This document shows, one piece after another, positions 1 to 64,000 of a stretch of DNA of 64,000 bases. The stretch's first letter is position 1. Each line of letters starts with the position of its first letter. The DNA comes from an uncultured bacterium (GTDB lineage: Bacteria; Bacillota; Clostridia; Oscillospirales; CAG-272): contig CASFDI010000067.1 in the NCBI GenBank assembly GCA_949293405.1, positions 534 through 64,533 of the forward strand. The letters are read 5' to 3'. Under the pieces are notes generated by a model. It saw only the letters and a program-made list of their open reading frames with translations. It ran no database searches and was not told where the DNA came from. Both the position numbers and the translations under genes were made by a program.

Positions 1-9
1 TGCCTTTTT

Positions 10-1701
10 TCAAAGTGTTTTTGCGAGGGAATCGGCAATGCCGACTGCCGTGTCACAGATCTGCTTCAGCGCTCCGGGACGGAACGGAGAGGCAAGCCCT
101 GCCCCGCATACCAACTCTTCGAATCCGGCGGATCCGCCCTGCCTGGAAAATGCAAGATATTTCTCCAGCGTCCCCGCATAATCCTTGCGCGATGCGGCAA
201 GGAAACCGAGCGCCACGGTCTGCGCCAGGCAGTAATCGATATAATAGAACGGAGACTCGTAAATGTGCATCTGATACTGCCAGCGGGTTCCCTGTCCCAG
301 GTACGGCAGTCCCTCATAGTTCATATAAGGTCTGTACTTCTGTTCCAGACTGAGCCAGAGAGCGTCCCGCTGTGCCGGCGTCATAGTGGGATCGGTATAC
401 ACCGCATGCTGGAATTCATCCACCATCACACCGTACGGAATGAAGGTCAGAGCGGACAGAAGGTGCTTGTAGCGGTATTTGTCAGCGTTCTTGCCGAAAA
501 ATTTCTCCATATAGGGCCAGCACAGAAACTCCATACTCATTGAATGGCATTCAGCCGTCTCCATGCCTCCCACATCCAGCTCGGTGTCTCCGTTGCGGAA
601 CACATAATTCATGGCGAGCGCATGCCCGAACTCGTGCGTAATGACATCAATGTCACCCGAGGAGCCGTTGAAATTAGCAAGAATGAAAGTCTGCTCAAAC
701 GCCGGGAAACTGGTGCAGTATCCACCGCCCCACTTCCCCTCGCGCGCTTCGACATCGAACGCACCGGTTTGCAGCATGCTGTCCATGAAGGCACCGATTT
801 CAGGATTCATGTCCCGGTACATTTCGCGCGCCGCTGCAAAAATACCTGCTGTATCGGGGATCGGGCACGGCGCTTCCCCGTCGGTATACACATCGTTATC
901 ATAAAAAGCGATCGACGGAATGCCCAGACGCCACGCCGCTTCCTGCTTCAGTTTCACCACCGCGGGCACCAGATCCTGCGCCACATTTTTCCGGAACGAT
1001 GCAACCATGTCCGCATTGTAATCCAGGCGGTTCATCCGGTAGTACCCCAGGGTCACGAAGTTGTCGTAACCCATTTTCTTCGCCATCCGGTCGCGCACAT
1101 GCACCAGCCGGTCGTAATAGTCGTCAAGTTGGTCTTTATTGGCCGAAAGTCCCGCATCAATTGCTTGCGCCGCGGCACGGCGCACCTCGCGGTCCGAATC
1201 CTCCAGATACCCGCGCAGTCTGGAAAGCGGCATCCGTTCCCCGCGGAAAGTGAATACCATCTCGCTCATGAATTTGGAATAGGCGGTGGTCAGGCTGTTT
1301 TCTTCCTGCATATCCTCCGTGATCACAGGAGAGAACGACTTTTCGGACATCTCCCAGAGCCGGAAAAGGCGCGGAGAAATGCGGCGTTCCAGTTCATCCC
1401 GGAACGGGGCGGCCAGCATCCGTTTGCCGTAAGCGGTAAAAAGCTCCGTGAAAAGCGGACCGGTTTCGTCGTAATAAGCCATTTCCGCATTGTAAAATTC
1501 ATCACGCGTATCCAGGGTAAACCGGCAGTTTGCCAGCGATGCGGCAGTCTGGTACGCGACGATGGCGCGCCGAAACCCCTCCCGCGCCTTCACGATATCA
1601 TCGGCAGTGCGGGCACGGTCCATCTCCGCTTCAAAAACGGCAAACGCTTCCTTCGCACTTTCCAGTGTATATCTCTGATACGGCAGATCCTTGACAAGCA
1701 T
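10..1701 (-). CDS. pepF: M3B-family oligoendopeptidase F
   Basis: 563-aa ORF with the zinc-metallopeptidase motif HEFGH (VITHEFGHALAM) and PepF-like length. RBS AAGGGG lies upstream of the ATG at 1701. Confidence 0.85.
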   Translation of the reverse strand: MLVKDLPYQRYTLESAKEAFAVFEAEMDRARTADDIVKAREGFRRAIVAYQTAASLANCRFTLDTRDEFYNAEMAYYDETGPLFTELFTAYGKRMLAAPFRDELERRISPRLFRLWEMSEKSFSPVITEDMQEENSLTTAYSKFMSEMVFTFRGERMPLSRLRGYLEDSDREVRRAAAQAIDAGLSANKDQLDDYYDRLVHVRDRMAKKMGYDNFVTLGYYRMNRLDYNADMVASFRKNVAQDLVPAVVKLKQEAAWRLGIPSIAFYDNDVYTDGEAPCPIPDTAGIFAAAREMYRDMNPEIGAFMDSMLQTGAFDVEAREGKWGGGYCTSFPAFEQTFILANFNGSSGDIDVITHEFGHALAMNYVFRNGDTELDVGGMETAECHSMSMEFLCWPYMEKFFGKNADKYRYKHLLSALTFIPYGVMVDEFQHAVYTDPTMTPAQRDALWLSLEQKYRPYMNYEGLPYLGQGTRWQYQMHIYESPFYYIDYCLAQTVALGFLAASRKDYAGTLEKYLAFSRQGGSAGFEELVCGAGLASPFRPGALKQICDTAVGIADSLAKTL

Positions 1702-1715
1702 AAAAATATATCCCC

Positions 1716-2852
1716 TTACAGAAAGAAAAATTTACAACATATATACAGCGTTCCCAGAAACAGCACATTCAGTCCTGCAAAATACAGCAGATACCGCCGT
1801 GCATCGCCGGGACGGACCGAAAGATAGGTCCGGAAGGTAATCAGACTGGCGAGCGAAGCGATCAGCGTTCCGGTGCCGCCGATGTTGACCCCGATCAGAA
1901 GCGGCCTCCAGTTCTCGGTAAACTGGGAGAGCAGAATGGCAGACGGTACATTGGAAATCACCTGACAGGAGAGCACCGACACCTCCAGCGGTAGCGAGGC
2001 AAGCCAACCGGAAAGCACCCGGCTCACCACCTCGATCCGGGACAGATTTCCCGAAAACACAAAGAAAAACGCAAAGGTGCACAGCAGTCCGTAATCCACC
2101 TTGAGGAACACTCCGCGGTCCACAATGAGCAGAGCGATGACCACAACCACCAAAACCACCGGATACGGAATCAACCGCAGAACCATCAGTACCGACAACA
2201 GGAACAGCGCCAGATACAGGATGGTACGCCTGGGCTGCATCTGTTTGTCTTCCTCGCTTCCGATATGGAAAAATTCCACCGGCACGAACAGGCATACCAC
2301 CGTCATCAGGATCACCGCAGTCAGAAAGGGGGCCAGCATAGTCTGCATGAAAGCCCCTGCGGGAATGGAAAAGTAGGAATACAGGTACAGATTCTGCGGA
2401 TTGCCGAAGGGGGTAAGCATCCCGCCCAGATTGGCGGCGATGTTCTGCATGATGAAGGCAAACGGAAGCAGTTTCTTCTTGTCGGTCTCATGCAGTACAA
2501 AGTACCCCAGAGGCAGAAAGGTGATCAGCGCCATATCGTTTGCCATGAACATGGAGCCGAGGAATGTGATGTAGACCAGGGCGATGGTGGCAGAGCGGGT
2601 GGTGCGGAACACACGGATAATCCGCCGCGCCAGCATGGAGAAAAAATGAATGCGCTCCAGTGCGGATACCACTGCCAGCGTCACGAACAGACATACCAGC
2701 GTCCGTGGTTCGAAGTAGGAGAGATATGCCCGGTCGGGCGGAACCGCAAAGGCGGTCAGAACCGCCAGCACCAGAGCGATTTCGGCTACCAGATTGCGTT
2801 TGAGAAAGCGGACGGCGCCATGGCGCCGTCCGGATTCGCTTTCCGTTTCCAT
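1716..2852 (-). CDS. ArsB/NhaD-superfamily (YbiR/citrate-transporter-like) anion permease
   Basis: Polytopic membrane ORF with a GNPQNL-type motif (TPFGNPQNLYLY). The ORF-track start at 2879 is a GTG overlapping nagB. I prefer the ATG at 2852 (METESE...), 5 nt after the nagB stop. Confidence 0.6.
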   Translation of the reverse strand: METESESGRRHGAVRFLKRNLVAEIALVLAVLTAFAVPPDRAYLSYFEPRTLVCLFVTLAVVSALERIHFFSMLARRIIRVFRTTRSATIALVYITFLGSMFMANDMALITFLPLGYFVLHETDKKKLLPFAFIMQNIAANLGGMLTPFGNPQNLYLYSYFSIPAGAFMQTMLAPFLTAVILMTVVCLFVPVEFFHIGSEEDKQMQPRRTILYLALFLLSVLMVLRLIPYPVVLVVVVIALLIVDRGVFLKVDYGLLCTFAFFFVFSGNLSRIEVVSRVLSGWLASLPLEVSVLSCQVISNVPSAILLSQFTENWRPLLIGVNIGGTGTLIASLASLITFRTYLSVRPGDARRYLLYFAGLNVLFLGTLYICCKFFFL

Positions 2853-2859
2853 GGCGGTT

Positions 2860-3576
2860 TCAGACTGCCTCCCTGTCACAGATCACCGTGACATCCCGAT
2901 GCCCCAGCAGGAAGGTTGCGGGAACGGCGGGATCGAGCATACCGTCGTCAAGACGCGCCACTGCCGCCTTCTTATTCTTGCCGTTTGCAAGCAGCAGGAT
3001 ACTCTTTGCCTTCAGAATGGTCCCGACGCCGACGGTCAGCGCCTGGGTGGGCATGACCTCGTCAGCCGAGAAAAACCGGGCATTGTCCCGCAGGGTCTGC
3101 TCGGTCAAGGGGGTGACATGCGTTGCGGCATACAATTCCTTGCCCGGTTCATTGAAGCCGATGTGACCGTTCTGCCCGATGCCCAGAAGCTGCAGGTCGA
3201 TCCCGCCTGCCGCCTCAATCGCTGCCTCATAAGCACGGCACGCCAAAGCTGCATCCGCGGCAGAGCCGTCCGGAATATGAATGTTTTCGGGTCTGACATT
3301 GACCTTGCTGAAAAAATTCTGCTGCATGTAATACCAGTAGCTCTGCCGGTTGTCCGGGCTGATCGGGTAATATTCGTCAAGATTGAAAGTCACAACCTCC
3401 GAAAAATCCACCGTACCGGCACGATATGCCTCTGCCAGAAGTTCATATACACCGATCGGCGTCGAACCGGTAGCAAGGCCGAGTACGGCCCGGGGATTGC
3501 TGCGAACCGCGTCCAGAATGCGGTCTGCAGCCAGCCGGCACATGGCATCGTAATTGTCGCAAACGATTTTTTTCAT
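2860..3576 (-). CDS. nagB: glucosamine-6-phosphate deaminase
   Basis: 238 aa. The N-terminus (...VLGLATGSTPIGVYELL) and an internal GIGQNGHIGFNEP motif are typical of NagB. RBS GAGGAC. Confidence 0.9.
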   Translation of the reverse strand: MKKIVCDNYDAMCRLAADRILDAVRSNPRAVLGLATGSTPIGVYELLAEAYRAGTVDFSEVVTFNLDEYYPISPDNRQSYWYYMQQNFFSKVNVRPENIHIPDGSAADAALACRAYEAAIEAAGGIDLQLLGIGQNGHIGFNEPGKELYAATHVTPLTEQTLRDNARFFSADEVMPTQALTVGVGTILKAKSILLLANGKNKKAAVARLDDGMLDPAVPATFLLGHRDVTVICDREAV

Positions 3577-3669
3577 GGCAACGTCCTCACAATATTATGT
3601 AGATTAATTGGCATTTGGGGACTGCATACACGGTGCCCGCAAACGTGCGCCGTACATGAGGCCGGTATC

Positions 3670-3698
3670 ATTGTATCATATCCTTTTTTTTTTTTCAA
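3670..3698 (-). promoter_or_regulatory. sigma-A-type promoter of the nagB-permease-pepF unit, with an A12 tract in the -35/spacer
   Basis: Minus strand reads TTGAAA (3698-3693), a 17-nt spacer and TACAAT (3675-3670). Twelve consecutive A (plus-strand T12, 3684-3695) supply 3 nt of the -35 and 9 nt of the spacer. Confidence 0.55.
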
Positions 3699-3707
3699 GA
3701 GACAGCG

Positions 3708-3750
3708 GACAAAAAGAGGCGGTTTTCCGTCCGGAACGGAAAACCGCCTC
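3708..3750 (-). terminator. intrinsic terminator after uppP
   Basis: Minus-strand hairpin GAGGCGGTTTTCCGT/ACGGAAAACCGCCTC followed by TTTTTG, directly after the uppP stop at 3758. Confidence 0.8.
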
Positions 3751-3757
3751 CGCGCAG

Positions 3758-4627
3758 TCACAGACCGCAGGCAAACAAAACAAGCAACAGCAGGCCGAGT
3801 CCGATCCGGTACCAGCCGAATGCCTCAAAACTATGCCGCCGTACAAACTCCATCAGAAAACGGATGGTTAGCAGCGACACGACAAAAGACACTGCAAATC
3901 CCACTGCCAGAGACGCCAGTTCAATTCCCGTACAGCCGTATCCCGGTGTGTTCTGAGCAGAACGGATCGCAAATACGCCGATCTTGAGCGCGGATACCCC
4001 TGCCATGATCGGTATCGCCATAAAGAAGGAAAAGGAAGCCGCCGCCCGCCGCGAAACACCCAGCAGCATGCCGCCCAGAATGGTGGAACCGCTGCGCGAG
4101 GTGCCCGGGATGATGGAGAGCACCTGAAAGCATCCGATCAGCAGTGCCTGTTTCCAGGTCAGGTCAGATACCTGCTCCACTGCGGGTGCACGCCGGCCGC
4201 GCGTGCGCTCAATCACGATGAACAGAACACCGTACACCAGCAGTGCCGCCACTACCACATATTCCGCAACTCCCGCGACAAATACGCGTTCCTCCAGCAG
4301 ATCGTTGAACAGAATTCCGATGATACCGGCGGGCAGAACTCCGATGATCACCAGTTTCCACATGCGGAAAACGGCAGATCGCTCTTCTTTCGTTTTCGAG
4401 CGGGAAAAGGGATTGAGCTGATTGAAGAAGCACACCACCACCGCCAGGATCGCTCCCAGCTGGATCACATACAGGAACATGTTGAAGAATGCGTCGCCCA
4501 TCATACGGAACGGAAAATACCGTTCCGCCAGAATCAGATGACCCGTGCTGCTCACCGGCAGCCATTCGGTAATTCCTTCTATAATTCCGAGTACAAAGGC
4601 CCGCAGCAATTCCAGAATATACTCCAT
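3758..4627 (-). CDS. uppP: undecaprenyl-diphosphate phosphatase
   Basis: 289-aa polytopic membrane protein. The N-terminal motif GIIEGITEWLPVSSTGHLIL is diagnostic of UppP/BacA. Its start overlaps the U32 stop (TAATG). Confidence 0.9.
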   Translation of the reverse strand: MEYILELLRAFVLGIIEGITEWLPVSSTGHLILAERYFPFRMMGDAFFNMFLYVIQLGAILAVVVCFFNQLNPFSRSKTKEERSAVFRMWKLVIIGVLPAGIIGILFNDLLEERVFVAGVAEYVVVAALLVYGVLFIVIERTRGRRAPAVEQVSDLTWKQALLIGCFQVLSIIPGTSRSGSTILGGMLLGVSRRAAASFSFFMAIPIMAGVSALKIGVFAIRSAQNTPGYGCTGIELASLAVGFAVSFVVSLLTIRFLMEFVRRHSFEAFGWYRIGLGLLLLVLFACGL

Positions 4628-5877
4628 TATCCTTCCTCTCCGCCTCCTCTTATGATATCTCCCTGACGCACTTCAAACGGTACGGTCATCCGGTACTGCA
4701 TACCGGGATGAGGGGTCGCATCAATCGCTGTGCCGTCCGGCAGCGTCAGGTCGCCGGCGGTAAAGCGCACACCGCATCTGCCGGGAGTCAACAATTCCAC
4801 AGGCTGACCCGCATACAACTTATTGCGCTGAACCAGCAGAGCTTTCCCACTCTGTGCGTCGTACGACAGCACGGTCGCCAGGTAAGCCTTTTCGCGGATG
4901 TATCCGGCGGTCTCTGCCGTATTGGCGCAGGTGTGCGGATCGTCAAAATAGTAACCGGTGTGATACGGTCTGTGAGACACACTCTCCAGTTCCCGGTACC
5001 AGGCAGGATCATAAGGCTTCCCTGTCTGTGCCGCGTCAATCGCCATGCGATAAGCGTTGGTTACTACCGCCGTATAGTATGCGCTCTTCATACGCCCTTC
5101 AATCTTGAAGGAATCGATCCCCGCTTCCAGCAGTTGCGGAATATGTCCGATCATACAGGTGTCGCGCGAGGACATGACGAAAGTCTCCCCTGCCTCCTCA
5201 TACACCGGAATGCGTTCGTCCGGCCGCTTCTCCTCGGTCAGTTCGGTCACCAGGCCGGCGGTATAATGCCAGCGGCAAGGCTGTGCGCACATGCCCCGAT
5301 TGGCATCCCTGCCCGCCAGATAATTGGAAAGCAGGCAGCGGCCGCTGTAGGAAATACACATGGAGCCGTGAATAAACGCCTCCAGCTCCACCTCGCGGGA
5401 CAGACTCTGCCGGATCCGTCGGATCTCGGACAGCCGCAATTCACGCGACAGGACGACCCGGCGCGCACCCAACGAAGCCCAGGCGCGACAGGCCGCGGAG
5501 GAGACCGCGTTTGCCTGCGTGGAAATATGCAGATCTATGTCTGGCAGCATCTGCCGCGCCAGAAACAGCACGCCCGGATCCGCAACAATCAAGGCATCCG
5601 GGCGGATCTCAGACAGGTGTCCGAAATAAGCCTCGAGTTCACCGTACTCATCATCGCGCGGCAGAGTGTTGACCGTTACATAGACCCGTACACCGGCACT
5701 ATGCGCAAATGCAACGGCGTTTTCCAGTTGCTCCAGGGAGAAATTCCCCGCGGCGGCGCGCATGCCGAACGCCTGTCCGGCAAGATAAACCGCATCGGCA
5801 CCGTACCGTACTGCGGCTTCCAGTTTTTCCGGATTCCCGGCAGGAGACAGTAGTTCTGCCATATGATATCCTTTCAT
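4627..5877 (-). CDS. peptidase U32 family protein (TrhP/RlhA/YrrO-like)
   Basis: 416 aa. The N-terminus (ELLSPAGNPEKLEAAVRYGADAVYLAG) and Cys-rich core (GSMCISYSGRCLLSN) are typical of U32. The start is the ATG at 5877 (ATGA overlap with the upstream stop) or at 5862. Confidence 0.85.
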   Translation of the reverse strand: MKGYHMAELLSPAGNPEKLEAAVRYGADAVYLAGQAFGMRAAAGNFSLEQLENAVAFAHSAGVRVYVTVNTLPRDDEYGELEAYFGHLSEIRPDALIVADPGVLFLARQMLPDIDLHISTQANAVSSAACRAWASLGARRVVLSRELRLSEIRRIRQSLSREVELEAFIHGSMCISYSGRCLLSNYLAGRDANRGMCAQPCRWHYTAGLVTELTEEKRPDERIPVYEEAGETFVMSSRDTCMIGHIPQLLEAGIDSFKIEGRMKSAYYTAVVTNAYRMAIDAAQTGKPYDPAWYRELESVSHRPYHTGYYFDDPHTCANTAETAGYIREKAYLATVLSYDAQSGKALLVQRNKLYAGQPVELLTPGRCGVRFTAGDLTLPDGTAIDATPHPGMQYRMTVPFEVRQGDIIRGGGEEG

Positions 5878-6980
5878 TTCGATTCAGTTTCCCGCTGCTC
5901 CGGTATAGCATACAGATCGGTTTCCCAGGCGGGAACACAGCGGCGCCGATAGAGAAAGAGGCGGTACGGCACTCCGAAGGACAGCAGCAGTTCCGGGAGG
6001 ACAAACAGGTCCTCCGGCCGGTGATAGAGCGCCAGAGAAAGGCAGGGACGGTCACGCCGGATGGTCTGCGCCGACCCCAGCAGGACCTCTCGTTCCGCAC
6101 CTTCTACATCATATTTGATATAGTCCACATGCATACCTGCGCACAGGTCGTCCACGGTCACAACCGGCACATTTTCACGGACGCACCCGTACGATCCGCT
6201 CTCGCCGAGGGTGGCATTGCGATTGCCGCTGACGAAAAACGGCGCCACGCCGGCATGACTGCCGGCAGCCCCGAACACGGGCTGCACACGACGCTCTGCC
6301 CCGGCATATTGTTCAAGTTTCCTGTAATTTTTACGGTCCGGCTCTATAGCGACAATCCGCTCGACCGCAGGAGCCACGGCCAGCAGGGCCGCTGCCGTAT
6401 CGCCGCGGTATGCCCCGACATCCACGCAGAAGCGGAAATTGTCATACGGCAACGCACAGGGGCCGGGTTCCCGCACCGCCTGCATCAGAGACGCAAAATC
6501 GCCCGTATACCGGCATTGCACGAGCTGCGCGAACAGGCGTGCCGAATCCTCATCGGACAGAAGTCCGCACACCCGGAGCAGATCCTCCCGGTGAGCGCAG
6601 TAAAAGGAGTGGTCAAAGAAAGTCTCCCCTGCCACAGGCAGATCGGGCACCAGCAGGGATCTGCGCCGTGCCAATGCCGTCAGATCGTCCAGTACCGGCC
6701 CCAACCGGGACCCGAAGGAAAGCAAGGCAGTAAACGACCCGTAAACCTTTTCCGCCTCGGTCAGCGACAGCACACGCCTGTCATGAAAGGTCTGCCCCCG
6801 TACGAATCCGTCGCTTGCAAAGGTATCGGCGTAGATGAGGCCTTCCCGATTCAGTTTCCGGATCAGTTTGTCCGCACCGTTGCCCATTCCGTAAATCAGC
6901 AACGGCTGCCTGCACACACGCAGGCGCTCCCACAGATCGGGCGCATCCGCCGACGGAAAATCAAAATCCCGTCTGTTCAT
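5874..6980 (-). CDS. FkbM-family SAM-dependent methyltransferase
   Basis: The C-terminal half carries FkbM/Methyltransf_21-like motifs (VDVGAYRGDTA ... AIEPD ... VDYIKYDVEGAEREVL). Confidence 0.7.
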   Translation of the reverse strand: MNRRDFDFPSADAPDLWERLRVCRQPLLIYGMGNGADKLIRKLNREGLIYADTFASDGFVRGQTFHDRRVLSLTEAEKVYGSFTALLSFGSRLGPVLDDLTALARRRSLLVPDLPVAGETFFDHSFYCAHREDLLRVCGLLSDEDSARLFAQLVQCRYTGDFASLMQAVREPGPCALPYDNFRFCVDVGAYRGDTAAALLAVAPAVERIVAIEPDRKNYRKLEQYAGAERRVQPVFGAAGSHAGVAPFFVSGNRNATLGESGSYGCVRENVPVVTVDDLCAGMHVDYIKYDVEGAEREVLLGSAQTIRRDRPCLSLALYHRPEDLFVLPELLLSFGVPYRLFLYRRRCVPAWETDLYAIPEQRETESK

Positions 6981-7061
6981 GCGCTTCCCTCTTGCACCGG
7001 TTCTGTTTTTGTGCTACAATATTCACGATTCAGTAAATTCATAACCGGAGGTATAAAATCA

Positions 7062-7400
7062 ATGGATTGCATCTTTTGTAAAATCATCCGGGGTGACATC
7101 CCCTCACAGAAACTTTATGAAGACGAGCTGGTATACGCCTTTCGCGACATCAATCCCCAGGCGCCCTTTCACGCCCTGGTTGTGCCGAAAACGCACATCG
7201 GCTCTGCAGACGAAATCACGGTAGACAACAGCGGCGCCGTGGCTGCAGTATTCACCGCCATCCCGAAAATTGCGAAAGCAGCAGGACTCGGCAACGGCTA
7301 TCGCGTGATCACCAATATAGGAGAGGACGGCTGCCAGTCGGTCAAACATCTGCATTTTCATGTTCTGGGGGGCAGAAAACTGCCGGAAACCATGGCATAA
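7062..7400 (+). CDS. HIT-family (histidine triad) nucleotide hydrolase
   Basis: MDCIFCKII... start and C-terminal HLHFHVLGG histidine triad. RBS GGAGG lies upstream. The rest of ORF 5709-7400 is an antisense shadow. Confidence 0.9.
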   Translation: MDCIFCKIIRGDIPSQKLYEDELVYAFRDINPQAPFHALVVPKTHIGSADEITVDNSGAVAAVFTAIPKIAKAAGLGNGYRVITNIGEDGCQSVKHLHFHVLGGRKLPETMA

Positions 7401-7496
7401 GCCACGCGGCTTCCCGCGCTGCCGCCCGGTCCGGAGCCGTACCGGACCATTCCCGATTTCCGGACGCCGCAATCAGAGTGAAGGGGTCCGGACAGT

Positions 7497-7529
7497 AAAA
7501 CAACCGCTGTCAGCCAGCGGTTGTTTTTT
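7497..7529. terminator. bidirectional intrinsic terminator between the HIT gene and rplS
   Basis: AAAA-CAACCGCTG-tcagc-CAGCGGTTG-TTTTTT. A 9-bp stem flanked by an A-run and a T-run. Confidence 0.85.
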
Positions 7530-7544
7530 CGGGAAGCGGAAAAA

Positions 7545-7889
7545 TCACATTTTTTCCTTGACCTTTGCGGCCTTACCGACTCTGTCGCGCAGGTAGTACA
7601 GTTTCGCACGGCGAACACGACCCTGACGGACGACTTCTACCTTCTCCACATTGGGAGAATGCAGGGGGAAGGTCTTCTCAACGCCGCAACCATAAGAGAT
7701 GCGTCTCACGGTAAAGGTAGCGGAAATGCCACCCTCATGTCTGGCGATGACGGTTCCCTCGAAGAGCTGAATACGCTCTCTCTGACCTTCTTTGATCTTG
7801 TTGTGCACCCGGACGGTGTCACCCACTTCGAACTGGGGAACCTGTTCTTTCAACTGCTCACTTGCAAAAGCCTCAAGTTTTGTCATCAT
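7545..7889 (-). CDS. rplS: 50S ribosomal protein L19
   Basis: MMTKLEAF...[14 protein letters not shown]...[16 protein letters not shown]... is the canonical L19 sequence. RBS GGAGGG. The ORF-track N-terminal extension is rejected. Confidence 0.95.
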
Positions 7890-7977
7890 TGGGGCCCTCC
7901 TTATCATACCGAACATTCGTGCGGAGCATCGCAGAGGACTGTTCTCAAAATCGGTTGCCACATACGCAACACAAGAT

Positions 7978-8006
7978 ATTATATCATATCTCTGCTGAAA
8001 AATCAA
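7978..8006 (-). promoter_or_regulatory. sigma-A-type promoter of stand-alone rplS
   Basis: Minus strand reads TTGATT (8006-8001), a 17-nt spacer and TATAAT (7983-7978). It leaves a leader of about 80 nt before the rplS ATG. Confidence 0.6.
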
Positions 8007-8215
8007 GAGTTTTCTGGAAAAAATAATATCATCAGATTTGTCAGCTATCGGCTCACAGGTACGCCCGGTATCTTATACCGGACTGCCGGTGTATCAGGGC
8101 GGCAAGCCTCTCACCGCAGGCGACAGAGGACGGCGCGTGTCTCCGCGACTCCCCCGTTCCCGCTTCCCCGCAAAAACCGGAGCAGAGTTTTTTCAGGAAA
8201 ACAACGGAGACCCCC

Positions 8216-8244
8216 TTGATTTCATTCATTATACATGGTACAAT
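8216..8244 (+). promoter_or_regulatory. sigma-A-type promoter (extended -10) of the AI-2E transporter gene
   Basis: TTGATT, 17 nt, then TGgTACAAT. Confidence 0.55.
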
Positions 8245-8287
8245 AATAATGTATTGTAAATTGGCTGCAGCCGGGAAGGATCGCTTC

Positions 8288-9727
8288 ATGAAAAATCCAC
8301 AGTTCAGAAAGATGTGGCCCCTGATTTTCTACACATTCATCACCATCGCGCTCTGTATTCTGTTTTACTTCATCATAGCGCGTATCGGTGCGATCCGTGC
8401 ATTTGTGGGCGAAATCGTATCTATTCTGCTGCCCTTTTTTATCGGCGCTGCATTTGCATTCCTTCTCAAGCCGCTGTGTAACTTCCTTGATCGCCGTCTG
8501 GGAGATCTGTTTGCACAGAAGATATTTGCCCGTACGATCCGCCGCGGCAGAACCACCGATTCCCGTGTCCGTTCGGTTGTAGAAAAGATCGATGTATTTC
8601 TGTCCTTCCTTTTCCTGGTCTCCATCATCTATTTCATTATTTCCCTGATCATTCCGCGCTTTTACGATTCCGTGCTCGTTTTTGCCGCCAACCTGGGTAA
8701 ATACATCGACACCTTTGCCGCATGGCTGTCTGATCTGTTTGAATCCAACGCGCAGATTCAGCAGTACATCCAGACCGCAATGGAGAAGCTGGAGTCCTTC
8801 CTGCTGAACTTTGTAAACGACTCCATCCTGCCTAATCTTGAAAATGTGGCCACCGGAACCATTGCAGTGGGCAAAATGATTCTGAACACCCTGCTCAACA
8901 TTGTGGTCAGTTCGGTAGTCACCGTTTACCTGCTTCTCTCACGCAAAAAACTGGCGATCCAGGCGCAGATGATTCTGTATACCCTGTTCCGCAAATCCTG
9001 GGCAGACAAGATCATGGAAGAAGCTCGCTTTGCAGACAAGACTTTCAGCGGCTACATCGGCGGTAAAATGCTGGATTCCGCACTGGTCGGAATCATTCTG
9101 TTTATCGCACTCACCATTTTCAAGATCCCGCAACCCGCTCTGATTGCCATCATCATGGGATGCCTGAATGTCATTCCCTTTTTCGGTCCCTATTTCGGTT
9201 CCATTCCCTGCACCCTGCTTATTCTGATGCTGGACCCGATCAAGGCGATCTGGTTTCTGATCATCGTGGTGGTGGTACAGCAACTGGACGGGAACATCCT
9301 GGACCCGTATGTTGTAGGCGACTCCATCGGTCTGCCCAGTTTCTGGGTACTGTTCGCCGTACTGCTGTTCGGAGGTCTGTACGGATTTGTGGGTATGATT
9401 CTGGGTGCTCCCATATTCGCTATCTTCTACCATATCGTCAGACAGCTGGTAGACCGCGGGCTCCGGAAGAACGGCATGGGAGAAATGATGGAAGCTTACA
9501 ACTACATTTACCATAACCCGAAAGATGAGCGAGCCGCACGCATCAAACGGACCCGCGCCATCAAGGAAGCGCGCAAGCTGGCACTGGAACGCTCCATTGT
9601 TCCGCAGAGTGAACTGGAAGATGACGGCTATTTCACTCCGGTCGATGACTCTTCGGAGAAAACTGAAAAGAGCGAAAAAGAAAAAACGGAGGACACCGGT
9701 TCCGACGAAAGTGAAAAACCGCAATGA
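8288..9727 (+). CDS. AI-2E family (PerM/UPF0118) transporter
   Basis: Multi-TM protein with the family-typical NVIPFFGPYFGSIP segment. An acidic Ser/Glu-rich C-terminal tail follows. I chose the start at MKNPQFRKMW. Confidence 0.8.
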   Translation: MKNPQFRKMWPLIFYTFITIALCILFYFIIARIGAIRAFVGEIVSILLPFFIGAAFAFLLKPLCNFLDRRLGDLFAQKIFARTIRRGRTTDSRVRSVVEKIDVFLSFLFLVSIIYFIISLIIPRFYDSVLVFAANLGKYIDTFAAWLSDLFESNAQIQQYIQTAMEKLESFLLNFVNDSILPNLENVATGTIAVGKMILNTLLNIVVSSVVTVYLLLSRKKLAIQAQMILYTLFRKSWADKIMEEARFADKTFSGYIGGKMLDSALVGIILFIALTIFKIPQPALIAIIMGCLNVIPFFGPYFGSIPCTLLILMLDPIKAIWFLIIVVVVQQLDGNILDPYVVGDSIGLPSFWVLFAVLLFGGLYGFVGMILGAPIFAIFYHIVRQLVDRGLRKNGMGEMMEAYNYIYHNPKDERAARIKRTRAIKEARKLALERSIVPQSELEDDGYFTPVDDSSEKTEKSEKEKTEDTGSDESEKPQ

Positions 9728-9737
9728 ACCCCGCCGC

Positions 9738-9777
9738 AAAGAGGCGCCCGCCGCAGAATTGCGGCGGGCGCCTTTGT
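9738..9777. terminator. bidirectional intrinsic terminator
   Basis: 13-bp GC-rich stem AGGCGCCCGCCGC/GCGGCGGGCGCCT, flanked by AAAG and TTTG, between convergent genes. Confidence 0.8.
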
Positions 9778-9783
9778 CCGGCA

Positions 9784-10368
9784 TTACTGAAGCAACAGAT
9801 AGAATACCAGCGTCAGGAAAGAAAGAGCGCCGGTTCCCACCCCGGACGCAGCCAGGATTGTCAGCAAGCGCATCCGTTCCCGCAGAGCATCTACCTTGCG
9901 GAACAGAATCATCTCCTTTTCCTCAATGCTTCTGCCGGTCTCATCCAACTCGTCAGAAAGCCGTTCCAGCAGTTCCACCACCTCGTCGGAGTAAGCGGCC
10001 ATCCGTTCCAGCGACAACCTCTCCCCGTCATCAGCGTGACCGTCCCCGCCTTCGGCAGGATCGGGCTTCTGCTGTATGGCGGCAAGCAAGGTGGCCTTAT
10101 TCTTTTTCTGTTCGGTACGCGCATACAGACGATCCAGATAACGGCAGTATTCTTCCACATACTCCAGACCGTCGTCGGTCAGCCCTTCCCCGCGCAGTCT
10201 GTCGCGGTTGGCACGCAGATGGGAAAGATTGGTTCCCGTAAAGGGCTCCTCCATGAAGGCATCCACCTTCCGACGGCAGTGATAACACAGACTCTGGTCG
10301 GTCTCGCTCCACAGTTCATCGGTTTCATTGAAGAAAAACAGGTGCTTTTTGCAGTTCACGCAAGTCAT
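9784..10368 (-). CDS. hypothetical tail-anchored protein with an N-terminal CxxC...CxxC zinc-ribbon-like motif
   Basis: Start MTCVNCKK with RBS GGAGGA. It has CVNC...CYHC, an acidic predicted coiled-coil middle and one C-terminal TM helix. The rest of ORF 9784-10689 overlaps the lipid kinase gene and is rejected. Confidence 0.5.
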   Translation of the reverse strand: MTCVNCKKHLFFFNETDELWSETDQSLCYHCRRKVDAFMEEPFTGTNLSHLRANRDRLRGEGLTDDGLEYVEEYCRYLDRLYARTEQKKNKATLLAAIQQKPDPAEGGDGHADDGERLSLERMAAYSDEVVELLERLSDELDETGRSIEEKEMILFRKVDALRERMRLLTILAASGVGTGALSFLTLVFYLLLQ

Positions 10369-10430
10369 GGCACATCCTCCGCCGCCCAAAACATGGCTTG
10401 GACCTATTATAACAGGTACGGAGCGGAAAG

Positions 10431-11372
10431 TCAACTCTGCGCACACACAGCGCCCTGCGGCACCGCGAAGGAAACTGCTCCGGGCAGCACCTCCACCGAA
10501 AAGGTATCCCCGTATGCCAACTCCCCGTCCAGGCACAGACGGAAGCCGGGACCCGCGCTGATCAGAGCCTTGCGCGCTCTGCGGTACACAATCCGGTCGG
10601 TAAAGCGTGCATCCTCCAGGTGACTGCCCTCCCGGTAAGCCCCCTTCAGGCGCAGGAAGGTCAGGCGCGACACCGGTCTGACCAGGCACACCTCCATGTA
10701 TCCGTCATCATTCCACGACCGGGGTGCACAACGGTAGGAACCGCCGACATGCGTTCCGTTTGCAAGTGTACACAAAAGCAGCCTGCCGTCCGGATTGAGG
10801 TCTTCCCCGTCCGCCGTTACCCGGCAGACGGTACGCATGCCGGTCAGCAGTGCATGGGCGACGCCGGTGACATATGCATGCCGCCCGCCCAGAACATGCA
10901 TGCGGCGCACGCGATCCATGGTACTCGCCACCACACTGTCAAAACCGAAATGCACCGCATTTACTGCAATACGGGTACCAACCTGAAGCAGATCGATTTT
11001 CCGCTCCTCTCCATGCACCAGCGCCCGCAGATCCTGAAAGTGTTCCTTTCCGCCGTAATATTTGACATAATCGTTTCCGCTGCCGGCAGGATAGCAGGAC
11101 ATGGAGGCCTGCTGCATTCCCAGCACGCCTGCCGCCACCTCCCCGATCGTCCCATCGCCGCCGCATGCATAAAAGCGCACCCGTTCACCGGGGTGAGAGG
11201 TACACCACCGTCTGACAAACAGGGTGGCATCCTCCTTTGCGGTGGTGCGGTAACACTCATATGGGAAGTCGCCGCCCAGGGCATTCAACTCACTCCGCAC
11301 CTTTTTTTCACAGTCGGAAGCTCCTGCCGCCGGGTTGATGATAAACACATGTTTCATAGGCTGTCCATTCAA
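10431..11372 (-). CDS. diacylglycerol kinase-family lipid kinase (YegS/DagK-like)
   Basis: MKHVFIINPAAG start region and GGDGT motif (ACGGDGTIGEV). The start may be 11357 instead. Confidence 0.8.
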   Translation of the reverse strand: MNGQPMKHVFIINPAAGASDCEKKVRSELNALGGDFPYECYRTTAKEDATLFVRRWCTSHPGERVRFYACGGDGTIGEVAAGVLGMQQASMSCYPAGSGNDYVKYYGGKEHFQDLRALVHGEERKIDLLQVGTRIAVNAVHFGFDSVVASTMDRVRRMHVLGGRHAYVTGVAHALLTGMRTVCRVTADGEDLNPDGRLLLCTLANGTHVGGSYRCAPRSWNDDGYMEVCLVRPVSRLTFLRLKGAYREGSHLEDARFTDRIVYRRARKALISAGPGFRLCLDGELAYGDTFSVEVLPGAVSFAVPQGAVCAQS

Positions 11373-11531
11373 AAGGCCGCATCGGCACTCGGTTTTTCTT
11401 TTATTTTACATAAATTCTTGAACATTTTATGAACGGGTTCCGAAGCGGCACGAAAAAACCGCATTTTTGTTTATATTCCGTTTATATTTGCGTGATATAC
11501 TGCCCAAGAATACACGGAAAGAGGTTTGGCA

Positions 11532-12266
11532 ATGTTTCGTTTTTATTATGTCATCATGACCAACATCTTCTTTATGCTTCATAATCTCGCCCGTGCCCGG
11601 TATATGGTCCGCCACAGTGATCGCTACTCGGAGGAGGACCGGTACCGTCTGGTGCGGAAAATCATGGACCGGTTGCGCCGACGCAGCCACACGGTGACCA
11701 TGGTGTACGGTACGGAAAACCTGCCGGATGACGGCGGATATATTCTCTATTCCAATCATCAGGGGAAATACGACGCGCTGGGCATTATGCTCTCACACGA
11801 AAAACCGCTGTCAGCCCTGATGGAATTGCATAATTCGGAAAAATTCGCCACCAACACGGTGATGAATCTGCTGGAAGGAAAACGGATTGACCAACAGAAC
11901 CCGCGTCAGCAACTGCAGGTCCTGCGTGAGTTGGGAGAAGAGGTGCGCGCCGGCAGAAGGTTCGTCATTTTCCCGGAAGGAAAATACGGCAAAAACCGCA
12001 ATCATCTGCAGCCCTTCCAGGATGGCTGCTTCTACAGCGCCCTGGTCTCAAGACGCCCCATCGTTCCGGTATGTATTGTGGATTCCTGGAAGGCAATGAA
12101 TCAGAATCATCTGCGCCGGGAAGAAACGGAAGTGCACTTTCTGGAACCCATTCCCTATGAGACTTTCCGCGGTATGAAGCGTTCCGAAATCAGCCGCATG
12201 GTGAAAGAACGCATCTCCGCCTGTCTTGCGGAGCGCACCGAAGCGCGTGCCGCCCAGAACAAATAA
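11532..12266 (+). CDS. plsC: 1-acyl-sn-glycerol-3-phosphate acyltransferase family protein
   Basis: HxxxxD acyltransferase box (NHQGKYD) and FPEG motif (VIFPEGKY). RBS AAGAGG lies before the ATG at 11532. Confidence 0.75.
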   Translation: MFRFYYVIMTNIFFMLHNLARARYMVRHSDRYSEEDRYRLVRKIMDRLRRRSHTVTMVYGTENLPDDGGYILYSNHQGKYDALGIMLSHEKPLSALMELHNSEKFATNTVMNLLEGKRIDQQNPRQQLQVLRELGEEVRAGRRFVIFPEGKYGKNRNHLQPFQDGCFYSALVSRRPIVPVCIVDSWKAMNQNHLRREETEVHFLEPIPYETFRGMKRSEISRMVKERISACLAERTEARAAQNK

Positions 12267-12288
12267 ACGCCCGACGGGCGTTTTTTTG
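12266..12288 (+). terminator. intrinsic terminator after plsC
   Basis: ACGCCC-gac-GGGCGT followed by T7. Confidence 0.75.
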
Positions 12289-12297
12289 TTGCGGGTC

Positions 12298-12325
12298 TTG
12301 ACATTTGCGGAAAGCGTGGTATAAT
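12298..12325 (+). promoter_or_regulatory. sigma-A-type promoter (extended -10) of the asnS-asnA leader
   Basis: TTGACA (12298-12303), a 16-nt spacer and TGgTATAAT (TATAAT at 12320-12325). Confidence 0.7.
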
Positions 12326-12331
12326 AGTCAC

Positions 12332-12606
12332 ATAATTTCATCAAAGGCGTTGATGGAGAGAAGTACTGCGGAAGAGCGTTTACAGTGAGTGCGGGAGAGT
12401 GTGAACCGCAAAACGGCGTCCGCACGAATAACACTCCGGAGCCGCAATCTGAACGCAGGAATGTCAGTAGGTGCGCCGGTTATCCCCCGTCATCGGGAAG
12501 GGACTTGACAGAGTCCTGTGAGTGGCTGCAGATGCAGCAAGATAGGTGGTACCGCGGGAGCATGCCTCACCGTCCTATGAAGAGGACGGAGGCATGCCCT
12601 TTTGTT
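12332..12606 (+). promoter_or_regulatory. T-box leader (tRNA-Asn specifier) with terminator/antiterminator
   Basis: Stem-I elements are present (GATGGAGAG...GTA, AGTGAG...GGGAGAG). The candidate specifier GAAUAACAC (12426-12434) contains AAU and AAC, each followed by A. The conserved T-box sequence AGATAGGTGGTACCGCGGGAG lies at 12539-12560. A terminator hairpin at 12560-12606 ends in CTTTTGTT. Confidence 0.85.
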
Positions 12607-12634
12607 ATATATAATACTCTAAGGAGACAGAGAG

Positions 12635-14005
12635 ATGAAACACACGGATATCAAAGCGGTACGCGAAGACAAGGCGTACCTGGGACAGACCCTGACGGTC
12701 TGCGGATGGGTGCGGACCGCACGCGACTCCAAGAACATGACATTTCTGGAAATCAACGACGGCACCACGCTGCGCCATCTGCAGATCGTCATTGATAAGA
12801 GCAAGATGCAGGCGCCCGACGAGGCCATGAAACTGGGCGCCGCGGTTGCCGTGACCGGCGAGGTGGTTCCCGCCCGGGACGGCTCGGCGGAACTCAATGC
12901 AGAATCGGTCACCGTGCTGGGAACCTGCCCTGCCGACTACCCGCTGCAGAAGAAACGGCACACCCTTGAATTTTTGCGCACCATGCCGCACCTGCGCGTC
13001 CGTACCAATACCTTCAATGCGGTTCTGCGCGTGCGCTCGGTTCTGGCGGCGGCCATTCACCGGTATTTCCAGGACCGCAACTATGTGTATATTCACACTC
13101 CGCTGATCACCGGCAGTGACTGCGAAGGTGCGGGCGAGGTGTTCACGGTCACCACCAACGGCTATACCACTGCTTACCCGGACGCCGATTCGTACTACCG
13201 CGCCGACTTTTTCGGCAGGCGGGCTTCCCTGAGCGTATCGGGACAGCTGGAAGGCGAAGTGGCGGCCATGGCGATGGGAAAAATTTACACCTTCGGCCCC
13301 AGTTTCCGCGCCGAGAACAGCAACACGCCCCGTCATGTCGCCGAGTTCTGGCATGTTGAGCCTGAAGTGGCTTTTGCCGAGCTGCCCGATATCATTGAAA
13401 TTGCGGAAGATATGATCAAACACATTGTGCGCGACCTGATGGAGAGGTGCCCGGAAGAACTCGCCTTCTTTGAAGCGCATTTCGAACAGGGGTTGACCGC
13501 GAAGCTGAACGCCCTGCTGGAGAACGATTTTGCAATTCTCGACTACACCGACGCCATTGAACTGCTGAAGAAGGCGGATGTACAGTTTGTCTACCCGGTG
13601 GAATGGGGCTGCGACCTGCAGACCGAGCACGAACGCTATATCACCGAGCAGATTTATAAAAAACCGGTGTTTGTGATCAACTACCCCAAGGATATCAAGT
13701 CGTTCTATATGAAGCAGAACCCCGACGGCAAAACGGTCGCCGCCACTGACCTGCTGGTCCCCGGCGTGGGAGAGATCATCGGCTGCAGTGAACGCGAAGC
13801 CGATTATGACAAACTGCTTGACGCCATGCAGAAACGAAACATGAATCTTTCCGACTACCGGGATTATATGGACCTGCGCCGGTTCGGTTCGGTGCCGCAC
13901 AGCGGCTTTGGCCTGGGCTTTGAGCGTATGCTGATGTATGTCACCGGAATTTCCAACATCCGCGATGTGATCCTCTATCCCCGCACCGTGGGAAGCATCC
14001 GGTAA
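12635..14005 (+). CDS. asnS: asparagine--tRNA ligase
   Basis: 456 aa with an N-terminal OB-fold region (LTVCGWVRTARDSKNMTFLEINDG) and class II core motifs (FRAENSNTPRHVAEFW, GFGLGFERM). Confidence 0.95.
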   Translation: MKHTDIKAVREDKAYLGQTLTVCGWVRTARDSKNMTFLEINDGTTLRHLQIVIDKSKMQAPDEAMKLGAAVAVTGEVVPARDGSAELNAESVTVLGTCPADYPLQKKRHTLEFLRTMPHLRVRTNTFNAVLRVRSVLAAAIHRYFQDRNYVYIHTPLITGSDCEGAGEVFTVTTNGYTTAYPDADSYYRADFFGRRASLSVSGQLEGEVAAMAMGKIYTFGPSFRAENSNTPRHVAEFWHVEPEVAFAELPDIIEIAEDMIKHIVRDLMERCPEELAFFEAHFEQGLTAKLNALLENDFAILDYTDAIELLKKADVQFVYPVEWGCDLQTEHERYITEQIYKKPVFVINYPKDIKSFYMKQNPDGKTVAATDLLVPGVGEIIGCSEREADYDKLLDAMQKRNMNLSDYRDYMDLRRFGSVPHSGFGLGFERMLMYVTGISNIRDVILYPRTVGSIR

Positions 14006-14019
14006 GGAGGGGAGCGGCT

Positions 14020-15030
14020 ATGAAACAGTTGATTTTCCCCGCGCACTACCAGTCCGCGATCTCCCAGCGGCAGACCCAGCAGGCCATCAAACTCATCAAG
14101 GACACCTTTCAGGTGAAACTGGCGCATGCCCTGCACCTGGACCGGGTGACCGCCCCCCTGTTTGTCAGTCATGACAGCGGACTCAACGATGACCTCAACG
14201 GCGTGGAGCGGAAAGTGCATTTCACGATCCGCCAGGTTCCCGGGCTGCAGGCGGAAGTCGTACAGTCTCTGGCAAAATGGAAGCGCTTCGCCCTGGGCAA
14301 GTACGGCTATCGCGCAGGCGAAGGCCTGTACACCGATATGAATGCGATCCGCCGGGACGACGAAGTGGATAACCTGCACTCGATTTTCGTCGACCAGTGG
14401 GACTGGGAAGCGGTGATTGACCGCTCCCAGCGCTGTGAAGAATTCCTCCGTGAAACGGTCACGCGCATTGTAGGGGCGGTTGCAGACACGGCGGATGTGG
14501 TGCGTGAGCATTATCCCGACCTGCACCCGGAGATCTGCCGCGCGGTTTATTTTGTGACCACGCAGGAACTGGAAGACCGCTACCCCGCTCTCACGCCGAA
14601 AGAACGGGAAAACCGCATTGCGAAAGAGCATAAGACGGTCTTTATCATGCAGATCGGCGGTCCGCTCAGAAGCGGCCAAAAACACGACGGCCGCGCTCCG
14701 GACTATGATGACTGGTCACTCAACGGCGATATCGTGGTCTATAACCCGCTTTTGGACTGCGCCTTTGAACTGTCCTCCATGGGCATCCGGGTGGATGCAG
14801 ATTCTCTGCGCGCTCAGCTCGCGGCAAGCGGGGCTGAGGACCGGCTGGCCTTCCCCTATCACCGCGGTATCGTCGAGGGCACACTCCCACTCACCATCGG
14901 CGGAGGCATCGGCCAGTCGCGTCTGTGCATGCTCCTGCTCGGGAAGGCGCATATCGGAGAAGTCCATGTCTCGCTCTGGCCGCAGGAGATGATCAGCGCC
15001 TGCGCCGAACACGGCATCTTTCTGCTGTAA
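14020..15030 (+). CDS. asnA: aspartate--ammonia ligase (asparagine synthetase A)
   Basis: Blocks shared with E. coli AsnA: SLAKWKR, VDQWDWE, RAPDYDDW, FELSSMGIRVDA, TIGGGIGQSRL. Confidence 0.92.
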   Translation: MKQLIFPAHYQSAISQRQTQQAIKLIKDTFQVKLAHALHLDRVTAPLFVSHDSGLNDDLNGVERKVHFTIRQVPGLQAEVVQSLAKWKRFALGKYGYRAGEGLYTDMNAIRRDDEVDNLHSIFVDQWDWEAVIDRSQRCEEFLRETVTRIVGAVADTADVVREHYPDLHPEICRAVYFVTTQELEDRYPALTPKERENRIAKEHKTVFIMQIGGPLRSGQKHDGRAPDYDDWSLNGDIVVYNPLLDCAFELSSMGIRVDADSLRAQLAASGAEDRLAFPYHRGIVEGTLPLTIGGGIGQSRLCMLLLGKAHIGEVHVSLWPQEMISACAEHGIFLL

Positions 15031-15143
15031 GGCGTTCCGCCTCCACAACAGGAAAACTGTCCGGATTCCTCCCGGTCCCCGGCAACAGACAAGCGACAAG
15101 CGGTCGCGCCGTGTCCACCATACACCCGGCGCCGTCCCCGATA

Positions 15144-15190
15144 AGAACCCGGCAGTCCCCCTTGCAAGGGGGACTGCCGGGTTCTTTCTC
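15144..15190. terminator. intrinsic terminator after asnA
   Basis: 18-bp stem AGAACCCGGCAGTCCCCC/GGGGGACTGCCGGGTTCT followed by TTCTC. Confidence 0.75.
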
Positions 15191-15286
15191 AGTTTATTTC
15201 TCCTCTTATAATCCGCAACAACAATGTAAAAAGGAACCTTCCGCAGGAAATTGCAGCGCGTTCCGCCCAGCCGTTTGAGCCCGGCG

Positions 15287-17755
15287 CTATTTTCCTGACC
15301 CGGTGTACAGCCGGATGGGCGGAACGGTCAGCCGTCTCTGGGTCACCGTAAGCACCGCCGCAAGCGTCAGGACAAAGCAGATTCCGCACGCCGCAAGAAC
15401 CGGCAGAACCGACCGGGACAGCAGAATCATGTCGCAGCCGCACAGATCGGAAAGATTGCCGTTGATCCCCTGCGCCAGCGCGAAATATCCCACTATCGCC
15501 AGAATGCAGGCAGGCAGGATACCTGCCAGATATTGCCACAAGACAAACAGCCTGCTCTGTCCCTGCCGGTATCCGTACATCTGAAATGCATACAGAATGA
15601 ACCGGTCTTTTCCGCTCCGGTCGAGCCAGAACAGAAAGGCCAGCGCCGCAGCCAGCACCAGGGCAACCGGAACGGCCGGCTTCAGCAGAACCTGCACGAT
15701 CTGAACCGCTTCGACGGCCTGCTCTACTGTGCCGCTGGCGGGGGTATTGTGTTTGAGCCGGTAGGACGCCAGAAACTCATACTGCTCAAGAGAGACCACT
15801 TCGGTATTGAAGGAATCGACCCCCCGCGCCCCATCAAGGAAGGACTGCATCTGCTCTGCCGTCACATAGACGGCAGGATTCTCCGCGCCGTCCTCCAGCA
15901 CCCCGGCGACGGAATAAGAACCGACCGGATTTTTGAAAGAATCGGTATCTCCGATCAGATCGGCAAAAGCACGGTTGATCAGGACCCCGTCACGCTCCTG
16001 CGACGCATCGGTGCTCTCCGACAGCCGGATATCGGCAAACAGCGCGCCGTAATCAAACATTTCATGATACAGCACACGCACGGAATCCGCCTGCAGAAAA
16101 GCGTCATCTGCATAAATCCGCGCGTAGAATGCCTCGCGCATGCAGGTCCATTCCGGGGACGGAGTCTCTCCGTTCATCATAGACTCGTCTGCCCAACTGC
16201 CAAGCCATGCTTCATAGTCGGTATCCAGAATACCCGATACCTCGAAATGATATCCGCCCAGCACGACCCCCTCCCGTATCAGAGACTCATATGCAGCCGT
16301 ATTCCCCGCCTGCCTGCACAGCCCGTCTGCCAGATAATCGGTCAGCAGGACCTGCGCCCCGGCGGGCGCCTGACCGCAAAGCAGGGGCCAGGACTGCCCG
16401 GCATCAATCAGCGCAAAGCCTGCGACCTGCGGCGTGTAAATGCCGTTGCGGAAGAACGGCAGAACGGCCTCCGCTTCAAAGTCGGTCAGCAGAGCGGTGC
16501 GCACCGCATACCGGTCGCGCATCTGCAGATAGTCATCCGATGTGAAGACCGGTTTCTCCTCATCCAGCATCACATGCACATCGGAGTCGTGATAGAAATT
16601 GACCTGTTCATACTGATTTGCTTCAAAGAAATCATAAGTGAAACGGATGCTGTCCACCGCACTCAGCGACAGAAGCCCTGCCGATAGAATCAGGAACAGC
16701 GCAACAAATACCGATGTCAGCAGCGTGCGCACCGCCTGTCTGCATGCGCATCTGACGAACACATGCCACACGCCGCGCGTGCTGCGCATAAGAGGAGCCT
16801 CTGTATGCATCGGGGAAACTGTTTTTCCCGAAGAAGGGCTTCTCCCCTCTGTCTTTCCCGATGAAGCATCCGTTCCGGGGGCGGTATGTATGCGCCGGCC
16901 GTCAGCCGACAGCTGCTCCACGGGGGCCGTTGCCTCTGTAACATCTGCGGTTCCCGGAACTTCAGCGGTTTCCGGGGGCTCTGACGGATCATACAGTTGA
17001 AGAGTCAGATTCCGGTTCTCCTCAAGAGCACGCCGGACGGCGGCCCAGTCGGCGACCGAGGTATAACGGTAATCCGAAGGGACATAGATCTTCCCGTCCC
17101 GGATCAAAAGGTCGCCCGTATGATGCTGATCGGTCACGCCGGTGACACAGCCGTTTTCCATCCGCACAATCAGATCGGCGTACTCCTCCATCAGAGCCAG
17201 GTGGTGAGACACTACAACGACCAGTTTATCCTCAGACAATTCTTTGAGTCTGCGGAAGACTGCCAGTTCGGTTTCTCCGTCCATATTGTTGGTCGGTTCA
17301 TCCACCAGCAGAACCGAGCAGGGCTTGATCACCCCGCGGATAAAGGAGCATTTCTGTCGCTGTCCGCCCGAGAGTTGCCTGGGCATTGCCTGCATTTTTT
17401 CGCCGAGGTGATACGATGCCATCTCCCGGCTGATCTGTCCCTCCGCGCGGTCTGCCGCCATCCCAAGATTTTCGCTGACGGTCAGTGCTTCCGAAAACAG
17501 GCTGTCCTGCGCGACATAGGAAATCACCCGGTTCCGGAGAAAGAATCGGGCAGAACTACCGTATGAAAGATCATTGTACCGCAGAGAACCCGAGGTGGGC
17601 ACATCTGCGGTAGCGATCAGATTGAGCAGAGTCGTTTTTCCGCACCCGTTTTCCCCGCTGAGGGCAACCAGCCCGGTATCGGGCAGCTGCAGTGTCACAT
17701 GATCCAGGGCAACCGTGTGCCCGTAGTTTTTACAGACATCCGAAATGAAAAGCAT
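15287..17755 (-). CDS. fused ABC transporter: N-terminal ATPase plus MacB/FtsX-type permease
   Basis: Walker A GENGCGKTT, signature LSGGQRQ and Walker B LLVDEP. These are followed by a Pro/Thr/Ser-rich linker, TM1, an extracytoplasmic domain of about 280 aa and three C-terminal TM helices. RBS AGGAGG. Confidence 0.75.
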   Translation of the reverse strand: MLFISDVCKNYGHTVALDHVTLQLPDTGLVALSGENGCGKTTLLNLIATADVPTSGSLRYNDLSYGSSARFFLRNRVISYVAQDSLFSEALTVSENLGMAADRAEGQISREMASYHLGEKMQAMPRQLSGGQRQKCSFIRGVIKPCSVLLVDEPTNNMDGETELAVFRRLKELSEDKLVVVVSHHLALMEEYADLIVRMENGCVTGVTDQHHTGDLLIRDGKIYVPSDYRYTSVADWAAVRRALEENRNLTLQLYDPSEPPETAEVPGTADVTEATAPVEQLSADGRRIHTAPGTDASSGKTEGRSPSSGKTVSPMHTEAPLMRSTRGVWHVFVRCACRQAVRTLLTSVFVALFLILSAGLLSLSAVDSIRFTYDFFEANQYEQVNFYHDSDVHVMLDEEKPVFTSDDYLQMRDRYAVRTALLTDFEAEAVLPFFRNGIYTPQVAGFALIDAGQSWPLLCGQAPAGAQVLLTDYLADGLCRQAGNTAAYESLIREGVVLGGYHFEVSGILDTDYEAWLGSWADESMMNGETPSPEWTCMREAFYARIYADDAFLQADSVRVLYHEMFDYGALFADIRLSESTDASQERDGVLINRAFADLIGDTDSFKNPVGSYSVAGVLEDGAENPAVYVTAEQMQSFLDGARGVDSFNTEVVSLEQYEFLASYRLKHNTPASGTVEQAVEAVQIVQVLLKPAVPVALVLAAALAFLFWLDRSGKDRFILYAFQMYGYRQGQSRLFVLWQYLAGILPACILAIVGYFALAQGINGNLSDLCGCDMILLSRSVLPVLAACGICFVLTLAAVLTVTQRRLTVPPIRLYTGSGK

Positions 17756-17899
17756 TCCCGCCTCCTGGTGCCGTGACCGGGGTCAGCCGTCCGTATACAG
17801 CCGCGCATCAGCGAAAAGCATGTATCCGGGTCCGCACCGTCCCGGCAGATTATCAGCGTTCGTATTAATGGAAAACCATTGTCACATTCTCATATTCCC

Positions 17900-17928
17900 A
17901 TTATAGCATACGGACCTCGCGCCGTCAA
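17900..17928 (-). promoter_or_regulatory. sigma-A-type promoter of the fused ABC gene
   Basis: Minus strand reads TTGACG (17928-17923), a 17-nt spacer and TATAAT (17905-17900). The leader is about 130 nt. Confidence 0.6.
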
Positions 17929-17980
17929 GGCCTCCGGACGGCACAGGATGTACCACACCCGGAAAGTCAGCCCAAGGCCA

Positions 17981-18883
17981 TCACACCTGTCCCTGCGGGG
18001 TAAGCGGAACACGCAACCGGAAAGTCAGGAGTGTCCCCTCACAGTCCGCCGTGAGTGTTCCGCCCATGCGCTCGGTCAGAATACGCGCAACCGAAAGCCC
18101 GATACCGGTTCCCTCCCGGTTGTATGTGACCGTGTAATACCGGTCAAACAAACGCTCCAGCGTCACCCGGTCAAGCGTTTTGGTATGATTGGAAAAACAG
18201 ATGACCCCGTCAGACTGCAGCACCGCACGGAAATCACCGCTGCTGTACCGCAGTGCATTGGTGATCAAATTGGACACCACACGGTTAAAATCACCCGGAA
18301 TAATTTCTGCCATGATTTTTTCATCACAAAGCACGATGTCGGGCGTCATGCCATGCTCGGCAAACGCCCCGTAAAAAGCCAGCAGCAACTCGGTCAGCTG
18401 CTGATTGAGGCATACGGTCTGTACCGGTTCGGCAGGCTGATCCCCGTACACCAGCGTATAACGAAACAGGGATTCGGACAGACGGCGCAACTCCTCGACG
18501 CGGCTCCGGAGGATATTCACCGTGTCGCGTGCAGAATCGGAGAGCGGCTCGCGTTGCAGCAGATCCAGATATCCGCATACCGCGGTCAGGGGCGTACGGA
18601 TATCGTGTGATAGATTGATGATGCTGTTTTTCAGTTCCCGGTCCCCGTCAGAGTACTGCAGATATTTCCGGCGCAGACGGCGCAGCAGTCGGTCCAGCTG
18701 TGCCACGAAGCGCCGCAGGGAGCGGTCCCCGCAGGAAAGTGAAAGGGTAACATTGGAATCCGATTCGAGGAACCGTTCGGTCTGACGTGTGATATCGCGC
18801 AGAGCGCGCCGCATAACCGCCAGTCTGATTCCGAAAACCGCCGCGAGCACCGCAGCCATGGCCGCTGCAATCCATCCGGACAT
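17981..18883 (-). CDS. sensor histidine kinase (single N-terminal TM, no extracytoplasmic domain)
   Basis: H-box SHDIRTPLTAV and HATPase_c N/G boxes (NLITNALRYS, GTGIGLSVA). There is only one TM helix, at residues about 4-24. RBS GGAGGG. Confidence 0.85.
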   Translation of the reverse strand: MSGWIAAAMAAVLAAVFGIRLAVMRRALRDITRQTERFLESDSNVTLSLSCGDRSLRRFVAQLDRLLRRLRRKYLQYSDGDRELKNSIINLSHDIRTPLTAVCGYLDLLQREPLSDSARDTVNILRSRVEELRRLSESLFRYTLVYGDQPAEPVQTVCLNQQLTELLLAFYGAFAEHGMTPDIVLCDEKIMAEIIPGDFNRVVSNLITNALRYSSGDFRAVLQSDGVICFSNHTKTLDRVTLERLFDRYYTVTYNREGTGIGLSVARILTERMGGTLTADCEGTLLTFRLRVPLTPQGQV

Positions 18884-18901
18884 ACTGTCCCTCCTATAGC
18901 A

Positions 18902-18929
18902 GGCAGACCTGCATAAAAGCAGGTCTGCC
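18902..18929 (-). other. intercistronic stem-loop between the ABC-2 permease and kinase genes
   Basis: Perfect 11-bp stem GGCAGACCTGC/GCAGGTCTGCC with a 6-nt loop and no U-tract. It lies 19 nt upstream of the kinase ATG. Confidence 0.5.
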
Positions 18930-18952
18930 GCAAATTAAACTATAATTCAAGT

Positions 18953-19807
18953 TTATTTCAGATCCTGTTTGCGGAACGCCCAGATGCCCGCGCCGGTGGA
19001 AAGCACAATCATACCGACCGCATACAGTGCCATCCGCAACAGATGCAGTCCCTCGGCGGTACAGTAAGCGCCTGCATATGACAACTGATAGAGCTGTGCT
19101 GTAGGAAGCAGATCAATGATCTGTTCCACAATAAAGCGTACAGCCGGGCCGGGATAGGTCGGATTTTTCACCATGCTGGTAACCGGTTCTCCGTTGATTA
19201 TTTCCACCGTCTCATAGAATTCGGGTTGACTGAGCAGTGCGGTCAGGATCGAGGTTGCAAAGCCCATCACCACCACACAGAGCAGAGTGATAATCACCGC
19301 GGCAGTCATATTCCTGCTCAGTACAACCACCAGATTGAACAGGGAGGCATAAGCAATCATCGCAAGCGTGCCGGTCACCAGCAGCAGCACCACCTCGCGC
19401 CAAGACATGACGAAACCGCCCAGCACCGGCAATCCCATAAACAGCGCGACTGCGAAGTGAATCAGATTGATCATCAGACCGATTCCGATGCAGGTCAGCA
19501 GATTGGTCAGATAAATGGAAACACGGCTATGCCCGATCACCAGCTTATTGCGGATGGTGCCGTCATGATAATCCCTGCCCACAAAGAGGCAACACCCCAC
19601 ACCTGCCAGCATGCCCGGGATGCCCAGTCCGGGGAGCCCGTATGCATAGAAAAACAGGGCGTCGGTAGCCAGTTGCACATTTCTCACTTTCGAAATCACG
19701 GCCACAGCACCCAGTCCGACCGCATAGAGAAGCGCAAGAAGAAAGGAGATCCGCACCCCGTTCTCACGGGGGAGGCGGGCTATATTGCAACGCATCAGTT
19801 TCAGCAT
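18953..19807 (-). CDS. ABC-2 type transporter permease
   Basis: 284-aa six-TM protein. Its start overlaps the stop of the upstream ABC ATPase by 7 nt. Confidence 0.65.
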   Translation of the reverse strand: MLKLMRCNIARLPRENGVRISFLLALLYAVGLGAVAVISKVRNVQLATDALFFYAYGLPGLGIPGMLAGVGCCLFVGRDYHDGTIRNKLVIGHSRVSIYLTNLLTCIGIGLMINLIHFAVALFMGLPVLGGFVMSWREVVLLLVTGTLAMIAYASLFNLVVVLSRNMTAAVIITLLCVVVMGFATSILTALLSQPEFYETVEIINGEPVTSMVKNPTYPGPAVRFIVEQIIDLLPTAQLYQLSYAGAYCTAEGLHLLRMALYAVGMIVLSTGAGIWAFRKQDLK

Positions 19808-20718
19808 GCCGCACCGCCTCCGATCAGATTGATATAGTAAGTTTCCAGATCCTCATCCTGTTCCAAGGCGCGGATCAGATCGACCCCTTCCCCGGCAAGC
19901 GCCATCGCCAGAGACGAAATGGAAACCGGAGAATAGATATCCGCCTCGCTGTCCGAACGAATGCGGTAGTCCAGATGTTTCTGCTGCAGAATACGGCTCA
20001 GAACCGTCACATCCGAGACGGTTACGCGCAGGCATTTGCGGCATGCCGCTTCCAGATCGGCCGCACTGATTTCCTTTATGAGGCGTCCCTTATCAATAAA
20101 GCCGTAATGCGTTGCCAGTTTGGACAGTTCCCCCAGAATGTGGCTGGAAATCAGGACCGTGATGTGCATCTCACGGTTGAGCTTCAGAATCAGCTCGCGG
20201 ATCTCCACAATTCCCTGCGGATCGAGGCCGTTCACCGGTTCATCCAGAACGATAAAATCCGGATTGCCAGCCAGGGCGATGGCGATCCCCAGCCTCTGAC
20301 GCATGCCCAGTGAAAAATCCTTCGCCTTTTTATTCCCGGTACCCGAAAGCCCCACATACCGCAGCAGTTCGGCCGCTCCGCTGTCGTCCGGTCTGCCCAG
20401 CAACTCATACTGCCGGCGCACATTCTCCTGCGCACTCATGCCGAGATAAATCGAAGGAGTCTCCACCACCGCGCCCATGCGGCGCCGCACCTCACACATG
20501 GCACGCTGATTGCGGCTGTCCGCACCGTAAAGCAGAAAACTTCCTTCGGTCGGATTCTGCAACCCGCAGATCAGCCTGATCAGAGTGGTCTTCCCTGCGC
20601 CGTTGCGTCCGATCAGACCGTAGATCGCTCCTTTCTCAATATTCATGTTCAGGTCATCAAGCGCCCTGAAATGCCGGTACCGTTTCCCGAGATGCCGGGT
20701 TTGTAAACAGTATTCCAT
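19801..20718 (-). CDS. ABC transporter ATP-binding protein (BcrA/LanF-like)
   Basis: Walker A GRNGAGKTT, signature FSLGMRQR and Walker B IVLDEP. The start is moved to the ATG at 20718 (MEYCLQ), preceded by GAAGGAGGAAGTT. The ORF-track start is a GTG inside the RBS. Confidence 0.9.
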   Translation of the reverse strand: MEYCLQTRHLGKRYRHFRALDDLNMNIEKGAIYGLIGRNGAGKTTLIRLICGLQNPTEGSFLLYGADSRNQRAMCEVRRRMGAVVETPSIYLGMSAQENVRRQYELLGRPDDSGAAELLRYVGLSGTGNKKAKDFSLGMRQRLGIAIALAGNPDFIVLDEPVNGLDPQGIVEIRELILKLNREMHITVLISSHILGELSKLATHYGFIDKGRLIKEISAADLEAACRKCLRVTVSDVTVLSRILQQKHLDYRIRSDSEADIYSPVSISSLAMALAGEGVDLIRALEQDEDLETYYINLIGGGAAC

Positions 20719-20745
20719 AACTTCCTCCTTCACTGAAGTGCCCCT

Positions 20746-20803
20746 ATTGTATCATTGCCCGGTAAAGGAAGCGTTAAGAGGACGGTTAAGATCCGGTTAA
20801 GAT
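20746..20803 (-). promoter_or_regulatory. promoter (-10 TACAAT) with three direct repeats, a putative response-regulator operator
   Basis: Plus strand has CGTTAAGAG (20772-20780), GGTTAAGAT (20784-20792) and GGTTAAGAT (20795-20803), with starts spaced 12 and 11 nt. The proximal repeat covers the -35 position of the minus-strand TACAAT (20751-20746). Confidence 0.55.
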
Positions 20804-20962
20804 TTCAGGGGATGCATCCGGGAATAGCCGAACGGCTATTCAAAAGGACCGGGTGCCCGTTCGAAAAGGGGCACGGCTTTATTTCCCTGTTCTCCAACCT
20901 CTGCAGAGATGTTACCGGACGCCCGATGGTCCGCAGGCACTGGTTTTTGCCGGGTTTTCCCT

Positions 20963-21724
20963 TCATTCAGCAGTGCTTTCCGTCTGTCCTTCACTGCCCT
21001 GCAGCCCGGAGGCATCTGGCTGCCCTGCTGCAACAGGCGCTTTCAGCTTGTAACCAATCCCCCACACCGCCTCAATGTAATCCTGACCGCCGCACTGCCG
21101 CAGTTTGTTGCGCAGATGGGCGATGTGCACCTTGAGTGAACTTTCTTCACAGTCAGGGGTATCTTCTTCAATGGCAGCCATCATGCGGTCGCGCGAGATC
21201 ACCAGGCGCGCATTGGTCATCAGAACCTTCAGGATTGCATATTCCGTTCGGGTGAGATGCACCGGCTGACCGGCAACCGTCACTATGCGCCTCTCCGGAT
21301 CCAGCGTGATCATATCAAACTGCAATACACTCCCTTTTCTTCGTGCACGGTGCTCCAGTTGCAAACGGATGCGTGCCAGCACTTCACGCGGATAACAGGG
21401 TTTGGTCACATAGTCGACAGCGCCGCTCATCAGCAGATTCACCTTTTCTTCCGGATCCGACCTGGCGCTGAGTACAATGGTCGGAATATGGCAAAGCCGC
21501 GGCAGGATATCGCTGCCGCTCATGCCGGGCAGCATCAGATCCAACAGAATCAGATCCGGACTCTCCCGTTCCATCAGCAGCAGCGCTTCACTGCCCGAAT
21601 AGGCACGCAGCACCCGGTACCCTTCCTGCTTAAGAACCTGCTGCAGCATATTGCCGATATCCGGATCATCATCCACTACCGCAACTGTCATGCCTGCGGC
21701 AGGATTTCCGCATGTTTCGTTCAT
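20963..21724 (-). CDS. OmpR/PhoB-family response regulator
   Basis: Receiver domain (VAVVDDDPD ... LILLDLMLPGMSG) plus winged-helix output (LTRTEYAILKVL ... VWGIGYKL). A low-complexity C-terminal tail of about 25 aa follows. RBS GGAGGG. Confidence 0.9.
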   Translation of the reverse strand: MNETCGNPAAGMTVAVVDDDPDIGNMLQQVLKQEGYRVLRAYSGSEALLLMERESPDLILLDLMLPGMSGSDILPRLCHIPTIVLSARSDPEEKVNLLMSGAVDYVTKPCYPREVLARIRLQLEHRARRKGSVLQFDMITLDPERRIVTVAGQPVHLTRTEYAILKVLMTNARLVISRDRMMAAIEEDTPDCEESSLKVHIAHLRNKLRQCGGQDYIEAVWGIGYKLKAPVAAGQPDASGLQGSEGQTESTAE

Positions 21725-21745
21725 AAGTCCCTCCGTTTCCCGAAT

Positions 21746-21792
21746 TCAAAAAAGGCGGACCGCACCGGCTGCATTGTTCCGGTGCGGTCCGC
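21746..21792 (-). terminator. intrinsic terminator after the nfnAB-like pair
   Basis: Minus-strand 14-bp stem GCGGACCGCACCGG/CCGGTGCGGTCCGC followed by CTTTTTTG. Confidence 0.85.
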
Positions 21793-21803
21793 ACTGTATA
21801 AAG

Positions 21804-23219
21804 TCAGGATTCCCCGGTTCCCGAAAGCGCGCGATCAATCGCCGCTGCCGCGGTTTTCCCGGCGCCCATAGCCAGAATCACAGTCGCGGCTCCGGTCACC
21901 GCGTCCCCGCCGGCATACACGCCGGCACGGGATGTCGCTCCGGTACTCTCCTCGACGATGATCCCACCGCGCCGGTTGACTTCCAGCCCGGAAGTGGTGG
22001 ATTTGATCAGGGGATTCGGTGAAGTGCCGATCGAAATAATCACCGCATCCACATCCAGCCGGAAAGTCGAATCGGGGATTTCAATCGGACGGCGCCGCCC
22101 CGAAGCGTCCGGCTCGCCCAGTTCCATACGGACGCACTCCATACCGATCACAGTACCGTTCTTCGGATCGCGCGGATCGTCAGGATTCTGATATCCCAGA
22201 ATACGAGTGGGATTATTGAGCAGACGGAATTCAATCCCCTCTTCCATCGCATGTTCCACTTCTTCCTTGCGCGCCGGCAATTCTTCCAGCGAACGGCGGT
22301 ACACGATATAGACCTTCTCTGCGCCCAGGCGCAGAGCGGTACGCGCCGCATCCATCGCCACGTTTCCGCCGCCTACCACCGCGACACGGCGGGCATGCTG
22401 AATCGGTGTCTCGGCCTCGGACCGGTATGCCTTCATCAGATTGCTGCGGGTCAGGAATTCATTGGCGCTGTATACCCCTTTGAGCGACTCGCCCGGAATA
22501 CCCATGAAATTGGGCAGGCCGGCGCCCGAACCGATGAATACTGCTTCAAATCCCGCTTCAAACAACTCGTCCACCGTCAGAGTCTTACCGATCACGACAT
22601 TGGTCACAATCTCCACTCCGAGCGCTTTCAGCGTCTCCACTTCCTTGCGGACAATCTCCTTGGGCAGACGGAACTCGGGAATGCCGTAAACCAACACACC
22701 GCCCGCCAGATGCAGCGCCTCATAAACCGTAACTTCATAACCGCGCCGCGCCAGATCTCCCGCACAGGTCAGACCGGACGGACCGGACCCAACCACTGCC
22801 ACACGGTGACCGTTGGGCTGGGGGCGTACCATCTGTCCTGCGGCATGTTCGTTGTGCCAGTCGGCGACGAACCGCTCCAGTCTGCCGATGCCCACCGGCT
22901 CGCCCTTGATTCCGCGCACGCAGTGTGCTTCACACTGGGTCTCCTGCGGGCAGACGCGACCGCAGACTGCCGGCAGCGAAGAAGAACGGGCAATCACCTG
23001 ATAGGCTCCCTCGAAGTCCATCTCTTTGATATGCCGGATAAATTCGGGAATATGTATATTGACTGGGCAGCCCTGCACACAGGGCATGTTTTTACAGTCA
23101 AGGCACCGCAGCGCTTCGTCCACCGCCGCCGCCTCGCTGTATCCGGTTGCAACCTCCGAAAAATTATGTGCGCGCACAGCAGGATCCTGCGTGGGCATGG
23201 GATTTTTCTTCAGGGACAT
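21804..23219 (-). CDS. nfnB: NfnB-like NADPH-dependent oxidoreductase (glutamate synthase small-subunit family)
   Basis: N-terminal 2x[4Fe-4S] Cys motifs (CLDCKNMPCVQGCPV ... CGRVCPQETQCEAHC) and FAD/NAD(P) Rossmann motifs (VAVVGSGPSGL, VAVVGGGNVAMD). The start is the ATG at 23219 or the GTG at 23234. The ORF-track extension to 23375 is rejected. Confidence 0.8.
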   Translation of the reverse strand: MSLKKNPMPTQDPAVRAHNFSEVATGYSEAAAVDEALRCLDCKNMPCVQGCPVNIHIPEFIRHIKEMDFEGAYQVIARSSSLPAVCGRVCPQETQCEAHCVRGIKGEPVGIGRLERFVADWHNEHAAGQMVRPQPNGHRVAVVGSGPSGLTCAGDLARRGYEVTVYEALHLAGGVLVYGIPEFRLPKEIVRKEVETLKALGVEIVTNVVIGKTLTVDELFEAGFEAVFIGSGAGLPNFMGIPGESLKGVYSANEFLTRSNLMKAYRSEAETPIQHARRVAVVGGGNVAMDAARTALRLGAEKVYIVYRRSLEELPARKEEVEHAMEEGIEFRLLNNPTRILGYQNPDDPRDPKNGTVIGMECVRMELGEPDASGRRRPIEIPDSTFRLDVDAVIISIGTSPNPLIKSTTSGLEVNRRGGIIVEESTGATSRAGVYAGGDAVTGAATVILAMGAGKTAAAAIDRALSGTGES

Positions 23220-23226
23220 ATTGGGT

Positions 23227-24078
23227 TTAGCCACGGGATGTTTCCTCCTTCCGGAACAGGTTGCAGGTCTCTTCATAAGCGTGACGCTCAAAATCGCGGT
23301 ACATGGTTCCGCGCGACAGGGCCTCGTCAAAGTCCACTTCAAAGCCGTCAAAATCCGGTCCGTCCACACAGGCAAAACGGGTCTTACCGCCTACGGTAAG
23401 CCGGCAGCCGCCGCACATGCCCGTACCGTCAATCATGATCGGGTTCATGGATACAACGGTGGGAATACCGAACGGACGGGTGGTTGCCACCACAAACTTC
23501 ATCATGATCAAGGGACCGATCGCGATCACCTGGTCGTACTTCTCACCCGACTCAATCAGCGCCTTCAGCGGTGCGGTCACCACGCCTTTTTCCCCGTAAC
23601 TGCCGTCGTCAGTCATGATGATCAGTTTATCCGACGCGCGGCGGAACTCATCCTCCAGAATCACCAGGTCCCGGTTACGGAATCCGACAATCGAATGTAC
23701 CTCGCAACCCAGGCTGTGCAGTTTTTCGGCGACCGGAAGAGCAATGGCGCAGCCGACGCCGCCGCCCACAACAGCCACTTTATGCAGGCCGTCGGTGTGA
23801 GTAGGCTTGCCGAGAGGGCCGACAAAGTCGCAGATGAAGTCTCCCTCTTCTTTCATCGAAAGAAGTTTGGTGGTCGCTCCGACGATCTGGAAAATAATCC
23901 GGACAGTTCCCTTTTCGCGGTCATACCCGGCGACGGTAAGCGGAATACGCTCGCCGTCCTCATCGACACGCAGAATAATGAATTGACCCGCTTCGGCTTT
24001 CTTAGCCACCAGAGGCGCTTCCACCTCCATAAGCATCACCGTGGGGTTGAGCACTCGCTTGGTTACGATACGGTACAT
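23227..24078 (-). CDS. nfnA: NfnA-like ferredoxin-NADP+ reductase-type FAD/[2Fe-2S] subunit (PyrK-like)
   Basis: 283 aa. It starts MYRIVTKRVLNP and has an FNR-like fold with a C-terminal Cys cluster (DGTGMCGGCR...C). It sits directly upstream of the GltD-like gene. Confidence 0.75.
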   Translation of the reverse strand: MYRIVTKRVLNPTVMLMEVEAPLVAKKAEAGQFIILRVDEDGERIPLTVAGYDREKGTVRIIFQIVGATTKLLSMKEEGDFICDFVGPLGKPTHTDGLHKVAVVGGGVGCAIALPVAEKLHSLGCEVHSIVGFRNRDLVILEDEFRRASDKLIIMTDDGSYGEKGVVTAPLKALIESGEKYDQVIAIGPLIMMKFVVATTRPFGIPTVVSMNPIMIDGTGMCGGCRLTVGGKTRFACVDGPDFDGFEVDFDEALSRGTMYRDFERHAYEETCNLFRKEETSRG

Positions 24079-24189
24079 CGGTGTTATCCTTTTATAAAAC
24101 AGATTTGCCGGTTGGGACAAGCGGAGCACCGCCCCGGCAACCGGCAGCGCTCCATATCTAAGTTATAATATCACAAAGCACGCATTCTG

Positions 24190-26076
24190 TCAAGACTTCC
24201 CGCCCAGCAAATTCAGTACCGCATCACGGATTCCGGCGGCATCCAGCCCGCAGTAAGCATACAGGTCGTCAACCGGCTTCTCGGGAGAAACGAAATCGTG
24301 CAGGGCAAGCACCCGGTACCGACGCACCAGAGAGGGATGCAACTGCCGGAGCAGATCTCCGACGATCATGCCGGCACCCCCTTCATAAATCCCCTCTTCC
24401 ACAAAAACGACAGGCAGCGCAGCCCGCAAAAATCCCAGCAGCCGGTGCACGGTACGGTCATACGGGCACAACTGCTGGATCAGGATCACACCGCAGCGCA
24501 CGCCCTGTTTTTTCAGCTCGGTCTGCGCTTCGAGAACCCGTGCAGTAATGCTGCCGTAGGTGATCATCAGTGCATCCAGTTCCGCAGGATCCTCATAGTC
24601 GGCACGCGGCGCATAATCCGCAGGGTCGCCGTCGGGATAAAAATGCCGGATCACTGCCTGTTTTTCCGCTTCGTTGGGGTAACGCACCGCGCAGGGCGAA
24701 GATGCCTCGGTCAGATGTCCGAGCATCGCCTGCAGTGCCGCATAGGAAACCGGCTGATACAAGGAGATTCCCGGAATATGAGACAGAAAGGCAACATCAA
24801 AAATACCGTGGTGCGTGCTGCCGTCGGCGACCGCAAGCCCCGCACGGTCAATCAACAGCCGCACCGGCAGATTCTGCAGCGCAATATCATGCAGAATATT
24901 GTCATAACCGCGCTGGAGAAAAGTGGAATAGATGGCACAGAAGGGCTTGAGGCCGGCCGCGGCAAGCCCCGCTGAAAAAGTAAGCGCATGTTCCTCTGCA
25001 ATACCGACATCAAAATAGCGCTCCGGGAATGCAGCTCCGAAGGTGTCGAGCCCGGTCCCCTGACCCATGGCCGCGGTTACTGCAACAATGGCAGGATCCT
25101 GCTCCCCGAGTCTTGTCAGCATGGCACCCATCTGACGGTGGAAAGAGTCGCCCGCCTTTTGCGCAGACACATTGTGATAGGTATCTGGATGGACTTCTGC
25201 CGGATCGTAACCCTTTCCTTTCTGCGTTTTGATATGAACCAGAACACTGCCGCCCTTCTCGCGCGCCGCACGCAGCGCGCGCTCCATCAGCGGATAATCG
25301 TTGCCATCGACAGGACCGATATAATACAGCCCCAGTTCCTCAAAATAGTTGGAGTGGTACAACTGATTCTTAAAAAAGCGCTTGATCCGTTTGACGCGGC
25401 GGTACAGAGGCTTGCCGATCAGGGGAATGCGGCGCAGAAAGCCGCGGGTGTGAACCTTCCAGTGACGGTACCGCTTGGAAGTTCTGATCCGACTCAGATA
25501 ACCTGCCATCCTGCCGCCGGTGGGGGCAATACTCATTTCGTTCTCGTTGAGCACGATCACCAGATTGAGATCGCTGCGGCAATTGTTGAGCGCCTCATAG
25601 ATCATACCGCCCGAAAAAGCGCCGTCCCCCACAACCGCGACCGTATAGGCGTCCGAACCGCGCAGCCGGTCTGCTTCCGCAAATCCGAGCGCAGCGGAAA
25701 CAGAAGTACTGCTGTGTCCAGCCCCGAACGGATCGTATTCGCTTTCCTGACGCCGCGTGAACCCGGAGAGTCCGCCGGGGGTGCGCAGAGTGTCAAAGCG
25801 CTCTCGTCTGCCGGTCAGCAGTTTGTGCACATAACTCTGATGACCCACATCCCAGATCACCCGGTCGGCAGGAGTATTGAAAACGCGATGCAGCGCTACC
25901 GAAAGTTCCACCACGCCGAGATTGGACGCCAGGTGTCCGCCCGTACGGGTCACCTGCCCCACCAGAAACCGGCGGATTTCCTGGCAGAGCGGCTTCATCT
26001 GTTCATCCGGCAGGCGTCTGAGATCTTCCGGACCGTCAAGACCCGCGAGGAGTCCGCTTTTATTTTCACTGTTCAT
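24190..26076 (-). CDS. dxs: 1-deoxy-D-xylulose-5-phosphate synthase
   Basis: 628 aa with the GHQSYVHKLLTGR motif and the TPP-binding GDGAFSGGMIYEALN motif. Confidence 0.95.
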   Translation of the reverse strand: MNSENKSGLLAGLDGPEDLRRLPDEQMKPLCQEIRRFLVGQVTRTGGHLASNLGVVELSVALHRVFNTPADRVIWDVGHQSYVHKLLTGRRERFDTLRTPGGLSGFTRRQESEYDPFGAGHSSTSVSAALGFAEADRLRGSDAYTVAVVGDGAFSGGMIYEALNNCRSDLNLVIVLNENEMSIAPTGGRMAGYLSRIRTSKRYRHWKVHTRGFLRRIPLIGKPLYRRVKRIKRFFKNQLYHSNYFEELGLYYIGPVDGNDYPLMERALRAAREKGGSVLVHIKTQKGKGYDPAEVHPDTYHNVSAQKAGDSFHRQMGAMLTRLGEQDPAIVAVTAAMGQGTGLDTFGAAFPERYFDVGIAEEHALTFSAGLAAAGLKPFCAIYSTFLQRGYDNILHDIALQNLPVRLLIDRAGLAVADGSTHHGIFDVAFLSHIPGISLYQPVSYAALQAMLGHLTEASSPCAVRYPNEAEKQAVIRHFYPDGDPADYAPRADYEDPAELDALMITYGSITARVLEAQTELKKQGVRCGVILIQQLCPYDRTVHRLLGFLRAALPVVFVEEGIYEGGAGMIVGDLLRQLHPSLVRRYRVLALHDFVSPEKPVDDLYAYCGLDAAGIRDAVLNLLGGKS

Positions 26077-26100
26077 AACAACTGTCTGTTCCTTATTGTT

Positions 26101-26907
26101 TTACTTGGCGGAGGGAGAGCGCCCCACATACTTTTTATATGCCCTGTAAAAAGAAGAATAATCCCCGAATCCTACCCGGTACGCAGCTACCGATGCGGTT
26201 TCGCCGCGATCCATGAGCAATTTGGCAAGCATGACACGCTTGCCGGTGATATATCCGTGTACCGAAACACCGTTGTGTTCCTTGAAAGCACGGCACAGAT
26301 AATACTTGCTCACAAAAAAGCGACGTGCCAGCTCGTCAAGTCCGATGGGCCGGGAAATGTTTTCGTTGAGATATTTGATCACCCGGGCGCCCAGCTGCTC
26401 ACAGTCCGGCAGTTTGGGTGCAGGCGCGGCGGTGGACAGGAGAATCAGCAATTCGGTGGTCATCAGCCGCAGCATCAGCTCCCTCTGCTCAGGATGCAGG
26501 ACCTGCAGATCGTCCATGCGCTCAAAGATATCGCATACCCCCGCCGGCACCTCGGTTTCCGTATAGAAATTACCTTCTCCGAGCGGTTTGTCCAGAAAAG
26601 GGGTCAGAATCACTTCAGCAGATCCGGCCAGTGTATTCTCATCAAAATGCAGCACATACCGCTCATACGGCGTTCCCGGCTCCAGTTCGACATAATGAAA
26701 TTCCCGCGGACGCAACAGCAGAAGCGTCCCCGGGGACATGCCGTATTGCGCCCCTTCGACAATATACCGCCCCCTGCCGCCGGTCACATAAATCAGTTCA
26801 TAATGATTGTGACAGTGACGGGCGAAGTCAAGAGGGGTGGGATTGCTTTCCGTTTCGTGATGATAGTGAAATCCCGGGAAATCATAATACACCCGATGAA
26901 AATCCAT
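26101..26907 (-). CDS. AraC-family transcriptional regulator (cupin sensor plus HTH)
   Basis: N-terminal cupin-like region (HCHNHYELIYVTGGRG) and C-terminal AraC HTH (FFVSKYYLCRAFKE ... GFGDYSSFYRAYKKYVG). It is divergent from the sugar operon. Confidence 0.85.
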   Translation of the reverse strand: MDFHRVYYDFPGFHYHHETESNPTPLDFARHCHNHYELIYVTGGRGRYIVEGAQYGMSPGTLLLLRPREFHYVELEPGTPYERYVLHFDENTLAGSAEVILTPFLDKPLGEGNFYTETEVPAGVCDIFERMDDLQVLHPEQRELMLRLMTTELLILLSTAAPAPKLPDCEQLGARVIKYLNENISRPIGLDELARRFFVSKYYLCRAFKEHNGVSVHGYITGKRVMLAKLLMDRGETASVAAYRVGFGDYSSFYRAYKKYVGRSPSAK

Positions 26908-27075
26908 TCTGCCCCTGCCCTTCCGACCGACCGGTCCCGGTTTGTCCGTTTGATACAGTATACCACACAAGGGCAATATTCGCAATAGTTTTTGCAAAAA
27001 GTACAATGGTTTTTAGCCCGGCAATTATGTAAAATTGTTTTGAATATACTTATTTTATCTGAGGAGGACGGTACC

Positions 27076-27825
27076 ATGAAGCTTGGTGCACAACTTTACA
27101 CACTCCGCAATCATTGCAAAACGCCCGCCGATATCCGGCAGACCTTCCGCAGAGTCAAGGCGCTGGGATATGAAGTGGTTCAGGTATCCGGCTGCGGCCC
27201 CATTGATGCCAACGAACTCAACGAGATTTCCCTGGAATCCGATCTGCCCATCACCTGTACACACAGCCCGCTGGACCGGATTGTCAATGATACCGACAAA
27301 CTGATTGCCGAACATAAGATCTACCGCTGCCCCGTGATCGGAATCGGCAGCATGCCCAATGAATACCGCGCGTCGGTCGAAGCGTGCCGCGCCTTTATCG
27401 AACTGACACGCGAGCCGCTGAAGAAAATCCGTGCGGCAGGCATGACCCTGACCTATCACAACCATGCATTTGAATTTGCGGATCTGGGCGGGACCGACCT
27501 GTATGAGATCCTGATCGAAGAGTCAGAGCTGGATTTCATCCACGACACCTACTGGTCCACTTTTGCAGGACGCAACCCGATCGACTACATCAAGCGTCTC
27601 AAAGGCAGAATGACCAACATCCACTTCAAGGATATGAGCGCCGAGGAAGGACACCCGATCTGTGCATGCGGAAACGGCGTCATCGATTTTGTCCCGATTA
27701 TTGCGGCATGCCGTGAGGCGGGCATTTCCTACGCGCATGTGGAGCAGGACAACGCCGACAAATTCGGGGATGAGTTCGAACAGATGCAGATCAGTTTCCG
27801 CCACCTCAAGCCCCTGATGGCATAA
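27076..27825 (+). CDS. sugar phosphate isomerase/epimerase (xylose-isomerase-like TIM barrel), copy 1
   Basis: 249 aa. It starts MKLGAQLYTLR and matches the AP-endonuclease-2/IolE-IolI-type TIM barrel pattern. RBS GAGGAGGA. Confidence 0.75.
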   Translation: MKLGAQLYTLRNHCKTPADIRQTFRRVKALGYEVVQVSGCGPIDANELNEISLESDLPITCTHSPLDRIVNDTDKLIAEHKIYRCPVIGIGSMPNEYRASVEACRAFIELTREPLKKIRAAGMTLTYHNHAFEFADLGGTDLYEILIEESELDFIHDTYWSTFAGRNPIDYIKRLKGRMTNIHFKDMSAEEGHPICACGNGVIDFVPIIAACREAGISYAHVEQDNADKFGDEFEQMQISFRHLKPLMA

Positions 27826-27849
27826 CCGGACGGACAAGGAGTACAGCAA

Positions 27850-28731
27850 ATGGCAACATTTATTCTTTCCGCATTTGCGGACGAAGCAGGAAAAGAACTC
27901 TCCGCACAGATTGCGGCACTGCAGCGCAACCGCATCGGATACATCGAGCCGCGCAACATCGGAGGAAAAGGAATCCTGGACCTGACAGACGAGGAGCTGA
28001 ACGCAACGGCGCAGGAGCTGTCCGCGGCAGGCATCCGTGTCAACTCGGTGGGATCCCCGATCGGAAAATACGACATTGACAAGGATTTTGCCCCTCATAT
28101 GGCGCAGTTCGAGCGGGCACTGACGGTGGCGAAACGGCTCGACACCCGTATGATCCGCATGTTCAGTTTCTTTGTTCCTCAGGCAGAACTTGCCGCGCAC
28201 CGCGACGAGGTGATGCGCCGGCTGCGGATCATGCTGGACCGTGCCGCCGAAGAAGGGATCACGCTGTGCCATGAAAACGAATCGCGCATTTACGGACAGA
28301 TGCCCGACCAGGTGGCAGACCTGCTGACCACCCTGCCCGACCTCAAGGGAATCTTTGATCCCGCCAACTACCGCATGAACGGAGCGGATGTGGTCAGAGG
28401 AATGGATGTCACCCTGCCTTCCCTCGCCTACATGCACATCAAGGACGCCATCTTTGACCAGCAGATGATTGTTCCCGCCGGAGAGGGCGAAGGCCATGTT
28501 GCCGAATCGATTGAGCGCGTCCACCGCGCCGTCGACGGGCCGGTATTCCTGACGGTGGAACCGCACCTGAAAACCTTCGCGGCTTATGCCTCAATTGATG
28601 ACCGGGAGCTTAAAGGAAAGTATGTATTCCGCACTTCTGACGAATCATTTGACTTTGCGGTCAATGCGCTGAAAAAAGTACTTACCGACCTGGGATTCCA
28701 TGAAACCGGGCTTGGCAAGTGGGAGAAATAA
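27850..28731 (+). CDS. sugar phosphate isomerase/epimerase (xylose-isomerase-like TIM barrel), copy 2
   Basis: 293 aa with the same fold family pattern (IRMFSFF ... LCHENE ... HIKD). RBS AAGGAG. Confidence 0.7.
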   Translation: MATFILSAFADEAGKELSAQIAALQRNRIGYIEPRNIGGKGILDLTDEELNATAQELSAAGIRVNSVGSPIGKYDIDKDFAPHMAQFERALTVAKRLDTRMIRMFSFFVPQAELAAHRDEVMRRLRIMLDRAAEEGITLCHENESRIYGQMPDQVADLLTTLPDLKGIFDPANYRMNGADVVRGMDVTLPSLAYMHIKDAIFDQQMIVPAGEGEGHVAESIERVHRAVDGPVFLTVEPHLKTFAAYASIDDRELKGKYVFRTSDESFDFAVNALKKVLTDLGFHETGLGKWEK

Positions 28732-28747
28732 GAAAGGAATACGCCTT

Positions 28748-29791
28748 ATGAATACCGACAACCGGAAACTCCGGGTGGCGCTGGTGGGTTGCGGAAGTAT
28801 CAGCGAAAGCCATCTGCGCGCCCTGATTGAGGAAGAGGACCTGAGCATTACCGCCCTGTGCGATATCCGGCGCGAGCGCGCGGAAGACAAAGCCAAGAAA
28901 TATGCTCCTTCCGCCAGGATTTACGGAGACTTCGACCGGATGATGGAGGAATCGGATTTTGATGTGCTGCACATCACGACGCCCCATTATCTGCATGCCC
29001 CGATGGCTATCGCCGCCCTGGCGAAAGACCGGAATGTGTTTCTTGAAAAACCGGCGGCCATTTCGGAAGAGCAGTTGTCCGCCATGCTGAAGGCGGAGGC
29101 CGAAAGCGAAGGACGGATCGCGGTCTGCTTTCAGAACCGTTTCAACACCGCCACCATCCTGGCGGAAAACCTGGTAGCCGAGCACGGCGGCGCGAAGGCG
29201 GCGCGCGGAATGGTCACCTGGTACCGCAGTGAGCCGTATTATACCGAAAGCGGCTGGAGAGGTTCCTATGCCACCGAAGGCGGCGGAGTAATGATCAATC
29301 AGGCGATCCACACCCTGGACCTGATGTTGCAGTTGTGCGGAACACCCGAATCGGTGACCGGCACCATTGCCAACCATCACCTCAAGGGCGTCATTGAAGT
29401 GGAGGACACCTGCGAGTGTCAGATCCGGTTTGCCTCGGGGGCTCAGGGGTTGTTCTTTGCATCCACCGCATTTGCGACTGACGCGCCGGTTTTCCTTGAA
29501 ATCTTCACGCAGGACGGCACGACAGTCACCATCAACGGCGGCAATCTGTACTGCAACGGCGTGCCGGTGGCGGAAAACGCCGCGCACCGGGACGAAAACC
29601 TGCACACGCTCGGCAAGCCGTGCTGGGGCAACGGTCACGGCAAGCTCATTCATATGTATTACGAGGCACTGCGCACCGGCTCTCCCATGCCGGTGACACT
29701 TGCGAGCGCCGCGCCTGCGGTGCAGGTTCTGCTCGCGGCTTATGCCTCCAAGGACCACCCGGTTGTGATCAGCCCCCTGTCCGAAAACTGA
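28748..29791 (+). CDS. Gfo/Idh/MocA-family NAD(P)-dependent oxidoreductase
   Basis: N-terminal Rossmann motif LRVALVGCGSISESH and the family motif EKP (VFLEKPAA). The start is moved to MNTDNRK. Confidence 0.85.
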   Translation: MNTDNRKLRVALVGCGSISESHLRALIEEEDLSITALCDIRRERAEDKAKKYAPSARIYGDFDRMMEESDFDVLHITTPHYLHAPMAIAALAKDRNVFLEKPAAISEEQLSAMLKAEAESEGRIAVCFQNRFNTATILAENLVAEHGGAKAARGMVTWYRSEPYYTESGWRGSYATEGGGVMINQAIHTLDLMLQLCGTPESVTGTIANHHLKGVIEVEDTCECQIRFASGAQGLFFASTAFATDAPVFLEIFTQDGTTVTINGGNLYCNGVPVAENAAHRDENLHTLGKPCWGNGHGKLIHMYYEALRTGSPMPVTLASAAPAVQVLLAAYASKDHPVVISPLSEN

Positions 29792-29809
29792 AGAAAGAAG
29801 GAACAACCT

Positions 29810-30877
29810 ATGAAAATGACATTCCGCTGGTACGGGCCGAACGACCCGGTTACCCTGGATAAAATCAGGCAGATTCCCATGATGACCGGTGTGGTCACCG
29901 CTCTGTACTCCATCCCGGTCGGCGAAGTCTGGGACCGTGAGAGCATTCACAAACTCAAAGATCAGATCAACGCCGCCGGACTGGAAATGGAAGTGATCGA
30001 AAGCGTCCCGGTGCATGAAGACATCAAGATGGGCCTTCCCTCGCGTGACCGGCTGATTGAAAACTACAAGCAGACGGTGCGCAATCTGGGTGAAGCAGGC
30101 GTCAAGGTGATCTGCTACAACTTCATGCCGGTCTTCGACTGGGTGCGCAGTGAACTCAAGTACCGCACGGAAGACGGCTCCAACTGCCTGGCATACAGCC
30201 AGAAAACGATTGATCAGCTGGACCCGCGGCGCCAGTCTCTCTCTCTCCCCGGCTGGGACGAGAGTTATACCAAGGAACAGCTGGCGGGACTGCTGGCGCA
30301 GTATGAATCGGTCAGCCCGGAGAAACTGTTTGACAACCTGGTGTATTTCCTGAAAGCATTGATGCCGGTATGTGAAGCGTGCGATGTGAAGATGGCGATC
30401 CATCCGGATGATCCGCCCTTCTCGCTGTTCGGTCTGCCCAGAATTATATCCACGGAAGAAGGAATTGACCGCCTGTTTGCCGCAGTCAATTCGGTTTATA
30501 ACGGCATTACGCTGTGCACCGGTTCTCTGGGAGCGGGGCTCGGGAACGACCTGGTGCGCATGGCGGGCAAATATGCCGCCATGGGCCGGGTGCATTTCCT
30601 GCACGCCCGCAACATCCGCTTCCTTGACGAAACCAAAGAAGGGCTGTTCTTCCACGAAAGCCCGCATCCCACCTCCTGCGGCTCCCTCGATCTGTACGGA
30701 ATCCTGCGCGCGCTGTATGAGAACGGATTTGACGGTTACACCCGCCCCGACCACGGACGCAACATCTGGGGCGAGGACGGCAGACCGGGATACGGTCTGT
30801 ATGATCGCGCGCTGGGAGCGGTTTATCTCAGCGGTGTCTGGGAAGCACTCGAAAAATCGCTTCCCCGTAAGAAATAA
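29810..30877 (+). CDS. uxuA: mannonate dehydratase
   Basis: The N-terminus MKMTFRWYGPNDPVTL is nearly identical in pattern to E. coli UxuA. 355 aa. Confidence 0.9.
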   Translation: MKMTFRWYGPNDPVTLDKIRQIPMMTGVVTALYSIPVGEVWDRESIHKLKDQINAAGLEMEVIESVPVHEDIKMGLPSRDRLIENYKQTVRNLGEAGVKVICYNFMPVFDWVRSELKYRTEDGSNCLAYSQKTIDQLDPRRQSLSLPGWDESYTKEQLAGLLAQYESVSPEKLFDNLVYFLKALMPVCEACDVKMAIHPDDPPFSLFGLPRIISTEEGIDRLFAAVNSVYNGITLCTGSLGAGLGNDLVRMAGKYAAMGRVHFLHARNIRFLDETKEGLFFHESPHPTSCGSLDLYGILRALYENGFDGYTRPDHGRNIWGEDGRPGYGLYDRALGAVYLSGVWEALEKSLPRKK

Positions 30878-30895
30878 GAAAGGAAAACGGTAACA

Positions 30896-31750
30896 ATGAA
30901 ACTGCCTTTTCAAATTGATCTGACCGGGAAAGTTGCGGTCGTCACAGGCGGCGGCGGCGTTCTCTGCTCGGAATTTTCTCATGCATTGGCTGCCTGCGGT
31001 GCGCGTGTCGCGGTGCTGGATCTGAATCTTGAAGCAGCCGAAAAAGTTGCGGAAGCAATCCGCAAAGAGGGCGGCGCTGCGATCGCCGTCAAAGCGAACT
31101 GCCTGGACAAGGACTCCCTGCTGCAGGCAAAAGCAGAAGTCGACCGTACATACGGTGCATGTGATATCCTGATCAACGGCGCCGGCGGAAATAATCCGCG
31201 CGCCACCACCGACAATGAGTATTTTGACATGGAGACGCTGACCGATGACGCAAAGAAATCCTTCTTTGATCTGACGGCCGACGGCATCCGGTTTGTCTTT
31301 GACCTGAATGTCACCGCCGCATTCCTCACCACACAGGTCTTTGCCCTGGATATGGCGAAGAGCGGCAAGGGTGGCAATATTCTCAACATTTCCTCCATGA
31401 ACGCCTACCGTCCGCTGACCAAGATCCCGGCCTACAGCGCCGCCAAAGCCGCAGTCTCCAACTTCACTCAGTGGCTGGCAGTTCACTTTGCCGGTGCGGG
31501 GATCCGCGTCAATGCGATCGCTCCCGGCTTCTTCGTCACCAATCAGAACCGCGCGCTGCTTTTCCGGGAAGACGGCACCCCTACCCCGCGCACCGATAAG
31601 ATTCTTGCCGGCACGCCCATGCGCCGCTTCGGCGAATCCTGCGAGTTGCTGGGCGCACTGCTGTACCTGCTCTCGGATGCTGCCGCAGGATTTGTCACCG
31701 GGGTTGTGCTGCCGGTTGACGGCGGGTTCGCCGCTTACTCCGGAGTCTGA
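30896..31750 (+). CDS. SDR-family oxidoreductase (short-chain-type D-mannonate/fructuronate reductase-like)
   Basis: TGGGGVLC cofactor motif, catalytic YSAAK, and position directly after uxuA. Confidence 0.7.
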   Translation: MKLPFQIDLTGKVAVVTGGGGVLCSEFSHALAACGARVAVLDLNLEAAEKVAEAIRKEGGAAIAVKANCLDKDSLLQAKAEVDRTYGACDILINGAGGNNPRATTDNEYFDMETLTDDAKKSFFDLTADGIRFVFDLNVTAAFLTTQVFALDMAKSGKGGNILNISSMNAYRPLTKIPAYSAAKAAVSNFTQWLAVHFAGAGIRVNAIAPGFFVTNQNRALLFREDGTPTPRTDKILAGTPMRRFGESCELLGALLYLLSDAAAGFVTGVVLPVDGGFAAYSGV

Positions 31751-31947
31751 GTCCCGGACACCCAGATACCGGTTCCGCTACGGAACAGCCACGCCCAGAA
31801 CGGACGGCGTCCGGCAAAGAGCCGGACGCCGTCCGCTTTACAGCACTTTGACAGTACCTGCGTTTTCTGCTGCAATTTCCGCATTTCTTATACAATTATC
31901 ACAGAGAGACAGCAGCGATCGGGTGTCAAATTCTGTCAAGTGTCCCA

Positions 31948-31976
31948 TTGACGGACGGATGCCATTCTGTTATAAT
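31948..31976 (+). promoter_or_regulatory. sigma-A-type promoter of the TPP riboswitch-thiT unit
   Basis: TTGACG (31948-31953), a 17-nt spacer and TATAAT (31971-31976). Confidence 0.7.
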
Positions 31977-32004
31977 GATAGACAACAAAACAGCAAACTG
32001 CAGT

Positions 32005-32189
32005 CATTGTCAAGTCAGGGGTGCGCTCCGGCGCTGAGACAGGCTCCGCCTGAACCCTTCGTACCTGATACGGATCATGCCGTCGTAGGGAGATTTTGCA
32101 GCAGATACCGGGAGGCTCCGCTGGGTGAGGGCGTGCCTGCCGTATCTTCCGGAACTTCAACCGCACGGTGACCGTGCGGTTTTCTGTTT
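32005..32189 (+). promoter_or_regulatory. TPP (THI-box) riboswitch with terminator expression platform
   Basis: Conserved elements GGGGTGC, CTGAGA, ACCCTT and ACCTGATACGGATCATGCCGTCGTAGGGA. The terminator is AACCGCACGG-tga-CCGTGCGGTT followed by TTCTGTTT (32159-32189). Confidence 0.9.
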
Positions 32190-32213
32190 ATACAGAAAAG
32201 AGGAGGTTCCTTT

Positions 32214-32909
32214 ATGTTATCCGCAAAGACACAGCGCTTTTCCTCGCAGAGTCTGGTCACCAGACTGACCGTTTCCGCCATGATGATCGCACTCGCCACG
32301 GTCATCAACTTCGTATGTATGCTGATCCCCTTTCTGAATCTGCCGTTCGGCGGCGGCTTCACCATCGGCAGCATGCTGCCCATCGTGCTCATCGCTTATC
32401 TCTACGGCATTCCGTGGGGTGCAGTTTCTGCCCTTGTTTATTCCGTCATTCAGCTTTTGTTCGGTCTGACATCGGTGGTGATTCCTCTGTTTACGCCCAC
32501 TGATGAATCGTATATGGGCATTGCTTCCGCAATTCTGATCTGTCTGATTGACTACATTCTGGCCTATACCGTGCTCTGCATCGGCGGTGTCTTCCGCAAG
32601 AGCGGCTTCTCCAATGCCAAGGCGCTGTGCCTGGGCAGCATCCTTGCCCTGGCGGCCCGCTATGTCTGCCATATTTTCTCGGGTGCAATCTTTTACGGAC
32701 TGTGGGCGGAATGGTTCTTCGGTCAGGAAGGCTTCCCTCTCGGCCAATACATCCTCAGCCATATCTCGGGCTGGCAGCTCTCTCTGCTCTATTCGATTGT
32801 TTACAACGGTCTTTACATGATTCCGGAAATCGTCATCACTGCGATTCTTGCCGTGGTGGTTGCCAGAATTCCGCAGGTCCGGCCCTACAACGTCCAGAGC
32901 CTTTCTTGA
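32214..32909 (+). CDS. thiT: ECF-transporter S component for thiamine
   Basis: 231-aa six-TM protein with a ThiT-like layout, directly downstream of the TPP riboswitch. RBS AGGAGG. No EcfAA'T genes lie nearby. Confidence 0.8.
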   Translation: MLSAKTQRFSSQSLVTRLTVSAMMIALATVINFVCMLIPFLNLPFGGGFTIGSMLPIVLIAYLYGIPWGAVSALVYSVIQLLFGLTSVVIPLFTPTDESYMGIASAILICLIDYILAYTVLCIGGVFRKSGFSNAKALCLGSILALAARYVCHIFSGAIFYGLWAEWFFGQEGFPLGQYILSHISGWQLSLLYSIVYNGLYMIPEIVITAILAVVVARIPQVRPYNVQSLS

Positions 32910-32934
32910 CAAACGCAGCCCGATGTGCTATACT
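32906..32934 (+). promoter_or_regulatory. sigma-A-type promoter (extended -10) of rnpB
   Basis: TTGACA (32906-32911, overlapping the thiT stop codon), a 17-nt spacer and TGcTATACT (TATACT at 32929-32934). Confidence 0.7.
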
Positions 32935-32937
32935 GAA

Positions 32938-33320
32938 TGCGTCGGAAGACGGCGCGGTCGCGCGGTATGGTGCCGAAAGGTATTACCGTGAGGAAAGTCC
33001 GGGCTTCACAGGGTAAGGATAACGGATAACATCCGCCGAGGGTAACCTCAGGGAGAGTGCAACAGAAATATACCGCCGGCTCAGGCCGGTAAGGGTGGAA
33101 CGGCGAGGTAAGAGCTCACCGGGTCTTCCGGTAACGGTTGACCCCTGTAAACCCTATCCGAAGCAACGCCTGCGGGAGAGCCGAAAGGTTGCGGTACCCG
33201 CCGAAATCCTGCTGGCGGCAGGAGGCATGCCTCCGAGCCATCCGGTGACGGGTGGCAAAGATAGATGATCGCGGTTCGCATATGCGTTCACAGAACCCGG
33301 CTTACATGTTTTCCGACATT
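32938..33320 (+). ncRNA. rnpB: RNase P RNA (bacterial, type A-like)
   Basis: Universal blocks GAGGAAAGTCCGGGC (about 32989), GGTAAGAGCTCACC and ACAGAACCCGGCTTA (about 33291). P1 pairs GTCGGAA (32941-) with TTCCGAC (-33317). Confidence 0.92.
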
Positions 33321-33323
33321 CTT

Positions 33324-33356
33324 GGGGGTGTGCATCTGCACACCCCTCCTTTTTTG
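33324..33356 (+). terminator. intrinsic terminator after rnpB
   Basis: GGGGTGTGCA-tc-TGCACACCCC followed by TCCTTTTTT. Confidence 0.85.
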
Positions 33357-33463
33357 CTCCGGCGCTTCCCCTCTGCCGCAAGAGCATGCGGCAGGCCCCT
33401 TGCCACATCCCGGTCCGGCTATCGGATACCGGTCAGGACAGAATCGGGAGTGCCGGACGGTGC

Positions 33464-33492
33464 TTGACATTCCGCTGAAAATAAGGTATACT
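33464..33492 (+). promoter_or_regulatory. sigma-A-type promoter of rubrerythrin
   Basis: TTGACA (33464-33469), a 17-nt spacer and TATACT (33487-33492). Confidence 0.65.
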
Positions 33493-33550
33493 GACCTTGG
33501 AGTGTCCCGCAGGCATGACGGGATCCAGAAAGAACAGAGGAGGACGGATC

Positions 33551-34090
33551 ATGGAACTCAAAGGATCAAAAACCGAAGCCAACCTTGCAGCCGCATTTGC
33601 CGGCGAATCCCAGGCACACACCAAATACCTCTACTACGCCTCCAAAGCGAAAAAAGACGGCTATGAACAGATTGCGGACCTGTTTACCGAAACCGCGCTC
33701 AATGAAAAGGAACACGCCAAGATCTGGTTCAAACTGCTCCACGGCGGAGCGGTTCCCGCCACGACCGAAAATCTGGTGGACGCCGCGGCAGGCGAACACT
33801 ACGAGTGGACCGACATGTATGCCGATTTTGCAAAACAGGCACGCGAAGAAGGTTTCTCCCATATTGCGGCCCTGTTTGAAATGGTGGGCAAAATAGAGAA
33901 AGAACACGAAGAACGCTATCGCAAACTGCTGCACAACATCAATGAAGGCCTGGTGTTCTCCAAAGAGGGCGACACCGTCTGGCAGTGCCGCAACTGCGGG
34001 CATATTGTCATCGGGAAGACGGCGCCCGAGGTGTGCCCCGTGTGCGAGCACCCGCAATCGTTCTTCCAGGTCCGTGCCGAAAATTACTGA
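33551..34090 (+). CDS. rbr: rubrerythrin
   Basis: Ferritin-like diiron domain ([13 protein letters not shown] ... EKEHAKIW ... EGEHYEW ... EKEHEERY) plus a C-terminal rubredoxin (CRNCGH ... CPVCEH). RBS GAGGAGGA. Confidence 0.92.
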
Positions 34091-34146
34091 TTGGCAGCGG
34101 ATACGGATGCGTAAACAGGTTCCTGCCGCTTCCGATCCCCCTGCCC

Positions 34147-34182
34147 GCGCGGCGGTGCTCCGGCACCGCCGCGCATTCTGTT
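34147..34182 (+). terminator. probable terminator after rbr (weak U-tract)
   Basis: 12-bp stem GCGCGGCGGTGC/GCACCGCCGCGC with loop TCCG, then ATTCTGTT. Confidence 0.55.
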
Positions 34183-34289
34183 GATGCGTGCCCGGTGGAA
34201 ACGGCCGAAATATCCGGAAACCACCCGGAGCACCATACTGCTTTTTTCACCGGATGGAGCGTCTCAATTGTGAATTTTCCGTGCTGTTG

Positions 34290-34318
34290 TTGCAAAAAGA
34301 AGCGTTTTGGATTATAAT
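34290..34318 (+). promoter_or_regulatory. sigma-A-type promoter of murD
   Basis: TTGCAA (34290-34295), a 17-nt spacer and TATAAT (34313-34318). Confidence 0.6.
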
Positions 34319-34397
34319 AGTATTGTCGTATTTTTTTCGCAATTCTTTGTCTTCTGTGTTCGTCGGTTGTTTGCCCGCCGGGTAATGGAGTGGATCT

Positions 34398-35765
34398 ATG
34401 AACCTGTCTGTCGATTTTCAGAGAGCCGCCGTGGTCGGCCTCGGCGTATCCAATCTTCCGCTGCTTGATCTGCTGCCCCGGCTGGGGGTACAGGTGAGCG
34501 CACGCGACCGGCGCACCCGCGACCGGCTTTCGTTCGATCCCACGCCGTATGAGGCGCGCGGTGTCCGTTTTCTGCTGGGGGAAGGCTACCTCGACGGACT
34601 GGAAGAAACCGTATTCCGGGCACCCGCGTTGCGTCCCGATCTGCCCGCGTTTGCCGGACACCGGGTCACAACGGATATTGCCTTCTTTCTGGAGCGGACC
34701 GATGCTACGGTCTATGCCGTCACGGGGAGCGACGGAAAGACCACCACGGTTACGCTGACCGGTCTGCTGCTGAAAGAAGAAGGAGCTCCCACCTGCGGAA
34801 ATATCGGAGTCTCTCCGCTCGCCCTGTATGACCGCACCGGTCCGGGCGATCCGGTGGCACTGGAACTGTCCAGTTTTCAGTTGATGACCCCTCTGCCGCC
34901 GGTAGACACCGCCGTGATCACCAATATTACCGAGAATCATCTCAACTGGCACCATGACATGGAGGAGTACATCCGGGCGAAAGCTTCCCTGCTTCGCGGC
35001 GCCCGGCGCGCAGTGCTCAATGCGGACTGCCCGCTGACCGCATCACTCGCTCCTGCCGGGACGGAAACCGTATGGTTTACGCTTGCTGCCGACCCTGCCC
35101 CGGTTTTTTCCGCGCATGCCGGACAGACCGTTCTGTATACGGCGCAAGACGCGATCCGGATCCGGACCGGCACATCCGATCGGGAGATCCTCCCGGCCGG
35201 ACTGTTCCGTCTGCCCGGGCGGTTCAATCTTGCCAATCTGATGGCGGCATACGCAGCCTCCATGGAGCGTTGCACACCGGAGCGTCTGCTCCGGGTCGCG
35301 GCCGCCTTCCGCGGCGTGCCGCACCGCCTGTCCCTGGTGGGAACCGGCAACGGGGTGCGTTACTTTGACAGTTCGATCGACTCGACCCCCTCCCGCACCG
35401 CCGCAACCCTGTCTGCCTTCACCACGCCGCCGGTTGTCATCTGCGGCGGTGCCGGGAAAGGACTCTCCTACCTGCCGCTTGCCAAAGCGCTGTCCCGTGG
35501 GGCGCGTGCGGTGGTGCTGACCGGAGCGGACGCGGACGCCATGGCAGACGCACTGCGGGCCATCGGTACCGGAATACCGGTCCGGCGCGCCGCCGATCTT
35601 GCAGAAGCCGTGTCGGTCGCCGCTTCTCTGGCGGTCCCGGGCACGGATGTCCTGCTCTCCCCGGCTGCCACCAGTTTTGACGCTTACAGCGATTACCGGG
35701 CGCGGGGGGATCACTTTGCCGCCCTGGTAAAGCGCCTGTGCGCAGAGACCGGCACCCCGACATAA
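34398..35765 (+). CDS. murD: UDP-N-acetylmuramoyl-L-alanine--D-glutamate ligase
   Basis: Mur ligase P-loop VTGSDGKTTT and MurD-like length and N-terminal Rossmann region. No mraY/ftsW lie adjacent. Confidence 0.85.
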   Translation: MNLSVDFQRAAVVGLGVSNLPLLDLLPRLGVQVSARDRRTRDRLSFDPTPYEARGVRFLLGEGYLDGLEETVFRAPALRPDLPAFAGHRVTTDIAFFLERTDATVYAVTGSDGKTTTVTLTGLLLKEEGAPTCGNIGVSPLALYDRTGPGDPVALELSSFQLMTPLPPVDTAVITNITENHLNWHHDMEEYIRAKASLLRGARRAVLNADCPLTASLAPAGTETVWFTLAADPAPVFSAHAGQTVLYTAQDAIRIRTGTSDREILPAGLFRLPGRFNLANLMAAYAASMERCTPERLLRVAAAFRGVPHRLSLVGTGNGVRYFDSSIDSTPSRTAATLSAFTTPPVVICGGAGKGLSYLPLAKALSRGARAVVLTGADADAMADALRAIGTGIPVRRAADLAEAVSVAASLAVPGTDVLLSPAATSFDAYSDYRARGDHFAALVKRLCAETGTPT

Positions 35766-35825
35766 AACATAAAGGCAGAACAAGAAAAACAAGCAAAAAA
35801 CATAAGGAAAGATCAATACACCATC

Positions 35826-37091
35826 ATGCTGACAAAAGAACAATTGCCCGCGGCGGTTGCTGCGGCGGAAGATGCCCTGCGACCTTTTTTTGAACGGATT
35901 GATCGTATTTCACAGGCAAATACGGCGAAAATCATGAGTATCTTCCGGGAAGAGCGGGTCAGCGAATCGCTTTTCGCACCCAGCAGCGGTTACGGCTACG
36001 ACGACCGCGGCCGGGATACGCTCGACCGGATTTACGCCCGGGTGTTCGGCGCGGAAGCGGCCGTTGTGCGGCACAGCATCGCCAGCGGCACACATGCACT
36101 CACCATCGGGCTGTTCGGGCTTTTGCGCCCGGGCGATATTCTGCTTGCCCTTACCGGTAAACCGTACGACACGCTGGACGAAGTGATCGGCGTATCGGGC
36201 GAGCCGGGGCGCGGCTCTCTGGCTGATTTCGGCGTACAATATGAAGAGGTGCCCCTGCTCCCGGACGGTTCTCCCGACCGTGACGCTATTCTGCAGGCCC
36301 TGAACAAATGGGGGGAGCGCGTCAAGGTTGCTTTCATCCAGCGTTCCAAGGGATACCTCAACCGTCCCACCCTGTCGGTACCGGAAATCGGGAACCTCGC
36401 CGGGCTGGTCCATGCCAACAGCGGGGCCTATGTTGTGGTCGACAACTGCTATGGAGAGTTCGTGGAAGAACAGGAACCTACCGAAGTGGGAGCAGATCTT
36501 GTGATCGGTTCCCTGATCAAGAACCCGGGTGGCGGCATGGCAGAGTCGGGCGGATATCTGGCGGGGACGCGGCGCGCGGTGGAATTGTGCGGTTACCGGC
36601 TGACCGCCCCGGGTGTGGGGACTGAAATCGGCGCTACGCTCGGCCAGACAAAATCCATGTACAAGGGGCTGTTTTATGCCCCGCATTCGGTTGCGCAAGC
36701 ACTGAAAACAGCTCATCTGGCTGCCTACCTGTTTGACGCCATGGGATACGGCACCGAGCCGAAATGGAATGTCACGCGCTCGGACATTATCCAGGCGGTA
36801 CATCTGGGGAGTGCGGAGCGGCTGATTGCCTTCTGTCGCGGCATTCAGGAAGGATCGCCGGTTGACGCCTTCGTCAGCTGTGAACCATGGGACATGCCCG
36901 GCTACAGCGATCCGGTGATCATGGCTGCCGGCACCTTCACCCAGGGCGCTTCGCTCGAACTGTCCGCAGACGGACCCATCCGCCCGCCGTATACCGCCTT
37001 TTTCCAGGGAGGACTGACTTATGAAAGCGGTAAAATCGGCGTGCTCAGCGCCGTCGGAAAAATACTCGCACTGAACGAACAGGGGAACTGA
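35826..37091 (+). CDS. PLP-dependent Cys/Met-metabolism family protein (YnbB / aluminium-resistance-protein family)
   Basis: 421 aa. The N-terminal pattern ...FAPSSGYGYDDRGRDTLDRIYARVFGAEAAVVR... and SLIKNPGGG are typical of this family. Confidence 0.7.
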   Translation: MLTKEQLPAAVAAAEDALRPFFERIDRISQANTAKIMSIFREERVSESLFAPSSGYGYDDRGRDTLDRIYARVFGAEAAVVRHSIASGTHALTIGLFGLLRPGDILLALTGKPYDTLDEVIGVSGEPGRGSLADFGVQYEEVPLLPDGSPDRDAILQALNKWGERVKVAFIQRSKGYLNRPTLSVPEIGNLAGLVHANSGAYVVVDNCYGEFVEEQEPTEVGADLVIGSLIKNPGGGMAESGGYLAGTRRAVELCGYRLTAPGVGTEIGATLGQTKSMYKGLFYAPHSVAQALKTAHLAAYLFDAMGYGTEPKWNVTRSDIIQAVHLGSAERLIAFCRGIQEGSPVDAFVSCEPWDMPGYSDPVIMAAGTFTQGASLELSADGPIRPPYTAFFQGGLTYESGKIGVLSAVGKILALNEQGN

Positions 37092-37092
37092 A

Positions 37093-38256
37093 ATGAAACG
37101 AATTTGTCTGTTTACCGCTCTGCTGCTGGTCCTGACCGTCTGCCTGCTTTGCGGGTGCGGCAGAGACGACACCGTACCGGAAGGCATGAAATACGCCTCT
37201 GACCCGGCGCGCGATGGTTTTTCCCTGTTTGTACCGGATTACTGGACTGTCACGCAAAACGGAATCGTGTGCGGTGCTTATGTGTCCAATCTTGACGAAA
37301 GCAATGTCACCGCTGTCTTTACCCCGTCCGATGCTCCGGACGCCGCTTCGTTTTTTGAAGAGTCCACCGGACGCCTTGAAAAACTGTTTTCCGACTTCCG
37401 GCAGGAAGTAGCGGGAGAGACCGTGACGGCAGGAACCGAGAAAAATGCAAAGAGCGGGTATTCCTTTGTGTACAGCGGCGTGCGCGAAGAAACAACATAC
37501 CGCATCAACCAGATTCTGGTTCCGCTTACTCTCAGCGGTGAAGAAGGGTACTTTGTGCTGACCTATACTGCCTCTGCCGAGACCAACCGGACCGATTCCA
37601 CCGATTACGAAGACAATTACGCCGACTTCGAAAAGATCGTGCAGAATGTCGTGTTCGGAGAGCAGACCTCTGCCCCTGCCCCGTCCGAGCCGGTAGTGGA
37701 CAGGCACACCCCGGCAGGCATGCAGCTTGCCTCCAACAGCAAGGCCACAGAGTACCGTCTCTATGTGCCGCTCTCCTGGACCGTGGACATGCATTCCGGC
37801 TTTACTTCTGCATATACCGGTACCGACTATCCGGTTTCGGTCAATGCGGCCGTGTATTATCCGGAGGAAATCACCTCAACCGCGGAATACTGGATCCGGT
37901 ACAAGGTCACCCCGATGGCGCAGTATTTTGATCAGCTGCAGATTCTGACCGACAGCGGTACCATCACGCCCGAGGCAGCGACAGAACAGTATGAACAGAG
38001 CGGCGATGTGACCGGCAGCTGGACCAGGCTGCAGGTGGGCGGATGCGATGCCTTCCGGTATGAGTTTCTCGCCGTTCTGGGAGACACCTGGTACCGCATC
38101 AGTCATGTTTATGTGATCAACCAGAGCTTTTTTGACCGGGGGCTGTACTGTCTGACCTTTACCTGCAGCGCAGACAGCGCCGATGCGGCGAACGCCGCGA
38201 TGGAAGCCCACGCAGAAGAATTTACGGATATATTGGACACCTTTACTTTTGACTGA
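37093..38256 (+). CDS. hypothetical lipoprotein
   Basis: Signal peptide plus lipobox (LLVLTVCLLCGCG). I recognised no family. The start lies 1 nt after the upstream stop. Confidence 0.6.
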   Translation: MKRICLFTALLLVLTVCLLCGCGRDDTVPEGMKYASDPARDGFSLFVPDYWTVTQNGIVCGAYVSNLDESNVTAVFTPSDAPDAASFFEESTGRLEKLFSDFRQEVAGETVTAGTEKNAKSGYSFVYSGVREETTYRINQILVPLTLSGEEGYFVLTYTASAETNRTDSTDYEDNYADFEKIVQNVVFGEQTSAPAPSEPVVDRHTPAGMQLASNSKATEYRLYVPLSWTVDMHSGFTSAYTGTDYPVSVNAAVYYPEEITSTAEYWIRYKVTPMAQYFDQLQILTDSGTITPEAATEQYEQSGDVTGSWTRLQVGGCDAFRYEFLAVLGDTWYRISHVYVINQSFFDRGLYCLTFTCSADSADAANAAMEAHAEEFTDILDTFTFD

Positions 38257-38272
38257 CGATACGAGAATAACC

Positions 38273-39436
38273 ATGAAAACGATTTATCTTGACCACAGCG
38301 CAACCACGCCGGTTTCCGAGGGGGCGCTGGCTGCTTACTGTGACGCTTCGCGCCTGACTTTCGGCAATCCCTCTTCCCTGCACGCAGTGGGAAAGGCAGC
38401 TGAAGATCTGCTGACCGAGAGCCGGACGACGGTCCGAGGGGCACTCGGGGCGACCGACGGAACACTGGTCTTCACTTCGGGAGGAACCGAAGCCAATAAC
38501 CTTGCCCTGTTCGGGCGCGCCTATGCCAAAGAGCGCTACCGCACAGGCAAAACCATTCTCACCACTGCAGGCGAGCACGCCTCGGTGGAGCGGCCGCTGG
38601 CCGCACTGGCCACAGCCGGCTACCGCGTCATCACTCTGCCCACACGCGGCGGCGTGATCGATATGGAAGCGGCGACCGCCGCCATGAACGAACAGGTGAT
38701 CCTGGTCAGCGCCATGCTGGTCAACAACGAGACCGGAGCGCTTTACAATATTGCCTCCCTTTCTGCCTGTATGAAGCGGCTGGCGCCCGAGGCGATCCTG
38801 CACTGTGATGCAACGCAGGGCTTTCTGCGGACTGAGACATCTCCCCGCCGGCTGGGTGCGGACCTGATTACGGTTTCCGCTCATAAGATCGGCGGTCCCA
38901 AGGGAATCGGAGCGCTCTGGGTATCCCCCGCTGTCCTGAAAAACCGCGGACTCACCCCGTATCTGCTGGGCGGCGGGCAGGAAAGCGGACTGCGCTCCGG
39001 AACCGAAAATGTTCCCGCGGCGGCCGCTATGGCAGAGGCCTGCCGGGAAGGCGTGCGGGACCGCGCGGCACGCATGGAACACCTGCGTGCCCTGGAAGAG
39101 CACCTGCTGTCTCTGCTGCAGCAGATTCCGCAGATCAGATGCAACCGGGCGCCGGTCAGTGTGCCGCATATCTTCAGCATCACTCTGCCCGATATCAAAA
39201 GCGAAACCATGCTGCATTTTCTCTCCTCGCGCGGCATTTCGGTCTCCAGCGGTTCGGCCTGTTCCTCTCACGGACGGCACGGCGCCACACCGCTTGCCGC
39301 GTTCGGGCTTTCCGACCGGGAAGCAGACTGCACCATCCGGGTCAGCCTCTCACATACCAATACTGCCGGGGATCTGGACGCGCTGGCCGAGGGACTGCGT
39401 GCCGGTCTTGACAGTCTGGTCCGGATGCGTCCCTGA
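38273..39436 (+). CDS. nifS: cysteine desulfurase (NifS/IscS class V aminotransferase)
   Basis: MKTIYLDHSATTP start, PLP-lysine motif SAHKIGGPKG and active-site loop SSGSACSS. Confidence 0.88.
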   Translation: MKTIYLDHSATTPVSEGALAAYCDASRLTFGNPSSLHAVGKAAEDLLTESRTTVRGALGATDGTLVFTSGGTEANNLALFGRAYAKERYRTGKTILTTAGEHASVERPLAALATAGYRVITLPTRGGVIDMEAATAAMNEQVILVSAMLVNNETGALYNIASLSACMKRLAPEAILHCDATQGFLRTETSPRRLGADLITVSAHKIGGPKGIGALWVSPAVLKNRGLTPYLLGGGQESGLRSGTENVPAAAAMAEACREGVRDRAARMEHLRALEEHLLSLLQQIPQIRCNRAPVSVPHIFSITLPDIKSETMLHFLSSRGISVSSGSACSSHGRHGATPLAAFGLSDREADCTIRVSLSHTNTAGDLDALAEGLRAGLDSLVRMRP

Positions 39437-39437
39437 C

Positions 39438-39470
39438 ATAAAAACGGACCTGCACCGAAGTGCAGGCCCG
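39438..39470 (-). terminator. intrinsic terminator of the small minus-strand ORF
   Basis: Hairpin GGACCTGCAC/GTGCAGGCCC (one mismatch). On the minus strand it is followed by GTTTTTATG. Confidence 0.6.
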
Positions 39471-39487
39471 CCGCCGGCTTGATTGTG

Positions 39488-39682
39488 TCAGCTGTTTTCC
39501 ACTGCGCTGGTCCCATCGGACAGCGACATGACGATCAGCTTCAGCTCCGCTTCTGACATTGCCCCGCGCGCTTTTTCTATAATTCCGTTCTTTTCCTGTT
39601 CGTTCATGCGTGCAAAATGTTGCATTGCACGCTTATCCTGTGCCATGACATACATCAATCCAAAGGGCAGTTCCTGACGCAT
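39488..39682 (-). CDS. small hypothetical protein (64 aa)
   Basis: ORF with RBS GTGAGGT about 8 nt upstream and its own downstream terminator. The sequence is helical and charged. I recognised no family. Confidence 0.45.
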   Translation of the reverse strand: MRQELPFGLMYVMAQDKRAMQHFARMNEQEKNGIIEKARGAMSEAELKLIVMSLSDGTSAVENS

Positions 39683-39801
39683 CCGCGGTACCTCACAATC
39701 CGGAAACCGCAGACATGCACCAGTCGTGTCCCGTTTCCTCGCATACAGTATCTGCGCCGTTCTGCCAGCTTATTCACCCCCATTGAAAGGAAATCTGTGC
39801 C

Positions 39802-41046
39802 ATGCCGCATTTTTTCAAAACCGACATTCTGCTGCCCGATTTTTCGCAGATCGACGGGCCTCTCTGGCCGGTCATTGCCTGCGATCAGTTCACAGGCGAA
39901 CCGGAATACTGGGAAGCCGTCGCCGCACTGGTAAAAGAGGCTCCTTCCACGCTGAATCTGATTCTGCCAGAAATTTATCTTGCAGAACGGGATCAGCGTC
40001 TGCCCGCCATCCGGCAGCATATGAAGGAATACCGTGCGGTCCTGCTGCAGCTTCACCGGGATGCCATGATCTATATCGAACGCACCGATTCTTCGGGGCA
40101 TGTAAGGCGCGGGCTGGTGGGTGCCATTGATCTTGAGGAGTACGATTACAGCCGGCAGTCGCACAGCCTGATCCGGGCAACCGAAGGCACGGTGACCGAC
40201 CGCATCCCGCCCCGGCTTGCGGTGCGGCGTCAGGCGTCGCTGGAACTGCCGCATGTGATGCTGCTGATGGACGATCCCGAAGACCGGGTTATCGGACCGC
40301 TCACCGCCGGCAAGGATACCTTTACCCGGTTGTACGACCTGCCGCTGATGCTGGGCGGCGGACGGGTGTGCGGCTATCTGCTTCCGCCCGAGACGGCGGA
40401 TGCGGTATCGGCGCGCGCCGATGCCCTGATGCCCCGGGATGCCGCTCCCCTGCTCTTCGCAGTAGGAGACGGCAATCACTCACTTGCAACAGCCAGAGAG
40501 CATTACCTGCTTCTCAAAGAGGAGCTGGGTGAGGCGGCCCTGAATCACCCGGCGCGGTATGCGCTGGTGGAGCTGGTCAATCTGCATGACGATTCTCTCG
40601 CTTTTGAACCCATTTACCGTATTGTATACGGAGTTGATCCGTCGCATCTGATCGGAGAGCTGACCGCCCGGGCGGCGACCTGCGCCTACGACCCCGCCTG
40701 CCGGTGCTACCCGCGCCAGCAGATTGATTTTCTTGCCGGTCAGCGGTCGGGCTCCGTTTCATTTGTGCATGGCACGCACTCATTGCCGGTGGGAACCCTG
40801 CAGACTTTTCTCGACTCATACTGCGCCTGCCATCCGGATGCGGTTGTAGACTATATTCACGGCGAAGATACACTGCGCCGTCTTGCAGCGCGCACCGATG
40901 CAGTCGGATTTCTCTTTCAGGGCATGGGAAAATACGATCTGTTCCCCGCTGTGATGCGTGACGGTCCTCTGCCGCGCAAAACCTTTTCCATGGGACATGC
41001 CCGGGACAAGCGCTACTATCTTGAGGCGAGGTGCATCCGGCCATGA
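39802..41046 (+). CDS. DUF1015 domain-containing protein
   Basis: 414 aa. The pattern RRGLVGAIDLEEYDY...IRATEGTVTDRIPPRL...VMLLMDD resembles the conserved DUF1015 core. Confidence 0.6.
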   Translation: MPHFFKTDILLPDFSQIDGPLWPVIACDQFTGEPEYWEAVAALVKEAPSTLNLILPEIYLAERDQRLPAIRQHMKEYRAVLLQLHRDAMIYIERTDSSGHVRRGLVGAIDLEEYDYSRQSHSLIRATEGTVTDRIPPRLAVRRQASLELPHVMLLMDDPEDRVIGPLTAGKDTFTRLYDLPLMLGGGRVCGYLLPPETADAVSARADALMPRDAAPLLFAVGDGNHSLATAREHYLLLKEELGEAALNHPARYALVELVNLHDDSLAFEPIYRIVYGVDPSHLIGELTARAATCAYDPACRCYPRQQIDFLAGQRSGSVSFVHGTHSLPVGTLQTFLDSYCACHPDAVVDYIHGEDTLRRLAARTDAVGFLFQGMGKYDLFPAVMRDGPLPRKTFSMGHARDKRYYLEARCIRP

Positions 41047-41456
41047 ATCTTCCACCTTTCTCTCAAAACAGCAAATCCTCACGCATCTGGCTGCTGATCC
41101 TGCTGATCCTGAATACCGCAGTGATTCTGATTTCCTATTTCATCCTGGTCAACATGTTTCAGTATGCCTTTCTGTTTTATTACGGCGCACTGGCCATTCT
41201 GGCGCTCACCTATGTGATCTATAACCGCGGTTTTGCCGCCGACCGGGTGACACCCGAGATGTTCCCGCCCGACACCAGCCTGGTGAAAATACAGGAATTT
41301 TTCGAAAAGCGCGACCGGCGTAAACAGGCGTCCAAATGGATGCTGACCCTGATCATTCCGCTGGTTTTCACCTTTCTGATTGATGTGATCATTCTCTTTT
41401 TCGGTGATGCCATCCTTTCCTTCTGGAATCAGTTGACCGGGGGCGGCGCTTCATGA
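41043..41456 (+). CDS. hypothetical membrane protein (3-4 TM)
   Basis: ATGA start/stop overlaps at both ends. It has hydrophobic helices and I recognised no family. Confidence 0.55.
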   Translation: MNLPPFSQNSKSSRIWLLILLILNTAVILISYFILVNMFQYAFLFYYGALAILALTYVIYNRGFAADRVTPEMFPPDTSLVKIQEFFEKRDRRKQASKWMLTLIIPLVFTFLIDVIILFFGDAILSFWNQLTGGGAS

Positions 41457-41932
41457 TGCGGGTAACGCTGATATCGGTTGGGACGGTGAAGGAGTCCTAC
41501 CTGCAGCAAGCCCTGCAGGAATACCGCAAACGTCTGTCTGCTTTCTGCCGTCTGCAGGAGATCGAACTGCGCGAAGCGCGTATTGCAGACGAAGACGATC
41601 CTGAACAGGTGCGGCGTGCGCTGGAAGTGGAAGGGGAGCAGATTCTGTCACGCATTCCCGCCGGCAGTTACCGGATCGCCCTGTGTGTGGAAGGGACGCA
41701 GTACGATTCCCCTGCCCTGGCGGCCCTGCTGGAACGCGGCGCAGGACATAGCGGTAAATTAACGCTGATCATCGGCTCCTCCCACGGACTGTCCGACACC
41801 GTAAAAGCGGCGTGTGACTGCCGTCTCTCGGTCTCAAAAATGACCTTTCCGCATCAGCTGATGCGGGTCATCCTGCTGGAAGGGTTGTATCGCTCTTTCA
41901 CCATCACTGCCGGAAAGAAGTATCACAAATGA
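41453..41932 (+). CDS. rlmH: 23S rRNA (pseudouridine1915-N3)-methyltransferase
   Basis: 159-aa SPOUT protein. The N-terminus (VTLISVGTVKESYLQQALQEYRKRL) and C-terminus (LSVSKMTFPHQLMRVILLEGLYRSF) are typical of RlmH. Confidence 0.9.
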   Translation: MMRVTLISVGTVKESYLQQALQEYRKRLSAFCRLQEIELREARIADEDDPEQVRRALEVEGEQILSRIPAGSYRIALCVEGTQYDSPALAALLERGAGHSGKLTLIIGSSHGLSDTVKAACDCRLSVSKMTFPHQLMRVILLEGLYRSFTITAGKKYHK

Positions 41933-42657
41933 ACCACTGCAAAACACCGGCCGCCGCCCTGCGGCACGCACCGCCCGCCCCGGTACCACAGGACCTGTTT
42001 GCCTTGCCTGCCCCTCTGCTTGCGCCGCTTCTGCTCGGGAAAATCCTGCAGGTAACAGGTCCGGACGGCGCCGTGCGGCGCGCGCGCATTACAGAAACGG
42101 AAGCCTATTTTGGCGAAGAAGACACCGCCTGTCACGCCCATCACGGGAAGACGGCGCGCACCGCTCCGCTCTATGAAGCAGGCGGCATCTGCTATGTCTA
42201 TCTCTGCTACGGCATTCACTCCCTGATGAATGTGGTCAGCGGTCCCGCCGGGCATCCGGAGGCGGTGCTGCTGCGCGGAGTGAAAGGAGCGCCGGGCCCC
42301 GGCCGGGCAGCCGCACATCTGCATATTGACCGCTCCTGCAACCGTGAGCCCATTCTGCCCGCGGGCAGCCGGGTCGCCCTCCTGTCGGACGGCTGCCTGC
42401 CCCTCTTTCGCACATCGGCACGGGTGGGCATCCCCTATGCGGCAGAGGAAGACCGCAACCGCCCCTGGCGTTTTATTCTGATCCGGGAGGAACCTATGGA
42501 AGACAAAATCTACACCGTCAGCAAAATCGAAGGCGAATACGCCACCCTGCGGGATGAGGAAGGCGAAGAACTGTTCATCGCGCTTGCCCTGTTGCCCGCC
42601 AATACCGACGTCGGTGCGCGTCTGGTCTGCCGGGATCTGAGTTTCTACCCTGCCTGA
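41929..42657 (+). CDS. DNA-3-methyladenine glycosylase (MPG/AAG family) fused to a DUF3006-like C-terminal domain
   Basis: MPG motifs LLGKIL ... ITETEAYFGEEDTACHA ... YVYLCYGIHSLMNVV. The last 53 aa (MEDKIYTVSKIEGEYATLRDEEGEEL...LLP...) look like DUF3006. Confidence 0.8.
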   Translation: MNHCKTPAAALRHAPPAPVPQDLFALPAPLLAPLLLGKILQVTGPDGAVRRARITETEAYFGEEDTACHAHHGKTARTAPLYEAGGICYVYLCYGIHSLMNVVSGPAGHPEAVLLRGVKGAPGPGRAAAHLHIDRSCNREPILPAGSRVALLSDGCLPLFRTSARVGIPYAAEEDRNRPWRFILIREEPMEDKIYTVSKIEGEYATLRDEEGEELFIALALLPANTDVGARLVCRDLSFYPA

Positions 42658-42766
42658 CCCCTGTGCCTCACCGTGCGGGTACAGGAGTGCCTGCGCTTGC
42701 CTTTTCAGACAATTGAATGCCGGATCGGTCATCCACGGAAGCGGATCGCCCTCATCCGACAGAAGA

Positions 42767-42810
42767 AACATCCTCCTGTGGCACAATAGCCGCAGGAGGA
42801 TGTTGTTTTC
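42767..42810 (+). terminator. intrinsic terminator after the glycosylase gene
   Basis: 12-bp stem AACATCCTCCTG/CAGGAGGATGTT followed by GTTTTC. Confidence 0.7.
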
Positions 42811-42847
42811 AGAATGCGAAAAGCAGGCATGCCGTCAGGATCCCCTG

Positions 42848-43237
42848 TCAGTCCAGCACCTGCAGCACGACCACCCGCCCGGTTTTTTCATTATAAGAAA
42901 CGCGCGCTTTCTTCCCGTTCAGTTCGGAAAAAGGAGGACGGATCAGTCTGAAAAGACCGGGGGAGCCGATGGCTCCGGTCTCCGCTTCGATCCTCTCCCC
43001 GCAGACGGTAGCATCCACCGTAAAGAGAATCCGGGAAAGAAACCCGGGGTGCGGGTCGCGCAGTCGGGTCTCAGACACCAGACAGGCCCCGGGAGAACGG
43101 GTAATGCCCGCCATGACATAAACCGGATACAACACTGCTGGCATCGCACACAGCACAATGGGAATCAGGGTAAACAGGAACTCCGGCTTTCCCAGCAACA
43201 GACAGAGTCCCGCAATCAACGCGCAGCAGGCACACAT
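42848..43237 (-). CDS. hypothetical membrane protein, likely 5'-truncated by a frameshift (full unit 42848-43329)
   Basis: The 129-aa ORF has two N-terminal TM helices and no RBS. A 37-codon ORF with a strong RBS starts at 43329 and would join in frame if the T6 run (43262-43267) had one more base. Confidence 0.45.
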   Translation of the reverse strand: MCACCALIAGLCLLLGKPEFLFTLIPIVLCAMPAVLYPVYVMAGITRSPGACLVSETRLRDPHPGFLSRILFTVDATVCGERIEAETGAIGSPGLFRLIRPPFSELNGKKARVSYNEKTGRVVVLQVLD

Positions 43238-43419
43238 CGGAATCGCATCCGAAATCGCCTGTTTTTTCCAGACCGATAATCCACGGATTTCTTCAGCATC
43301 CGTTTCATTTCCCGCTCTTCGCTATTCATCCCCTATCCTCCCTGTGCGGCCGCACTCATCCGGCACGGTTTGCGCATGCACGCAGGAGCGGTCGGTGTCC
43401 GTACCGGCAGATCTCTGAC

Positions 43420-43983
43420 TTATGCGTGGGGCACGATCGGAGTGCCGTCGCCATGGAACAGCGGCAGATTCGCCAGCACCGTGATGTCGGAGCGTCCGAT
43501 GGCATCCCCCTCTGCAAGAGCCGCCATTCTGCCGACCACCTGTCCCCCCGCCTGCTCTACCAATGTCTCCAGAGCGCGAAGAGATGCCCCCGTGCTGACC
43601 ACATCATCCACCACCAGGACACGCTTCCCTTTCAGATAGGCAGCATCCGCACCGTCCAGATACAGCACCTGAGATGCGGAGGTGGTAATGGATTTGACTT
43701 CATATTTGATGACATCGCGCATGTAGAGTTTAATACTTTTACGTGCCAGGACATAGCGGTTTTTCCCGCCCAGCCGGGTCATGGAACAGATCAGTGGAAT
43801 GCCCTTGGACTCGGCAGTGATCATGACATCGTACGCCGGGGCCAGTTCCAGCAGTTTTTCCGCACACCTCTCGGTCAGTTCGATATCTCCGAACATGATG
43901 AAGGCTCCGATATACAGATCCTGATGAATCGGGCACAGCGGCAGTTGGCGTGTCAGTCCGGCAATATGTAAGGTATATTCCAT
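43420..43983 (-). CDS. phosphoribosyltransferase family protein (purine PRTase-like)
   Basis: PRPP-binding motif VLVVDDVVSTGAS. 187 aa. RBS GAGAGGAG. The ORF-track extension to 44100 is rejected. Confidence 0.75.
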   Translation of the reverse strand: MEYTLHIAGLTRQLPLCPIHQDLYIGAFIMFGDIELTERCAEKLLELAPAYDVMITAESKGIPLICSMTRLGGKNRYVLARKSIKLYMRDVIKYEVKSITTSASQVLYLDGADAAYLKGKRVLVVDDVVSTGASLRALETLVEQAGGQVVGRMAALAEGDAIGRSDITVLANLPLFHGDGTPIVPHA

Positions 43984-44250
43984 ACGGCAATGCTCCTCTC
44001 TTTTCACTGTAACCAGTATACTACTTTTTTCTTCATTTTGCAATACGGAAAGACATAAGTCGTCCCTGCTCCGGAGAAAAATACCTCCGGACCGCGACAA
44101 ACAGATCCGTTCCCCTGTGGAGCGTTCCGCCTGAAACCATTACCTGTGAAATTCCGCCCTGTTTTTTTCCTTATATATATTTTCTTTTCATTTGTTTTAT
44201 GTTACAATAGCATCACACGCCGCACGAGCCGGTTTAAAAAGGAGCATTTC

Positions 44251-45906
44251 ATGAAAAGCATTGAAGTTTCCGTCTCTCCGGAGGGCCTGGCAGGCATCAA
44301 CAGCCAGCTGCAGGCAAACTGCCGTGATACCGAATTGATTTTCCCGCAAAATGCGCTGATCTCCCTGCGTCAGCAGGATTGCACACAGACCCGGCTCATG
44401 CTTTCCAACACAGCCGACACCCCGTATAAATCGCTTGCTCTCACCCTCTCTCATGCGGAAAACATGATCCTCGATTTCCGCAATGCCACGCTGGAATGTA
44501 CCGGTCAGCTGCAGCCGCTGAGCCTGTTCGATTCACGCAATGTCACGGTCCGGAATCTCAACATTGACTGGACCGTGCCGCTCAGCGCCGAATGCACCGT
44601 ACAGCACTGTACACCGCAGTACCTGGATGTCTGTATCTGCCCCGAAACCTTTCCCTTTGAAGTGGAAAACGGACAACTCTTCTTTCTGACCGGCACCGAG
44701 CGCGCCGCCCTGTGGGAGGGCGCTCACACTGCCTTTGACCGGGAGAGTCTCTGCGTGGTTCCGGACAGCGGCGACATGATCACGATTGAGCGTGCCGAGC
44801 AGCTTTCCGAACGGCAGGTGCGCCTGTACCTGCGCCGGCCGGTAGTACTTGGTGAGGGCGACTGTCTGGTCTTGCGGCACTCCCTGCGCATGCACGCCGG
44901 CATCTTCGTCGAAGGATGCACCAATGTCACTTTTGAAAATGTCCATGTATATGCAACCGGCGGACTGGGCATTCTCTGTCAGTTCAACGACACCCTGACC
45001 TTCCGCCATGTGCTCTTCTCTGCCAACACCGCCAAAAACCGGAAAGTGGTCAACGGTCACGATGACGGTCTGCATCTGGTCAACAACCGGGGTGAGATCC
45101 TGATTGAGGCCTGCTCCTTCCATGGGCTGATGGATGACCCGGTGAACATCCACGGCATCTATCTTCAAGTGACACAAGTGCCGGACGAACACACCCTCAG
45201 ATGTAGGTTCGCGCATTCGTCTGCCACCGGTTTTGACCGGTTCACCTCGGAGGGTGATGTCTGTGCACTGATCCGTGCAGACGATATGAGCACTGTCGGA
45301 ACCCTCACGGTAAAGGAATACCGCCTGATCAGCCGCGAGGAATGCATCCTCACCTTTGACGGTACGATTCCGGCAGAGATCGGTCCGGGCGATGCCGTGG
45401 AAAATCTGAACGATACCCCGGCTGTTACTGTCCGGAACAGTTTTATCGGCAGCTGCCGCGCGCGCGGCCTGCTGATCACCACACCGAAAAAAGTGACGGT
45501 GGAAAACAATCTGTTTCAGAGTGCCGGTTCGGCCATTCTGCTCTCCGGGGACGCGCATGGGTGGTTTGAATCGGGAGCCTGTCATGAGGTGACCATACGG
45601 GACAACACCTTCACCGCTCAATGTCTGACATCGGAATACGAGTTCTGCAAGGGCGTGATCAGCATCTGTCCGGTCATCCCTCACCCTGATGACCGGCGCC
45701 CCTATCATGGCAATATCACCATCACGCGAAACAAATTCCACTACAACAGAAAACCGGTGCTGTATGCTTTCAGCACGGAGCAGTTGAGCTTTGTTTCCAA
45801 TATTATCTACCCTGCCTGCGGACATCCTGCAAACGCACAGCAAGAAATCCCGGTCGTCACCGAACACTGCCATACGGTCTGTCTGTCGGATAATCTGTTT
45901 CTGTAA
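44251..45906 (+). CDS. right-handed parallel beta-helix repeat protein (possible glycoside hydrolase; GH110-like is a guess)
   Basis: 551 aa, no signal peptide. It has periodic motifs of the type NVTVRNLNI / NVTFENVHV / VTVRNSFI / VTIRDNTF, typical of PbH1 repeats. Confidence 0.55.
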   Translation: MKSIEVSVSPEGLAGINSQLQANCRDTELIFPQNALISLRQQDCTQTRLMLSNTADTPYKSLALTLSHAENMILDFRNATLECTGQLQPLSLFDSRNVTVRNLNIDWTVPLSAECTVQHCTPQYLDVCICPETFPFEVENGQLFFLTGTERAALWEGAHTAFDRESLCVVPDSGDMITIERAEQLSERQVRLYLRRPVVLGEGDCLVLRHSLRMHAGIFVEGCTNVTFENVHVYATGGLGILCQFNDTLTFRHVLFSANTAKNRKVVNGHDDGLHLVNNRGEILIEACSFHGLMDDPVNIHGIYLQVTQVPDEHTLRCRFAHSSATGFDRFTSEGDVCALIRADDMSTVGTLTVKEYRLISREECILTFDGTIPAEIGPGDAVENLNDTPAVTVRNSFIGSCRARGLLITTPKKVTVENNLFQSAGSAILLSGDAHGWFESGACHEVTIRDNTFTAQCLTSEYEFCKGVISICPVIPHPDDRRPYHGNITITRNKFHYNRKPVLYAFSTEQLSFVSNIIYPACGHPANAQQEIPVVTEHCHTVCLSDNLFL

Positions 45907-45976
45907 GGGCGGCACCGGACAATTGCGTAAGCGGGTGCCGGGCGTACAAAATGTACGCCCGGCACCCGCTTTTGTA

Positions 45977-46810
45977 TTACTTGTAAAAAGCGTGATTCCC
46001 GATGACAAACACCAGTGTGCAGTTCTTCTCAATCCAGGAGGAAGTGGCAATTCTGGGATTCATGAAATACAGCATTTCGGTGGAGAGGCTGTAACCTTCC
46101 AGGCAGATCTTGGCTGCAATAACCGAAAGTGCAGTCGGACTCTGATAGATGGTGCCGTTGGCAACCGGTTGGAACTGAATGCCGTAGTTCTTATCGAAAA
46201 TGACGCCCCAGATGGTATTGGGATAAGCAGGGTGACGCACACGGTTGAGCACGACATTTCCTACCGCGATCTGTCCCAGCAGAGATTCTCCGCGGCTTTC
46301 CGCAGAGATAATGCGGGAGAGCCAGTATACTGCATCCGCGTCATACCACAGGCTTCCGGAAACCGGCGCCTTGTATTTACCCGAAAGTATGTATCCGCGG
46401 CGTGCATCGTAGGACACGGAAAGTCCGACGGTTTTTGCGGCGGTGCGGACCGGCACATACACCCGCCCGTCAATCAGACGGACCGGGGCGCCGCACCAGA
46501 AATAACGGCCGTTTGCTTCTATGTACCAGGTACCGACCGTAGCGGTGACGGTCAGATCATTGGCAATCACTTTCATGGTGGAAGATGCGCTGTCGTACTT
46601 GGCAGTGATCTTAACAGAGGAAGAAATGAACGAGTCCAGCGGCACATAGGCAATTCCTTCTACCCATTTACCGGAGCTGTATACGCTTCCGTCATCACGG
46701 TAGATGGTGGTGGGGGTGTAAACGGCGGCTGCCGCCGTATACATTGAAATGAGGGGGAGCATGAGAGCCAGCAACATCAGGCATACTGCTCCGCGCTTGA
46801 ATTTTGTCAT
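45977..46810 (-). CDS. cell-wall hydrolase (SleB-type Hydrolase_2 domain) with an N-terminal copper-amine-oxidase-like stalk domain
   Basis: Signal peptide, a stalk-like repeat (DGRVYVPVRTAAKTVGLSVSYD), then SRIISAESRGESLLGQIAVGNVVLNRV...QFQP. RBS AGGAAAGGAG. Confidence 0.8.
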   Translation of the reverse strand: MTKFKRGAVCLMLLALMLPLISMYTAAAAVYTPTTIYRDDGSVYSSGKWVEGIAYVPLDSFISSSVKITAKYDSASSTMKVIANDLTVTATVGTWYIEANGRYFWCGAPVRLIDGRVYVPVRTAAKTVGLSVSYDARRGYILSGKYKAPVSGSLWYDADAVYWLSRIISAESRGESLLGQIAVGNVVLNRVRHPAYPNTIWGVIFDKNYGIQFQPVANGTIYQSPTALSVIAAKICLEGYSLSTEMLYFMNPRIATSSWIEKNCTLVFVIGNHAFYK

Positions 46811-47189
46811 GTTTGTGTCTCCTTTCCTGTTCGACGGCCTTATTGTATCATGCCCGTTCTGAGAATGCAAACCACAATATCTGGCGGGGCTGGAAGCTCC
46901 CCCCATCTGCGGCGCCTATATAATGTAACTCTTTGTTCATCGGGCAGGATGAATTTGTTATTTATTTCTTCATAACAACTGCATATTCTGTCCATAATCG
47001 ATTCAGAAAGCGCTTACAAACACTTCATCCCGTATACAAAAACCGTGTGGCCGGTCGGTTCTTGCTGAGTCAGATCTGCCGTTTGCGTGCATCTGAACGC
47101 AGTCATATTCCGCTCATGTTTTCTTCACAGTTCAAAAGCGGTATCAACCGCTTTCCGCAAGCGCAGCCACTCCCGGTCAGAAAATTCAC

Positions 47190-47218
47190 TTGTCAAAGAA
47201 CGCCTGTCATGGTATAAT
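47190..47218 (+). promoter_or_regulatory. sigma-A-type promoter (extended -10) of the ABC pair
   Basis: TTGTCA (47190-47195), a 17-nt spacer and TGgTATAAT (TATAAT at 47213-47218). Confidence 0.6.
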
Positions 47219-47274
47219 ACTTTTGTCCTGTTCCCGAATTGTATTTTTAATTTTAAAAATTGAGGAGAGACACG

Positions 47275-47988
47275 ATGCTTCATATTGAACAGCTGACGAA
47301 ACGGTACGGCTCCAAGACTGCCGTGGACCACCTGTCCCTGCACATTCCGGCGGGAGAAGTATACGGATTCATCGGACACAACGGTGCCGGTAAAACAACC
47401 ACCCTGCGCACAATTGCCGGACTGCTGCCGATTGAAGAAGGCGAAATCACCGTCTGCGGCAAGTCGGTACGCACCGACGCACTGGAAGCGAAGCGCCACA
47501 TGGCCTATATTCCGGACGATCCGGAACTGTACCCTTTCCTGACCGGCGTTCAGTTTCTGAAATTTATTGCAGATATCCGGGGCATGTCAGCCTCCCAGCG
47601 CACCGAACGCATCTCCCTGTATGCCGACCGTCTTTCCCTGACGCAGGAGCTGGGACAGCCGATCTCCTCCTACTCACACGGTATGAAGCAGAAACTCGCC
47701 ATTATTTCCGCCTGGATGCACGCCCCTTCGCTGATCCTGATGGATGAGCCGTTTGTCGGACTGGACCCGATCGCGTCCCATACCCTTAAGGAAATGATGC
47801 GCGAACACTGCAGGGGAGGCGGCGCCATCTTCTTCTCCACGCATGTGCTGGAAGTAGCCGAAAAACTGTGCGACAGCATCGCCATTATCAAAAACGGAAA
47901 ACTGGTCATGGCAGGTCCGACCGAACAGGTGCGCGGGGACACTTCACTCGAAGAGGTGTTCCTGGAACTGGAGGAAAACCATGATTAA
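47275..47988 (+). CDS. ABC transporter ATP-binding protein
   Basis: Walker A GHNGAGKTT, signature YSHGMKQK and Walker B ILMDEP. RBS GAGGAG. Confidence 0.9.
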   Translation: MLHIEQLTKRYGSKTAVDHLSLHIPAGEVYGFIGHNGAGKTTTLRTIAGLLPIEEGEITVCGKSVRTDALEAKRHMAYIPDDPELYPFLTGVQFLKFIADIRGMSASQRTERISLYADRLSLTQELGQPISSYSHGMKQKLAIISAWMHAPSLILMDEPFVGLDPIASHTLKEMMREHCRGGGAIFFSTHVLEVAEKLCDSIAIIKNGKLVMAGPTEQVRGDTSLEEVFLELEENHD

Positions 47989-49567
47989 AATCTTGCTCAA
48001 AATGCAGGCCCGTCAGACCCTGCACATGATGCTCGGAAAAGCCGCCAAAAAGAAGGCGGTCACTCTGCCGCTGCTTTTTCTGGTCCTGTTTTTCCTGCTG
48101 TACTTCACACTGTTTATCGCAGGATTTACCGGAATGCTGTTTTTCAATGCAGGGCAGGACTGGTTTCCGTCAGGATACGGATGGCTGTTCTTTACCATGG
48201 CGGGAATTGTAGAATTTGCACTTATATTTTTAGGCAGTATTTATTTTACCAAGCAGCAGCTTTATGAAGCAAATGACAACGCCATTCTGCTCACCCTGCC
48301 GATCCCACATAGCATCATCCTGTCCAGCCGCATGATCTGGCTCCTGATCCTGGACTATTATCTGGGAGCAGTCTGTGCCGTGCCGGTTCTGGTCTCTCTG
48401 CTCGTGCTTCAGATCTCGCCCGCCGCGATAGCGTGCTATGCACTGATCGCCCTGACTATCCCGCTTTTTGCACAATCGCTGTCGGCCGCACTGGCGTACG
48501 CTCTGCACGCACTCACCTCCCGCATGCGGCGCAAGACCCTGTTTCAGACTGTTCTGACTCTGTGCATCCTGGGAGCATATTTCTACTTTCTGTTCTCCTT
48601 TTCCTTTGAATCGGAAGCGCTGGCAGGCCTGCGCGATAAACTTGCGCCCGCACTGACAGGTACCCCGCTCGGTGTATTCGGTGCCATTCAGGCAGAGGGA
48701 GCGTTTCTCCCGGTGATTGCCATTCTGCTCGTTTTTATTGCCCTGTTTATGCTTCTGATCTGGCTGCTGTCCCGTTCGTTTGCCCGGCTGACTACCGGGA
48801 CGAGCGTACGGCGCCGCGCGACGTTCCGGCGCGATGCACTCCGCGGCGTGCGTTCGCCGCTAAGAGCGCAGATCGGTCTGGAGCTGCGTCGGTTTTTCGG
48901 CAGCACCCCCTACCTTGTCAACTGCGGTCTTGGGTGTCTGCTGGCGCTCGCGTGCGGCATTTTTGCCGTGGTGCAACGGAATGCCCTGCCCGCAGAACTG
49001 TCGGCCAACCTGGGAACCGATGCAACCGCCCTGCTTGCCAGCGCATTGCTGTGCGGGCTGGGATGTACCACCCTGATTTCCGCTCCTTCCATCACGCTGG
49101 AAGGACGGATGCTCTGGATTCTGCGATCCGCACCTGTCCCCGCATCGGTGATCCTGCGGGCGAAAGCACTGACCCATGTCATCATTGCGGCTCCGCCCTA
49201 TCTGATCGCCTCCCTGTGTCTGATCTTTGCGATCCGCCCCGGTTTCACCGCCTCGGTGTGTCTGGTTCTTGCACCGCAAATTTTCATTACTGCCTGCGCT
49301 TTCATCGGCGTTTTTATTAATTTGTATGTACACAATCTGGCATGGGAGAATGAAACACAGGCGGTAAAGCAGGGACTCAATCTGGTGCTGACCATGCTTG
49401 CGGCAGGCGGAATGCTGACCGCTGCCGCCCTGCTCTCCCTGCCGGTTCTGCTGCTCTTCTCCGCTGCAGCCGCTGCAGTCGTAGCATGCCTGCCGTTGCT
49501 TGTGCTGGCGTTCCTTTTTGAGCGTCTGACCGTGAAAGTGGGTGCTGCACGTTTTGACCGGTTGTAA
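47981..49567 (+). CDS. putative ABC exporter permease (polytopic membrane protein)
   Basis: 528 aa with at least 10 predicted TM helices. Its start overlaps the ATPase stop by 8 nt. Confidence 0.6.
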   Translation: MIKILLKMQARQTLHMMLGKAAKKKAVTLPLLFLVLFFLLYFTLFIAGFTGMLFFNAGQDWFPSGYGWLFFTMAGIVEFALIFLGSIYFTKQQLYEANDNAILLTLPIPHSIILSSRMIWLLILDYYLGAVCAVPVLVSLLVLQISPAAIACYALIALTIPLFAQSLSAALAYALHALTSRMRRKTLFQTVLTLCILGAYFYFLFSFSFESEALAGLRDKLAPALTGTPLGVFGAIQAEGAFLPVIAILLVFIALFMLLIWLLSRSFARLTTGTSVRRRATFRRDALRGVRSPLRAQIGLELRRFFGSTPYLVNCGLGCLLALACGIFAVVQRNALPAELSANLGTDATALLASALLCGLGCTTLISAPSITLEGRMLWILRSAPVPASVILRAKALTHVIIAAPPYLIASLCLIFAIRPGFTASVCLVLAPQIFITACAFIGVFINLYVHNLAWENETQAVKQGLNLVLTMLAAGGMLTAAALLSLPVLLLFSAAAAAVVACLPLLVLAFLFERLTVKVGAARFDRL

Positions 49568-49603
49568 AAATCGGTACGGATACAGGAAATTTGACAATTG
49601 CGG

Positions 49604-49643
49604 TTGACAATGTACGCTGTGCATGTTAAAATGTTGTTAACAA
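49604..49643 (+). promoter_or_regulatory. sigma-A-type promoter of nhaC with an adjacent 10-bp palindrome
   Basis: TTGACA (49604-49609), a 17-nt spacer and TAAAAT (49627-49632). The perfect palindrome TTGTTAACAA lies at 49634-49643. A second TTGACAAT copy lies at 49591-49598. Confidence 0.55.
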
Positions 49644-49712
49644 TTGGCTTTTCTCTTCTATTTTTCTATTTTTCCTGCCGTACCGGCACGGAACATTACT
49701 GCGGAGGATTTT

Positions 49713-51416
49713 ATGGCTCGCTCTAGACTGCGCATCACACTGCTGGTCGCTGTTTTGGTGATCGCCCTGCTCTGGGTGGGAGCGGCTGTTACTGCCGCCA
49801 ACCGCGAAGACGGCACAGTGACCGCAACCGCGTGGGCATTTGTGCCTGCCATTGTGGCAATCGGTCTCGCGCTGGTTTCCAAACAGGTGTATATTTCCCT
49901 GTTTGCAGGTATTTTTACCGGCACGATGCTGCTGGCTGACGGCAACCCGATTTACGCCGTTACGTACCTTTATCAGAGCCTGGCCGAAAAACTGGGTGAG
50001 AATGCCTGCATCCTGGTCTTCCTGGTGTGTCTGGGCATTCTGGTGGTCCTGATGGGAAAATCAGGCGGTTCCCGTGCATACGGCGAATGGGCGCGCAAGC
50101 GTATCACCACCCGCAAGGGCGCCATGCTTGCAACTGCCGGACTCGGTTGCCTCATTTTCGTCGACGACTATTTCAACTGTCTGACCGTGGGCAGCATCAT
50201 GCGGCCCGTGACTGAAAGCCACAAGGTCTCGAAAGCCAAACTGGCCTACATTATTGACTCCACCGCAGCGCCGGTATGCATCATTGCCCCGATTTCATCC
50301 TGGGCGGCCGCGGTCAGCGGCTCGGTGGTGGGAGAGAACGGCATCATGACCTTTATCAAGACCATTCCGTTCAACCTGTATGCCCTGCTGACCATTGCCA
50401 TGGTGTTTGTCACCACTGCCCTTTCGATTGATTTCTTCAAGATGCGCCGCAACGAGGCCATCGCCCTGCGGACCGGGGACCTGACCGCAGGCGAGACCGA
50501 TCTGCCTGCTGAAGACCTGGACGAGCGCGACATCCGCACCGACGGCAAGGTTGCTTATCTGGTGGTGCCGATCGTGCTGTTGCTGGTCTGCTGTGTCGGC
50601 GGCATGCTGTTCAACGGGTTCTACTACGACTGGGACGCAGGTTCCATCTCGACCACCCTGCAGACACACAACATCATCGACGCTTTTTCCAGTTGTGATG
50701 CCGGTCTGAGCCTTGCGGTCGGTTCCACGATTGCACTGGCGCTGACCATCCTGTATTATGTATGCGCCGGAGCACTGACCTTCCGCGCCTGCACCGACTC
50801 CTTCACCCAGGGCTTCAAGGCCATGGTCCCTGCTATCCTGATCCTGATTTTCGCCTGGACCATCAGCGGCGTCATGGGAGCCAAGGGCGGCGGACTGGAG
50901 GCAAAAACCTTTGTGGAAAACACGGTTTCCCGCATTGACGGCAGCCTGCTGGCACTGCTGCCTGCCATCTTCTTTGTCCTGGCATGTTTTATCGCCTTCT
51001 CCACCGGTACCTCCTGGGGTACCTTCGGCATCCTGATCCCGATTGCCAGTACCCTGGTACTGGGCGCACATGCCACATCCGAGTTTTCCTATCTGATGAT
51101 GAGCGCCATTCTGGCCGGCTCGGTTTACGGCGACCATGTTTCTCCCATTTCCGATACCACCATCATGTCCAGCTCGGGCGCCCAGTGCAATCACCTCGAT
51201 CATGTGCGCACCCAGATGCCCTATGCGACCCTGGTTGCCGGCATCTGCCTTGTGGCGTATATTGTTCTCGGCTTCATTGCCAAAGCAGGAGTCAACTACG
51301 GCCTGCTCACCGTCTGCTCGCTTGCGATCGGAGCGCTGCTCTTTGCCGGCACCATCTATGCGTTGCAGGTGTATACCAGACGCAAGGATGCTGCAGAAGC
51401 CAGGGAAACGGAATAA
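49713..51416 (+). CDS. nhaC: Na+/H+ antiporter NhaC family protein
   Basis: 567-aa polytopic protein with NhaC-type blocks (FVDDYFNCLTVGSIMRP, YGDHVSPISDTTI). RBS GGAGGA. The ORF-track extension is rejected. Confidence 0.8.
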   Translation: MARSRLRITLLVAVLVIALLWVGAAVTAANREDGTVTATAWAFVPAIVAIGLALVSKQVYISLFAGIFTGTMLLADGNPIYAVTYLYQSLAEKLGENACILVFLVCLGILVVLMGKSGGSRAYGEWARKRITTRKGAMLATAGLGCLIFVDDYFNCLTVGSIMRPVTESHKVSKAKLAYIIDSTAAPVCIIAPISSWAAAVSGSVVGENGIMTFIKTIPFNLYALLTIAMVFVTTALSIDFFKMRRNEAIALRTGDLTAGETDLPAEDLDERDIRTDGKVAYLVVPIVLLLVCCVGGMLFNGFYYDWDAGSISTTLQTHNIIDAFSSCDAGLSLAVGSTIALALTILYYVCAGALTFRACTDSFTQGFKAMVPAILILIFAWTISGVMGAKGGGLEAKTFVENTVSRIDGSLLALLPAIFFVLACFIAFSTGTSWGTFGILIPIASTLVLGAHATSEFSYLMMSAILAGSVYGDHVSPISDTTIMSSSGAQCNHLDHVRTQMPYATLVAGICLVAYIVLGFIAKAGVNYGLLTVCSLAIGALLFAGTIYALQVYTRRKDAAEARETE

Positions 51417-51454
51417 ACCGGTTCTGTTTTTTTGAACAATCTGTGGACTGGGTA

Positions 51455-51646
51455 TTGACTTTTTACCAGACTTCGGGTATAATATTTCCGTAAAAGGGAG
51501 TAGTTTGCGTGCTGTGCACGACCTGCGGTTCGTCATTCCGATGACTGTCATCCGGATCGCGGGGGACCCTGCTTTCGCGGTTTATAACAAGACTTTTACC
51601 GTTCGGACTGTAAAAGTCTTTTATTTTTGCGGAAAGGATTATTTTT
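51455..51646 (+). promoter_or_regulatory. promoter plus structured leader (about 160 nt) ending in an intrinsic terminator: candidate riboswitch or attenuator
   Basis: TTGACT (51455-51460), a 17-nt spacer and TATAAT (51478-51483). Leader hairpins: CGTGC-tgt-GCACG, an imperfect hairpin within TCCGATGACTGTCATCCGGA, and ATCGCG...CGCGGT. The terminator is AAGACTTTTAC/GTAAAAGTCTT followed by TTATTTTT (51589-51628), 19 nt before the ATG. Confidence 0.55.
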
Positions 51647-52771
51647 ATGGAAGTACTTTACGAAAACCTGCTGTTGCTCGACTGGAAAATGCTGTTCATG
51701 TGGGCGATCGGCGGCGCACTGATCTTCCTCGCCATCAAAAAGCAGATGGAACCCACGCTGCTTCTACCGATGGGGTTCGGCGCCATTCTGGTCAACCTGC
51801 CCCTCTCGGGCGCCGTCACGCAGATCCACGACGGCGTTTCCGAAATCGGTATCATCAGCCTGCTGTTTGACAGCGGAATCGCCAACGAACTCTTCCCTCT
51901 GCTGCTCTTTATCGGCATCGGCGCGATGATCGACTTCGGTCCCCTGCTCTCCAACCCGCGCCTGTTGATCTTCGGCGCAGCGGCTCAGTTCGGAATTTTC
52001 TTCACACTGAGCATGGCGGCTCTTTTCGGTTTTGATCTGAAAGACGCGGCTTCCATCGCCATCATCGGCGCAGCAGACGGACCGACCTCCATCTTCGTGG
52101 CCAACTTCTTCCAGTCTAAATACATCGGCGCCATCATTGTTGCCGCCTACTCCTATATGGCGCTGGTTCCGATCGTTCAGCCTCCGGTCATCCGTCTGAT
52201 CACCACTAAGAAGGAACGGCGCATCCGCATGGCGTACAAAGCGGACAGCGTCAGCAAGCTCACCCGCATCCTCTTCCCCATTCTGGTGACCGTCATTACC
52301 GGTCTTGTGGCTCCCAGGGCGGTCGCGCTGGTGGGATTTCTCATGTTCGGAAACCTGATCCGGGAATGCGGTGTTCTCGATTCGCTCTCCGATACCGCTC
52401 AGAAAACGCTTGCCAATCTGGTGACCCTGCTGCTGGGTATCACGGTCGCAGCACGCATGCAGGCAGACGCATTCCTCAATTGGGAAACCATTCTGATTCT
52501 CTGTCTGGGGTTGGTAGCGTTCATATTTGACACGGTGGGCGGTGTGCTCTTTGCGAAATTCCTGAATCTGTTCCTGAAGAAGAACAAGATCAACCCCATG
52601 ATCGGCGCAGCCGGCATTTCGGCTTTCCCCATGTCTGCGCGTGTGGTCCACAAAATGGGGCTTTCAGAGGATAATCAGAATTTCCTGCTGATGCACTCGA
52701 TCGGTGCCAATGTTTCCGGTCAGATCGCCTCTGTCATTGCAGGCGGACTGATCCTGAGTTTTCTGGGATGA
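51647..52771 (+). CDS. sodium ion-translocating decarboxylase beta subunit (OadB/GcdB/MmdB family)
   Basis: 374-aa polytopic protein. The N-terminus (...LIFLAIKKQMEPTLLLPMGFGAILVN) and blocks IIGAADGPTSIF and GAAGISAFPMSARV are typical of the family. Confidence 0.88.
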   Translation: MEVLYENLLLLDWKMLFMWAIGGALIFLAIKKQMEPTLLLPMGFGAILVNLPLSGAVTQIHDGVSEIGIISLLFDSGIANELFPLLLFIGIGAMIDFGPLLSNPRLLIFGAAAQFGIFFTLSMAALFGFDLKDAASIAIIGAADGPTSIFVANFFQSKYIGAIIVAAYSYMALVPIVQPPVIRLITTKKERRIRMAYKADSVSKLTRILFPILVTVITGLVAPRAVALVGFLMFGNLIRECGVLDSLSDTAQKTLANLVTLLLGITVAARMQADAFLNWETILILCLGLVAFIFDTVGGVLFAKFLNLFLKKNKINPMIGAAGISAFPMSARVVHKMGLSEDNQNFLLMHSIGANVSGQIASVIAGGLILSFLG

Positions 52772-52781
52772 GGTGAATAAG

Positions 52782-52949
52782 ATGAATTTCGAACTGTTTC
52801 TGGAAACGCTTCCCCTGGTCGGGAAAGGAATGCTGGGGATCTTCATTGTAACCGGGGTCATTATTCTGACCGTTCTGTTGCTCAACCGGCTGACACGGCC
52901 GAAAGGGCAACCGACCGCTTCCTCCGACGAGGACTCGTCGGGCGACTGA
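52782..52949 (+). CDS. OadG-like decarboxylase gamma/anchor subunit (55 aa, absent from the ORF track)
   Basis: ATG at 52782 with RBS GAGGTG 6 nt upstream, 10 nt after the beta-subunit stop. The product is MNFELFLETLPLVGKGMLGIFIVTGVIILTVLLLNRL... with one TM helix and an acidic tail, the OAD_gamma pattern. Confidence 0.6.
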   Translation: MNFELFLETLPLVGKGMLGIFIVTGVIILTVLLLNRLTRPKGQPTASSDEDSSGD

Positions 52950-52957
52950 ATCTGTTT

Positions 52958-52995
52958 TCCGGACCTGCATTTTGATGCTGGTCCGGATATTTTTA
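52958..52995 (+). terminator. intrinsic terminator after the decarboxylase genes
   Basis: TCCGGACC/GGTCCGGA stem with a 14-nt loop, followed by TATTTTTA. Confidence 0.6.
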
Positions 52996-53046
52996 TGCAA
53001 AAAAACGGTTTTCAGCCCGCAAACCCCGCTTTCTTGCGTAAAGTGC

Positions 53047-53075
53047 TTGACAAAAAATGCAGAAGGCGATATAAT
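53047..53075 (+). promoter_or_regulatory. sigma-A-type consensus promoter of the nine-gene transporter operon
   Basis: TTGACA (53047-53052), a 17-nt spacer and TATAAT (53070-53075). The leader carries a hairpin GTCG-gca-ACAAACTG/CAGTTTGT-CGAC (53086-53124), followed at 53135 by T6. Confidence 0.7.
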
Positions 53076-53162
53076 TTGTTAAAGAGTCGGCAACAAACTG
53101 TAATAAATATTGCAGTTTGTCGACTGATTTCACATTTTTTGCCATGCGAAAGGAGTCCGATT

Positions 53163-53990
53163 ATGAAAAGACTTTTTGCAGTTTTGCTGGTTCTGTCACT
53201 TGTGCTGACCGTGCTTGCCGGATGCGGTACAGACGCAGACCAGACCACTCCTGCCACGACCACGACAGGGGCGGCAACACCCGACCCGATCACAACCGAA
53301 TATTCCTTTGTCGCCGGATACGAAAAAGAGATCGATATGGGCGGCACAGTGGTTTCGACGCAGGCATCTGTCCTGATGAATCTGTACAGTGACAACACCG
53401 CCGAGATTTACATCGGGTATATGGGCATGGGCGGATACTCCTCCGCATGCTATGAGGGCACCTACACCATGACGCCTGATCTTGATGAACTGGATCTCAG
53501 TCTGACCTATACATACACCAGCGGAGAAGAAGAGCAGACCGCTACCATTGATACCACGCTTGTCGGGTTCAGTTTTGACGCTTCCGTCTTTCTGATTGCC
53601 TCCTTCCCCTCTGAGCCGCTGACCTTCTATGAAATCCCTCCCGTGACGCTTGGCGAAGGAGACGGTTATGTCGGCATTCTGGTCAAAACTACCGGTATGG
53701 GCGAAATGATTTACGCTTACTATCTGGAAATGAACGGTGACAATACCTTTACGGTTGCGGCCCTGCAGCACGCCGCGGTTATGCACATCGCGGAAACCCA
53801 GAACGGCACATATACCCGCGACGGCGAGACGGTTGTATTCACCTACGATGTGATGGGAGACGGCGAAGTGCAGGCTGAAGACCACACCTCGACCTGTTCT
53901 GATTTCGCAGAACAGACGCTGACGGTCGGCTTCAATGTCGGCCAGGCAGGCACCCCCACCACCCCCGCGCCTTTCATCAAAGTAAAATAA
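53163..53990 (+). CDS. hypothetical lipoprotein (lipocalin-like motifs)
   Basis: Lipobox LTVLAGCG, then a Thr/Pro-rich linker and beta-rich repeats with DNTFTV ... GTYTRDGETVVFTYD. RBS AAAGGAG. Confidence 0.6.
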   Translation: MKRLFAVLLVLSLVLTVLAGCGTDADQTTPATTTTGAATPDPITTEYSFVAGYEKEIDMGGTVVSTQASVLMNLYSDNTAEIYIGYMGMGGYSSACYEGTYTMTPDLDELDLSLTYTYTSGEEEQTATIDTTLVGFSFDASVFLIASFPSEPLTFYEIPPVTLGEGDGYVGILVKTTGMGEMIYAYYLEMNGDNTFTVAALQHAAVMHIAETQNGTYTRDGETVVFTYDVMGDGEVQAEDHTSTCSDFAEQTLTVGFNVGQAGTPTTPAPFIKVK

Positions 53991-54028
53991 TTTTTCTGAA
54001 AGTAATTTTATCCAAAGGAGATCCGATC

Positions 54029-54727
54029 ATGGGAAGAGAAAGAAACGAACAGGGCGAGCTCAACCGCTTTTTCCGCTGGGCATACAGCACCCGTGCAAAG
54101 AATGTACAGGCGATGGCCGACGGCGCAATGCAGCGCGGCGAAATGACGCCTGAGAAAATGTTCCTCAGCTTTACCTCACACGACCCGACATTCATCAGCA
54201 ACGGCCCCGCCGGACTCAACGGCTCTGTCAAGGGAATCGGTTTTATTCCCCGCGAGGAATATCTGCAGGCCGCATTGGAAGCATATATTGCTCATATCCG
54301 CACCTTTGACCCGGATGACAAGACCTACAGCGACCGCGGCCTGAAACTGCTCATCAAGTGGCTCTATAGCGAAGAAGCCGAAAAGACGATTGATTTCGAG
54401 CATATCTACAGCGTGGAAATGGCCTTTAAGCACAGCTACGAAAACTATAAAGTCAACCCGGAAGCTACACTGGTCTTCTATCAGCCGCCTGTCATCAGTT
54501 ATGAAGTACGCGGAAAAATGGAGATTATCGGCGAACATCATGAGAAGGGATCGGTTTCCCCGTTTGAGCTGCCCGTTCTGCAACAGTTTGTCAACGCACA
54601 GCACGATGTCTACCATTATCCCAACATTGAGCGCTGGGTCACCCGCCCGGTTTATAAATTCACGGTTGAAGAGATCTTCGATAACTCGGCCAACCAGAAC
54701 GGCTTCGGGACCCAAATTCCATACTGA
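54029..54727 (+). CDS. hypothetical cytoplasmic protein (possible split-barrel fold; weak guess)
   Basis: 232 aa, no signal peptide. RBS AAAGGAG. The segment NPEATLVFYQPPVISYEVRGKMEIIGE resembles PNPOx/HugZ-type split barrels. This is not verifiable by eye. Confidence 0.5.
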   Translation: MGRERNEQGELNRFFRWAYSTRAKNVQAMADGAMQRGEMTPEKMFLSFTSHDPTFISNGPAGLNGSVKGIGFIPREEYLQAALEAYIAHIRTFDPDDKTYSDRGLKLLIKWLYSEEAEKTIDFEHIYSVEMAFKHSYENYKVNPEATLVFYQPPVISYEVRGKMEIIGEHHEKGSVSPFELPVLQQFVNAQHDVYHYPNIERWVTRPVYKFTVEEIFDNSANQNGFGTQIPY

Positions 54728-54744
54728 AGATCCGGAGATATAGC

Positions 54745-56652
54745 ATGAAAGCCAAACGATTGCTCTGCCTGCTGCTTGCCGCACTGATGCTGGCCGGTAG
54801 CTGTCTGCTCTTTGCGGGCTGCGGGCGGGAAGAAAAATATGCGGGAGCGTTGGTGATCGGATCGTCCACCCTCCCGAAAAACCTCAATCCCTACTCTTCC
54901 ACCTCTTCCACTTTCTTTGTGGATCTGTTTTATGACACCCTGCTGGGGGCGGCTGCTACACCTGTCGGTTACACTGCCGATCCGGAAAACTTCCGCTTTC
55001 CGGACGGCAGTACCTTCACCCCGGTCGATACCAGCAACAACCCGCTCGCCTTCACGGATAATCTGCTGTCCTACGAAGGAGCACTTCCCCGCCCGGACGG
55101 TTCGGATTACGGATATGTATACTTTGATCCCACAGAGGAGCAGTGGGAAGAACAGTGCGAACGCGAATCGATCCGCGAAGGCTTCGATGAAGTCGGACTT
55201 CCGATTGAGGAAACCCACGAAGAGTTTCTCGCACGTGCGGAAGAGACGGTTCCGCGGGAAAACTGGATGGAATTCCGGTTTGCAGTGCGTCCGGGATACA
55301 CCTGGAACGACGGCACGCCTTTTACCGCAGAAGACATCAAGTTTACCTTCGACTACATCATCAGACACAAGGCGGAGCTCTCCAGTCAGGCATACTTCCT
55401 GACCGACTACTACCAGAGCTCTGTGGAAGAAGACGGTGACTTCGTCTTTATCCTGGCGTCCAACAACTACTCTGCCATGAAATCGATCTGCAACAGTATT
55501 GTGATTCTGCCCCAGCATATCTGGCAGACTGTGCGTAAGCCCCAGGAAGAAAAGAACCTGAACCCGGTAGGCACAGGCCCCTACTACCTCAAGGCGGAAG
55601 ACTACATTGCAGACAGTTCGATCACGGTTACCATCCGCGACGACTACAATGAAGCGCTGCTCAGGGAGGATTTTGCAGGAGAGCCGGTTGCCAATATCAG
55701 CGTGCAGCTGATGAGCAATCTGGATGTACTGATCCAGTCCCTGCAGCAGGGTGATATCCATATGATTATGGACACCATCGACACAACAAAGGCCTATCAG
55801 GTCATGAATAATTCCGCATACAGCAATATTGACATGTCCTCGACCCGCAACGACTTTGTCACCACGCTGCTCTTCAATGTGGGGCCTTACGGCGCTTTCC
55901 GGGAAGGCGAACTCAACGGCTACTCCCAGCAGATCCGTGAAGCGATTTCCCTGTGTATCGATCAGCAGTCCCTGATTTCCGAGGTGCTCTTCGGAATGGG
56001 CACCACGGTAGGCGACGGTCTGGTGCAGTCTTATATGGCGCATGCCCTGGTAGATGAAAACGGAAATTATGTGGAGCACCACACCGATGTTGCTGCGGCA
56101 AACGCCCTGCTTGACACTACCACCTATCTGAAAGATGCGGACGGATACCGCGGTCTGACCTTTACCGTCCTTGCTTCTCCCGAACAGGAGACGCTTGTCC
56201 GTGCCATCGGCAACCAGCTCGCCGCCATCGGAATCCGCCTGGAATACGAAATGGCGACAAGCACCTATGCCGAGGACATCAAGCAGTACAATCATGCCGA
56301 TTTTGACATGATTCTCAACTCGGTGACCTTCGGCGCGGATAAACTGCTGATGTTCAGCGCACGGTACGGCACCTACAATACCGGCAGCCCGCGTGTATTC
56401 AACTACTCCGGCGTTATCGACGAAGAACTGAACGAGCTGATGCTTCAGATGGAGCGCACCGCAAATACACAGCAGCAATACGAACTCAGCCGCGAAGTAC
56501 AGGCGCGCATTGCTGAGCTGGCCGTTGAAATTCCCTTGTTCTCGCAAAACATGATCACCTTTTATTCAGACAGCGTATTCAGCGGATGGATCGAAACCGA
56601 AGGCTCATCCATCTGGAACGGATACACCCTGCGTTATCTGAAAGTAAACTGA
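54745..56652 (+). CDS. ABC transporter substrate-binding lipoprotein, family 5 (Opp/Dpp/Nik type)
   Basis: Lipobox LLFAGCG. 635 aa. It has family-5 blocks (RPGYTWNDGTPFTAEDIKFTFDY, GTGPYYLK). Confidence 0.85.
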   Translation: MKAKRLLCLLLAALMLAGSCLLFAGCGREEKYAGALVIGSSTLPKNLNPYSSTSSTFFVDLFYDTLLGAAATPVGYTADPENFRFPDGSTFTPVDTSNNPLAFTDNLLSYEGALPRPDGSDYGYVYFDPTEEQWEEQCERESIREGFDEVGLPIEETHEEFLARAEETVPRENWMEFRFAVRPGYTWNDGTPFTAEDIKFTFDYIIRHKAELSSQAYFLTDYYQSSVEEDGDFVFILASNNYSAMKSICNSIVILPQHIWQTVRKPQEEKNLNPVGTGPYYLKAEDYIADSSITVTIRDDYNEALLREDFAGEPVANISVQLMSNLDVLIQSLQQGDIHMIMDTIDTTKAYQVMNNSAYSNIDMSSTRNDFVTTLLFNVGPYGAFREGELNGYSQQIREAISLCIDQQSLISEVLFGMGTTVGDGLVQSYMAHALVDENGNYVEHHTDVAAANALLDTTTYLKDADGYRGLTFTVLASPEQETLVRAIGNQLAAIGIRLEYEMATSTYAEDIKQYNHADFDMILNSVTFGADKLLMFSARYGTYNTGSPRVFNYSGVIDEELNELMLQMERTANTQQQYELSREVQARIAELAVEIPLFSQNMITFYSDSVFSGWIETEGSSIWNGYTLRYLKVN

Positions 56653-56708
56653 TCACATCGTCCGAAACCCGGCTGTGCCGGGTTTCGCTTTAGAGAGGAA
56701 CCACCGCT

Positions 56709-57815
56709 ATGAAGCGATATTATGCCCAGAAACTGATCAGCGCGGTTTTTGTACTCTTCATTATCATCACGCTGAACTTTTTCCTGCCACGAATGATGTT
56801 CGACGATCCGGCGCAGCCCTACTACGCCGGTGTGCCGGAGGACGCCTATGCTCTCCGCCAGGAGATCCGGGAAGCCAACGGATTCAACGATCCTCTGATC
56901 GTACAGTACGGCGCATATCTCGGGCGCCTGTTCACACTGAATTTCGGCACTTCTTACATATATAAGGAGCCGGTTTTCCAGGTGATGTTCTCGCGGATCC
57001 CATGGTCACTGGTCATAACGCTGACCTCCATGGTCGTGTCGGTCATTGTTGGAATCCTGATCGGTGCCTATGTCGGTAAGAGACGCGAGATGACTGCCGA
57101 TAAAGTTCTGCTCGGCTTTTCCACCGTGACCACTGCCATCCCGTCTTTCTGGCTGGCACTGGTTTCTATCATGCTGCTGGCATTTATCATTCCGATCTTC
57201 CCGTACCGTGGTGCCATGACTCCCGGCTATACACTGGGATTCCATACAATACCGTTTCTGGTGGTGTTCTTGCTTTTCATTGCGGCAGCCATTGCTCTGC
57301 GGATTATTTTACGGAAATCGATTTTCCTCTTCACCGTGATTCCCGCCGGCTTGCTGGTTGCCCTGCTGGTTGCTGTTCCCCCGGCGGATGTTCTGGATGT
57401 CCTCTACCATGCAGCCCTGCCCCTCATCGTTGTCATTTTCGGCAGTTGTATTTCCTACTCCCTGCTGGTGCGCAACAGCATGATTGCGGTCACATCGGAA
57501 GACTACATCCTGACTGCCCGGGCCAAAGGGTTGCCGCCTCGTGTGGTACTCTATAAACATACTTTCCGCAACGCGCTGCTTCCCCTGATCACCAATGTCG
57601 GCATGTCCCTGTCCGGACTGATCGGTGGATCGGTCCTGATTGAAAAGATTTTCAGCTGGCCCGGAATGGGACAGTTGCTTCTGGAGGCTACCAACAACGG
57701 CGACTATCTGCTTTCCCAGGCGATTCTGCTGCTTTTCGCTATTCTGACCATTACCTTCAACCTGATTACCGATCTTGTATACCATAAATTTGACCCGCGG
57801 GTCACCCGCGCGTGA
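56709..57815 (+). CDS. ABC transporter permease (OppB/DppB/NikB-like)
   Basis: N-terminal YYAQKLISAVFVLFIIITLNFFLPR pattern and the EAA-loop region (DYILTARAKGLPPRVVLYKHTFRNAL). Confidence 0.88.
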   Translation: MKRYYAQKLISAVFVLFIIITLNFFLPRMMFDDPAQPYYAGVPEDAYALRQEIREANGFNDPLIVQYGAYLGRLFTLNFGTSYIYKEPVFQVMFSRIPWSLVITLTSMVVSVIVGILIGAYVGKRREMTADKVLLGFSTVTTAIPSFWLALVSIMLLAFIIPIFPYRGAMTPGYTLGFHTIPFLVVFLLFIAAAIALRIILRKSIFLFTVIPAGLLVALLVAVPPADVLDVLYHAALPLIVVIFGSCISYSLLVRNSMIAVTSEDYILTARAKGLPPRVVLYKHTFRNALLPLITNVGMSLSGLIGGSVLIEKIFSWPGMGQLLLEATNNGDYLLSQAILLLFAILTITFNLITDLVYHKFDPRVTRA

Positions 57816-57830
57816 GAAGGAGGAGCCGAT

Positions 57831-58853
57831 ATGGAAAAAGCAAAAAAAATTGCCTCATCGGTCGGTGCCGCCTGCGCGCGTGCAGGAATTGCAATCGGAC
57901 GCCTGTTTGCGAAGATCTGGAAGAATCCCAAGGGCAGACGGGGACTGATCATGGTGGGAATCGTAGTGCTTGCGGCACTGCTGGCACCTATCCTTACCCC
58001 CTACGATCTGCACGAGTACAATGTAACGGAGGGGTTGCAGCAGCCTTCCTTCTCCCACTGGCTCGGGACCGACAAGAACGGTGTCGACATTATGACCCAG
58101 GTTCTCTACGGTGCCCGCATTTCCCTGATTATCGGCATCACAACCGGCATTTCGGTCACTTTGCTGGGCGCCATCATGGGAATCATGTCCGCCTATTTCG
58201 GAAAAGTGCTCAGCGTCACCATTCTCAATCTGATCAATGTCCTGCTGGTGGTGCCTACCCTGCCGCTGATGATGGTACTTTCCAATATTTCATCCAGTTA
58301 TGTGATGATGATCCTGATTTTCACCCTCTTCGGCTGGTGCGGTACCGCCCGCATGATCCGTGCGCAGGTACTTTCCATTGTCAACATGAACTATGTGCGC
58401 GCCGCCGAGTTGTCGGGCGCAAGCAAAAGCTACATCATGTTCCGCCACATCATGCCGGCGGTTGCACACCTTCTGATCATGAACTGCGCGCTCTCCTGCG
58501 CGGGCTTCATGGTGGCGGAAGCGGGACTCAGCTTTATCGGGTTGGGTGATGCTTCGGTCATGAGTTGGGGTAAAATTCTGGTTGCCGCAGAACGCGATGC
58601 CTTTACCTCCGGTCTGTGGGCCTGGGTGCTCGCGCCCGGCGTTGCCATTTTCTTCACGGTATTTGGCTTTATGCAGGTGGGATATGCCCTGGAAGAAATA
58701 TTCAACCCGCGTGTCAAGCGGAAGAAAACTTCGTCCAAAGATTCCCGCTCGGCCACAGAGTCTGCTGATGCGATTTTTGCCTCTATGGAAGACCTGCCGC
58801 TCGAAGATGCCAAAACACTGAAAGAAGCCTACCTGAAAGGAGAAACACACTGA
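57831..58853 (+). CDS. ABC transporter permease (OppC/DppC/NikC-like)
   Basis: HWLGTDKNGVDIMTQVLYGARISL and NYVRAAELSGASKSYIMFRHIMP blocks. An extra charged C-terminal tail is present. Confidence 0.88.
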   Translation: MEKAKKIASSVGAACARAGIAIGRLFAKIWKNPKGRRGLIMVGIVVLAALLAPILTPYDLHEYNVTEGLQQPSFSHWLGTDKNGVDIMTQVLYGARISLIIGITTGISVTLLGAIMGIMSAYFGKVLSVTILNLINVLLVVPTLPLMMVLSNISSSYVMMILIFTLFGWCGTARMIRAQVLSIVNMNYVRAAELSGASKSYIMFRHIMPAVAHLLIMNCALSCAGFMVAEAGLSFIGLGDASVMSWGKILVAAERDAFTSGLWAWVLAPGVAIFFTVFGFMQVGYALEEIFNPRVKRKKTSSKDSRSATESADAIFASMEDLPLEDAKTLKEAYLKGETH

Positions 58854-59887
58854 TGCAACCCGTATTGGATATACACGGTCTGAAAGTGCTGTTCCGGGTG
58901 GGCAACACCTATATCCGTGCCGTAGAAGGAGTGGATATCACGGTCGGAGAAGGTGAAAGCGTGGCAATCGTGGGTGAATCGGGATGCGGCAAAAGCGTCA
59001 CCGGACTTGCCTGTATGAAACTGCTTGCCCAGCAGAACGCAGTCTATACCGCCAAGAAAATGACCCTTCAGACCAAGGACGGCCATGTTCACGACCTGCT
59101 GTCCGAAAGCGAAAACGGTATGCTCGCCCTGCGTGCTGAACAGATCGCAATGATTTTCCAGGATCCGTCCACCTTTCTCAATCCGGTCATGACGGTAGGA
59201 GAACAGATGGATGAAGTCTTCCTGTATCACCCGGGAGCAGTCACACAGGAGGACGGAAAAGCCGCGCACAAACTTTCGCGCGACGAGGCGAAACGTCTTT
59301 CACTTGAGCAGTTCCGGCGCGTGGGGATCCCTGACCCGGAAATGCGTTACAAACAGTTTCCCCATGAGCTGTCAGGCGGACTGAAGCAACGCATTCTGAT
59401 CGCTATGGCAACAGCTTGCAAACCGCGGCTGCTGATTGCAGACGAACCCACAACCGCCCTTGATGTGACCATTCAGGCACAGATACTGGATCTGATCACT
59501 ACTCTGCGCCGCGAAAGCGGCATGTCCCTGCTGATGATCACCCATGATCTGGGCGTTGTCCGCGCGGTCGCGGAACGCTGCTATGTCATGTACTGCGGCA
59601 AGATTGTGGAGCATGGCTATGTGCGCGACATTCTTGAGCATCCGCTTCACCCGTATACCAAGGCGCTGATCGATACGGTCCCCGGACTTGACGACCGGGT
59701 GGAACGGTTTGTGCAGATTCCGCACAATGTGCCTCACCCCTCGCAGAAGCCTTCCGGATGCTTTTTTTCCAACCGGTGCGCCTTTTGCACCGGGATCTGC
59801 CAGAGTGCCATGCCGCCCCTGCGGGAACCGGTACCCGGCCGGCAGACCCGGTGCTGGTTTGATAAGGAGGAGTTATGGGAGAAATAA
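58853..59887 (+). CDS. ABC transporter ATP-binding protein (OppD/DppD-like)
   Basis: Walker A GESGCGKS, signature LSGGLKQR and Walker B LIADEPTTALD, plus the C-terminal Opp-type Cys-containing extension. Confidence 0.9.
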   Translation: MQPVLDIHGLKVLFRVGNTYIRAVEGVDITVGEGESVAIVGESGCGKSVTGLACMKLLAQQNAVYTAKKMTLQTKDGHVHDLLSESENGMLALRAEQIAMIFQDPSTFLNPVMTVGEQMDEVFLYHPGAVTQEDGKAAHKLSRDEAKRLSLEQFRRVGIPDPEMRYKQFPHELSGGLKQRILIAMATACKPRLLIADEPTTALDVTIQAQILDLITTLRRESGMSLLMITHDLGVVRAVAERCYVMYCGKIVEHGYVRDILEHPLHPYTKALIDTVPGLDDRVERFVQIPHNVPHPSQKPSGCFFSNRCAFCTGICQSAMPPLREPVPGRQTRCWFDKEELWEK

Positions 59888-60864
59888 TCCTGTCCACAAA
59901 CGAACTTTCGGTTGACTTCCGCATCCAGAACAAGGTTTTCGGTTCTCCCGATATCCTCTCGGCTGTCAGCAAAGTAAACCTGCAGATTGAACGGGGCGAA
60001 ATTTTCGGCCTGGTCGGTGAATCCGGATGCGGCAAAACCACTTTGGCGAACGCTATTCTCGGCTTTGTCAAGCCGACCGCCGGCTCAGTTTCCTTTATGG
60101 GTCATACTCTCACCCGGACCACTTCCCCGAAGGTGTGGAGACAGGCTCGGCGCAATATGCAGATGGTCTTCCAGGACCCCTACACCTCGCTTGACGCGCG
60201 TATGCCGGTCTGGCAGCTGGTCAGCGAACCGCTGTATATCAACGGAGAGCGCAATGAGCATGTCCTGAGGGAACGCGCAGAGGAACTTCTGTTGCGCGTC
60301 GGTCTCGGCCGGGACGATCTGGACCGGCATGTATTTGAGTTTTCAGGCGGACAGCGGCAGCGCATTGCCATTGCGCGTGCGCTGATCGGTGGGGCAAAAT
60401 TCATCGTCTGCGACGAGCCGGTGTCGGCCCTGGATGTTTCGGTCCACTCCCAGATCTGCAATCTGCTGCTCGATCTGCAGCAGGAAATGGAACTGACTTA
60501 TCTGTTCATCTCACATAATCTTTCCCTGATCAAGCACATTACCAAACATATGGCGGTGATGTATCTGGGCACGGTTCTTGAATGCGGCAGTACCGAGGAG
60601 ATTTTCCGTTCACCGGAATGCCCCTATACACAAGCCCTGATTTCTTCCATTCTGCAACTGCATCCTACAGCAGATACGCAGAAGATTATCCTGCGTGGCG
60701 AAGCGACAAGCCCGGTCAACGCGCCTCTCACCTGCCGGTTTGCCTCCCGGTGCAGTGCGGCCTGTGAAAAGTGCAGAACCGCTCCCCTGCCCCCACTGAC
60801 CAATATCGGGAATGACCATTTTACCAGTTGTCATCTGGCATTGCAGGAGGGATCACATGAATAA
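59875..60864 (+). CDS. ABC transporter ATP-binding protein (OppF/DppF-like)
   Basis: Walker A GESGCGKTT, signature FSGGQRQR and Walker B IVCDEPVSALD. It overlaps the preceding gene by 13 nt. Confidence 0.9.
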   Translation: MGEIILSTNELSVDFRIQNKVFGSPDILSAVSKVNLQIERGEIFGLVGESGCGKTTLANAILGFVKPTAGSVSFMGHTLTRTTSPKVWRQARRNMQMVFQDPYTSLDARMPVWQLVSEPLYINGERNEHVLRERAEELLLRVGLGRDDLDRHVFEFSGGQRQRIAIARALIGGAKFIVCDEPVSALDVSVHSQICNLLLDLQQEMELTYLFISHNLSLIKHITKHMAVMYLGTVLECGSTEEIFRSPECPYTQALISSILQLHPTADTQKIILRGEATSPVNAPLTCRFASRCSAACEKCRTAPLPPLTNIGNDHFTSCHLALQEGSHE

Positions 60865-61543
60865 CAACACGCAGCATCCCCCTTGCCCCTGCAAACCGCA
60901 GTGTCCGCATTACGGACATTGCCGCGACTGCATTGAGGCACATCGGAAGTACTATACGCCCCCCTTCTGCGTCCGGCAGATGCAGAAGGAAATGAAAGAA
61001 AAGCATCTGCACCCGATCAATCCACATCAGAAGACTACACTCACCGAACGGATTGAAACTTTTTACCGGGAGCATCCCGACGAACACCTGCGCTCGGTTG
61101 CACAGGCGCTCGGTATCACCGAGTGGCAGCTGCTGGATGCCATGACCGGTGCGATACCGGTCCCGACAGCGGACTACCCCGCTATCTATGACCGGCTGGC
61201 AGGGCTGCATGCCGTGCTGCTGCATCTGGATACCGGAGCGGTGATCTTTCAACTGGAAACCGCACTGCCGCCGCGGACAGAGATGCACGAGGCGCACCTG
61301 CTCCGGAAAGCCTCAGACGGAATGTCCATGACCGCCCTGCTCTTCCCGCAGAATCTGTACGCCGCCTTTCTGGTGCGTGAACAACTGTACGGCAAGGAGA
61401 GCCTGAGTCTGGCGCTGGTAGGAGAAGACGAACGGATTGCCCTTTCCTTCTATCTGCGCCGCGACGCACAGGGCGTGATGGACACTGCATCCAAAGAGCT
61501 GTTTCTGGATCTGTGGAAGCACTATGCCCCGACAGAATCGTAA
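60857..61543 (+). CDS. fusion protein: N-terminal Cys-rich small domain plus C-terminal ChuX/HutX-like (heme-utilisation carrier-like) domain
   Basis: The start overlaps the OppF-like stop by 8 nt. RBS AGGAGGGA. The N-terminus is PPCPCKPQCPHYGHCRDCIEAHRKYYTPPFC. The C-terminal roughly 160 aa parallels V. cholerae HutX block by block (see findings). Confidence 0.6.
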   Translation: MNNNTQHPPCPCKPQCPHYGHCRDCIEAHRKYYTPPFCVRQMQKEMKEKHLHPINPHQKTTLTERIETFYREHPDEHLRSVAQALGITEWQLLDAMTGAIPVPTADYPAIYDRLAGLHAVLLHLDTGAVIFQLETALPPRTEMHEAHLLRKASDGMSMTALLFPQNLYAAFLVREQLYGKESLSLALVGEDERIALSFYLRRDAQGVMDTASKELFLDLWKHYAPTES

Positions 61544-61576
61544 TCCCCGAAATTCATCATACAAAGGAGACTCATT

Positions 61577-62422
61577 ATGAAAAAGTTCTGGCTGACAACA
61601 CTGGCCCTGCTCTGTCTTCTGGCCCTGCTCGCCTCCTGCGGCGGAACGGAGACCGGCACTACTACGGCAGGTACCACCCCTGATGCAGGCACTACGGCGC
61701 CTGAAAACACCACAGCCCCCGATCAAACCACAGCGCCCACCGAAACAACCCCCGGCACGACTGCCCCCGAAGCCCCCACGACCTCTGAAAAGGAACTGGC
61801 AGCCGGTATCTATGAAACCACCATCACCCCCGAGGGTATGCCCATGTCCTTCGCCATTCACCTGACCGTCAAGGCGGACAACACCTTTGTCCTCTCCAAC
61901 GGCACCGATGAAAAGGGCAGCGGCACCTGGGCGGTTGCAGACGGTGTTTATACCCTGGATTTCGGCAATGAGAAGACCTCGCGCTTTGTCGTACTGGCAA
62001 ACGATGATCTCTTCTTCCTCGACAGCCTGCCCTACGGCGCCGCTTCTGTTTCCATTGACTCGGTGGACGAGATCCGCATTCCGCTGACTTCCCGCATTTC
62101 CGAGAAGACGCTGGCGACCGGCATTTACGAAACCACCATCACCCCTGAGGGCATGCCCATGTCCTTCGCCATTCACCTGACCGTCAAGGCGGACAATACC
62201 TTTGTCCTCTCCAACGGCACCGATGAAAAAGGCAGCGGCACCTGGGCGGTTGGTGCCAACGGCGTCTACACGCTCGATTTCGGCAATGAGAAGACCTCAC
62301 GCTTTGTCGTTCTGGCAAACGATGATCTCTTCTTCCTCGACAGCCTGCCCTACGGCGCGGCTTCGGTCTCCATTGACTCAGTGGACGAGATCCGGATCCC
62401 GCGTACCGGAGATGTTCAGTAA
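61577..62422 (+). CDS. lipoprotein with a Thr/Pro-rich linker and two tandem ~100-aa lipocalin-like modules
   Basis: Lipobox LLASCGG, then a T/P/A-rich linker (residues about 24-70), then two near-identical modules. RBS AAAGGAG. Confidence 0.75.
   Translation: MKKFWLTTLALLCLLALLASCGGTETGTTTAGTTPDAGTTAPENTTAPDQTTAPTETTPGTTAPEAPTTSEKELAAGIYETTITPEGMPMSFAIHLTVKADNTFVLSNGTDEKGSGTWAVADGVYTLDFGNEKTSRFVVLANDDLFFLDSLPYGAASVSIDSVDEIRIPLTSRISEKTLATGIYETTITPEGMPMSFAIHLTVKADNTFVLSNGTDEKGSGTWAVGANGVYTLDFGNEKTSRFVVLANDDLFFLDSLPYGAASVSIDSVDEIRIPRTGDVQ
61787..62401 (+). repeat. intragenic tandem duplication (2 x about 300 nt, period 315 nt)
   Basis: Core copy 1 is 61805-62083 and core copy 2 is 62120-62401. 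My manual codon alignment gives about 20 synonymous third-position differences and one replaced patch (AD versus GAN). Confidence 0.9.
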
Positions 62423-62446
62423 GTAAATTTCAGACGCAACCGTTAT

Positions 62447-62480
62447 CCGGTGAGGCATGTCCCATGCCTCACCGGTTTAT
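62447..62480 (+). terminator. terminator hairpin closing the nine-gene operon (weak U-tract)
   Basis: 13-bp perfect stem CCGGTGAGGCATG/CATGCCTCACCGG with loop TCC, followed by TTTATAAA. Confidence 0.6.
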
Positions 62481-62492
62481 AAAGGAGCACTT

Positions 62493-63779
62493 ATGAAACC
62501 GGATGACAAACTGTATTCCGCATACCTGCAGATTCTGCATGAAGAACTGATCTGCGCGATGGGCTGTACGGAACCGATTGCGGTAGCCTACGCGGCGGCA
62601 CTTGCGCGTCGCACACTGGGCGCAGTACCTGAAGCAGTAACCGTATCGGTCAGCGGAAACATCCTGAAAAATGTAAAAAGCGTGATCGTCCCGCACACCG
62701 GCGGCCTGCGCGGCATCCCTGCGGCAACCGCGGCGGGGATTGTGATGGGCAATCCGGATCGGCAGCTGGAGGTTCTGGCGGACGCGAATGCTTCCCTGCT
62801 CCCCGCCATCCGTCAATACATGGAGGAAGTCCCCATAGCAGTCCGGCACGATGAGGGTCCTTATATTTTCAGCATCTGCGTGTCCGTGAAAGCAGGAGAG
62901 GATACCGCAGAGGTGCGCATTGTAGGTCACCACACCAATGTGGTACGGATAAAGAAGAACGATACCGTACTGATGGAAAAAGAACCCGAAGCCCCCACCA
63001 CCGACACCCTGACCGACCGCTCACAGCTGTCGGTAGAGGGGATTGTCGCCTTTGCAGACTGCCTGCGGGAAGAAGATGTCGCGGACCTGTTTGAAAGGCA
63101 GATTTCCTGCAACATGGCGATTGCGGCAGAAGGACTGCGCGGCAATTGGGGGGCCAATATCGGAAAAGTTCTGCTCTCGGTATACGGCGATGATGTCAAG
63201 ATCCGCGCGCGCGCCATGGCGGCGGCAGGATCGGACGCACGGATGAACGGCTGCGAAATGCCGGTCGTCATCAACAGCGGCAGCGGTAACCAGGGCATCG
63301 CTGCCAGCGTGCCGGTGGTCGTCTATGCACAGGAGTTGGGTGTAGACCGCCCGATGCTCTACCGTGCGCTGGCTGTCTCCAATCTGTGCGCCATCCACAT
63401 GAAGACCGGTATCGGCACACTGTCCGCCTACTGTGGTGCGGCAAGCGCGGGTGTCGCGGCAGGCGCAGGCATCTCCTATCTGACCGGTGGCGACCTGCGC
63501 GAGATTTCTCATACCCTGGTCAACGGAGTTGCCATTGTTTCCGGCCTGATCTGTGACGGAGCAAAAGCATCCTGCGCAGCCAAGATCGCCACTGCGGTAG
63601 ATGCCGGAATCCTGAGTCTATACATGTTCCGTCAGGGCAACCAGTTCCGCGGCGGCGAAGGGATTGTAAAAAAAGGAGTGGAAAACACCATCCACAATGT
63701 CGGCAAACTGGCACATGACGGCATGTGCGGAACCGACCGGGAGATCATTTCCCTGATGCTGGACGACGCTCGTACATAA
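62493..63779 (+). CDS. L-cysteine desulfidase family protein (UPF0597/YhaM, serine-dehydratase-alpha-like)
   Basis: The N-terminal motif ICAMGCTEPIAVAYAAALA and 428-aa length fit the family. RBS AAAGGAG before the ATG at 62493. Confidence 0.75.
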   Translation: MKPDDKLYSAYLQILHEELICAMGCTEPIAVAYAAALARRTLGAVPEAVTVSVSGNILKNVKSVIVPHTGGLRGIPAATAAGIVMGNPDRQLEVLADANASLLPAIRQYMEEVPIAVRHDEGPYIFSICVSVKAGEDTAEVRIVGHHTNVVRIKKNDTVLMEKEPEAPTTDTLTDRSQLSVEGIVAFADCLREEDVADLFERQISCNMAIAAEGLRGNWGANIGKVLLSVYGDDVKIRARAMAAAGSDARMNGCEMPVVINSGSGNQGIAASVPVVVYAQELGVDRPMLYRALAVSNLCAIHMKTGIGTLSAYCGAASAGVAAGAGISYLTGGDLREISHTLVNGVAIVSGLICDGAKASCAAKIATAVDAGILSLYMFRQGNQFRGGEGIVKKGVENTIHNVGKLAHDGMCGTDREIISLMLDDART

Positions 63780-63780
63780 C

Positions 63781-63835
63781 AAAAAAACAGTCAAGTCACC
63801 CGCCCCGTGCCGCATGCGGCACGGAGCGGGTGACT
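63781..63835. terminator. long composite hairpin between convergent genes
   Basis: The outer stem AAGTCACCCGC/GCGGGTGACTT encloses CCGTGCCGC-at-GCGGCACGG. An A7 run lies on the plus-strand 5' side, which is a T7 after the hairpin on the minus strand. Confidence 0.65.
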
Positions 63836-63865
63836 TCTATGAAACTGCCCCTCCGACGGATCCGC

Positions 63866-64000
63866 TTACCGGGCGAAGAACCTGCCATTCTCCGCATCCT
63901 GCATCAGCTGCTCAGCGTACTCCGCGCCCAACGCCGATACGATATCGTAAGCCGAATAAAAGGAACGGCCGCCAAGCGTGCACGGCCGCAGTGGTTCCTC
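63866..64000 (-). CDS. 3' end of an unidentified gene (partial, runs off the window)
   Basis: Open frame to the window edge, ending ...DAENGRFFAR-stop (TAA at 63868-63866), followed by the hairpin and T-run. Only 44 codons are visible and I could not call a family. Confidence 0.35.
   Translation of the reverse strand, partial: EEPLRPCTLGGRSFYSAYDIVSALGAEYAEQLMQDAENGRFFAR

Follow-up and report, generated by a model that had tools for sequence, protein, structure and literature searches.

A conserved nine-gene operon of uncultured gut Clostridia is a candidate heme acquisition system

The 64,000-nucleotide stretch of DNA analysed here (the window) carries nine co-directional genes, g1 through g9, that form a real, conserved operon of an uncultured gut Clostridia bacterium. 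All nine open reading frames lie on the plus strand at exactly the coordinates given in an initial annotation, which had proposed an operon for tetrapyrrole or metal-chelate acquisition. The genes, their flanking elements and a tenth gene downstream (g10) are as follows.

53047..53075, + strand: sigma-70-type promoter TTGACA-17-TATAAT, 12/12 consensus match
53085..53130, + strand: leader palindrome/hairpin with a U-rich stretch 3' of it; core CAAACTGTAA-TAAATA-TTGCAGTTTG at 53096-53121
53163..53990, + strand: g1, surface lipoprotein, 275 aa, lipobox LAGC
54029..54727, + strand: g2, predicted cytoplasmic split-barrel (PNPOx-like fold) protein, 232 aa
54745..56652, + strand: g3, family-5 substrate-binding lipoprotein, 635 aa; SBP_bac_5, E 1.1e-39
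56709..57815, + strand: g4, OppB/NikB-type permease; BPD_transp_1 and BPD_transp_1_N
57831..58853, + strand: g5, OppC/NikC-type permease; BPD_transp_1 and OppC_N
58853..59887, + strand: g6, OppD-type ATPase; ABC_tran and oligo_HPY
59875..60864, + strand: g7, OppF-type ATPase; ABC_tran and oligo_HPY
60857..61543, + strand: g8, cytoplasmic protein, 228 aa; Cys/His-rich N-terminal domain and ChuX/HutX-fold domain
61577..62422, + strand: g9, surface lipoprotein, 281 aa; two near-identical lipocalin-like modules
62448..62476, + strand: closing hairpin with a weak U tail; 13-bp stem, dG -28.5 kcal/mol, z -5.9
62493..63779, + strand: g10, SDH_alpha/cysteine-desulfidase-like; PF03313, E 1.3e-59

Junction sizes derived from these coordinates agree with those first described: five gaps measure 38, 17, 56, 15 and 33 nt, and three junctions overlap by 1, 13 and 8 nt. 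Independent gene calls on other contigs reproduced the lengths of g1 through g8 (275, 232, 635, 368, 340, 344, 329 and 228 aa). Lipoboxes are readable in g1, g3 (FAGC) and g9 (LASC), and signal peptides are absent from both g2 and g8, in agreement with the cytoplasmic location assigned to them.

The operon was originally delimited by one consensus promoter and one strong closing hairpin. The promoter is the sole 12/12 match within positions 51000-64000, a region that shows no general excess of promoter-like sites (10 found vs 8.0 expected). RNA folding of leader positions 53083-53162 yields -25.8 kcal/mol (z -4.2), and the palindrome in this leader is a candidate operator or attenuator. An Rfam search of the leader matched no family, neither a cobalamin riboswitch nor any other. 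The strength of the closing hairpin was confirmed (0/200 shuffles were equally stable), and it is probably a terminator, possibly a leaky one, that a consensus terminator scan left unlisted because its tail is only UUUAU. The g10 gene starts 17 nt past the hairpin with its own RBS, so transcription could run through into g10, which may be part of the operon unit.

The nine-gene order is conserved in ~20 further uncultured Clostridia species whose flanking genes differ. In 27 species-level loci that form a close clade, accessory genes and transporter are conserved together, as the original proposal called for (g1 in 25/25, g9 in 20/21 and g8 in 17/21), and g1 lies upstream of g2 in all 25 of 25 loci. 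The widespread core consists of g2 plus the family-5 ABC importer and was found in 240 species representatives. The tightest partner of the transporter is g2 rather than the ChuX-like gene: the full importer set adjoins it in 58 of 60 loci, it stands directly upstream of the substrate-binding protein (SBP) gene in 70 of 75, and it sits between transporter genes in loci L058 and L062. Most lineages carry this core without a ChuX-like gene, which counts against a heme ligand. In some distant loci the neighbours of the core are genes for histidine utilisation, a gene of the cysteine-desulfidase type or a SufS-like gene, which could hint at a non-heme substrate.

The ChuX/HutX-like character first ascribed to g8 is borne out by Pfam (PF06228, 27.7 bits, above the gathering score of 25) and by Foldseek comparison of its AF2 model (pLDDT 86), which matches ChuX (6u9j/2ovi) and HutX (5exv) structures at TM 0.88-0.90 and an rmsd of ~2 Å. 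ChuX binds heme through His65 and His98, and the corresponding positions of g8 are Asp125 and Leu161, which counts against heme. The N-terminal ~60 residues of g8 contain six conserved Cys (C10, C12, C16, C22, C25, C38) and four conserved His (H29, H50, H52, H57). This part did not match the Pfam 'Cysteine-rich small domain' that had been suggested for it; in the window it gives only a weak GCK match, and DUF6485 appears below threshold in only two relatives. We propose that g8 is a cytoplasmic heme carrier.

A fold check had been recommended for the 232-aa unknown protein g2, and Foldseek identified it as a split-barrel. Its AF2 model (pLDDT 93) matches PNPOx-like, F420-reductase, HupZ, Rv2074 and At3g03890 structures (E 4e-6 to 1e-3), with generic PNPOx-like and F420-dependent proteins as the top matches at a TM of only 0.6-0.7. 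The sequence is below threshold for every Pfam and NCBIfam family, and PNPOx_N is reached sub-threshold in 17 of 33 family members. Residues H51, H89, H192 and H196 are invariant, as is the family motif NAQHDVYH, and the family is compact, since no more than 120 of 1.84 billion cluster representatives reach E<=1e-3. This is a highly conserved, nameless family that is absent from Pfam. We propose g2 as a heme acceptor or heme-processing protein. HutZ-type heme oxygenase chemistry requires O2, which these gut anaerobes rarely meet, and this too counts against the heme reading.

The lipoproteins at either end of the operon were initially termed lipocalin-like. This description holds for their families, since Lipocalin_4 is matched by 9 of 10 members of the g9 family (best E 4.7e-8) and weakly by 13 of 19 members of the g1 family, but not for the window's own g1, which has no Pfam match, hence no lipocalin match, and no PDB relative by sequence. 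The g1 product is probably a lipocalin-like ligand-capture protein. The window's g9 matches NlpE_N in Pfam (27.1 bits) and Lipocalin_4 weakly. Its two-module layout, as first noted, corresponds to an internal repeat of ~303 nt (61784-62084 and 62099-62402) with ~90% DNA identity, and a 3-module allele was found elsewhere.

Scored against the NCBIfam equivalogs, among them those for OppA, DppA, NikA and CntA, g3 stayed far under every cut-off, in favour of the original proposal. In the PDB it is most similar to SBPs of the chitin-oligosaccharide and mannoside types (E ~1e-22). Two points weigh against heme: g3 is not close to known heme-binding family-5 proteins, and the ligands of the solved proteins nearest to it are oligosaccharides or peptides.

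In two Lachnospiraceae genomes (L036 and L038), an IsdE/Lmo2184-like SBP, a FecCD permease and an ATPase are followed by a g2 homologue (62-64% identity) and a g8-like protein (34% identical to g8, with the Cys-rich part retained). This SBP scores 282-286 bits against TIGR03659 (cut-off 298.65), matches PDB entries 5joq (2.8e-54) and 2q8p (1.9e-41), and conserves both IsdE heme-ligand positions, Met78 and His229. Neighbouring CydD/CydC-like exporter pairs occur in 25 loci, and in L038 such a pair lies 3' of g8; CydDC is a heme transporter (PMC10374445). A palindrome different from that of the window, GTTAGC-N4-GCTAAC, occupies the equivalent leader position in related loci, where it precedes the g1 operon, regulator/CydDC-like genes and the IsdE-like gene. 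This common element suggests that the three gene sets form one regulon. The window has neither this operator nor CydDC-like genes, which counts against heme. Because g2 and g8 follow an IsdE-type importer and CydDC-like genes are linked, heme becomes the favoured candidate for the ligand that the initial annotation left unnamed.

The analysis shows how the genes are arranged, which folds and families their products have, and with which genes they are co-conserved and associated, and the ChuX fold of g8, the lipocalin-like families and co-conservation support the acquisition reading in general. With moderate confidence, we favour a system by which a monoderm, strictly anaerobic bacterium of the gut acquires heme or an iron-porphyrin closely related to it. 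Counted for heme are the ChuX/HutX fold of g8, the split-barrel of g2, the IsdE-type and CydDC-like links, the palindrome common to these gene sets in related loci, the conservation of the unit despite varying flanks, the riboswitch-free leader, and the fusion of some distant g2 relatives to the PCP_red domain known from the B subunit of protochlorophyllide reductase.

First among the alternatives, and unlikely, is import of a thiol or cysteine compound (a cysteinyl peptide, glutathione-like molecule or cysteine conjugate), with g2 as a flavin redox enzyme and g10 freeing sulfide. The g2 fold is typically flavin-binding, NCBIfam also labels CydDC 'thiol reductant exporter', Lmo0135, a cysteine-transport-associated protein, is among the solved relatives of g3, and the SufS-like gene lies 3' of the transporter in a spirochaete locus. 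Moreover, g10 lies just behind the operon here, and in six distant loci (L053, L054, L064, L066, L069 and L072) a close homologue comes directly after the gene for the transporter ATPase, but these six may represent a single lineage, and g10 is unlinked to the operon in the close clade. Thiol import would also leave unexplained the ChuX fold of g8, the association of g2 and g8 with an IsdE-type importer whose heme ligands are retained, and the fitness of lipocalin-like lipoproteins for hydrophobic ligands.

A NikABCDE- or Cnt-like importer for nickel, cobalt or some other metal, bound in a chelate or metallophore, is less probable still. The Cys/His part of g8 would then be a cytoplasmic metallochaperone, as its six conserved Cys and four conserved His might suggest, and the ChuX fold would serve a non-heme ligand. 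The solved relatives of g3 include MbnE, AgaA and NikZ-type proteins, g3 itself matches the NikA model at E 3.9e-16, and permeases g4 and g5 score highest against nickel/cobalt Opp1/Opp2/Nik models. However, all of these model scores, that of g3 included, fall far short of the family cut-offs, oligopeptide models score about equally, and the IsdE-type and CydDC-type associations favour heme. To our knowledge, lipocalin-like capture proteins are not a trait of nickel or opine systems.

Uptake of a corrinoid or other non-iron tetrapyrrole, such as the porphyrins that chlorophyll yields in the guts of herbivores, with g8 and g2 as a carrier and processing pair, we regard as very improbable. The ChuX and split-barrel folds are both tetrapyrrole-associated, the PCP_red fusions would fit, and gut MAGs of ruminants, deer and rabbits contribute many of the loci. 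Yet members of the g2 family are present in organisms from humans, chickens, biofilm and brine as well, the leader lacks a cobalamin riboswitch, and the L036/L038 SBP is IsdE-like rather than BtuF-like (282-286 vs 35-38 bits) and retains the iron-ligating Met and His. Least probable of all is an ordinary oligopeptide or oligosaccharide importer with functionally unrelated accessory genes, which suits the standard OppBCDF-type components and nearest solved SBPs that bind chito-oligosaccharides, mannosides or peptides, but not the recurrence of g2 within or beside transporter genes across phyla, the co-conservation of g1, g8 and g9, or the joint switch of g2 and g8 to another importer class.

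For heme acquisition, we infer a ligand, a hand-off order and a possible g2 chemistry as follows. The surface-anchored lipocalin-like lipoproteins g1 and g9 would capture the hydrophobic ligand and hand it to the family-5 binding lipoprotein g3, and the OppBCDF-type translocator g4-g7 would bring it in. In the cytoplasm, ChuX-fold g8 would take the ligand, its Cys/His-rich extension being a possible added metal or redox site, and pass it to split-barrel g2. There the ligand would be held or chemically processed, for iron release or cofactor supply, in the role that HutZ/HupZ plays beside HutX.

HutX reportedly delivers heme to the split-barrel enzyme HutZ (PMC12670364). Like Vibrio cholerae HutWXZ and E. 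coli O157 ChuX, the operon encodes a ChuX/HutX-fold protein (g8) and a split-barrel protein (g2) with a transporter, but it has no radical-SAM HutW/ChuW gene, g2 is under threshold for all HutZ/HugZ-type families, and g8 reaches only 42 bits (E 7e-11) against the HutX model TIGR04108, whose equivalog cut-off is 110. Further differences are the Cys/His-rich extension at the N-terminus of g8, the monoderm and anaerobic nature of the host, and a transporter of family 5 instead of the HutBCD type. Family-5 Opp/Dpp importers do carry heme, as in E. coli (DppABCDF with DppA/MppA) and M. tuberculosis (Dpp), and share SBP_bac_5, two BPD_transp_1 permeases and two oligo_HPY ATPases with this operon. 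However, g3 is not near DppA/MppA, its sole Dpp-type solved relative being B. subtilis DppE (E 8.8e-4), and we know of no Dpp-type heme operon with dedicated lipocalin-like, ChuX-like or split-barrel genes. Staphylococcus aureus IsdEF and Listeria Lmo2184 have a parallel in the g2 and g8-like pair behind an IsdE-like SBP with the Met/His positions in L036/L038, whereas the window's transporter is of a different ABC class and its operon has no NEAT-domain receptors and no IsdG/IsdI-type oxygenase.

Genes for HOZ-like proteins (HugZ homologues), which are heme-binding split-barrels, are reported to adjoin ChuX genes and transporter genes of the BPD and FecCD families (Grosjean et al. 2024, PMC11602992). 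Both transporter contexts were found here for g2, a likeness to this family (IPR037119) in gene context; g2 has an invariant motif of its own and a compact family. Streptococcus pyogenes HupZ, a split-barrel proposed as a heme chaperone, comes from a Gram-positive species and has its gene among those for heme uptake (PMC11602992), and structures 7kpz and 5esc are among the fold matches of g2. However, g2 is ~100 residues longer, with additional helices and 13-14% sequence identity, and the large number of polar residues that never vary in it points to an enzyme more than to a simple carrier. No homology was detected to the Porphyromonas/Bacteroides Hmu system (HmuY hemophore lipoprotein, cytoplasmic HmuS), which is diderm and TonB-dependent with different cytoplasmic proteins; the scheme proposed here nevertheless follows a like logic, with capture by surface lipoproteins, import, and heme handling without oxygen inside an anaerobe. 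Heme ABC uptake with HutX/HutZ-like cytoplasmic hand-off is known already, and the operon described here would be a variant of it.

An ORF list of the window recovers nine genes on the forward strand at the positions where the initial annotation had placed a co-directional operon with a candidate role in tetrapyrrole or metal-chelate acquisition:

53163-53990, +, g1, surface lipoprotein
54029-54727, +, g2, split-barrel protein
54745-56652, +, g3, substrate-binding protein (SBP)
56709-57815, +, g4, permease
57831-58853, +, g5, permease
58853-59887, +, g6, ATPase
59875-60864, +, g7, ATPase
60857-61543, +, g8, ChuX-like protein
61577-62422, +, g9, surface lipoprotein

The gaps of 38, 17, 56, 15 and 33 nt and the three overlapping junctions (1, 13 and 8 nt) previously assigned to these genes agree with the ORFs, and product lengths are identical in independent gene calls on other contigs with the same genes. 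Lipoboxes are present in g1, g3 and g9, and no signal peptide was found in g2 or g8. The promoter proposed for the operon (TTGACA-17-TATAAT, 53047-53075) is the sole 12/12 match across the 13-kb region, which shows no general enrichment of promoter-like sites. Further upstream, another near-consensus promoter (11/12) occurs at 51455-51483. The gene directly preceding the operon is an OAD_beta gene (sodium-translocating decarboxylase beta subunit, 51647-52771, +), with a 55-aa ORF (52783-52950, +) between the two. RNA folding of the operon leader reveals a palindrome or hairpin with its core at 53096-53121 (z -4.2 for 53083-53162), which is followed by AUUUCACAUUUUUUG and could act as an operator palindrome or as a transcription attenuator. 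No Rfam family reaches its gathering score in this leader.

The hairpin proposed to close the operon was found at 62448-62476, with a 13-bp stem, a dG of -28.5 kcal/mol and a z of -5.9. It is missing from the consensus terminator scan because its tail is only UUUAU. The next gene, g10 (62493-63779, +, SDH_alpha/cysteine-desulfidase-like), starts 17 nt past this hairpin with its own RBS, and thus read-through into g10 is possible. Just past g10, a 20-bp GC-rich hairpin (63793-63836) has its U-run on the minus strand and is therefore assigned as the terminator of a convergent gene, possibly working in both directions. Elsewhere in the window, a T-box leader (12341-12580, +), a TPP riboswitch (32007-32108, +) and a bacterial RNase P class A RNA (32942-33320, +) exceed their Rfam gathering scores.

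Pfam domains identify g3 through g7 as a complete set for an importer of family 5 (Opp/Dpp/Nik, PepT-type), as had been claimed. The SBP g3 matches SBP_bac_5 (PF00496) with an E-value of 1.1e-39 and 137 bits (cut-off 32.4). Matches above cut-off also define g4 and g5 as BPD_transp_1 permeases with OppB-N and OppC_N extensions, respectively, and g6 and g7 as ATPases with an oligo_HPY C-terminal region.

Conservation of the operon was evaluated by scanning one genome per species with a g2 profile, which yielded relatives in 240 species representatives, almost all of them uncultured; 80 loci were fetched and all of their ORFs were searched with the window's proteins. In 70 of 75 loci the gene directly after g2 encodes a family-5 SBP, in 58 of 60 the complete g3-g7 set is close to g2, and in two g2 sits between transporter genes. 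On these counts, g2 and the importer constitute the conserved core. The initial annotation had asked whether related Clostridia keep the nine-gene order, and three long contigs do share this order and have unrelated flanks. Likewise, the accessory genes were found to be co-conserved with the transporter in the close clade (27 species-level loci), where g1 is present in 25 of 25, g9 in 20 of 21 and g8 in 17 of 21 loci long enough to judge. Most core-bearing lineages are without a ChuX-like gene; a single clade added this gene together with the specific lipoproteins g1 and g9. Lipoproteins resembling these occur beside the core in many other loci, in a cluster that may be inflated by low-complexity linkers.

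Several other gene types adjoin the core in further loci. In an intermediate clade (L034, L035, L037 and L039), a small FMN_bind lipoprotein (PF04205, 22.4 bits) and a Big_2 lipoprotein precede the core, which hints at an extracellular flavin-dependent step. Histidine-utilisation-like genes, whose names were read from the sequences (glutamate formimidoyltransferase, imidazolonepropionase, urocanate hydratase and cyclodeaminase-like), lie directly upstream of the core in L045, L053, L059, L066, L070, L072 and L075, which are probably one lineage. In L053, L054, L064, L066, L069 and L072, the gene immediately after that of the transporter ATPase is a close homologue of g10 (514-551 bits), and hence the adjacency of g10 and the transporter recurs in a distant lineage. 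The g10 homologue in locus L077 is on the opposite strand.

No family in Pfam or NCBIfam matches g2 above threshold. PNPOx_N reaches 14.7 bits against a cut-off of 28.1 and is also sub-threshold in 17 of 33 g2 relatives, and sequence searches of the PDB with the single protein and with a profile return nothing relevant, only spurious designed helical proteins. The structure model of g2 (pLDDT 93) has a split-barrel fold, with Foldseek matches (E-values of 4e-6 to 1e-3, target TM of 0.58-0.73) to PNPOx-like proteins, Rv1155, F420-dependent reductases, HupZ, the biliverdin reductase Rv2074 and the heme-bound plant protein At3g03890. By its predicted structure, then, g2 has the fold of FMN-binding split-barrel proteins, and by sequence profile it falls outside the PNPOx-type Pfam families. 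Members of the close clade share 75-83% identity with g2, relatives in Izemoplasmatales, spirochaetes, Haloplasma and one Mycoplasmatota genome share 55-60%, and just 120 matches at E<=1e-3 were obtained when its profile was compared with 1.84 billion cluster representatives. Among its invariant residues are H51, H89, H192 and H196, the last two within the motif NAQHDVYH and in a C-terminal helix, where they may correspond to the heme-ligating C-terminal histidine of HutZ-type proteins. The many invariant polar residues would fit an enzyme better than a passive carrier. Distant relatives of g2 (P0310, P0311 and P0337) include fusions to universal stress protein domains and to PCP_red (PF08369), the domain at the C-terminus of protochlorophyllide reductase subunit B.

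The initial annotation had described g8 as Cys-rich/ChuX-like, and residues 82-205 do match PF06228 with 27.7 bits against a gathering score of 25; precomputed annotation places the same family in most g8 relatives. Against the HutX equivalog TIGR04108, g8 scores 42.2 bits (E 7e-11) with a cut-off of 110, and on this score it is not a HutX orthologue. A fold search with a structure model built from 34 homologues (pLDDT 86) agrees with the ChuX fold. The best Foldseek matches are 6u9j and 2ovi (ChuX) and 5exv (HutX), with E-values of 2e-12 to 5.5e-11, target TM of 0.88-0.90 and rmsd of 1.9-2.4 A over ~160 residues, and the next-best folds are the related PhuS, HemS and ChuS. We take His65 and His98 of ChuX to be the proposed heme-binding histidines. 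In the phmmer alignment of g8 to 2ovi these histidines are not conserved, H65 aligning with D125 and H98 with L161. H123 (nearly invariant) and Y168 (invariant) lie close by in g8 and could be substitutes for them.

The first ~60 residues of g8 form an extra N-terminal domain with conserved C10, C12, C16, C22, C25, C38, H29, H50, H52 and H57. The suggestion that this part is the Pfam 'Cysteine-rich small domain' was not upheld, as that family gives zero matches even at E<=10. The sole match of the window's own segment is a weak one to GCK (E 0.026), and two g8 relatives match DUF6485 sub-threshold (E 0.014-0.06). Homologues of g8 at ~55% identity come from uncultured Clostridia only in the homologue search. 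A g8 gene is missing from L016, L020, L022 and L025, which keep the remaining operon, and in L028 (16575-17297) its homologue is broken into two ORFs by a frameshift or as a pseudogene. Some species can thus do without the ChuX-like gene.

For the lipoproteins, g9 matches NlpE (PF04170) with 27.1 bits over the whole protein against a cut-off of 22, yet has no single significant stretch, and reaches 17.9 bits for Lipocalin_4 (PF13648; cut-off 22.4). Lipocalin_4 is matched by 9 of 10 g9 relatives (best E 4.7e-8) and, weakly, by 13 of 19 g1 relatives (best E 5.7e-4). The window's g1 itself has no profile match, and its family profile finds nothing in the PDB. The putative lipocalin assignment of g1 and g9 thus derives only from HMM matches of their relatives. 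These g9 relatives were drawn from the fetched loci; the homologue search gave g9 alone, swamped by its low-complexity Thr/Pro linker. Two copies of one module make up g9, visible in a repeat search as a ~303-nt duplication with ~90% DNA identity (61784-62402). Tandem Repeats Finder gives no rows for g9 because there are just two copies of a ~315-nt period. Three copies of the module occur in P0340 (386 aa, another sample), a relative in the same 90%-identity cluster, and the difference reflects either copy-number variation or assembly collapse. In other species, the second module of g9 relatives is different. The operon-bearing contig L087 stops inside g9, and the exact g9 sequence is not on record on contigs.

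Two Lachnospiraceae loci (L036 and L038) place a g2 homologue (62-64% identity) and a g8-like protein (34% identical to g8, with the Cys-rich part kept) behind an importer of a different class, comprising an IsdE-like SBP, a FecCD permease and a FecE/HmuV-like ATPase. On the IsdE model (cut-off 298.65) this SBP reaches 282-286 bits, compared with 35-38 bits on the BtuF model; its PDB matches are Listeria Lmo2184 (2.8e-54) and S. aureus IsdE (1.9e-41). Its alignment keeps the Met at position 49 and the His at position 200 of the 2q8p chain, which with a single offset of 29 are presumably the IsdE heme ligands Met78 and His229. In L038, CydD- and CydC-like genes (384 bits versus 435 and 311 versus 329) come after the g2/g8-like pair, and 25 loci have a CydD/CydC-like exporter pair beside the operon. 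Cytochrome bd assembly requires CydDC, a heme transporter (PMC10374445). Split-barrel HOZ-like genes have been described beside ChuX, BPD- and FecCD-type transporter genes (PMC11602992), and the genomic context of g2 with ChuX and heme or iron transporters agrees with those neighbourhoods.

A palindrome, GTTAGC-N4-GCTAAC (e.g. GTTAGCCATGGCTAAC), lies upstream of g1 in L004, L007-L009, L011-L014, L018, L020-L022, L024 and L026-L032, where one or two copies stand at the -35 box or immediately before it, and the motif recurs in the leader. The regulator and CydDC-like genes are likewise preceded by it, and it is found ~60 nt upstream of the IsdE-like gene in L036 and L038. Strict matches number only 63 across 1.37 Mb of locus sequence, and most fall at these sites. 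This distribution suggests that the palindrome is the operator of one dedicated regulon; a candidate regulator is the MarR/DtxR-like HTH protein whose gene lies upstream in L014, L018, L020, L022 and L028.

We consider it reasonably probable that the operon serves heme uptake. Drawing on the folds, gene order and associations, we infer the ligand, the direction of hand-off and any chemistry as follows. Heme would be captured by the surface lipocalin-like lipoproteins, passed to g3 and imported through the g4-g7 translocator; g8, with its ChuX fold, would take it up in the cytoplasm and deliver it to g2. Against heme stand the replaced ChuX histidines of g8, the many core lineages that do without a ChuX-like gene, and the distance of g3 from known heme-binding family-5 proteins. 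In addition, the window is without the GTTAGC-N4-GCTAAC operator and CydDC-like genes, and no IsdE-like, FecCD-like, DUF454 or regulator genes lie within it.

Other ligands must be weighed against heme. Import of a thiol or cysteine compound would accord with the cysteine-desulfidase-like g10 after the operon and directly after the transporter in six distant loci, with a SufS-like gene after the transporter in a spirochaete locus, and with the histidine-utilisation genes before the core in one group of loci. We judge it unlikely, and speculate that these same associations could just as well represent a coupling of heme-derived iron to Fe-S assembly. Nickel or metallophore import, as by the Nik members of family 5, is a little less likely again. 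Placement of g3 relied on NCBIfam equivalog scores and PDB ranking; it reaches 58.7 bits for NikA (cut-off 393) and 28.6 bits for CntA (cut-off 800). A corrinoid or another tetrapyrrole as the ligand is quite improbable, and two signs of a cobalamin/corrinoid uptake operon are absent: Rfam detects no cobalamin riboswitch in the leader, and the SBP is of family 5, not BtuF-type. The least probable reading is a plain peptide or sugar importer. The nearest solved relatives of g3 bind chitin oligosaccharides, mannosides or peptides (PDB, E ~1e-22), and g3 scores 53.8 bits for Opp4A (cut-off 650) and 78.5 bits for its best equivalog, TIGR04028 (cut-off 468.5). No score identifies g3 as an OppA, DppA, NikA, CntA or GsiB orthologue above an NCBIfam equivalog cut-off. 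Scores below all equivalog cut-offs and the PDB ranking would put g3 in no characterised clade.

Returning to heme uptake, HutZ-type oxygenase chemistry is unlikely for g2 because the host is a strict anaerobe. A bolder proposal, which we regard as doubtful, is that g2 founds a new class of enzymes that process heme without oxygen, perhaps as a dechelatase or by reductive modification of the ring, with its four invariant histidines at work and g8 as its Cys-rich carrier, and that the lipocalin-like lipoproteins are a new type of monoderm heme receptor replacing NEAT domains. If true, strictly anaerobic Bacillota, Mycoplasmatota and spirochaetes could free the iron of the heme they import with neither a radical-SAM ChuW nor an HmuS-type enzyme.

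To our knowledge, heme acquisition and use by strictly anaerobic gut Firmicutes are poorly known, and the heme routes described for anaerobes comprise radical-SAM enzymes (ChuW/HutW/HmuW) and the Hmu system of Bacteroidota. The literature searched contains no account of this gene cluster. The locus offers a testable and widespread candidate heme pathway, whose undescribed parts are a highly conserved split-barrel family that has no Pfam model and is tied to two ABC importer classes, a Cys/His-rich fusion to the ChuX fold, and lipocalin-like surface lipoproteins that would stand in for NEAT-domain receptors. If confirmed, it would improve the annotation of many gut and rumen MAGs and add a new player to gut heme and iron competition. 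In the HutX/HutZ system, heme is reportedly passed from HutX to the split-barrel enzyme HutZ (PMC12670364). The window operon would likewise employ a hand-off from a ChuX-fold protein to a split-barrel protein, but on an Opp/Dpp-type importer.

Follow-up and report, generated by a model that had tools for sequence, protein, structure and literature searches.

What does a protein do that joins a small Cys-rich module to a ChuX/HutX-like domain, and whose gene is attached to that of the last ATPase of an ABC importer? The question is raised by one gene in a 64,000-nucleotide stretch of DNA from an uncultured clostridial bacterium, the whole of which is hereafter called the window. The gene and its parts are as follows.

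60857..61543, + strand: DUF6485-like/ChuX-like fusion gene (P0001), from the open reading frame and its translation of 228 aa
60846..60864, + strand: junction with the upstream gene, read from the sequence
60884..60970, + strand: Cys-rich core, residues 10-38, a predicted metal site, from invariant columns and PF20095 homology
61004..61027, + strand: His-rich linker H50-L-H52-P-x-N-P-H57, from alignment A4
61049..61531, + strand: ChuX/HutX-fold domain, residues ~65-225, from Pfam, NCBIfam, a PDB profile search, Foldseek and alignment A6

The fusion gene and its start

The ATG at 60857 is preceded, 6 nt on its 5' side, by an AGGAGG ribosome-binding site (60846-60851), and it overlaps by 8 nt the gene of the second ATPase, whose stop codon occupies 60862-60864. 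Both the reading frame 60857-61543 and the 8-nt overlap with an OppF-like gene had been proposed in a preliminary description of this DNA, and translation and reading of the sequence bear them out. In relatives the two genes lie 2-3 nt apart. Judged from these overlapping or abutting reading frames, the fusion protein and the last ATPase are made together, and such close coupling suggests that they are made in matched amounts. A longer frame of the fusion gene, beginning at an ATG at 60812, is unsupported because the homologues begin ~9 residues ahead of the first Cys.

The N-terminal Cys-rich domain and the linker

All six Cys of the fusion protein lie within residues 10-38, in the arrangement C10-x-C12-x3-C16-P-H18-x-G-H21-C22-x2-C25-x3-H29-x8-C38 (consensus C-x-C-x3-C-x3-G-x-C-R-x-C-x3-H-x8-C). 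Given the Cys frequency of the operon (1.45%), the probability of at least six Cys in 29 residues is 3e-6. The Cys/His pattern of the preliminary description is thus present, but with a last spacer of x8 rather than x9 and with nine Cys/His rather than eight. In 15 N-terminal domains (alignment A4) the six Cys and one His, H29, are invariant, together with G20, R23 and P36, and this invariance reaches P0103, a fusion protein only ~35% identical overall; by contrast, H18 and H21 vary, most relatives having N or H at the former position and K at the latter.

The preliminary description had likened this module to a Cys-rich small domain known from a cobalamin-methyltransferase context. However, the Pfam family of that name, PF04071 ('Cysteine-rich small domain'), was not matched at E ≤ 10 when the fusion protein, its N-terminal 76 aa and 15 relatives were searched with hmmscan; the two are alike in being short and Cys-rich, but the module is no member of PF04071. 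The profiles point instead to DUF6485 (PF20095). Comparison by hhalign of the N-terminal domain with stand-alone relatives gave a probability of 98.5% (E 2.6e-15), PF20095 matched 10 of the 15 family members weakly (best E 0.009), and the N-terminal profile matches P0243, a protein that itself scores 26.8 bits on PF20095 (gathering threshold 24 bits). The Cys/His motif of the fusions agrees with that of canonical DUF6485 members, C-x-C-x3/4-C-x3-G-K-C-(C/R)-E-C-[IV]-A-x-H-x8-C. The fusion protein itself nevertheless gives no PF20095 match and falls below the Pfam threshold, most fusion members have a spacing shorter by one residue, and canonical members stand alone whereas here the module is joined to a ChuX-like domain. 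On this profile and motif evidence, the N-terminal module (residues ~8-60) is a divergent DUF6485 domain. Profile search gave no solved structure for it. The six invariant Cys and the invariant His most likely bind metal, as Zn or in the form of an Fe-S cluster.

The Cys-rich core is followed by a fusion-specific His-rich linker (consensus H-x-H-P-x-N-P-H) in which H50, H52, P56 and H57 are invariant (alignment A4) and which stand-alone DUF6485 proteins do not have.

The C-terminal ChuX/HutX-fold domain

The remaining ~160 aa had been described as ChuX/HutX-like, and Pfam, NCBIfam, PDB profile search and predicted fold all agree with this; the HutX blocks that the preliminary description quoted also correspond, in a HMMER alignment, to the sequence of PDB 5exv. 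PF06228 (ChuX_HutX) matches residues 82-205 over profile positions 1-123 of 134, with 27.7 bits, a small margin over the cut-off of 25, and most homologues carry a precomputed PF06228 label. NCBIfam TIGR04108 (HutX) is matched over positions 4-152 of 154 at 42.2 bits (E 7e-11), short of its equivalog cut-off of 110 bits; by these scores the fusion protein is a HutX homologue, not an equivalog. The family profile retrieves ChuX (2ovi, 6u9j) at E 7e-8 and HutX (5exv) at E 4e-6 from the PDB. Foldseek searches with an AlphaFold2 (AF2) model of the fusion protein (pLDDT 84.5) retrieve the same entries at E 1e-12 to 4e-11, with an rmsd of ~2 Å and TM scores, normalised to the target, of 0.88-0.90 against ChuX and HutX, so that the model has the fold of this family, in which N-terminal helices are combined with a large antiparallel sheet.

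Alignment nonetheless indicates a strongly diverged domain. Suits et al. are said, in 2009, to have implicated H65 and H98 of ChuX in haem coordination. Instead of the canonical G-H-[IL] histidine motif the fusion protein has M-T-A-L; at the H98 position all seven fusion members have Ala, Ser or Glu and all eight non-fusion proteins have His (alignment A6). ChuX H65 aligns with D125, and a different His, H123, stands two residues earlier. The loss of the G-H-[IL] histidine therefore means that HutX haem binding is not simply transferable to the fusion, and the marginal Pfam score and the missed equivalog cut-off mean that the ligand may have changed. Of the solved structures of this fold retrieved by Foldseek, those to which a function is assigned are haem proteins, and haem binding is common to all characterised members of the HemS/ChuX fold (PMC10404700).

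Conservation of the fusion

Homologues of the same length form ~100 clusters at 90% identity, and the fusion gene occurs in 24 species genomes, all of them MAGs of Clostridia from animal guts. This distribution argues that the two-part protein is real and conserved, as the preliminary description's single polypeptide implied; the same description had not recognised the architecture as a known one, and no account of it was found. A literature search returned no paper naming DUF6485 and nothing relevant on the fusion or on Opp-linked haem uptake in anaerobic Firmicutes. At source, these proteins are named hypothetical or 'putative heme iron utilization protein'. The fusion is thus conserved yet undescribed. 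It is also exceptional, since DUF6485 is usually a stand-alone protein of ~65 aa: it was found in 28 of 300 sampled genomes of the class, where nearly all the matching frames are shorter than 100 aa, and the controls with a match include Thermotoga maritima and Methanocaldococcus jannaschii. The fusion gives this uncharacterised Cys-rich family of many anaerobes a first functional context, and its natural union with a haem-carrier fold, in the setting of an importer, offers a Rosetta-stone clue to a possible role in metal or tetrapyrrole handling. The gene contexts of stand-alone DUF6485 proteins are uninformative; one adjoins a ribosomal-protein cluster and another lies near a C_GCAxxG_C_C gene.

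The importer operon

The rest of the operon comprises the following features.

53047..53120, + strand: operon promoter and inverted repeat, from reading of the sequence
53163..53990, + strand: first lipoprotein, lipobox LAGC, from the open reading frame and its conserved position
54029..54727, + strand: PNPOx-like split-barrel protein, 232 aa, cytoplasmic, from conservation, AF2 and Foldseek
54745..60864, + strand: family-5 (Opp/Nik-type) ABC importer, from Pfam and synteny
61577..62422, + strand: last lipoprotein, with two NlpE-N/lipocalin-like modules, from Pfam NlpE and Lipocalin_4 and its conserved position

The order of the nine genes (lipocalin-like lipoprotein, PNPOx-like protein, five-gene importer, fusion, second lipoprotein) is strict in every fusion locus with enough flank, so that the attachment of the fusion gene to an importer, noted at the outset, extends to every such relative. 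An importer operon with the fusion is rare and comes from uncultured gut Clostridia. The first lipoprotein is related to the lipocalin-like lipoproteins that relatives have at the same position, with weak Lipocalin_4 matches in orthologous positions. Two permeases and two ATPases make up the importer together with a substrate-binding lipoprotein (54745-56652). Among proteins of solved structure, the closest to this lipoprotein have chitin, manno- or cello-oligosaccharides as ligands rather than haem or nickel, while NCBIfam gives it weak NikA and CntA matches.

In lineage L002 a second, stand-alone ChuX_HutX gene heads the same operon; a ChuX-type protein has therefore been recruited to this importer twice. 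The core module of split-barrel protein and importer occurs without a ChuX-like gene in Izemoplasmatales, Spirochaetia and other Clostridia, and in three of six such loci examined a small membrane protein is encoded instead on the 3' side of the second ATPase gene. The stand-alone ChuX of L002, like P0106, has His-rich insertions such as occur in Ni/Zn chaperones.

The split-barrel protein

No gene of the cluster is more conserved than that of the PNPOx-like protein (74-80% identity across loci, mean column identity 89%), which had gone unannotated. It always lies 5' of the family-5 importer in Clostridia, Izemoplasmatales and Spirochaetia, and is strictly co-conserved with the ChuX/HutX-type fusion. 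PNPOx_N is weakly matched by 18 of 32 members. With an AF2 model of pLDDT 93.7, Foldseek placed generic PNPOx-like proteins nearest, and the matches include HupZ and At3g03890, which bind or degrade haem, and the biliverdin reductase Rv2074. The split-barrel protein is a candidate recipient of the cargo.

Promoter and genome background

The promoter is TTGACA-17-TATAAT (12/12 matches) and is followed at 53093-53120 by the inverted repeat ACAAACTGTAAT-N4-ATTGCAGTTTGT. A palindrome, GTTAG-N6-CTAAC, lies at the promoter and 5'UTR in 14 of the fusion-carrying loci; it is absent from the window, which has a different, 12-bp inverted repeat. Neither the operon nor any of four related loci gave a riboswitch that would name the cargo; no recognisable Fur-type box was found, and the operon contains no regulator gene. 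In the host genome and five relatives ALAD (HemB) is absent, and these bacteria therefore cannot make tetrapyrroles; in the same genomes no enzyme of the HutW/ChuW type scored above its family cut-off and cytochrome bd was not found, the latter result meaning that no haem-requiring function was identified in them. Since ALAD, cytochrome bd and HutW are missing with or without the operon, this background does not discriminate. There was no plasmid match, and GC content gave no sign of recent transfer.

Comparison with known systems

The closest known systems are the cytoplasmic haem carriers ChuX (E. coli O157:H7, PDB 2ovi, 6u9j) and HutX (V. cholerae, PDB 5exv). The fusion protein shares their fold over ~160 residues with detectable sequence homology, and its uptake operon also encodes a split-barrel protein, as hutX is accompanied by hutZ. 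However, identity is only 18-20%, the G-Y-[FY]-N motif is replaced as well as the G-H-[IL] histidine, and a 60-residue Cys-rich domain and the His-rich linker are added. The importer to which the fusion belongs is of the Opp type (family 5) and occurs in a Gram-positive lineage, in place of ChuA/HutA with a ChuTUV-type system, and the fusion has no ChuW/HutW partner. The ChuX-like lobe of the fusion protein also superposes on HemS, ChuS and PhuS, which bind haem and consist of two ChuX-like halves (Foldseek E 3e-7 to 3e-6); the fusion protein, by contrast, is a single lobe with no equivalent of the axial His and with another domain as its N-terminal partner.

Function of the fusion protein

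From the domain identities, fold, conservation and synteny described above, I infer as follows that metal is bound, what the ligand is and how it is passed on. The fusion protein would take the imported cargo at the cytoplasmic face and then hand it to the split-barrel protein, whose gene stands at the operon's head, in a manner analogous to haem delivery from HutX to HutZ, which takes place through direct protein contact (PMC6775658). The Cys/His module would either supply the ligands lost from the diverged ChuX pocket or handle the metal. The cargo would probably be haem or another metal-tetrapyrrole or metal chelate. That the fusion protein is such a cytoplasmic acceptor has, in my estimate, an even chance of being correct. 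The strict synteny, the overlapping or abutting ATPase gene, the second ChuX-type recruitment in L002 and an operon partner with haem proteins among its structural neighbours speak for it, as does a genome background without ALAD or a HutW/ChuW-type enzyme, although that background is the same with or without the operon. Several observations speak against it: neither H65 nor H98 of ChuX is present at the aligned positions, the Pfam score is marginal and the HutX equivalog cut-off is missed, the solved relatives of the substrate-binding protein point to oligosaccharides, the core module exists without a ChuX-like gene, and cytochrome bd, riboswitch and Fur-type box are all lacking. If the cargo is haem, uncultured gut Firmicutes would possess a route for its uptake and processing unlike Isd, Hmu/Chu or ChuW.

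An alternative, possible if somewhat unlikely, keeps the domain assignments but takes the cargo to be something other than a tetrapyrrole. Candidates would then include oligosaccharides, peptide-like metabolites, flavin-like compounds and Ni/Co/Zn metallophores; the diverged ChuX-like pocket would have been re-purposed to hold the imported compound, or the metal that it releases, with the Cys/His module serving as a metallochaperone. The lost canonical ChuX/HutX His and the marginal family scores are consistent with this, as are the ligands of the substrate-binding protein's relatives together with its weak NikA and CntA matches, the widespread core operon that has no ChuX gene, and the His-rich insertions in the stand-alone ChuX of L002 and in P0106. 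Against it stand the uniform haem binding of characterised HemS/ChuX-fold members (PMC10404700), the haem-protein identity of the solved structures of this fold that have a named function, and two independent recruitments of a ChuX-type protein beside a HupZ/HugZ-like partner, a combination that fits haem best. Were the haem assignment wrong, the fusion would be the first known member of the ChuX/HemS fold to be re-purposed for another ligand.

A further proposal, rather improbable, retains haem or another metal-tetrapyrrole and makes the fusion protein an anaerobic factor, in which the DUF6485 Cys6His module (Fe-S or thiolate/His) and the linker replace the lost axial ligands; such a factor may act with the PNPOx-like partner in reductive metal removal or transfer. 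Tetrapyrrole-auxotrophic gut anaerobes would then gain metal without oxygen or a ChuW-type radical SAM enzyme, and the widespread DUF6485 family would acquire its first function.

It is quite improbable that the fusion protein is a sensor or regulator, whose ChuX-like domain senses the imported ligand while the zinc-finger-like Cys-rich module and an HTH-like start of the ChuX domain bind DNA at the palindromic operators of the operon, or bind the ATPase to throttle import. The lack of a regulator gene within the operon, the conserved palindromes at promoter and 5'UTR and a weak HTH_PafC match of P0103 in the corresponding segment would suit such a role, and the related haem protein PhuS is reported to be a DNA-binding regulator (cited in PMC12670364). 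However, no DNA-binding family was matched significantly, stand-alone DUF6485 proteins are unlinked to regulation, and the operator of the window is unlike those of its relatives while the Cys/His residues are invariant; the matched amounts suggested by coupling to the ATPase also favour a partner in transport over a regulator present in few copies.

Finally, the notion that the fusion is an artefact, whether neighbours joined in gene calling or assembly or a chance Cys cluster, has practically no likelihood and is refuted by the uninterrupted frame of the same length, which recurs across independent assemblies in the ~100 clusters and the 24 species genomes, and by a Cys pattern that is invariant and improbable by composition (P = 3e-6).

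Architecture of the fusion protein

The gene was located as follows.

60857–61543, + strand: fusion protein gene, an open frame of 228 codons
59875–60864: second ABC ATPase gene, TAA stop at 60862–60864

Reading of the sequence confirmed the gene and, given the position of the ATPase stop, the 8-nt overlap of its ATG with the ATPase gene that the preliminary description had claimed; AGGAGG lies 6 nt upstream of this ATG. An alternative longer frame begins at the ATG at 60812. Since homologues start about nine residues ahead of the first cysteine, 60857 is the likely start.

The C-terminal domain has the ChuX/HutX fold, an assignment that is secure because four independent lines lead to it. Pfam ChuX_HutX (PF06228) matched residues 82–205 with 27.7 bits, slightly above the 25-bit threshold. 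The NCBIfam HutX model aligned nearly from end to end (profile positions 4–152 of 154 on residues 69–217, E = 7e-11), with a score of 42 bits that is far under the 110-bit equivalog cut-off. A profile built from 25 family members retrieved from the PDB ChuX (2ovi and 6u9j, E = 7e-8), AGR_C_4470 (2hqv), HutX (5exv, E = 4e-6) and 2ph0. Finally, the AlphaFold2 model (pLDDT 84.5, pTM 0.78) superimposes on ChuX and HutX with target-normalised TM scores of 0.88–0.90 and an rmsd of about 2 Å, the next structural matches being the two-lobed HemS, ChuS and PhuS. This half of the protein had thus been recognised correctly, and the block-by-block comparison with HutX on which the recognition was based matches the 5exv sequence.

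Judged by its residues, the domain is strongly diverged. Seven fusion proteins were aligned with four stand-alone Firmicute-type relatives and four solved proteins. The G-H-[IL] motif, which contains the counterpart of ChuX H98, is kept in all eight non-fusion members and carries Ala, Ser or Glu in all seven fusion members; also replaced is the G-Y-[FY]-N motif found in the solved proteins. The position of ChuX H65 is occupied by D125 in the window's protein, and H123, a nearly invariant His, lies two residues before it on the same strand. H65 and H98 of ChuX are reportedly implicated in haem coordination. Since their counterparts are replaced, haem binding cannot simply be read off from the family name.

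The N-terminal part (residues 10–38) reads C-P-C-K-P-Q-C-P-H-Y-G-H-C-R-D-C-I-E-A-H-R-K-Y-Y-T-P-P-F-C and holds all six cysteines of the protein, the remaining 168 residues having none (P = 3e-6 for at least six Cys in 29 residues, taking the operon's Cys frequency of 1.45% as reference). The order and spacing of Cys and His proposed earlier stand, except that such residues number nine rather than eight and the final spacer is x8 instead of x9. No Pfam family matched the N-terminus of the window's protein. The family named at first, the Cys-rich small domain (PF04071), proved to be the wrong one: neither the fusion protein nor the N-terminal domains of 15 relatives matched it at E ≤ 10, and homology is instead to DUF6485 (PF20095), which gave weak matches in ten of these 15 domains. 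When a profile of the 15 was run against 5.8 billion proteins, it picked up small stand-alone proteins, rich in Cys, that have G-K-C-R-E-C-[IV]-A-x-H in common, as well as a 63-aa protein (P0243) that itself scores above the PF20095 threshold; profile–profile comparison with the stand-alone relatives gave a probability of 98.5% (E = 2.6e-15). Canonical DUF6485, C-T-C-T-Y-x-C-S-R-H-G-K-C-C-E-C-V-A-Y-H-R-x2-G-E-[IV]-P-G-C, has the same ligand order.

Conservation in homologues, whose absence would have spoken against the preliminary description, holds for the six cysteines and H29 and fails for H18 and H21, which vary. Invariant across the fusion family are C10, C12, C16, G20, C22, R23, C25, H29, P36 and C38, together with a fusion-specific linker, H50-x-H52-P-x-N-P-H57. 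In the AlphaFold2 model C22-x2-C25-x3-H29 lies at a helix start and C38 opens the next helix. This layout is typical of metal-binding knuckles and suggests a metal site. Profile search found no solved structure for the domain, and a literature search for DUF6485 found no paper mentioning it. Taken as a whole, the protein is a ChuX/HutX-fold protein that lacks the family histidine and carries a DUF6485 predicted metal-binding module.

Distribution of the fusion

DUF6485 occurred in 28 of 300 genomes sampled across the class, nearly always within open frames of 62–94 aa, and is therefore normally a stand-alone protein. The fusion was found in 24 of roughly 185,000 species genomes scanned. The claim that the architecture was undescribed held up. 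All 24 are uncultured MAGs (Clostridia, Oscillospiraceae, Eubacteriales and other clostridial groups), from ruminant gut or faeces where isolate names state a source. The family is narrow: about 100 clusters at 90% identity collapse to essentially one at 50%, plus a distant member (P0103) at 35%. That the fusion is an artefact can be dismissed, given these clusters, the 24 genomes and the invariant Cys pattern. Within the host's own family, two of 151 genomes carry it; it is missing from two congeneric genomes. No second ChuX_HutX gene was found in the host genome (1.9 Mb, 92% complete); the locus gave no match to a plasmid and no anomaly in GC content.

A nine-gene importer operon

Coupling of the fusion gene to an importer was borne out, as nine genes occur in identical order in every fusion locus with enough flank.

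The operon in the window
53047–53075: perfect sigma-70 promoter, ahead of the first gene
53163–53990: gene 1, lipoprotein
54029–54727: gene 2, cytoplasmic 232-aa protein
Gene 3: family-5 substrate-binding lipoprotein
Genes 4 and 5: two permeases
Genes 6 and 7: two ATPases
60857–61543: gene 8, fusion protein
61577–62422: gene 9, second lipoprotein, with lipocalin/NlpE-N-like modules

Of all the products, conservation is highest for the 232-aa protein (74–80% identity between loci, versus about 55% for the fusion). Neither Pfam nor NCBIfam assigned it to a family at the thresholds applied; 18 of 32 homologues gave weak PNPOx_N matches. Its model (pLDDT 93.7) is a split barrel whose structural neighbours are PNPOx-like proteins, including the streptococcal haem protein HupZ, the haem-bound plant HugZ-like At3g03890, the F420-dependent biliverdin reductase Rv2074 and the haem enzyme PipS. 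The family, with more than 220 clusters at 90% identity, appears worth describing on its own.

The fusion is much more restricted than the pairing of this gene with a family-5 importer, which is also seen in other Clostridiales, in Izemoplasmatales and in Spirochaetia, frequently together with lipocalin-like lipoproteins but with no ChuX-like gene; in six of six more distant loci (Clostridia, Izemoplasmatales, Spirochaetia) the gene lies directly ahead of the importer. In three of six ChuX-less loci the gene after the second ATPase gene encodes a small multi-pass membrane protein, about 107–146 aa long:

L028, 12848–13237
L049, 15544–15984
L050, 15612–15989

In L049 and L050 this gene begins in overlap with the ATPase stop; of two gene models for L028, one shows such an overlap and the other starts about 50 nt downstream. 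One lineage with the fusion (L002) has an additional stand-alone ChuX_HutX gene at the operon head (1840–2403), with the G-G-H-I motif kept and a His-containing insertion. A His-rich insertion of this type, up to HDHDHDHHHG, is also present in a related protein (P0106) and recalls metal chaperones.

Function of the fusion protein

Whether the fusion protein accepts imported cargo in the cytoplasm and passes it to the split-barrel protein, as HutX does to HutZ, is an even call when the points for and against haem or a related metal-tetrapyrrole are weighed together; ligand identity is the weakest link. In favour of haem, the 232-aa partner shares its fold class with HutZ, HugZ and HupZ, HutZ and HugZ having a split-barrel fold; ChuX-type proteins were recruited to the operon twice, as the fusion and as the L002 gene; the family-5 binding proteins, among them DppA, MppA, HbpA and NikA, include haem binders; and ALAD is absent from the host genome, which leaves the host unable to make tetrapyrroles. 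Every characterised member of the ChuX/HemS fold binds haem (PMC10404700), and HutZ receives haem from HutX through direct contact (PMC6775658).

Against haem count the loss of the canonical ChuX His ligands and the nearest solved relatives of the substrate-binding protein, which bind oligosaccharides. That protein gave weak NikA and CntA matches in NCBIfam. Also counted against haem, the genomes checked yielded no cytochrome bd, so that no haem-requiring function was identified, and no ChuW/HutW above the family cut-off, and no riboswitch marking the operon was found. Re-purposing of the ChuX-like pocket for a non-tetrapyrrole cargo or for released metal is a possible, if doubtful, alternative.

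Regulation is an unlikely alternative role, in which the fusion protein would sense the ligand and act on DNA or on the transporter; this reading draws on conserved palindromes at the operon promoters and on PhuS, for which action on DNA is reported in work cited by PMC12670364. In 14 fusion-carrying loci (L001, L007–L010, L015–L018, L021, L023–L026) the 5'UTR and the surroundings of the -35 box contain repeats of a palindrome, GTTAG-N6-CTAAC, about 50–250 nt upstream of the first lipoprotein gene; it is likely a regulator's operator. Neither the window nor the ChuX-less operons have it. The window has a dissimilar inverted repeat, ACAAACTGTAAT-AAAT-ATTGCAGTTTGT (53093–53120), which begins 18 nt past the -10 box and may serve as an operator or form a hairpin in the 5'UTR.

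The value of the locus lies mainly in a first functional context for DUF6485 and in a possibly new route by which anaerobes handle an imported metal-organic cofactor.

Some minor features were noted. The two OppD/F-type ATPases have C-terminal oligo_HPY tails rich in Cys, GCFFSNRCAFCTGIC...RCW and CRFASRCSAACEKC...SCH (approximately 59740–59860 and 60720–60850); in some Opp systems, tails of this kind bind an Fe-S cluster. Downstream of the operon in L001 lies a gene of the putatively redox-active C_GCAxxG_C_C type (11881–12408), and another lies just upstream of a stand-alone DUF6485-like gene in L037 (5463–5762), a recurrence that may be coincidence. An Rfam scan of the window detected a T-box leader (12341–12580), a TPP riboswitch (32007–32108) and RNase P RNA (32942–33320), all unrelated to the fusion.
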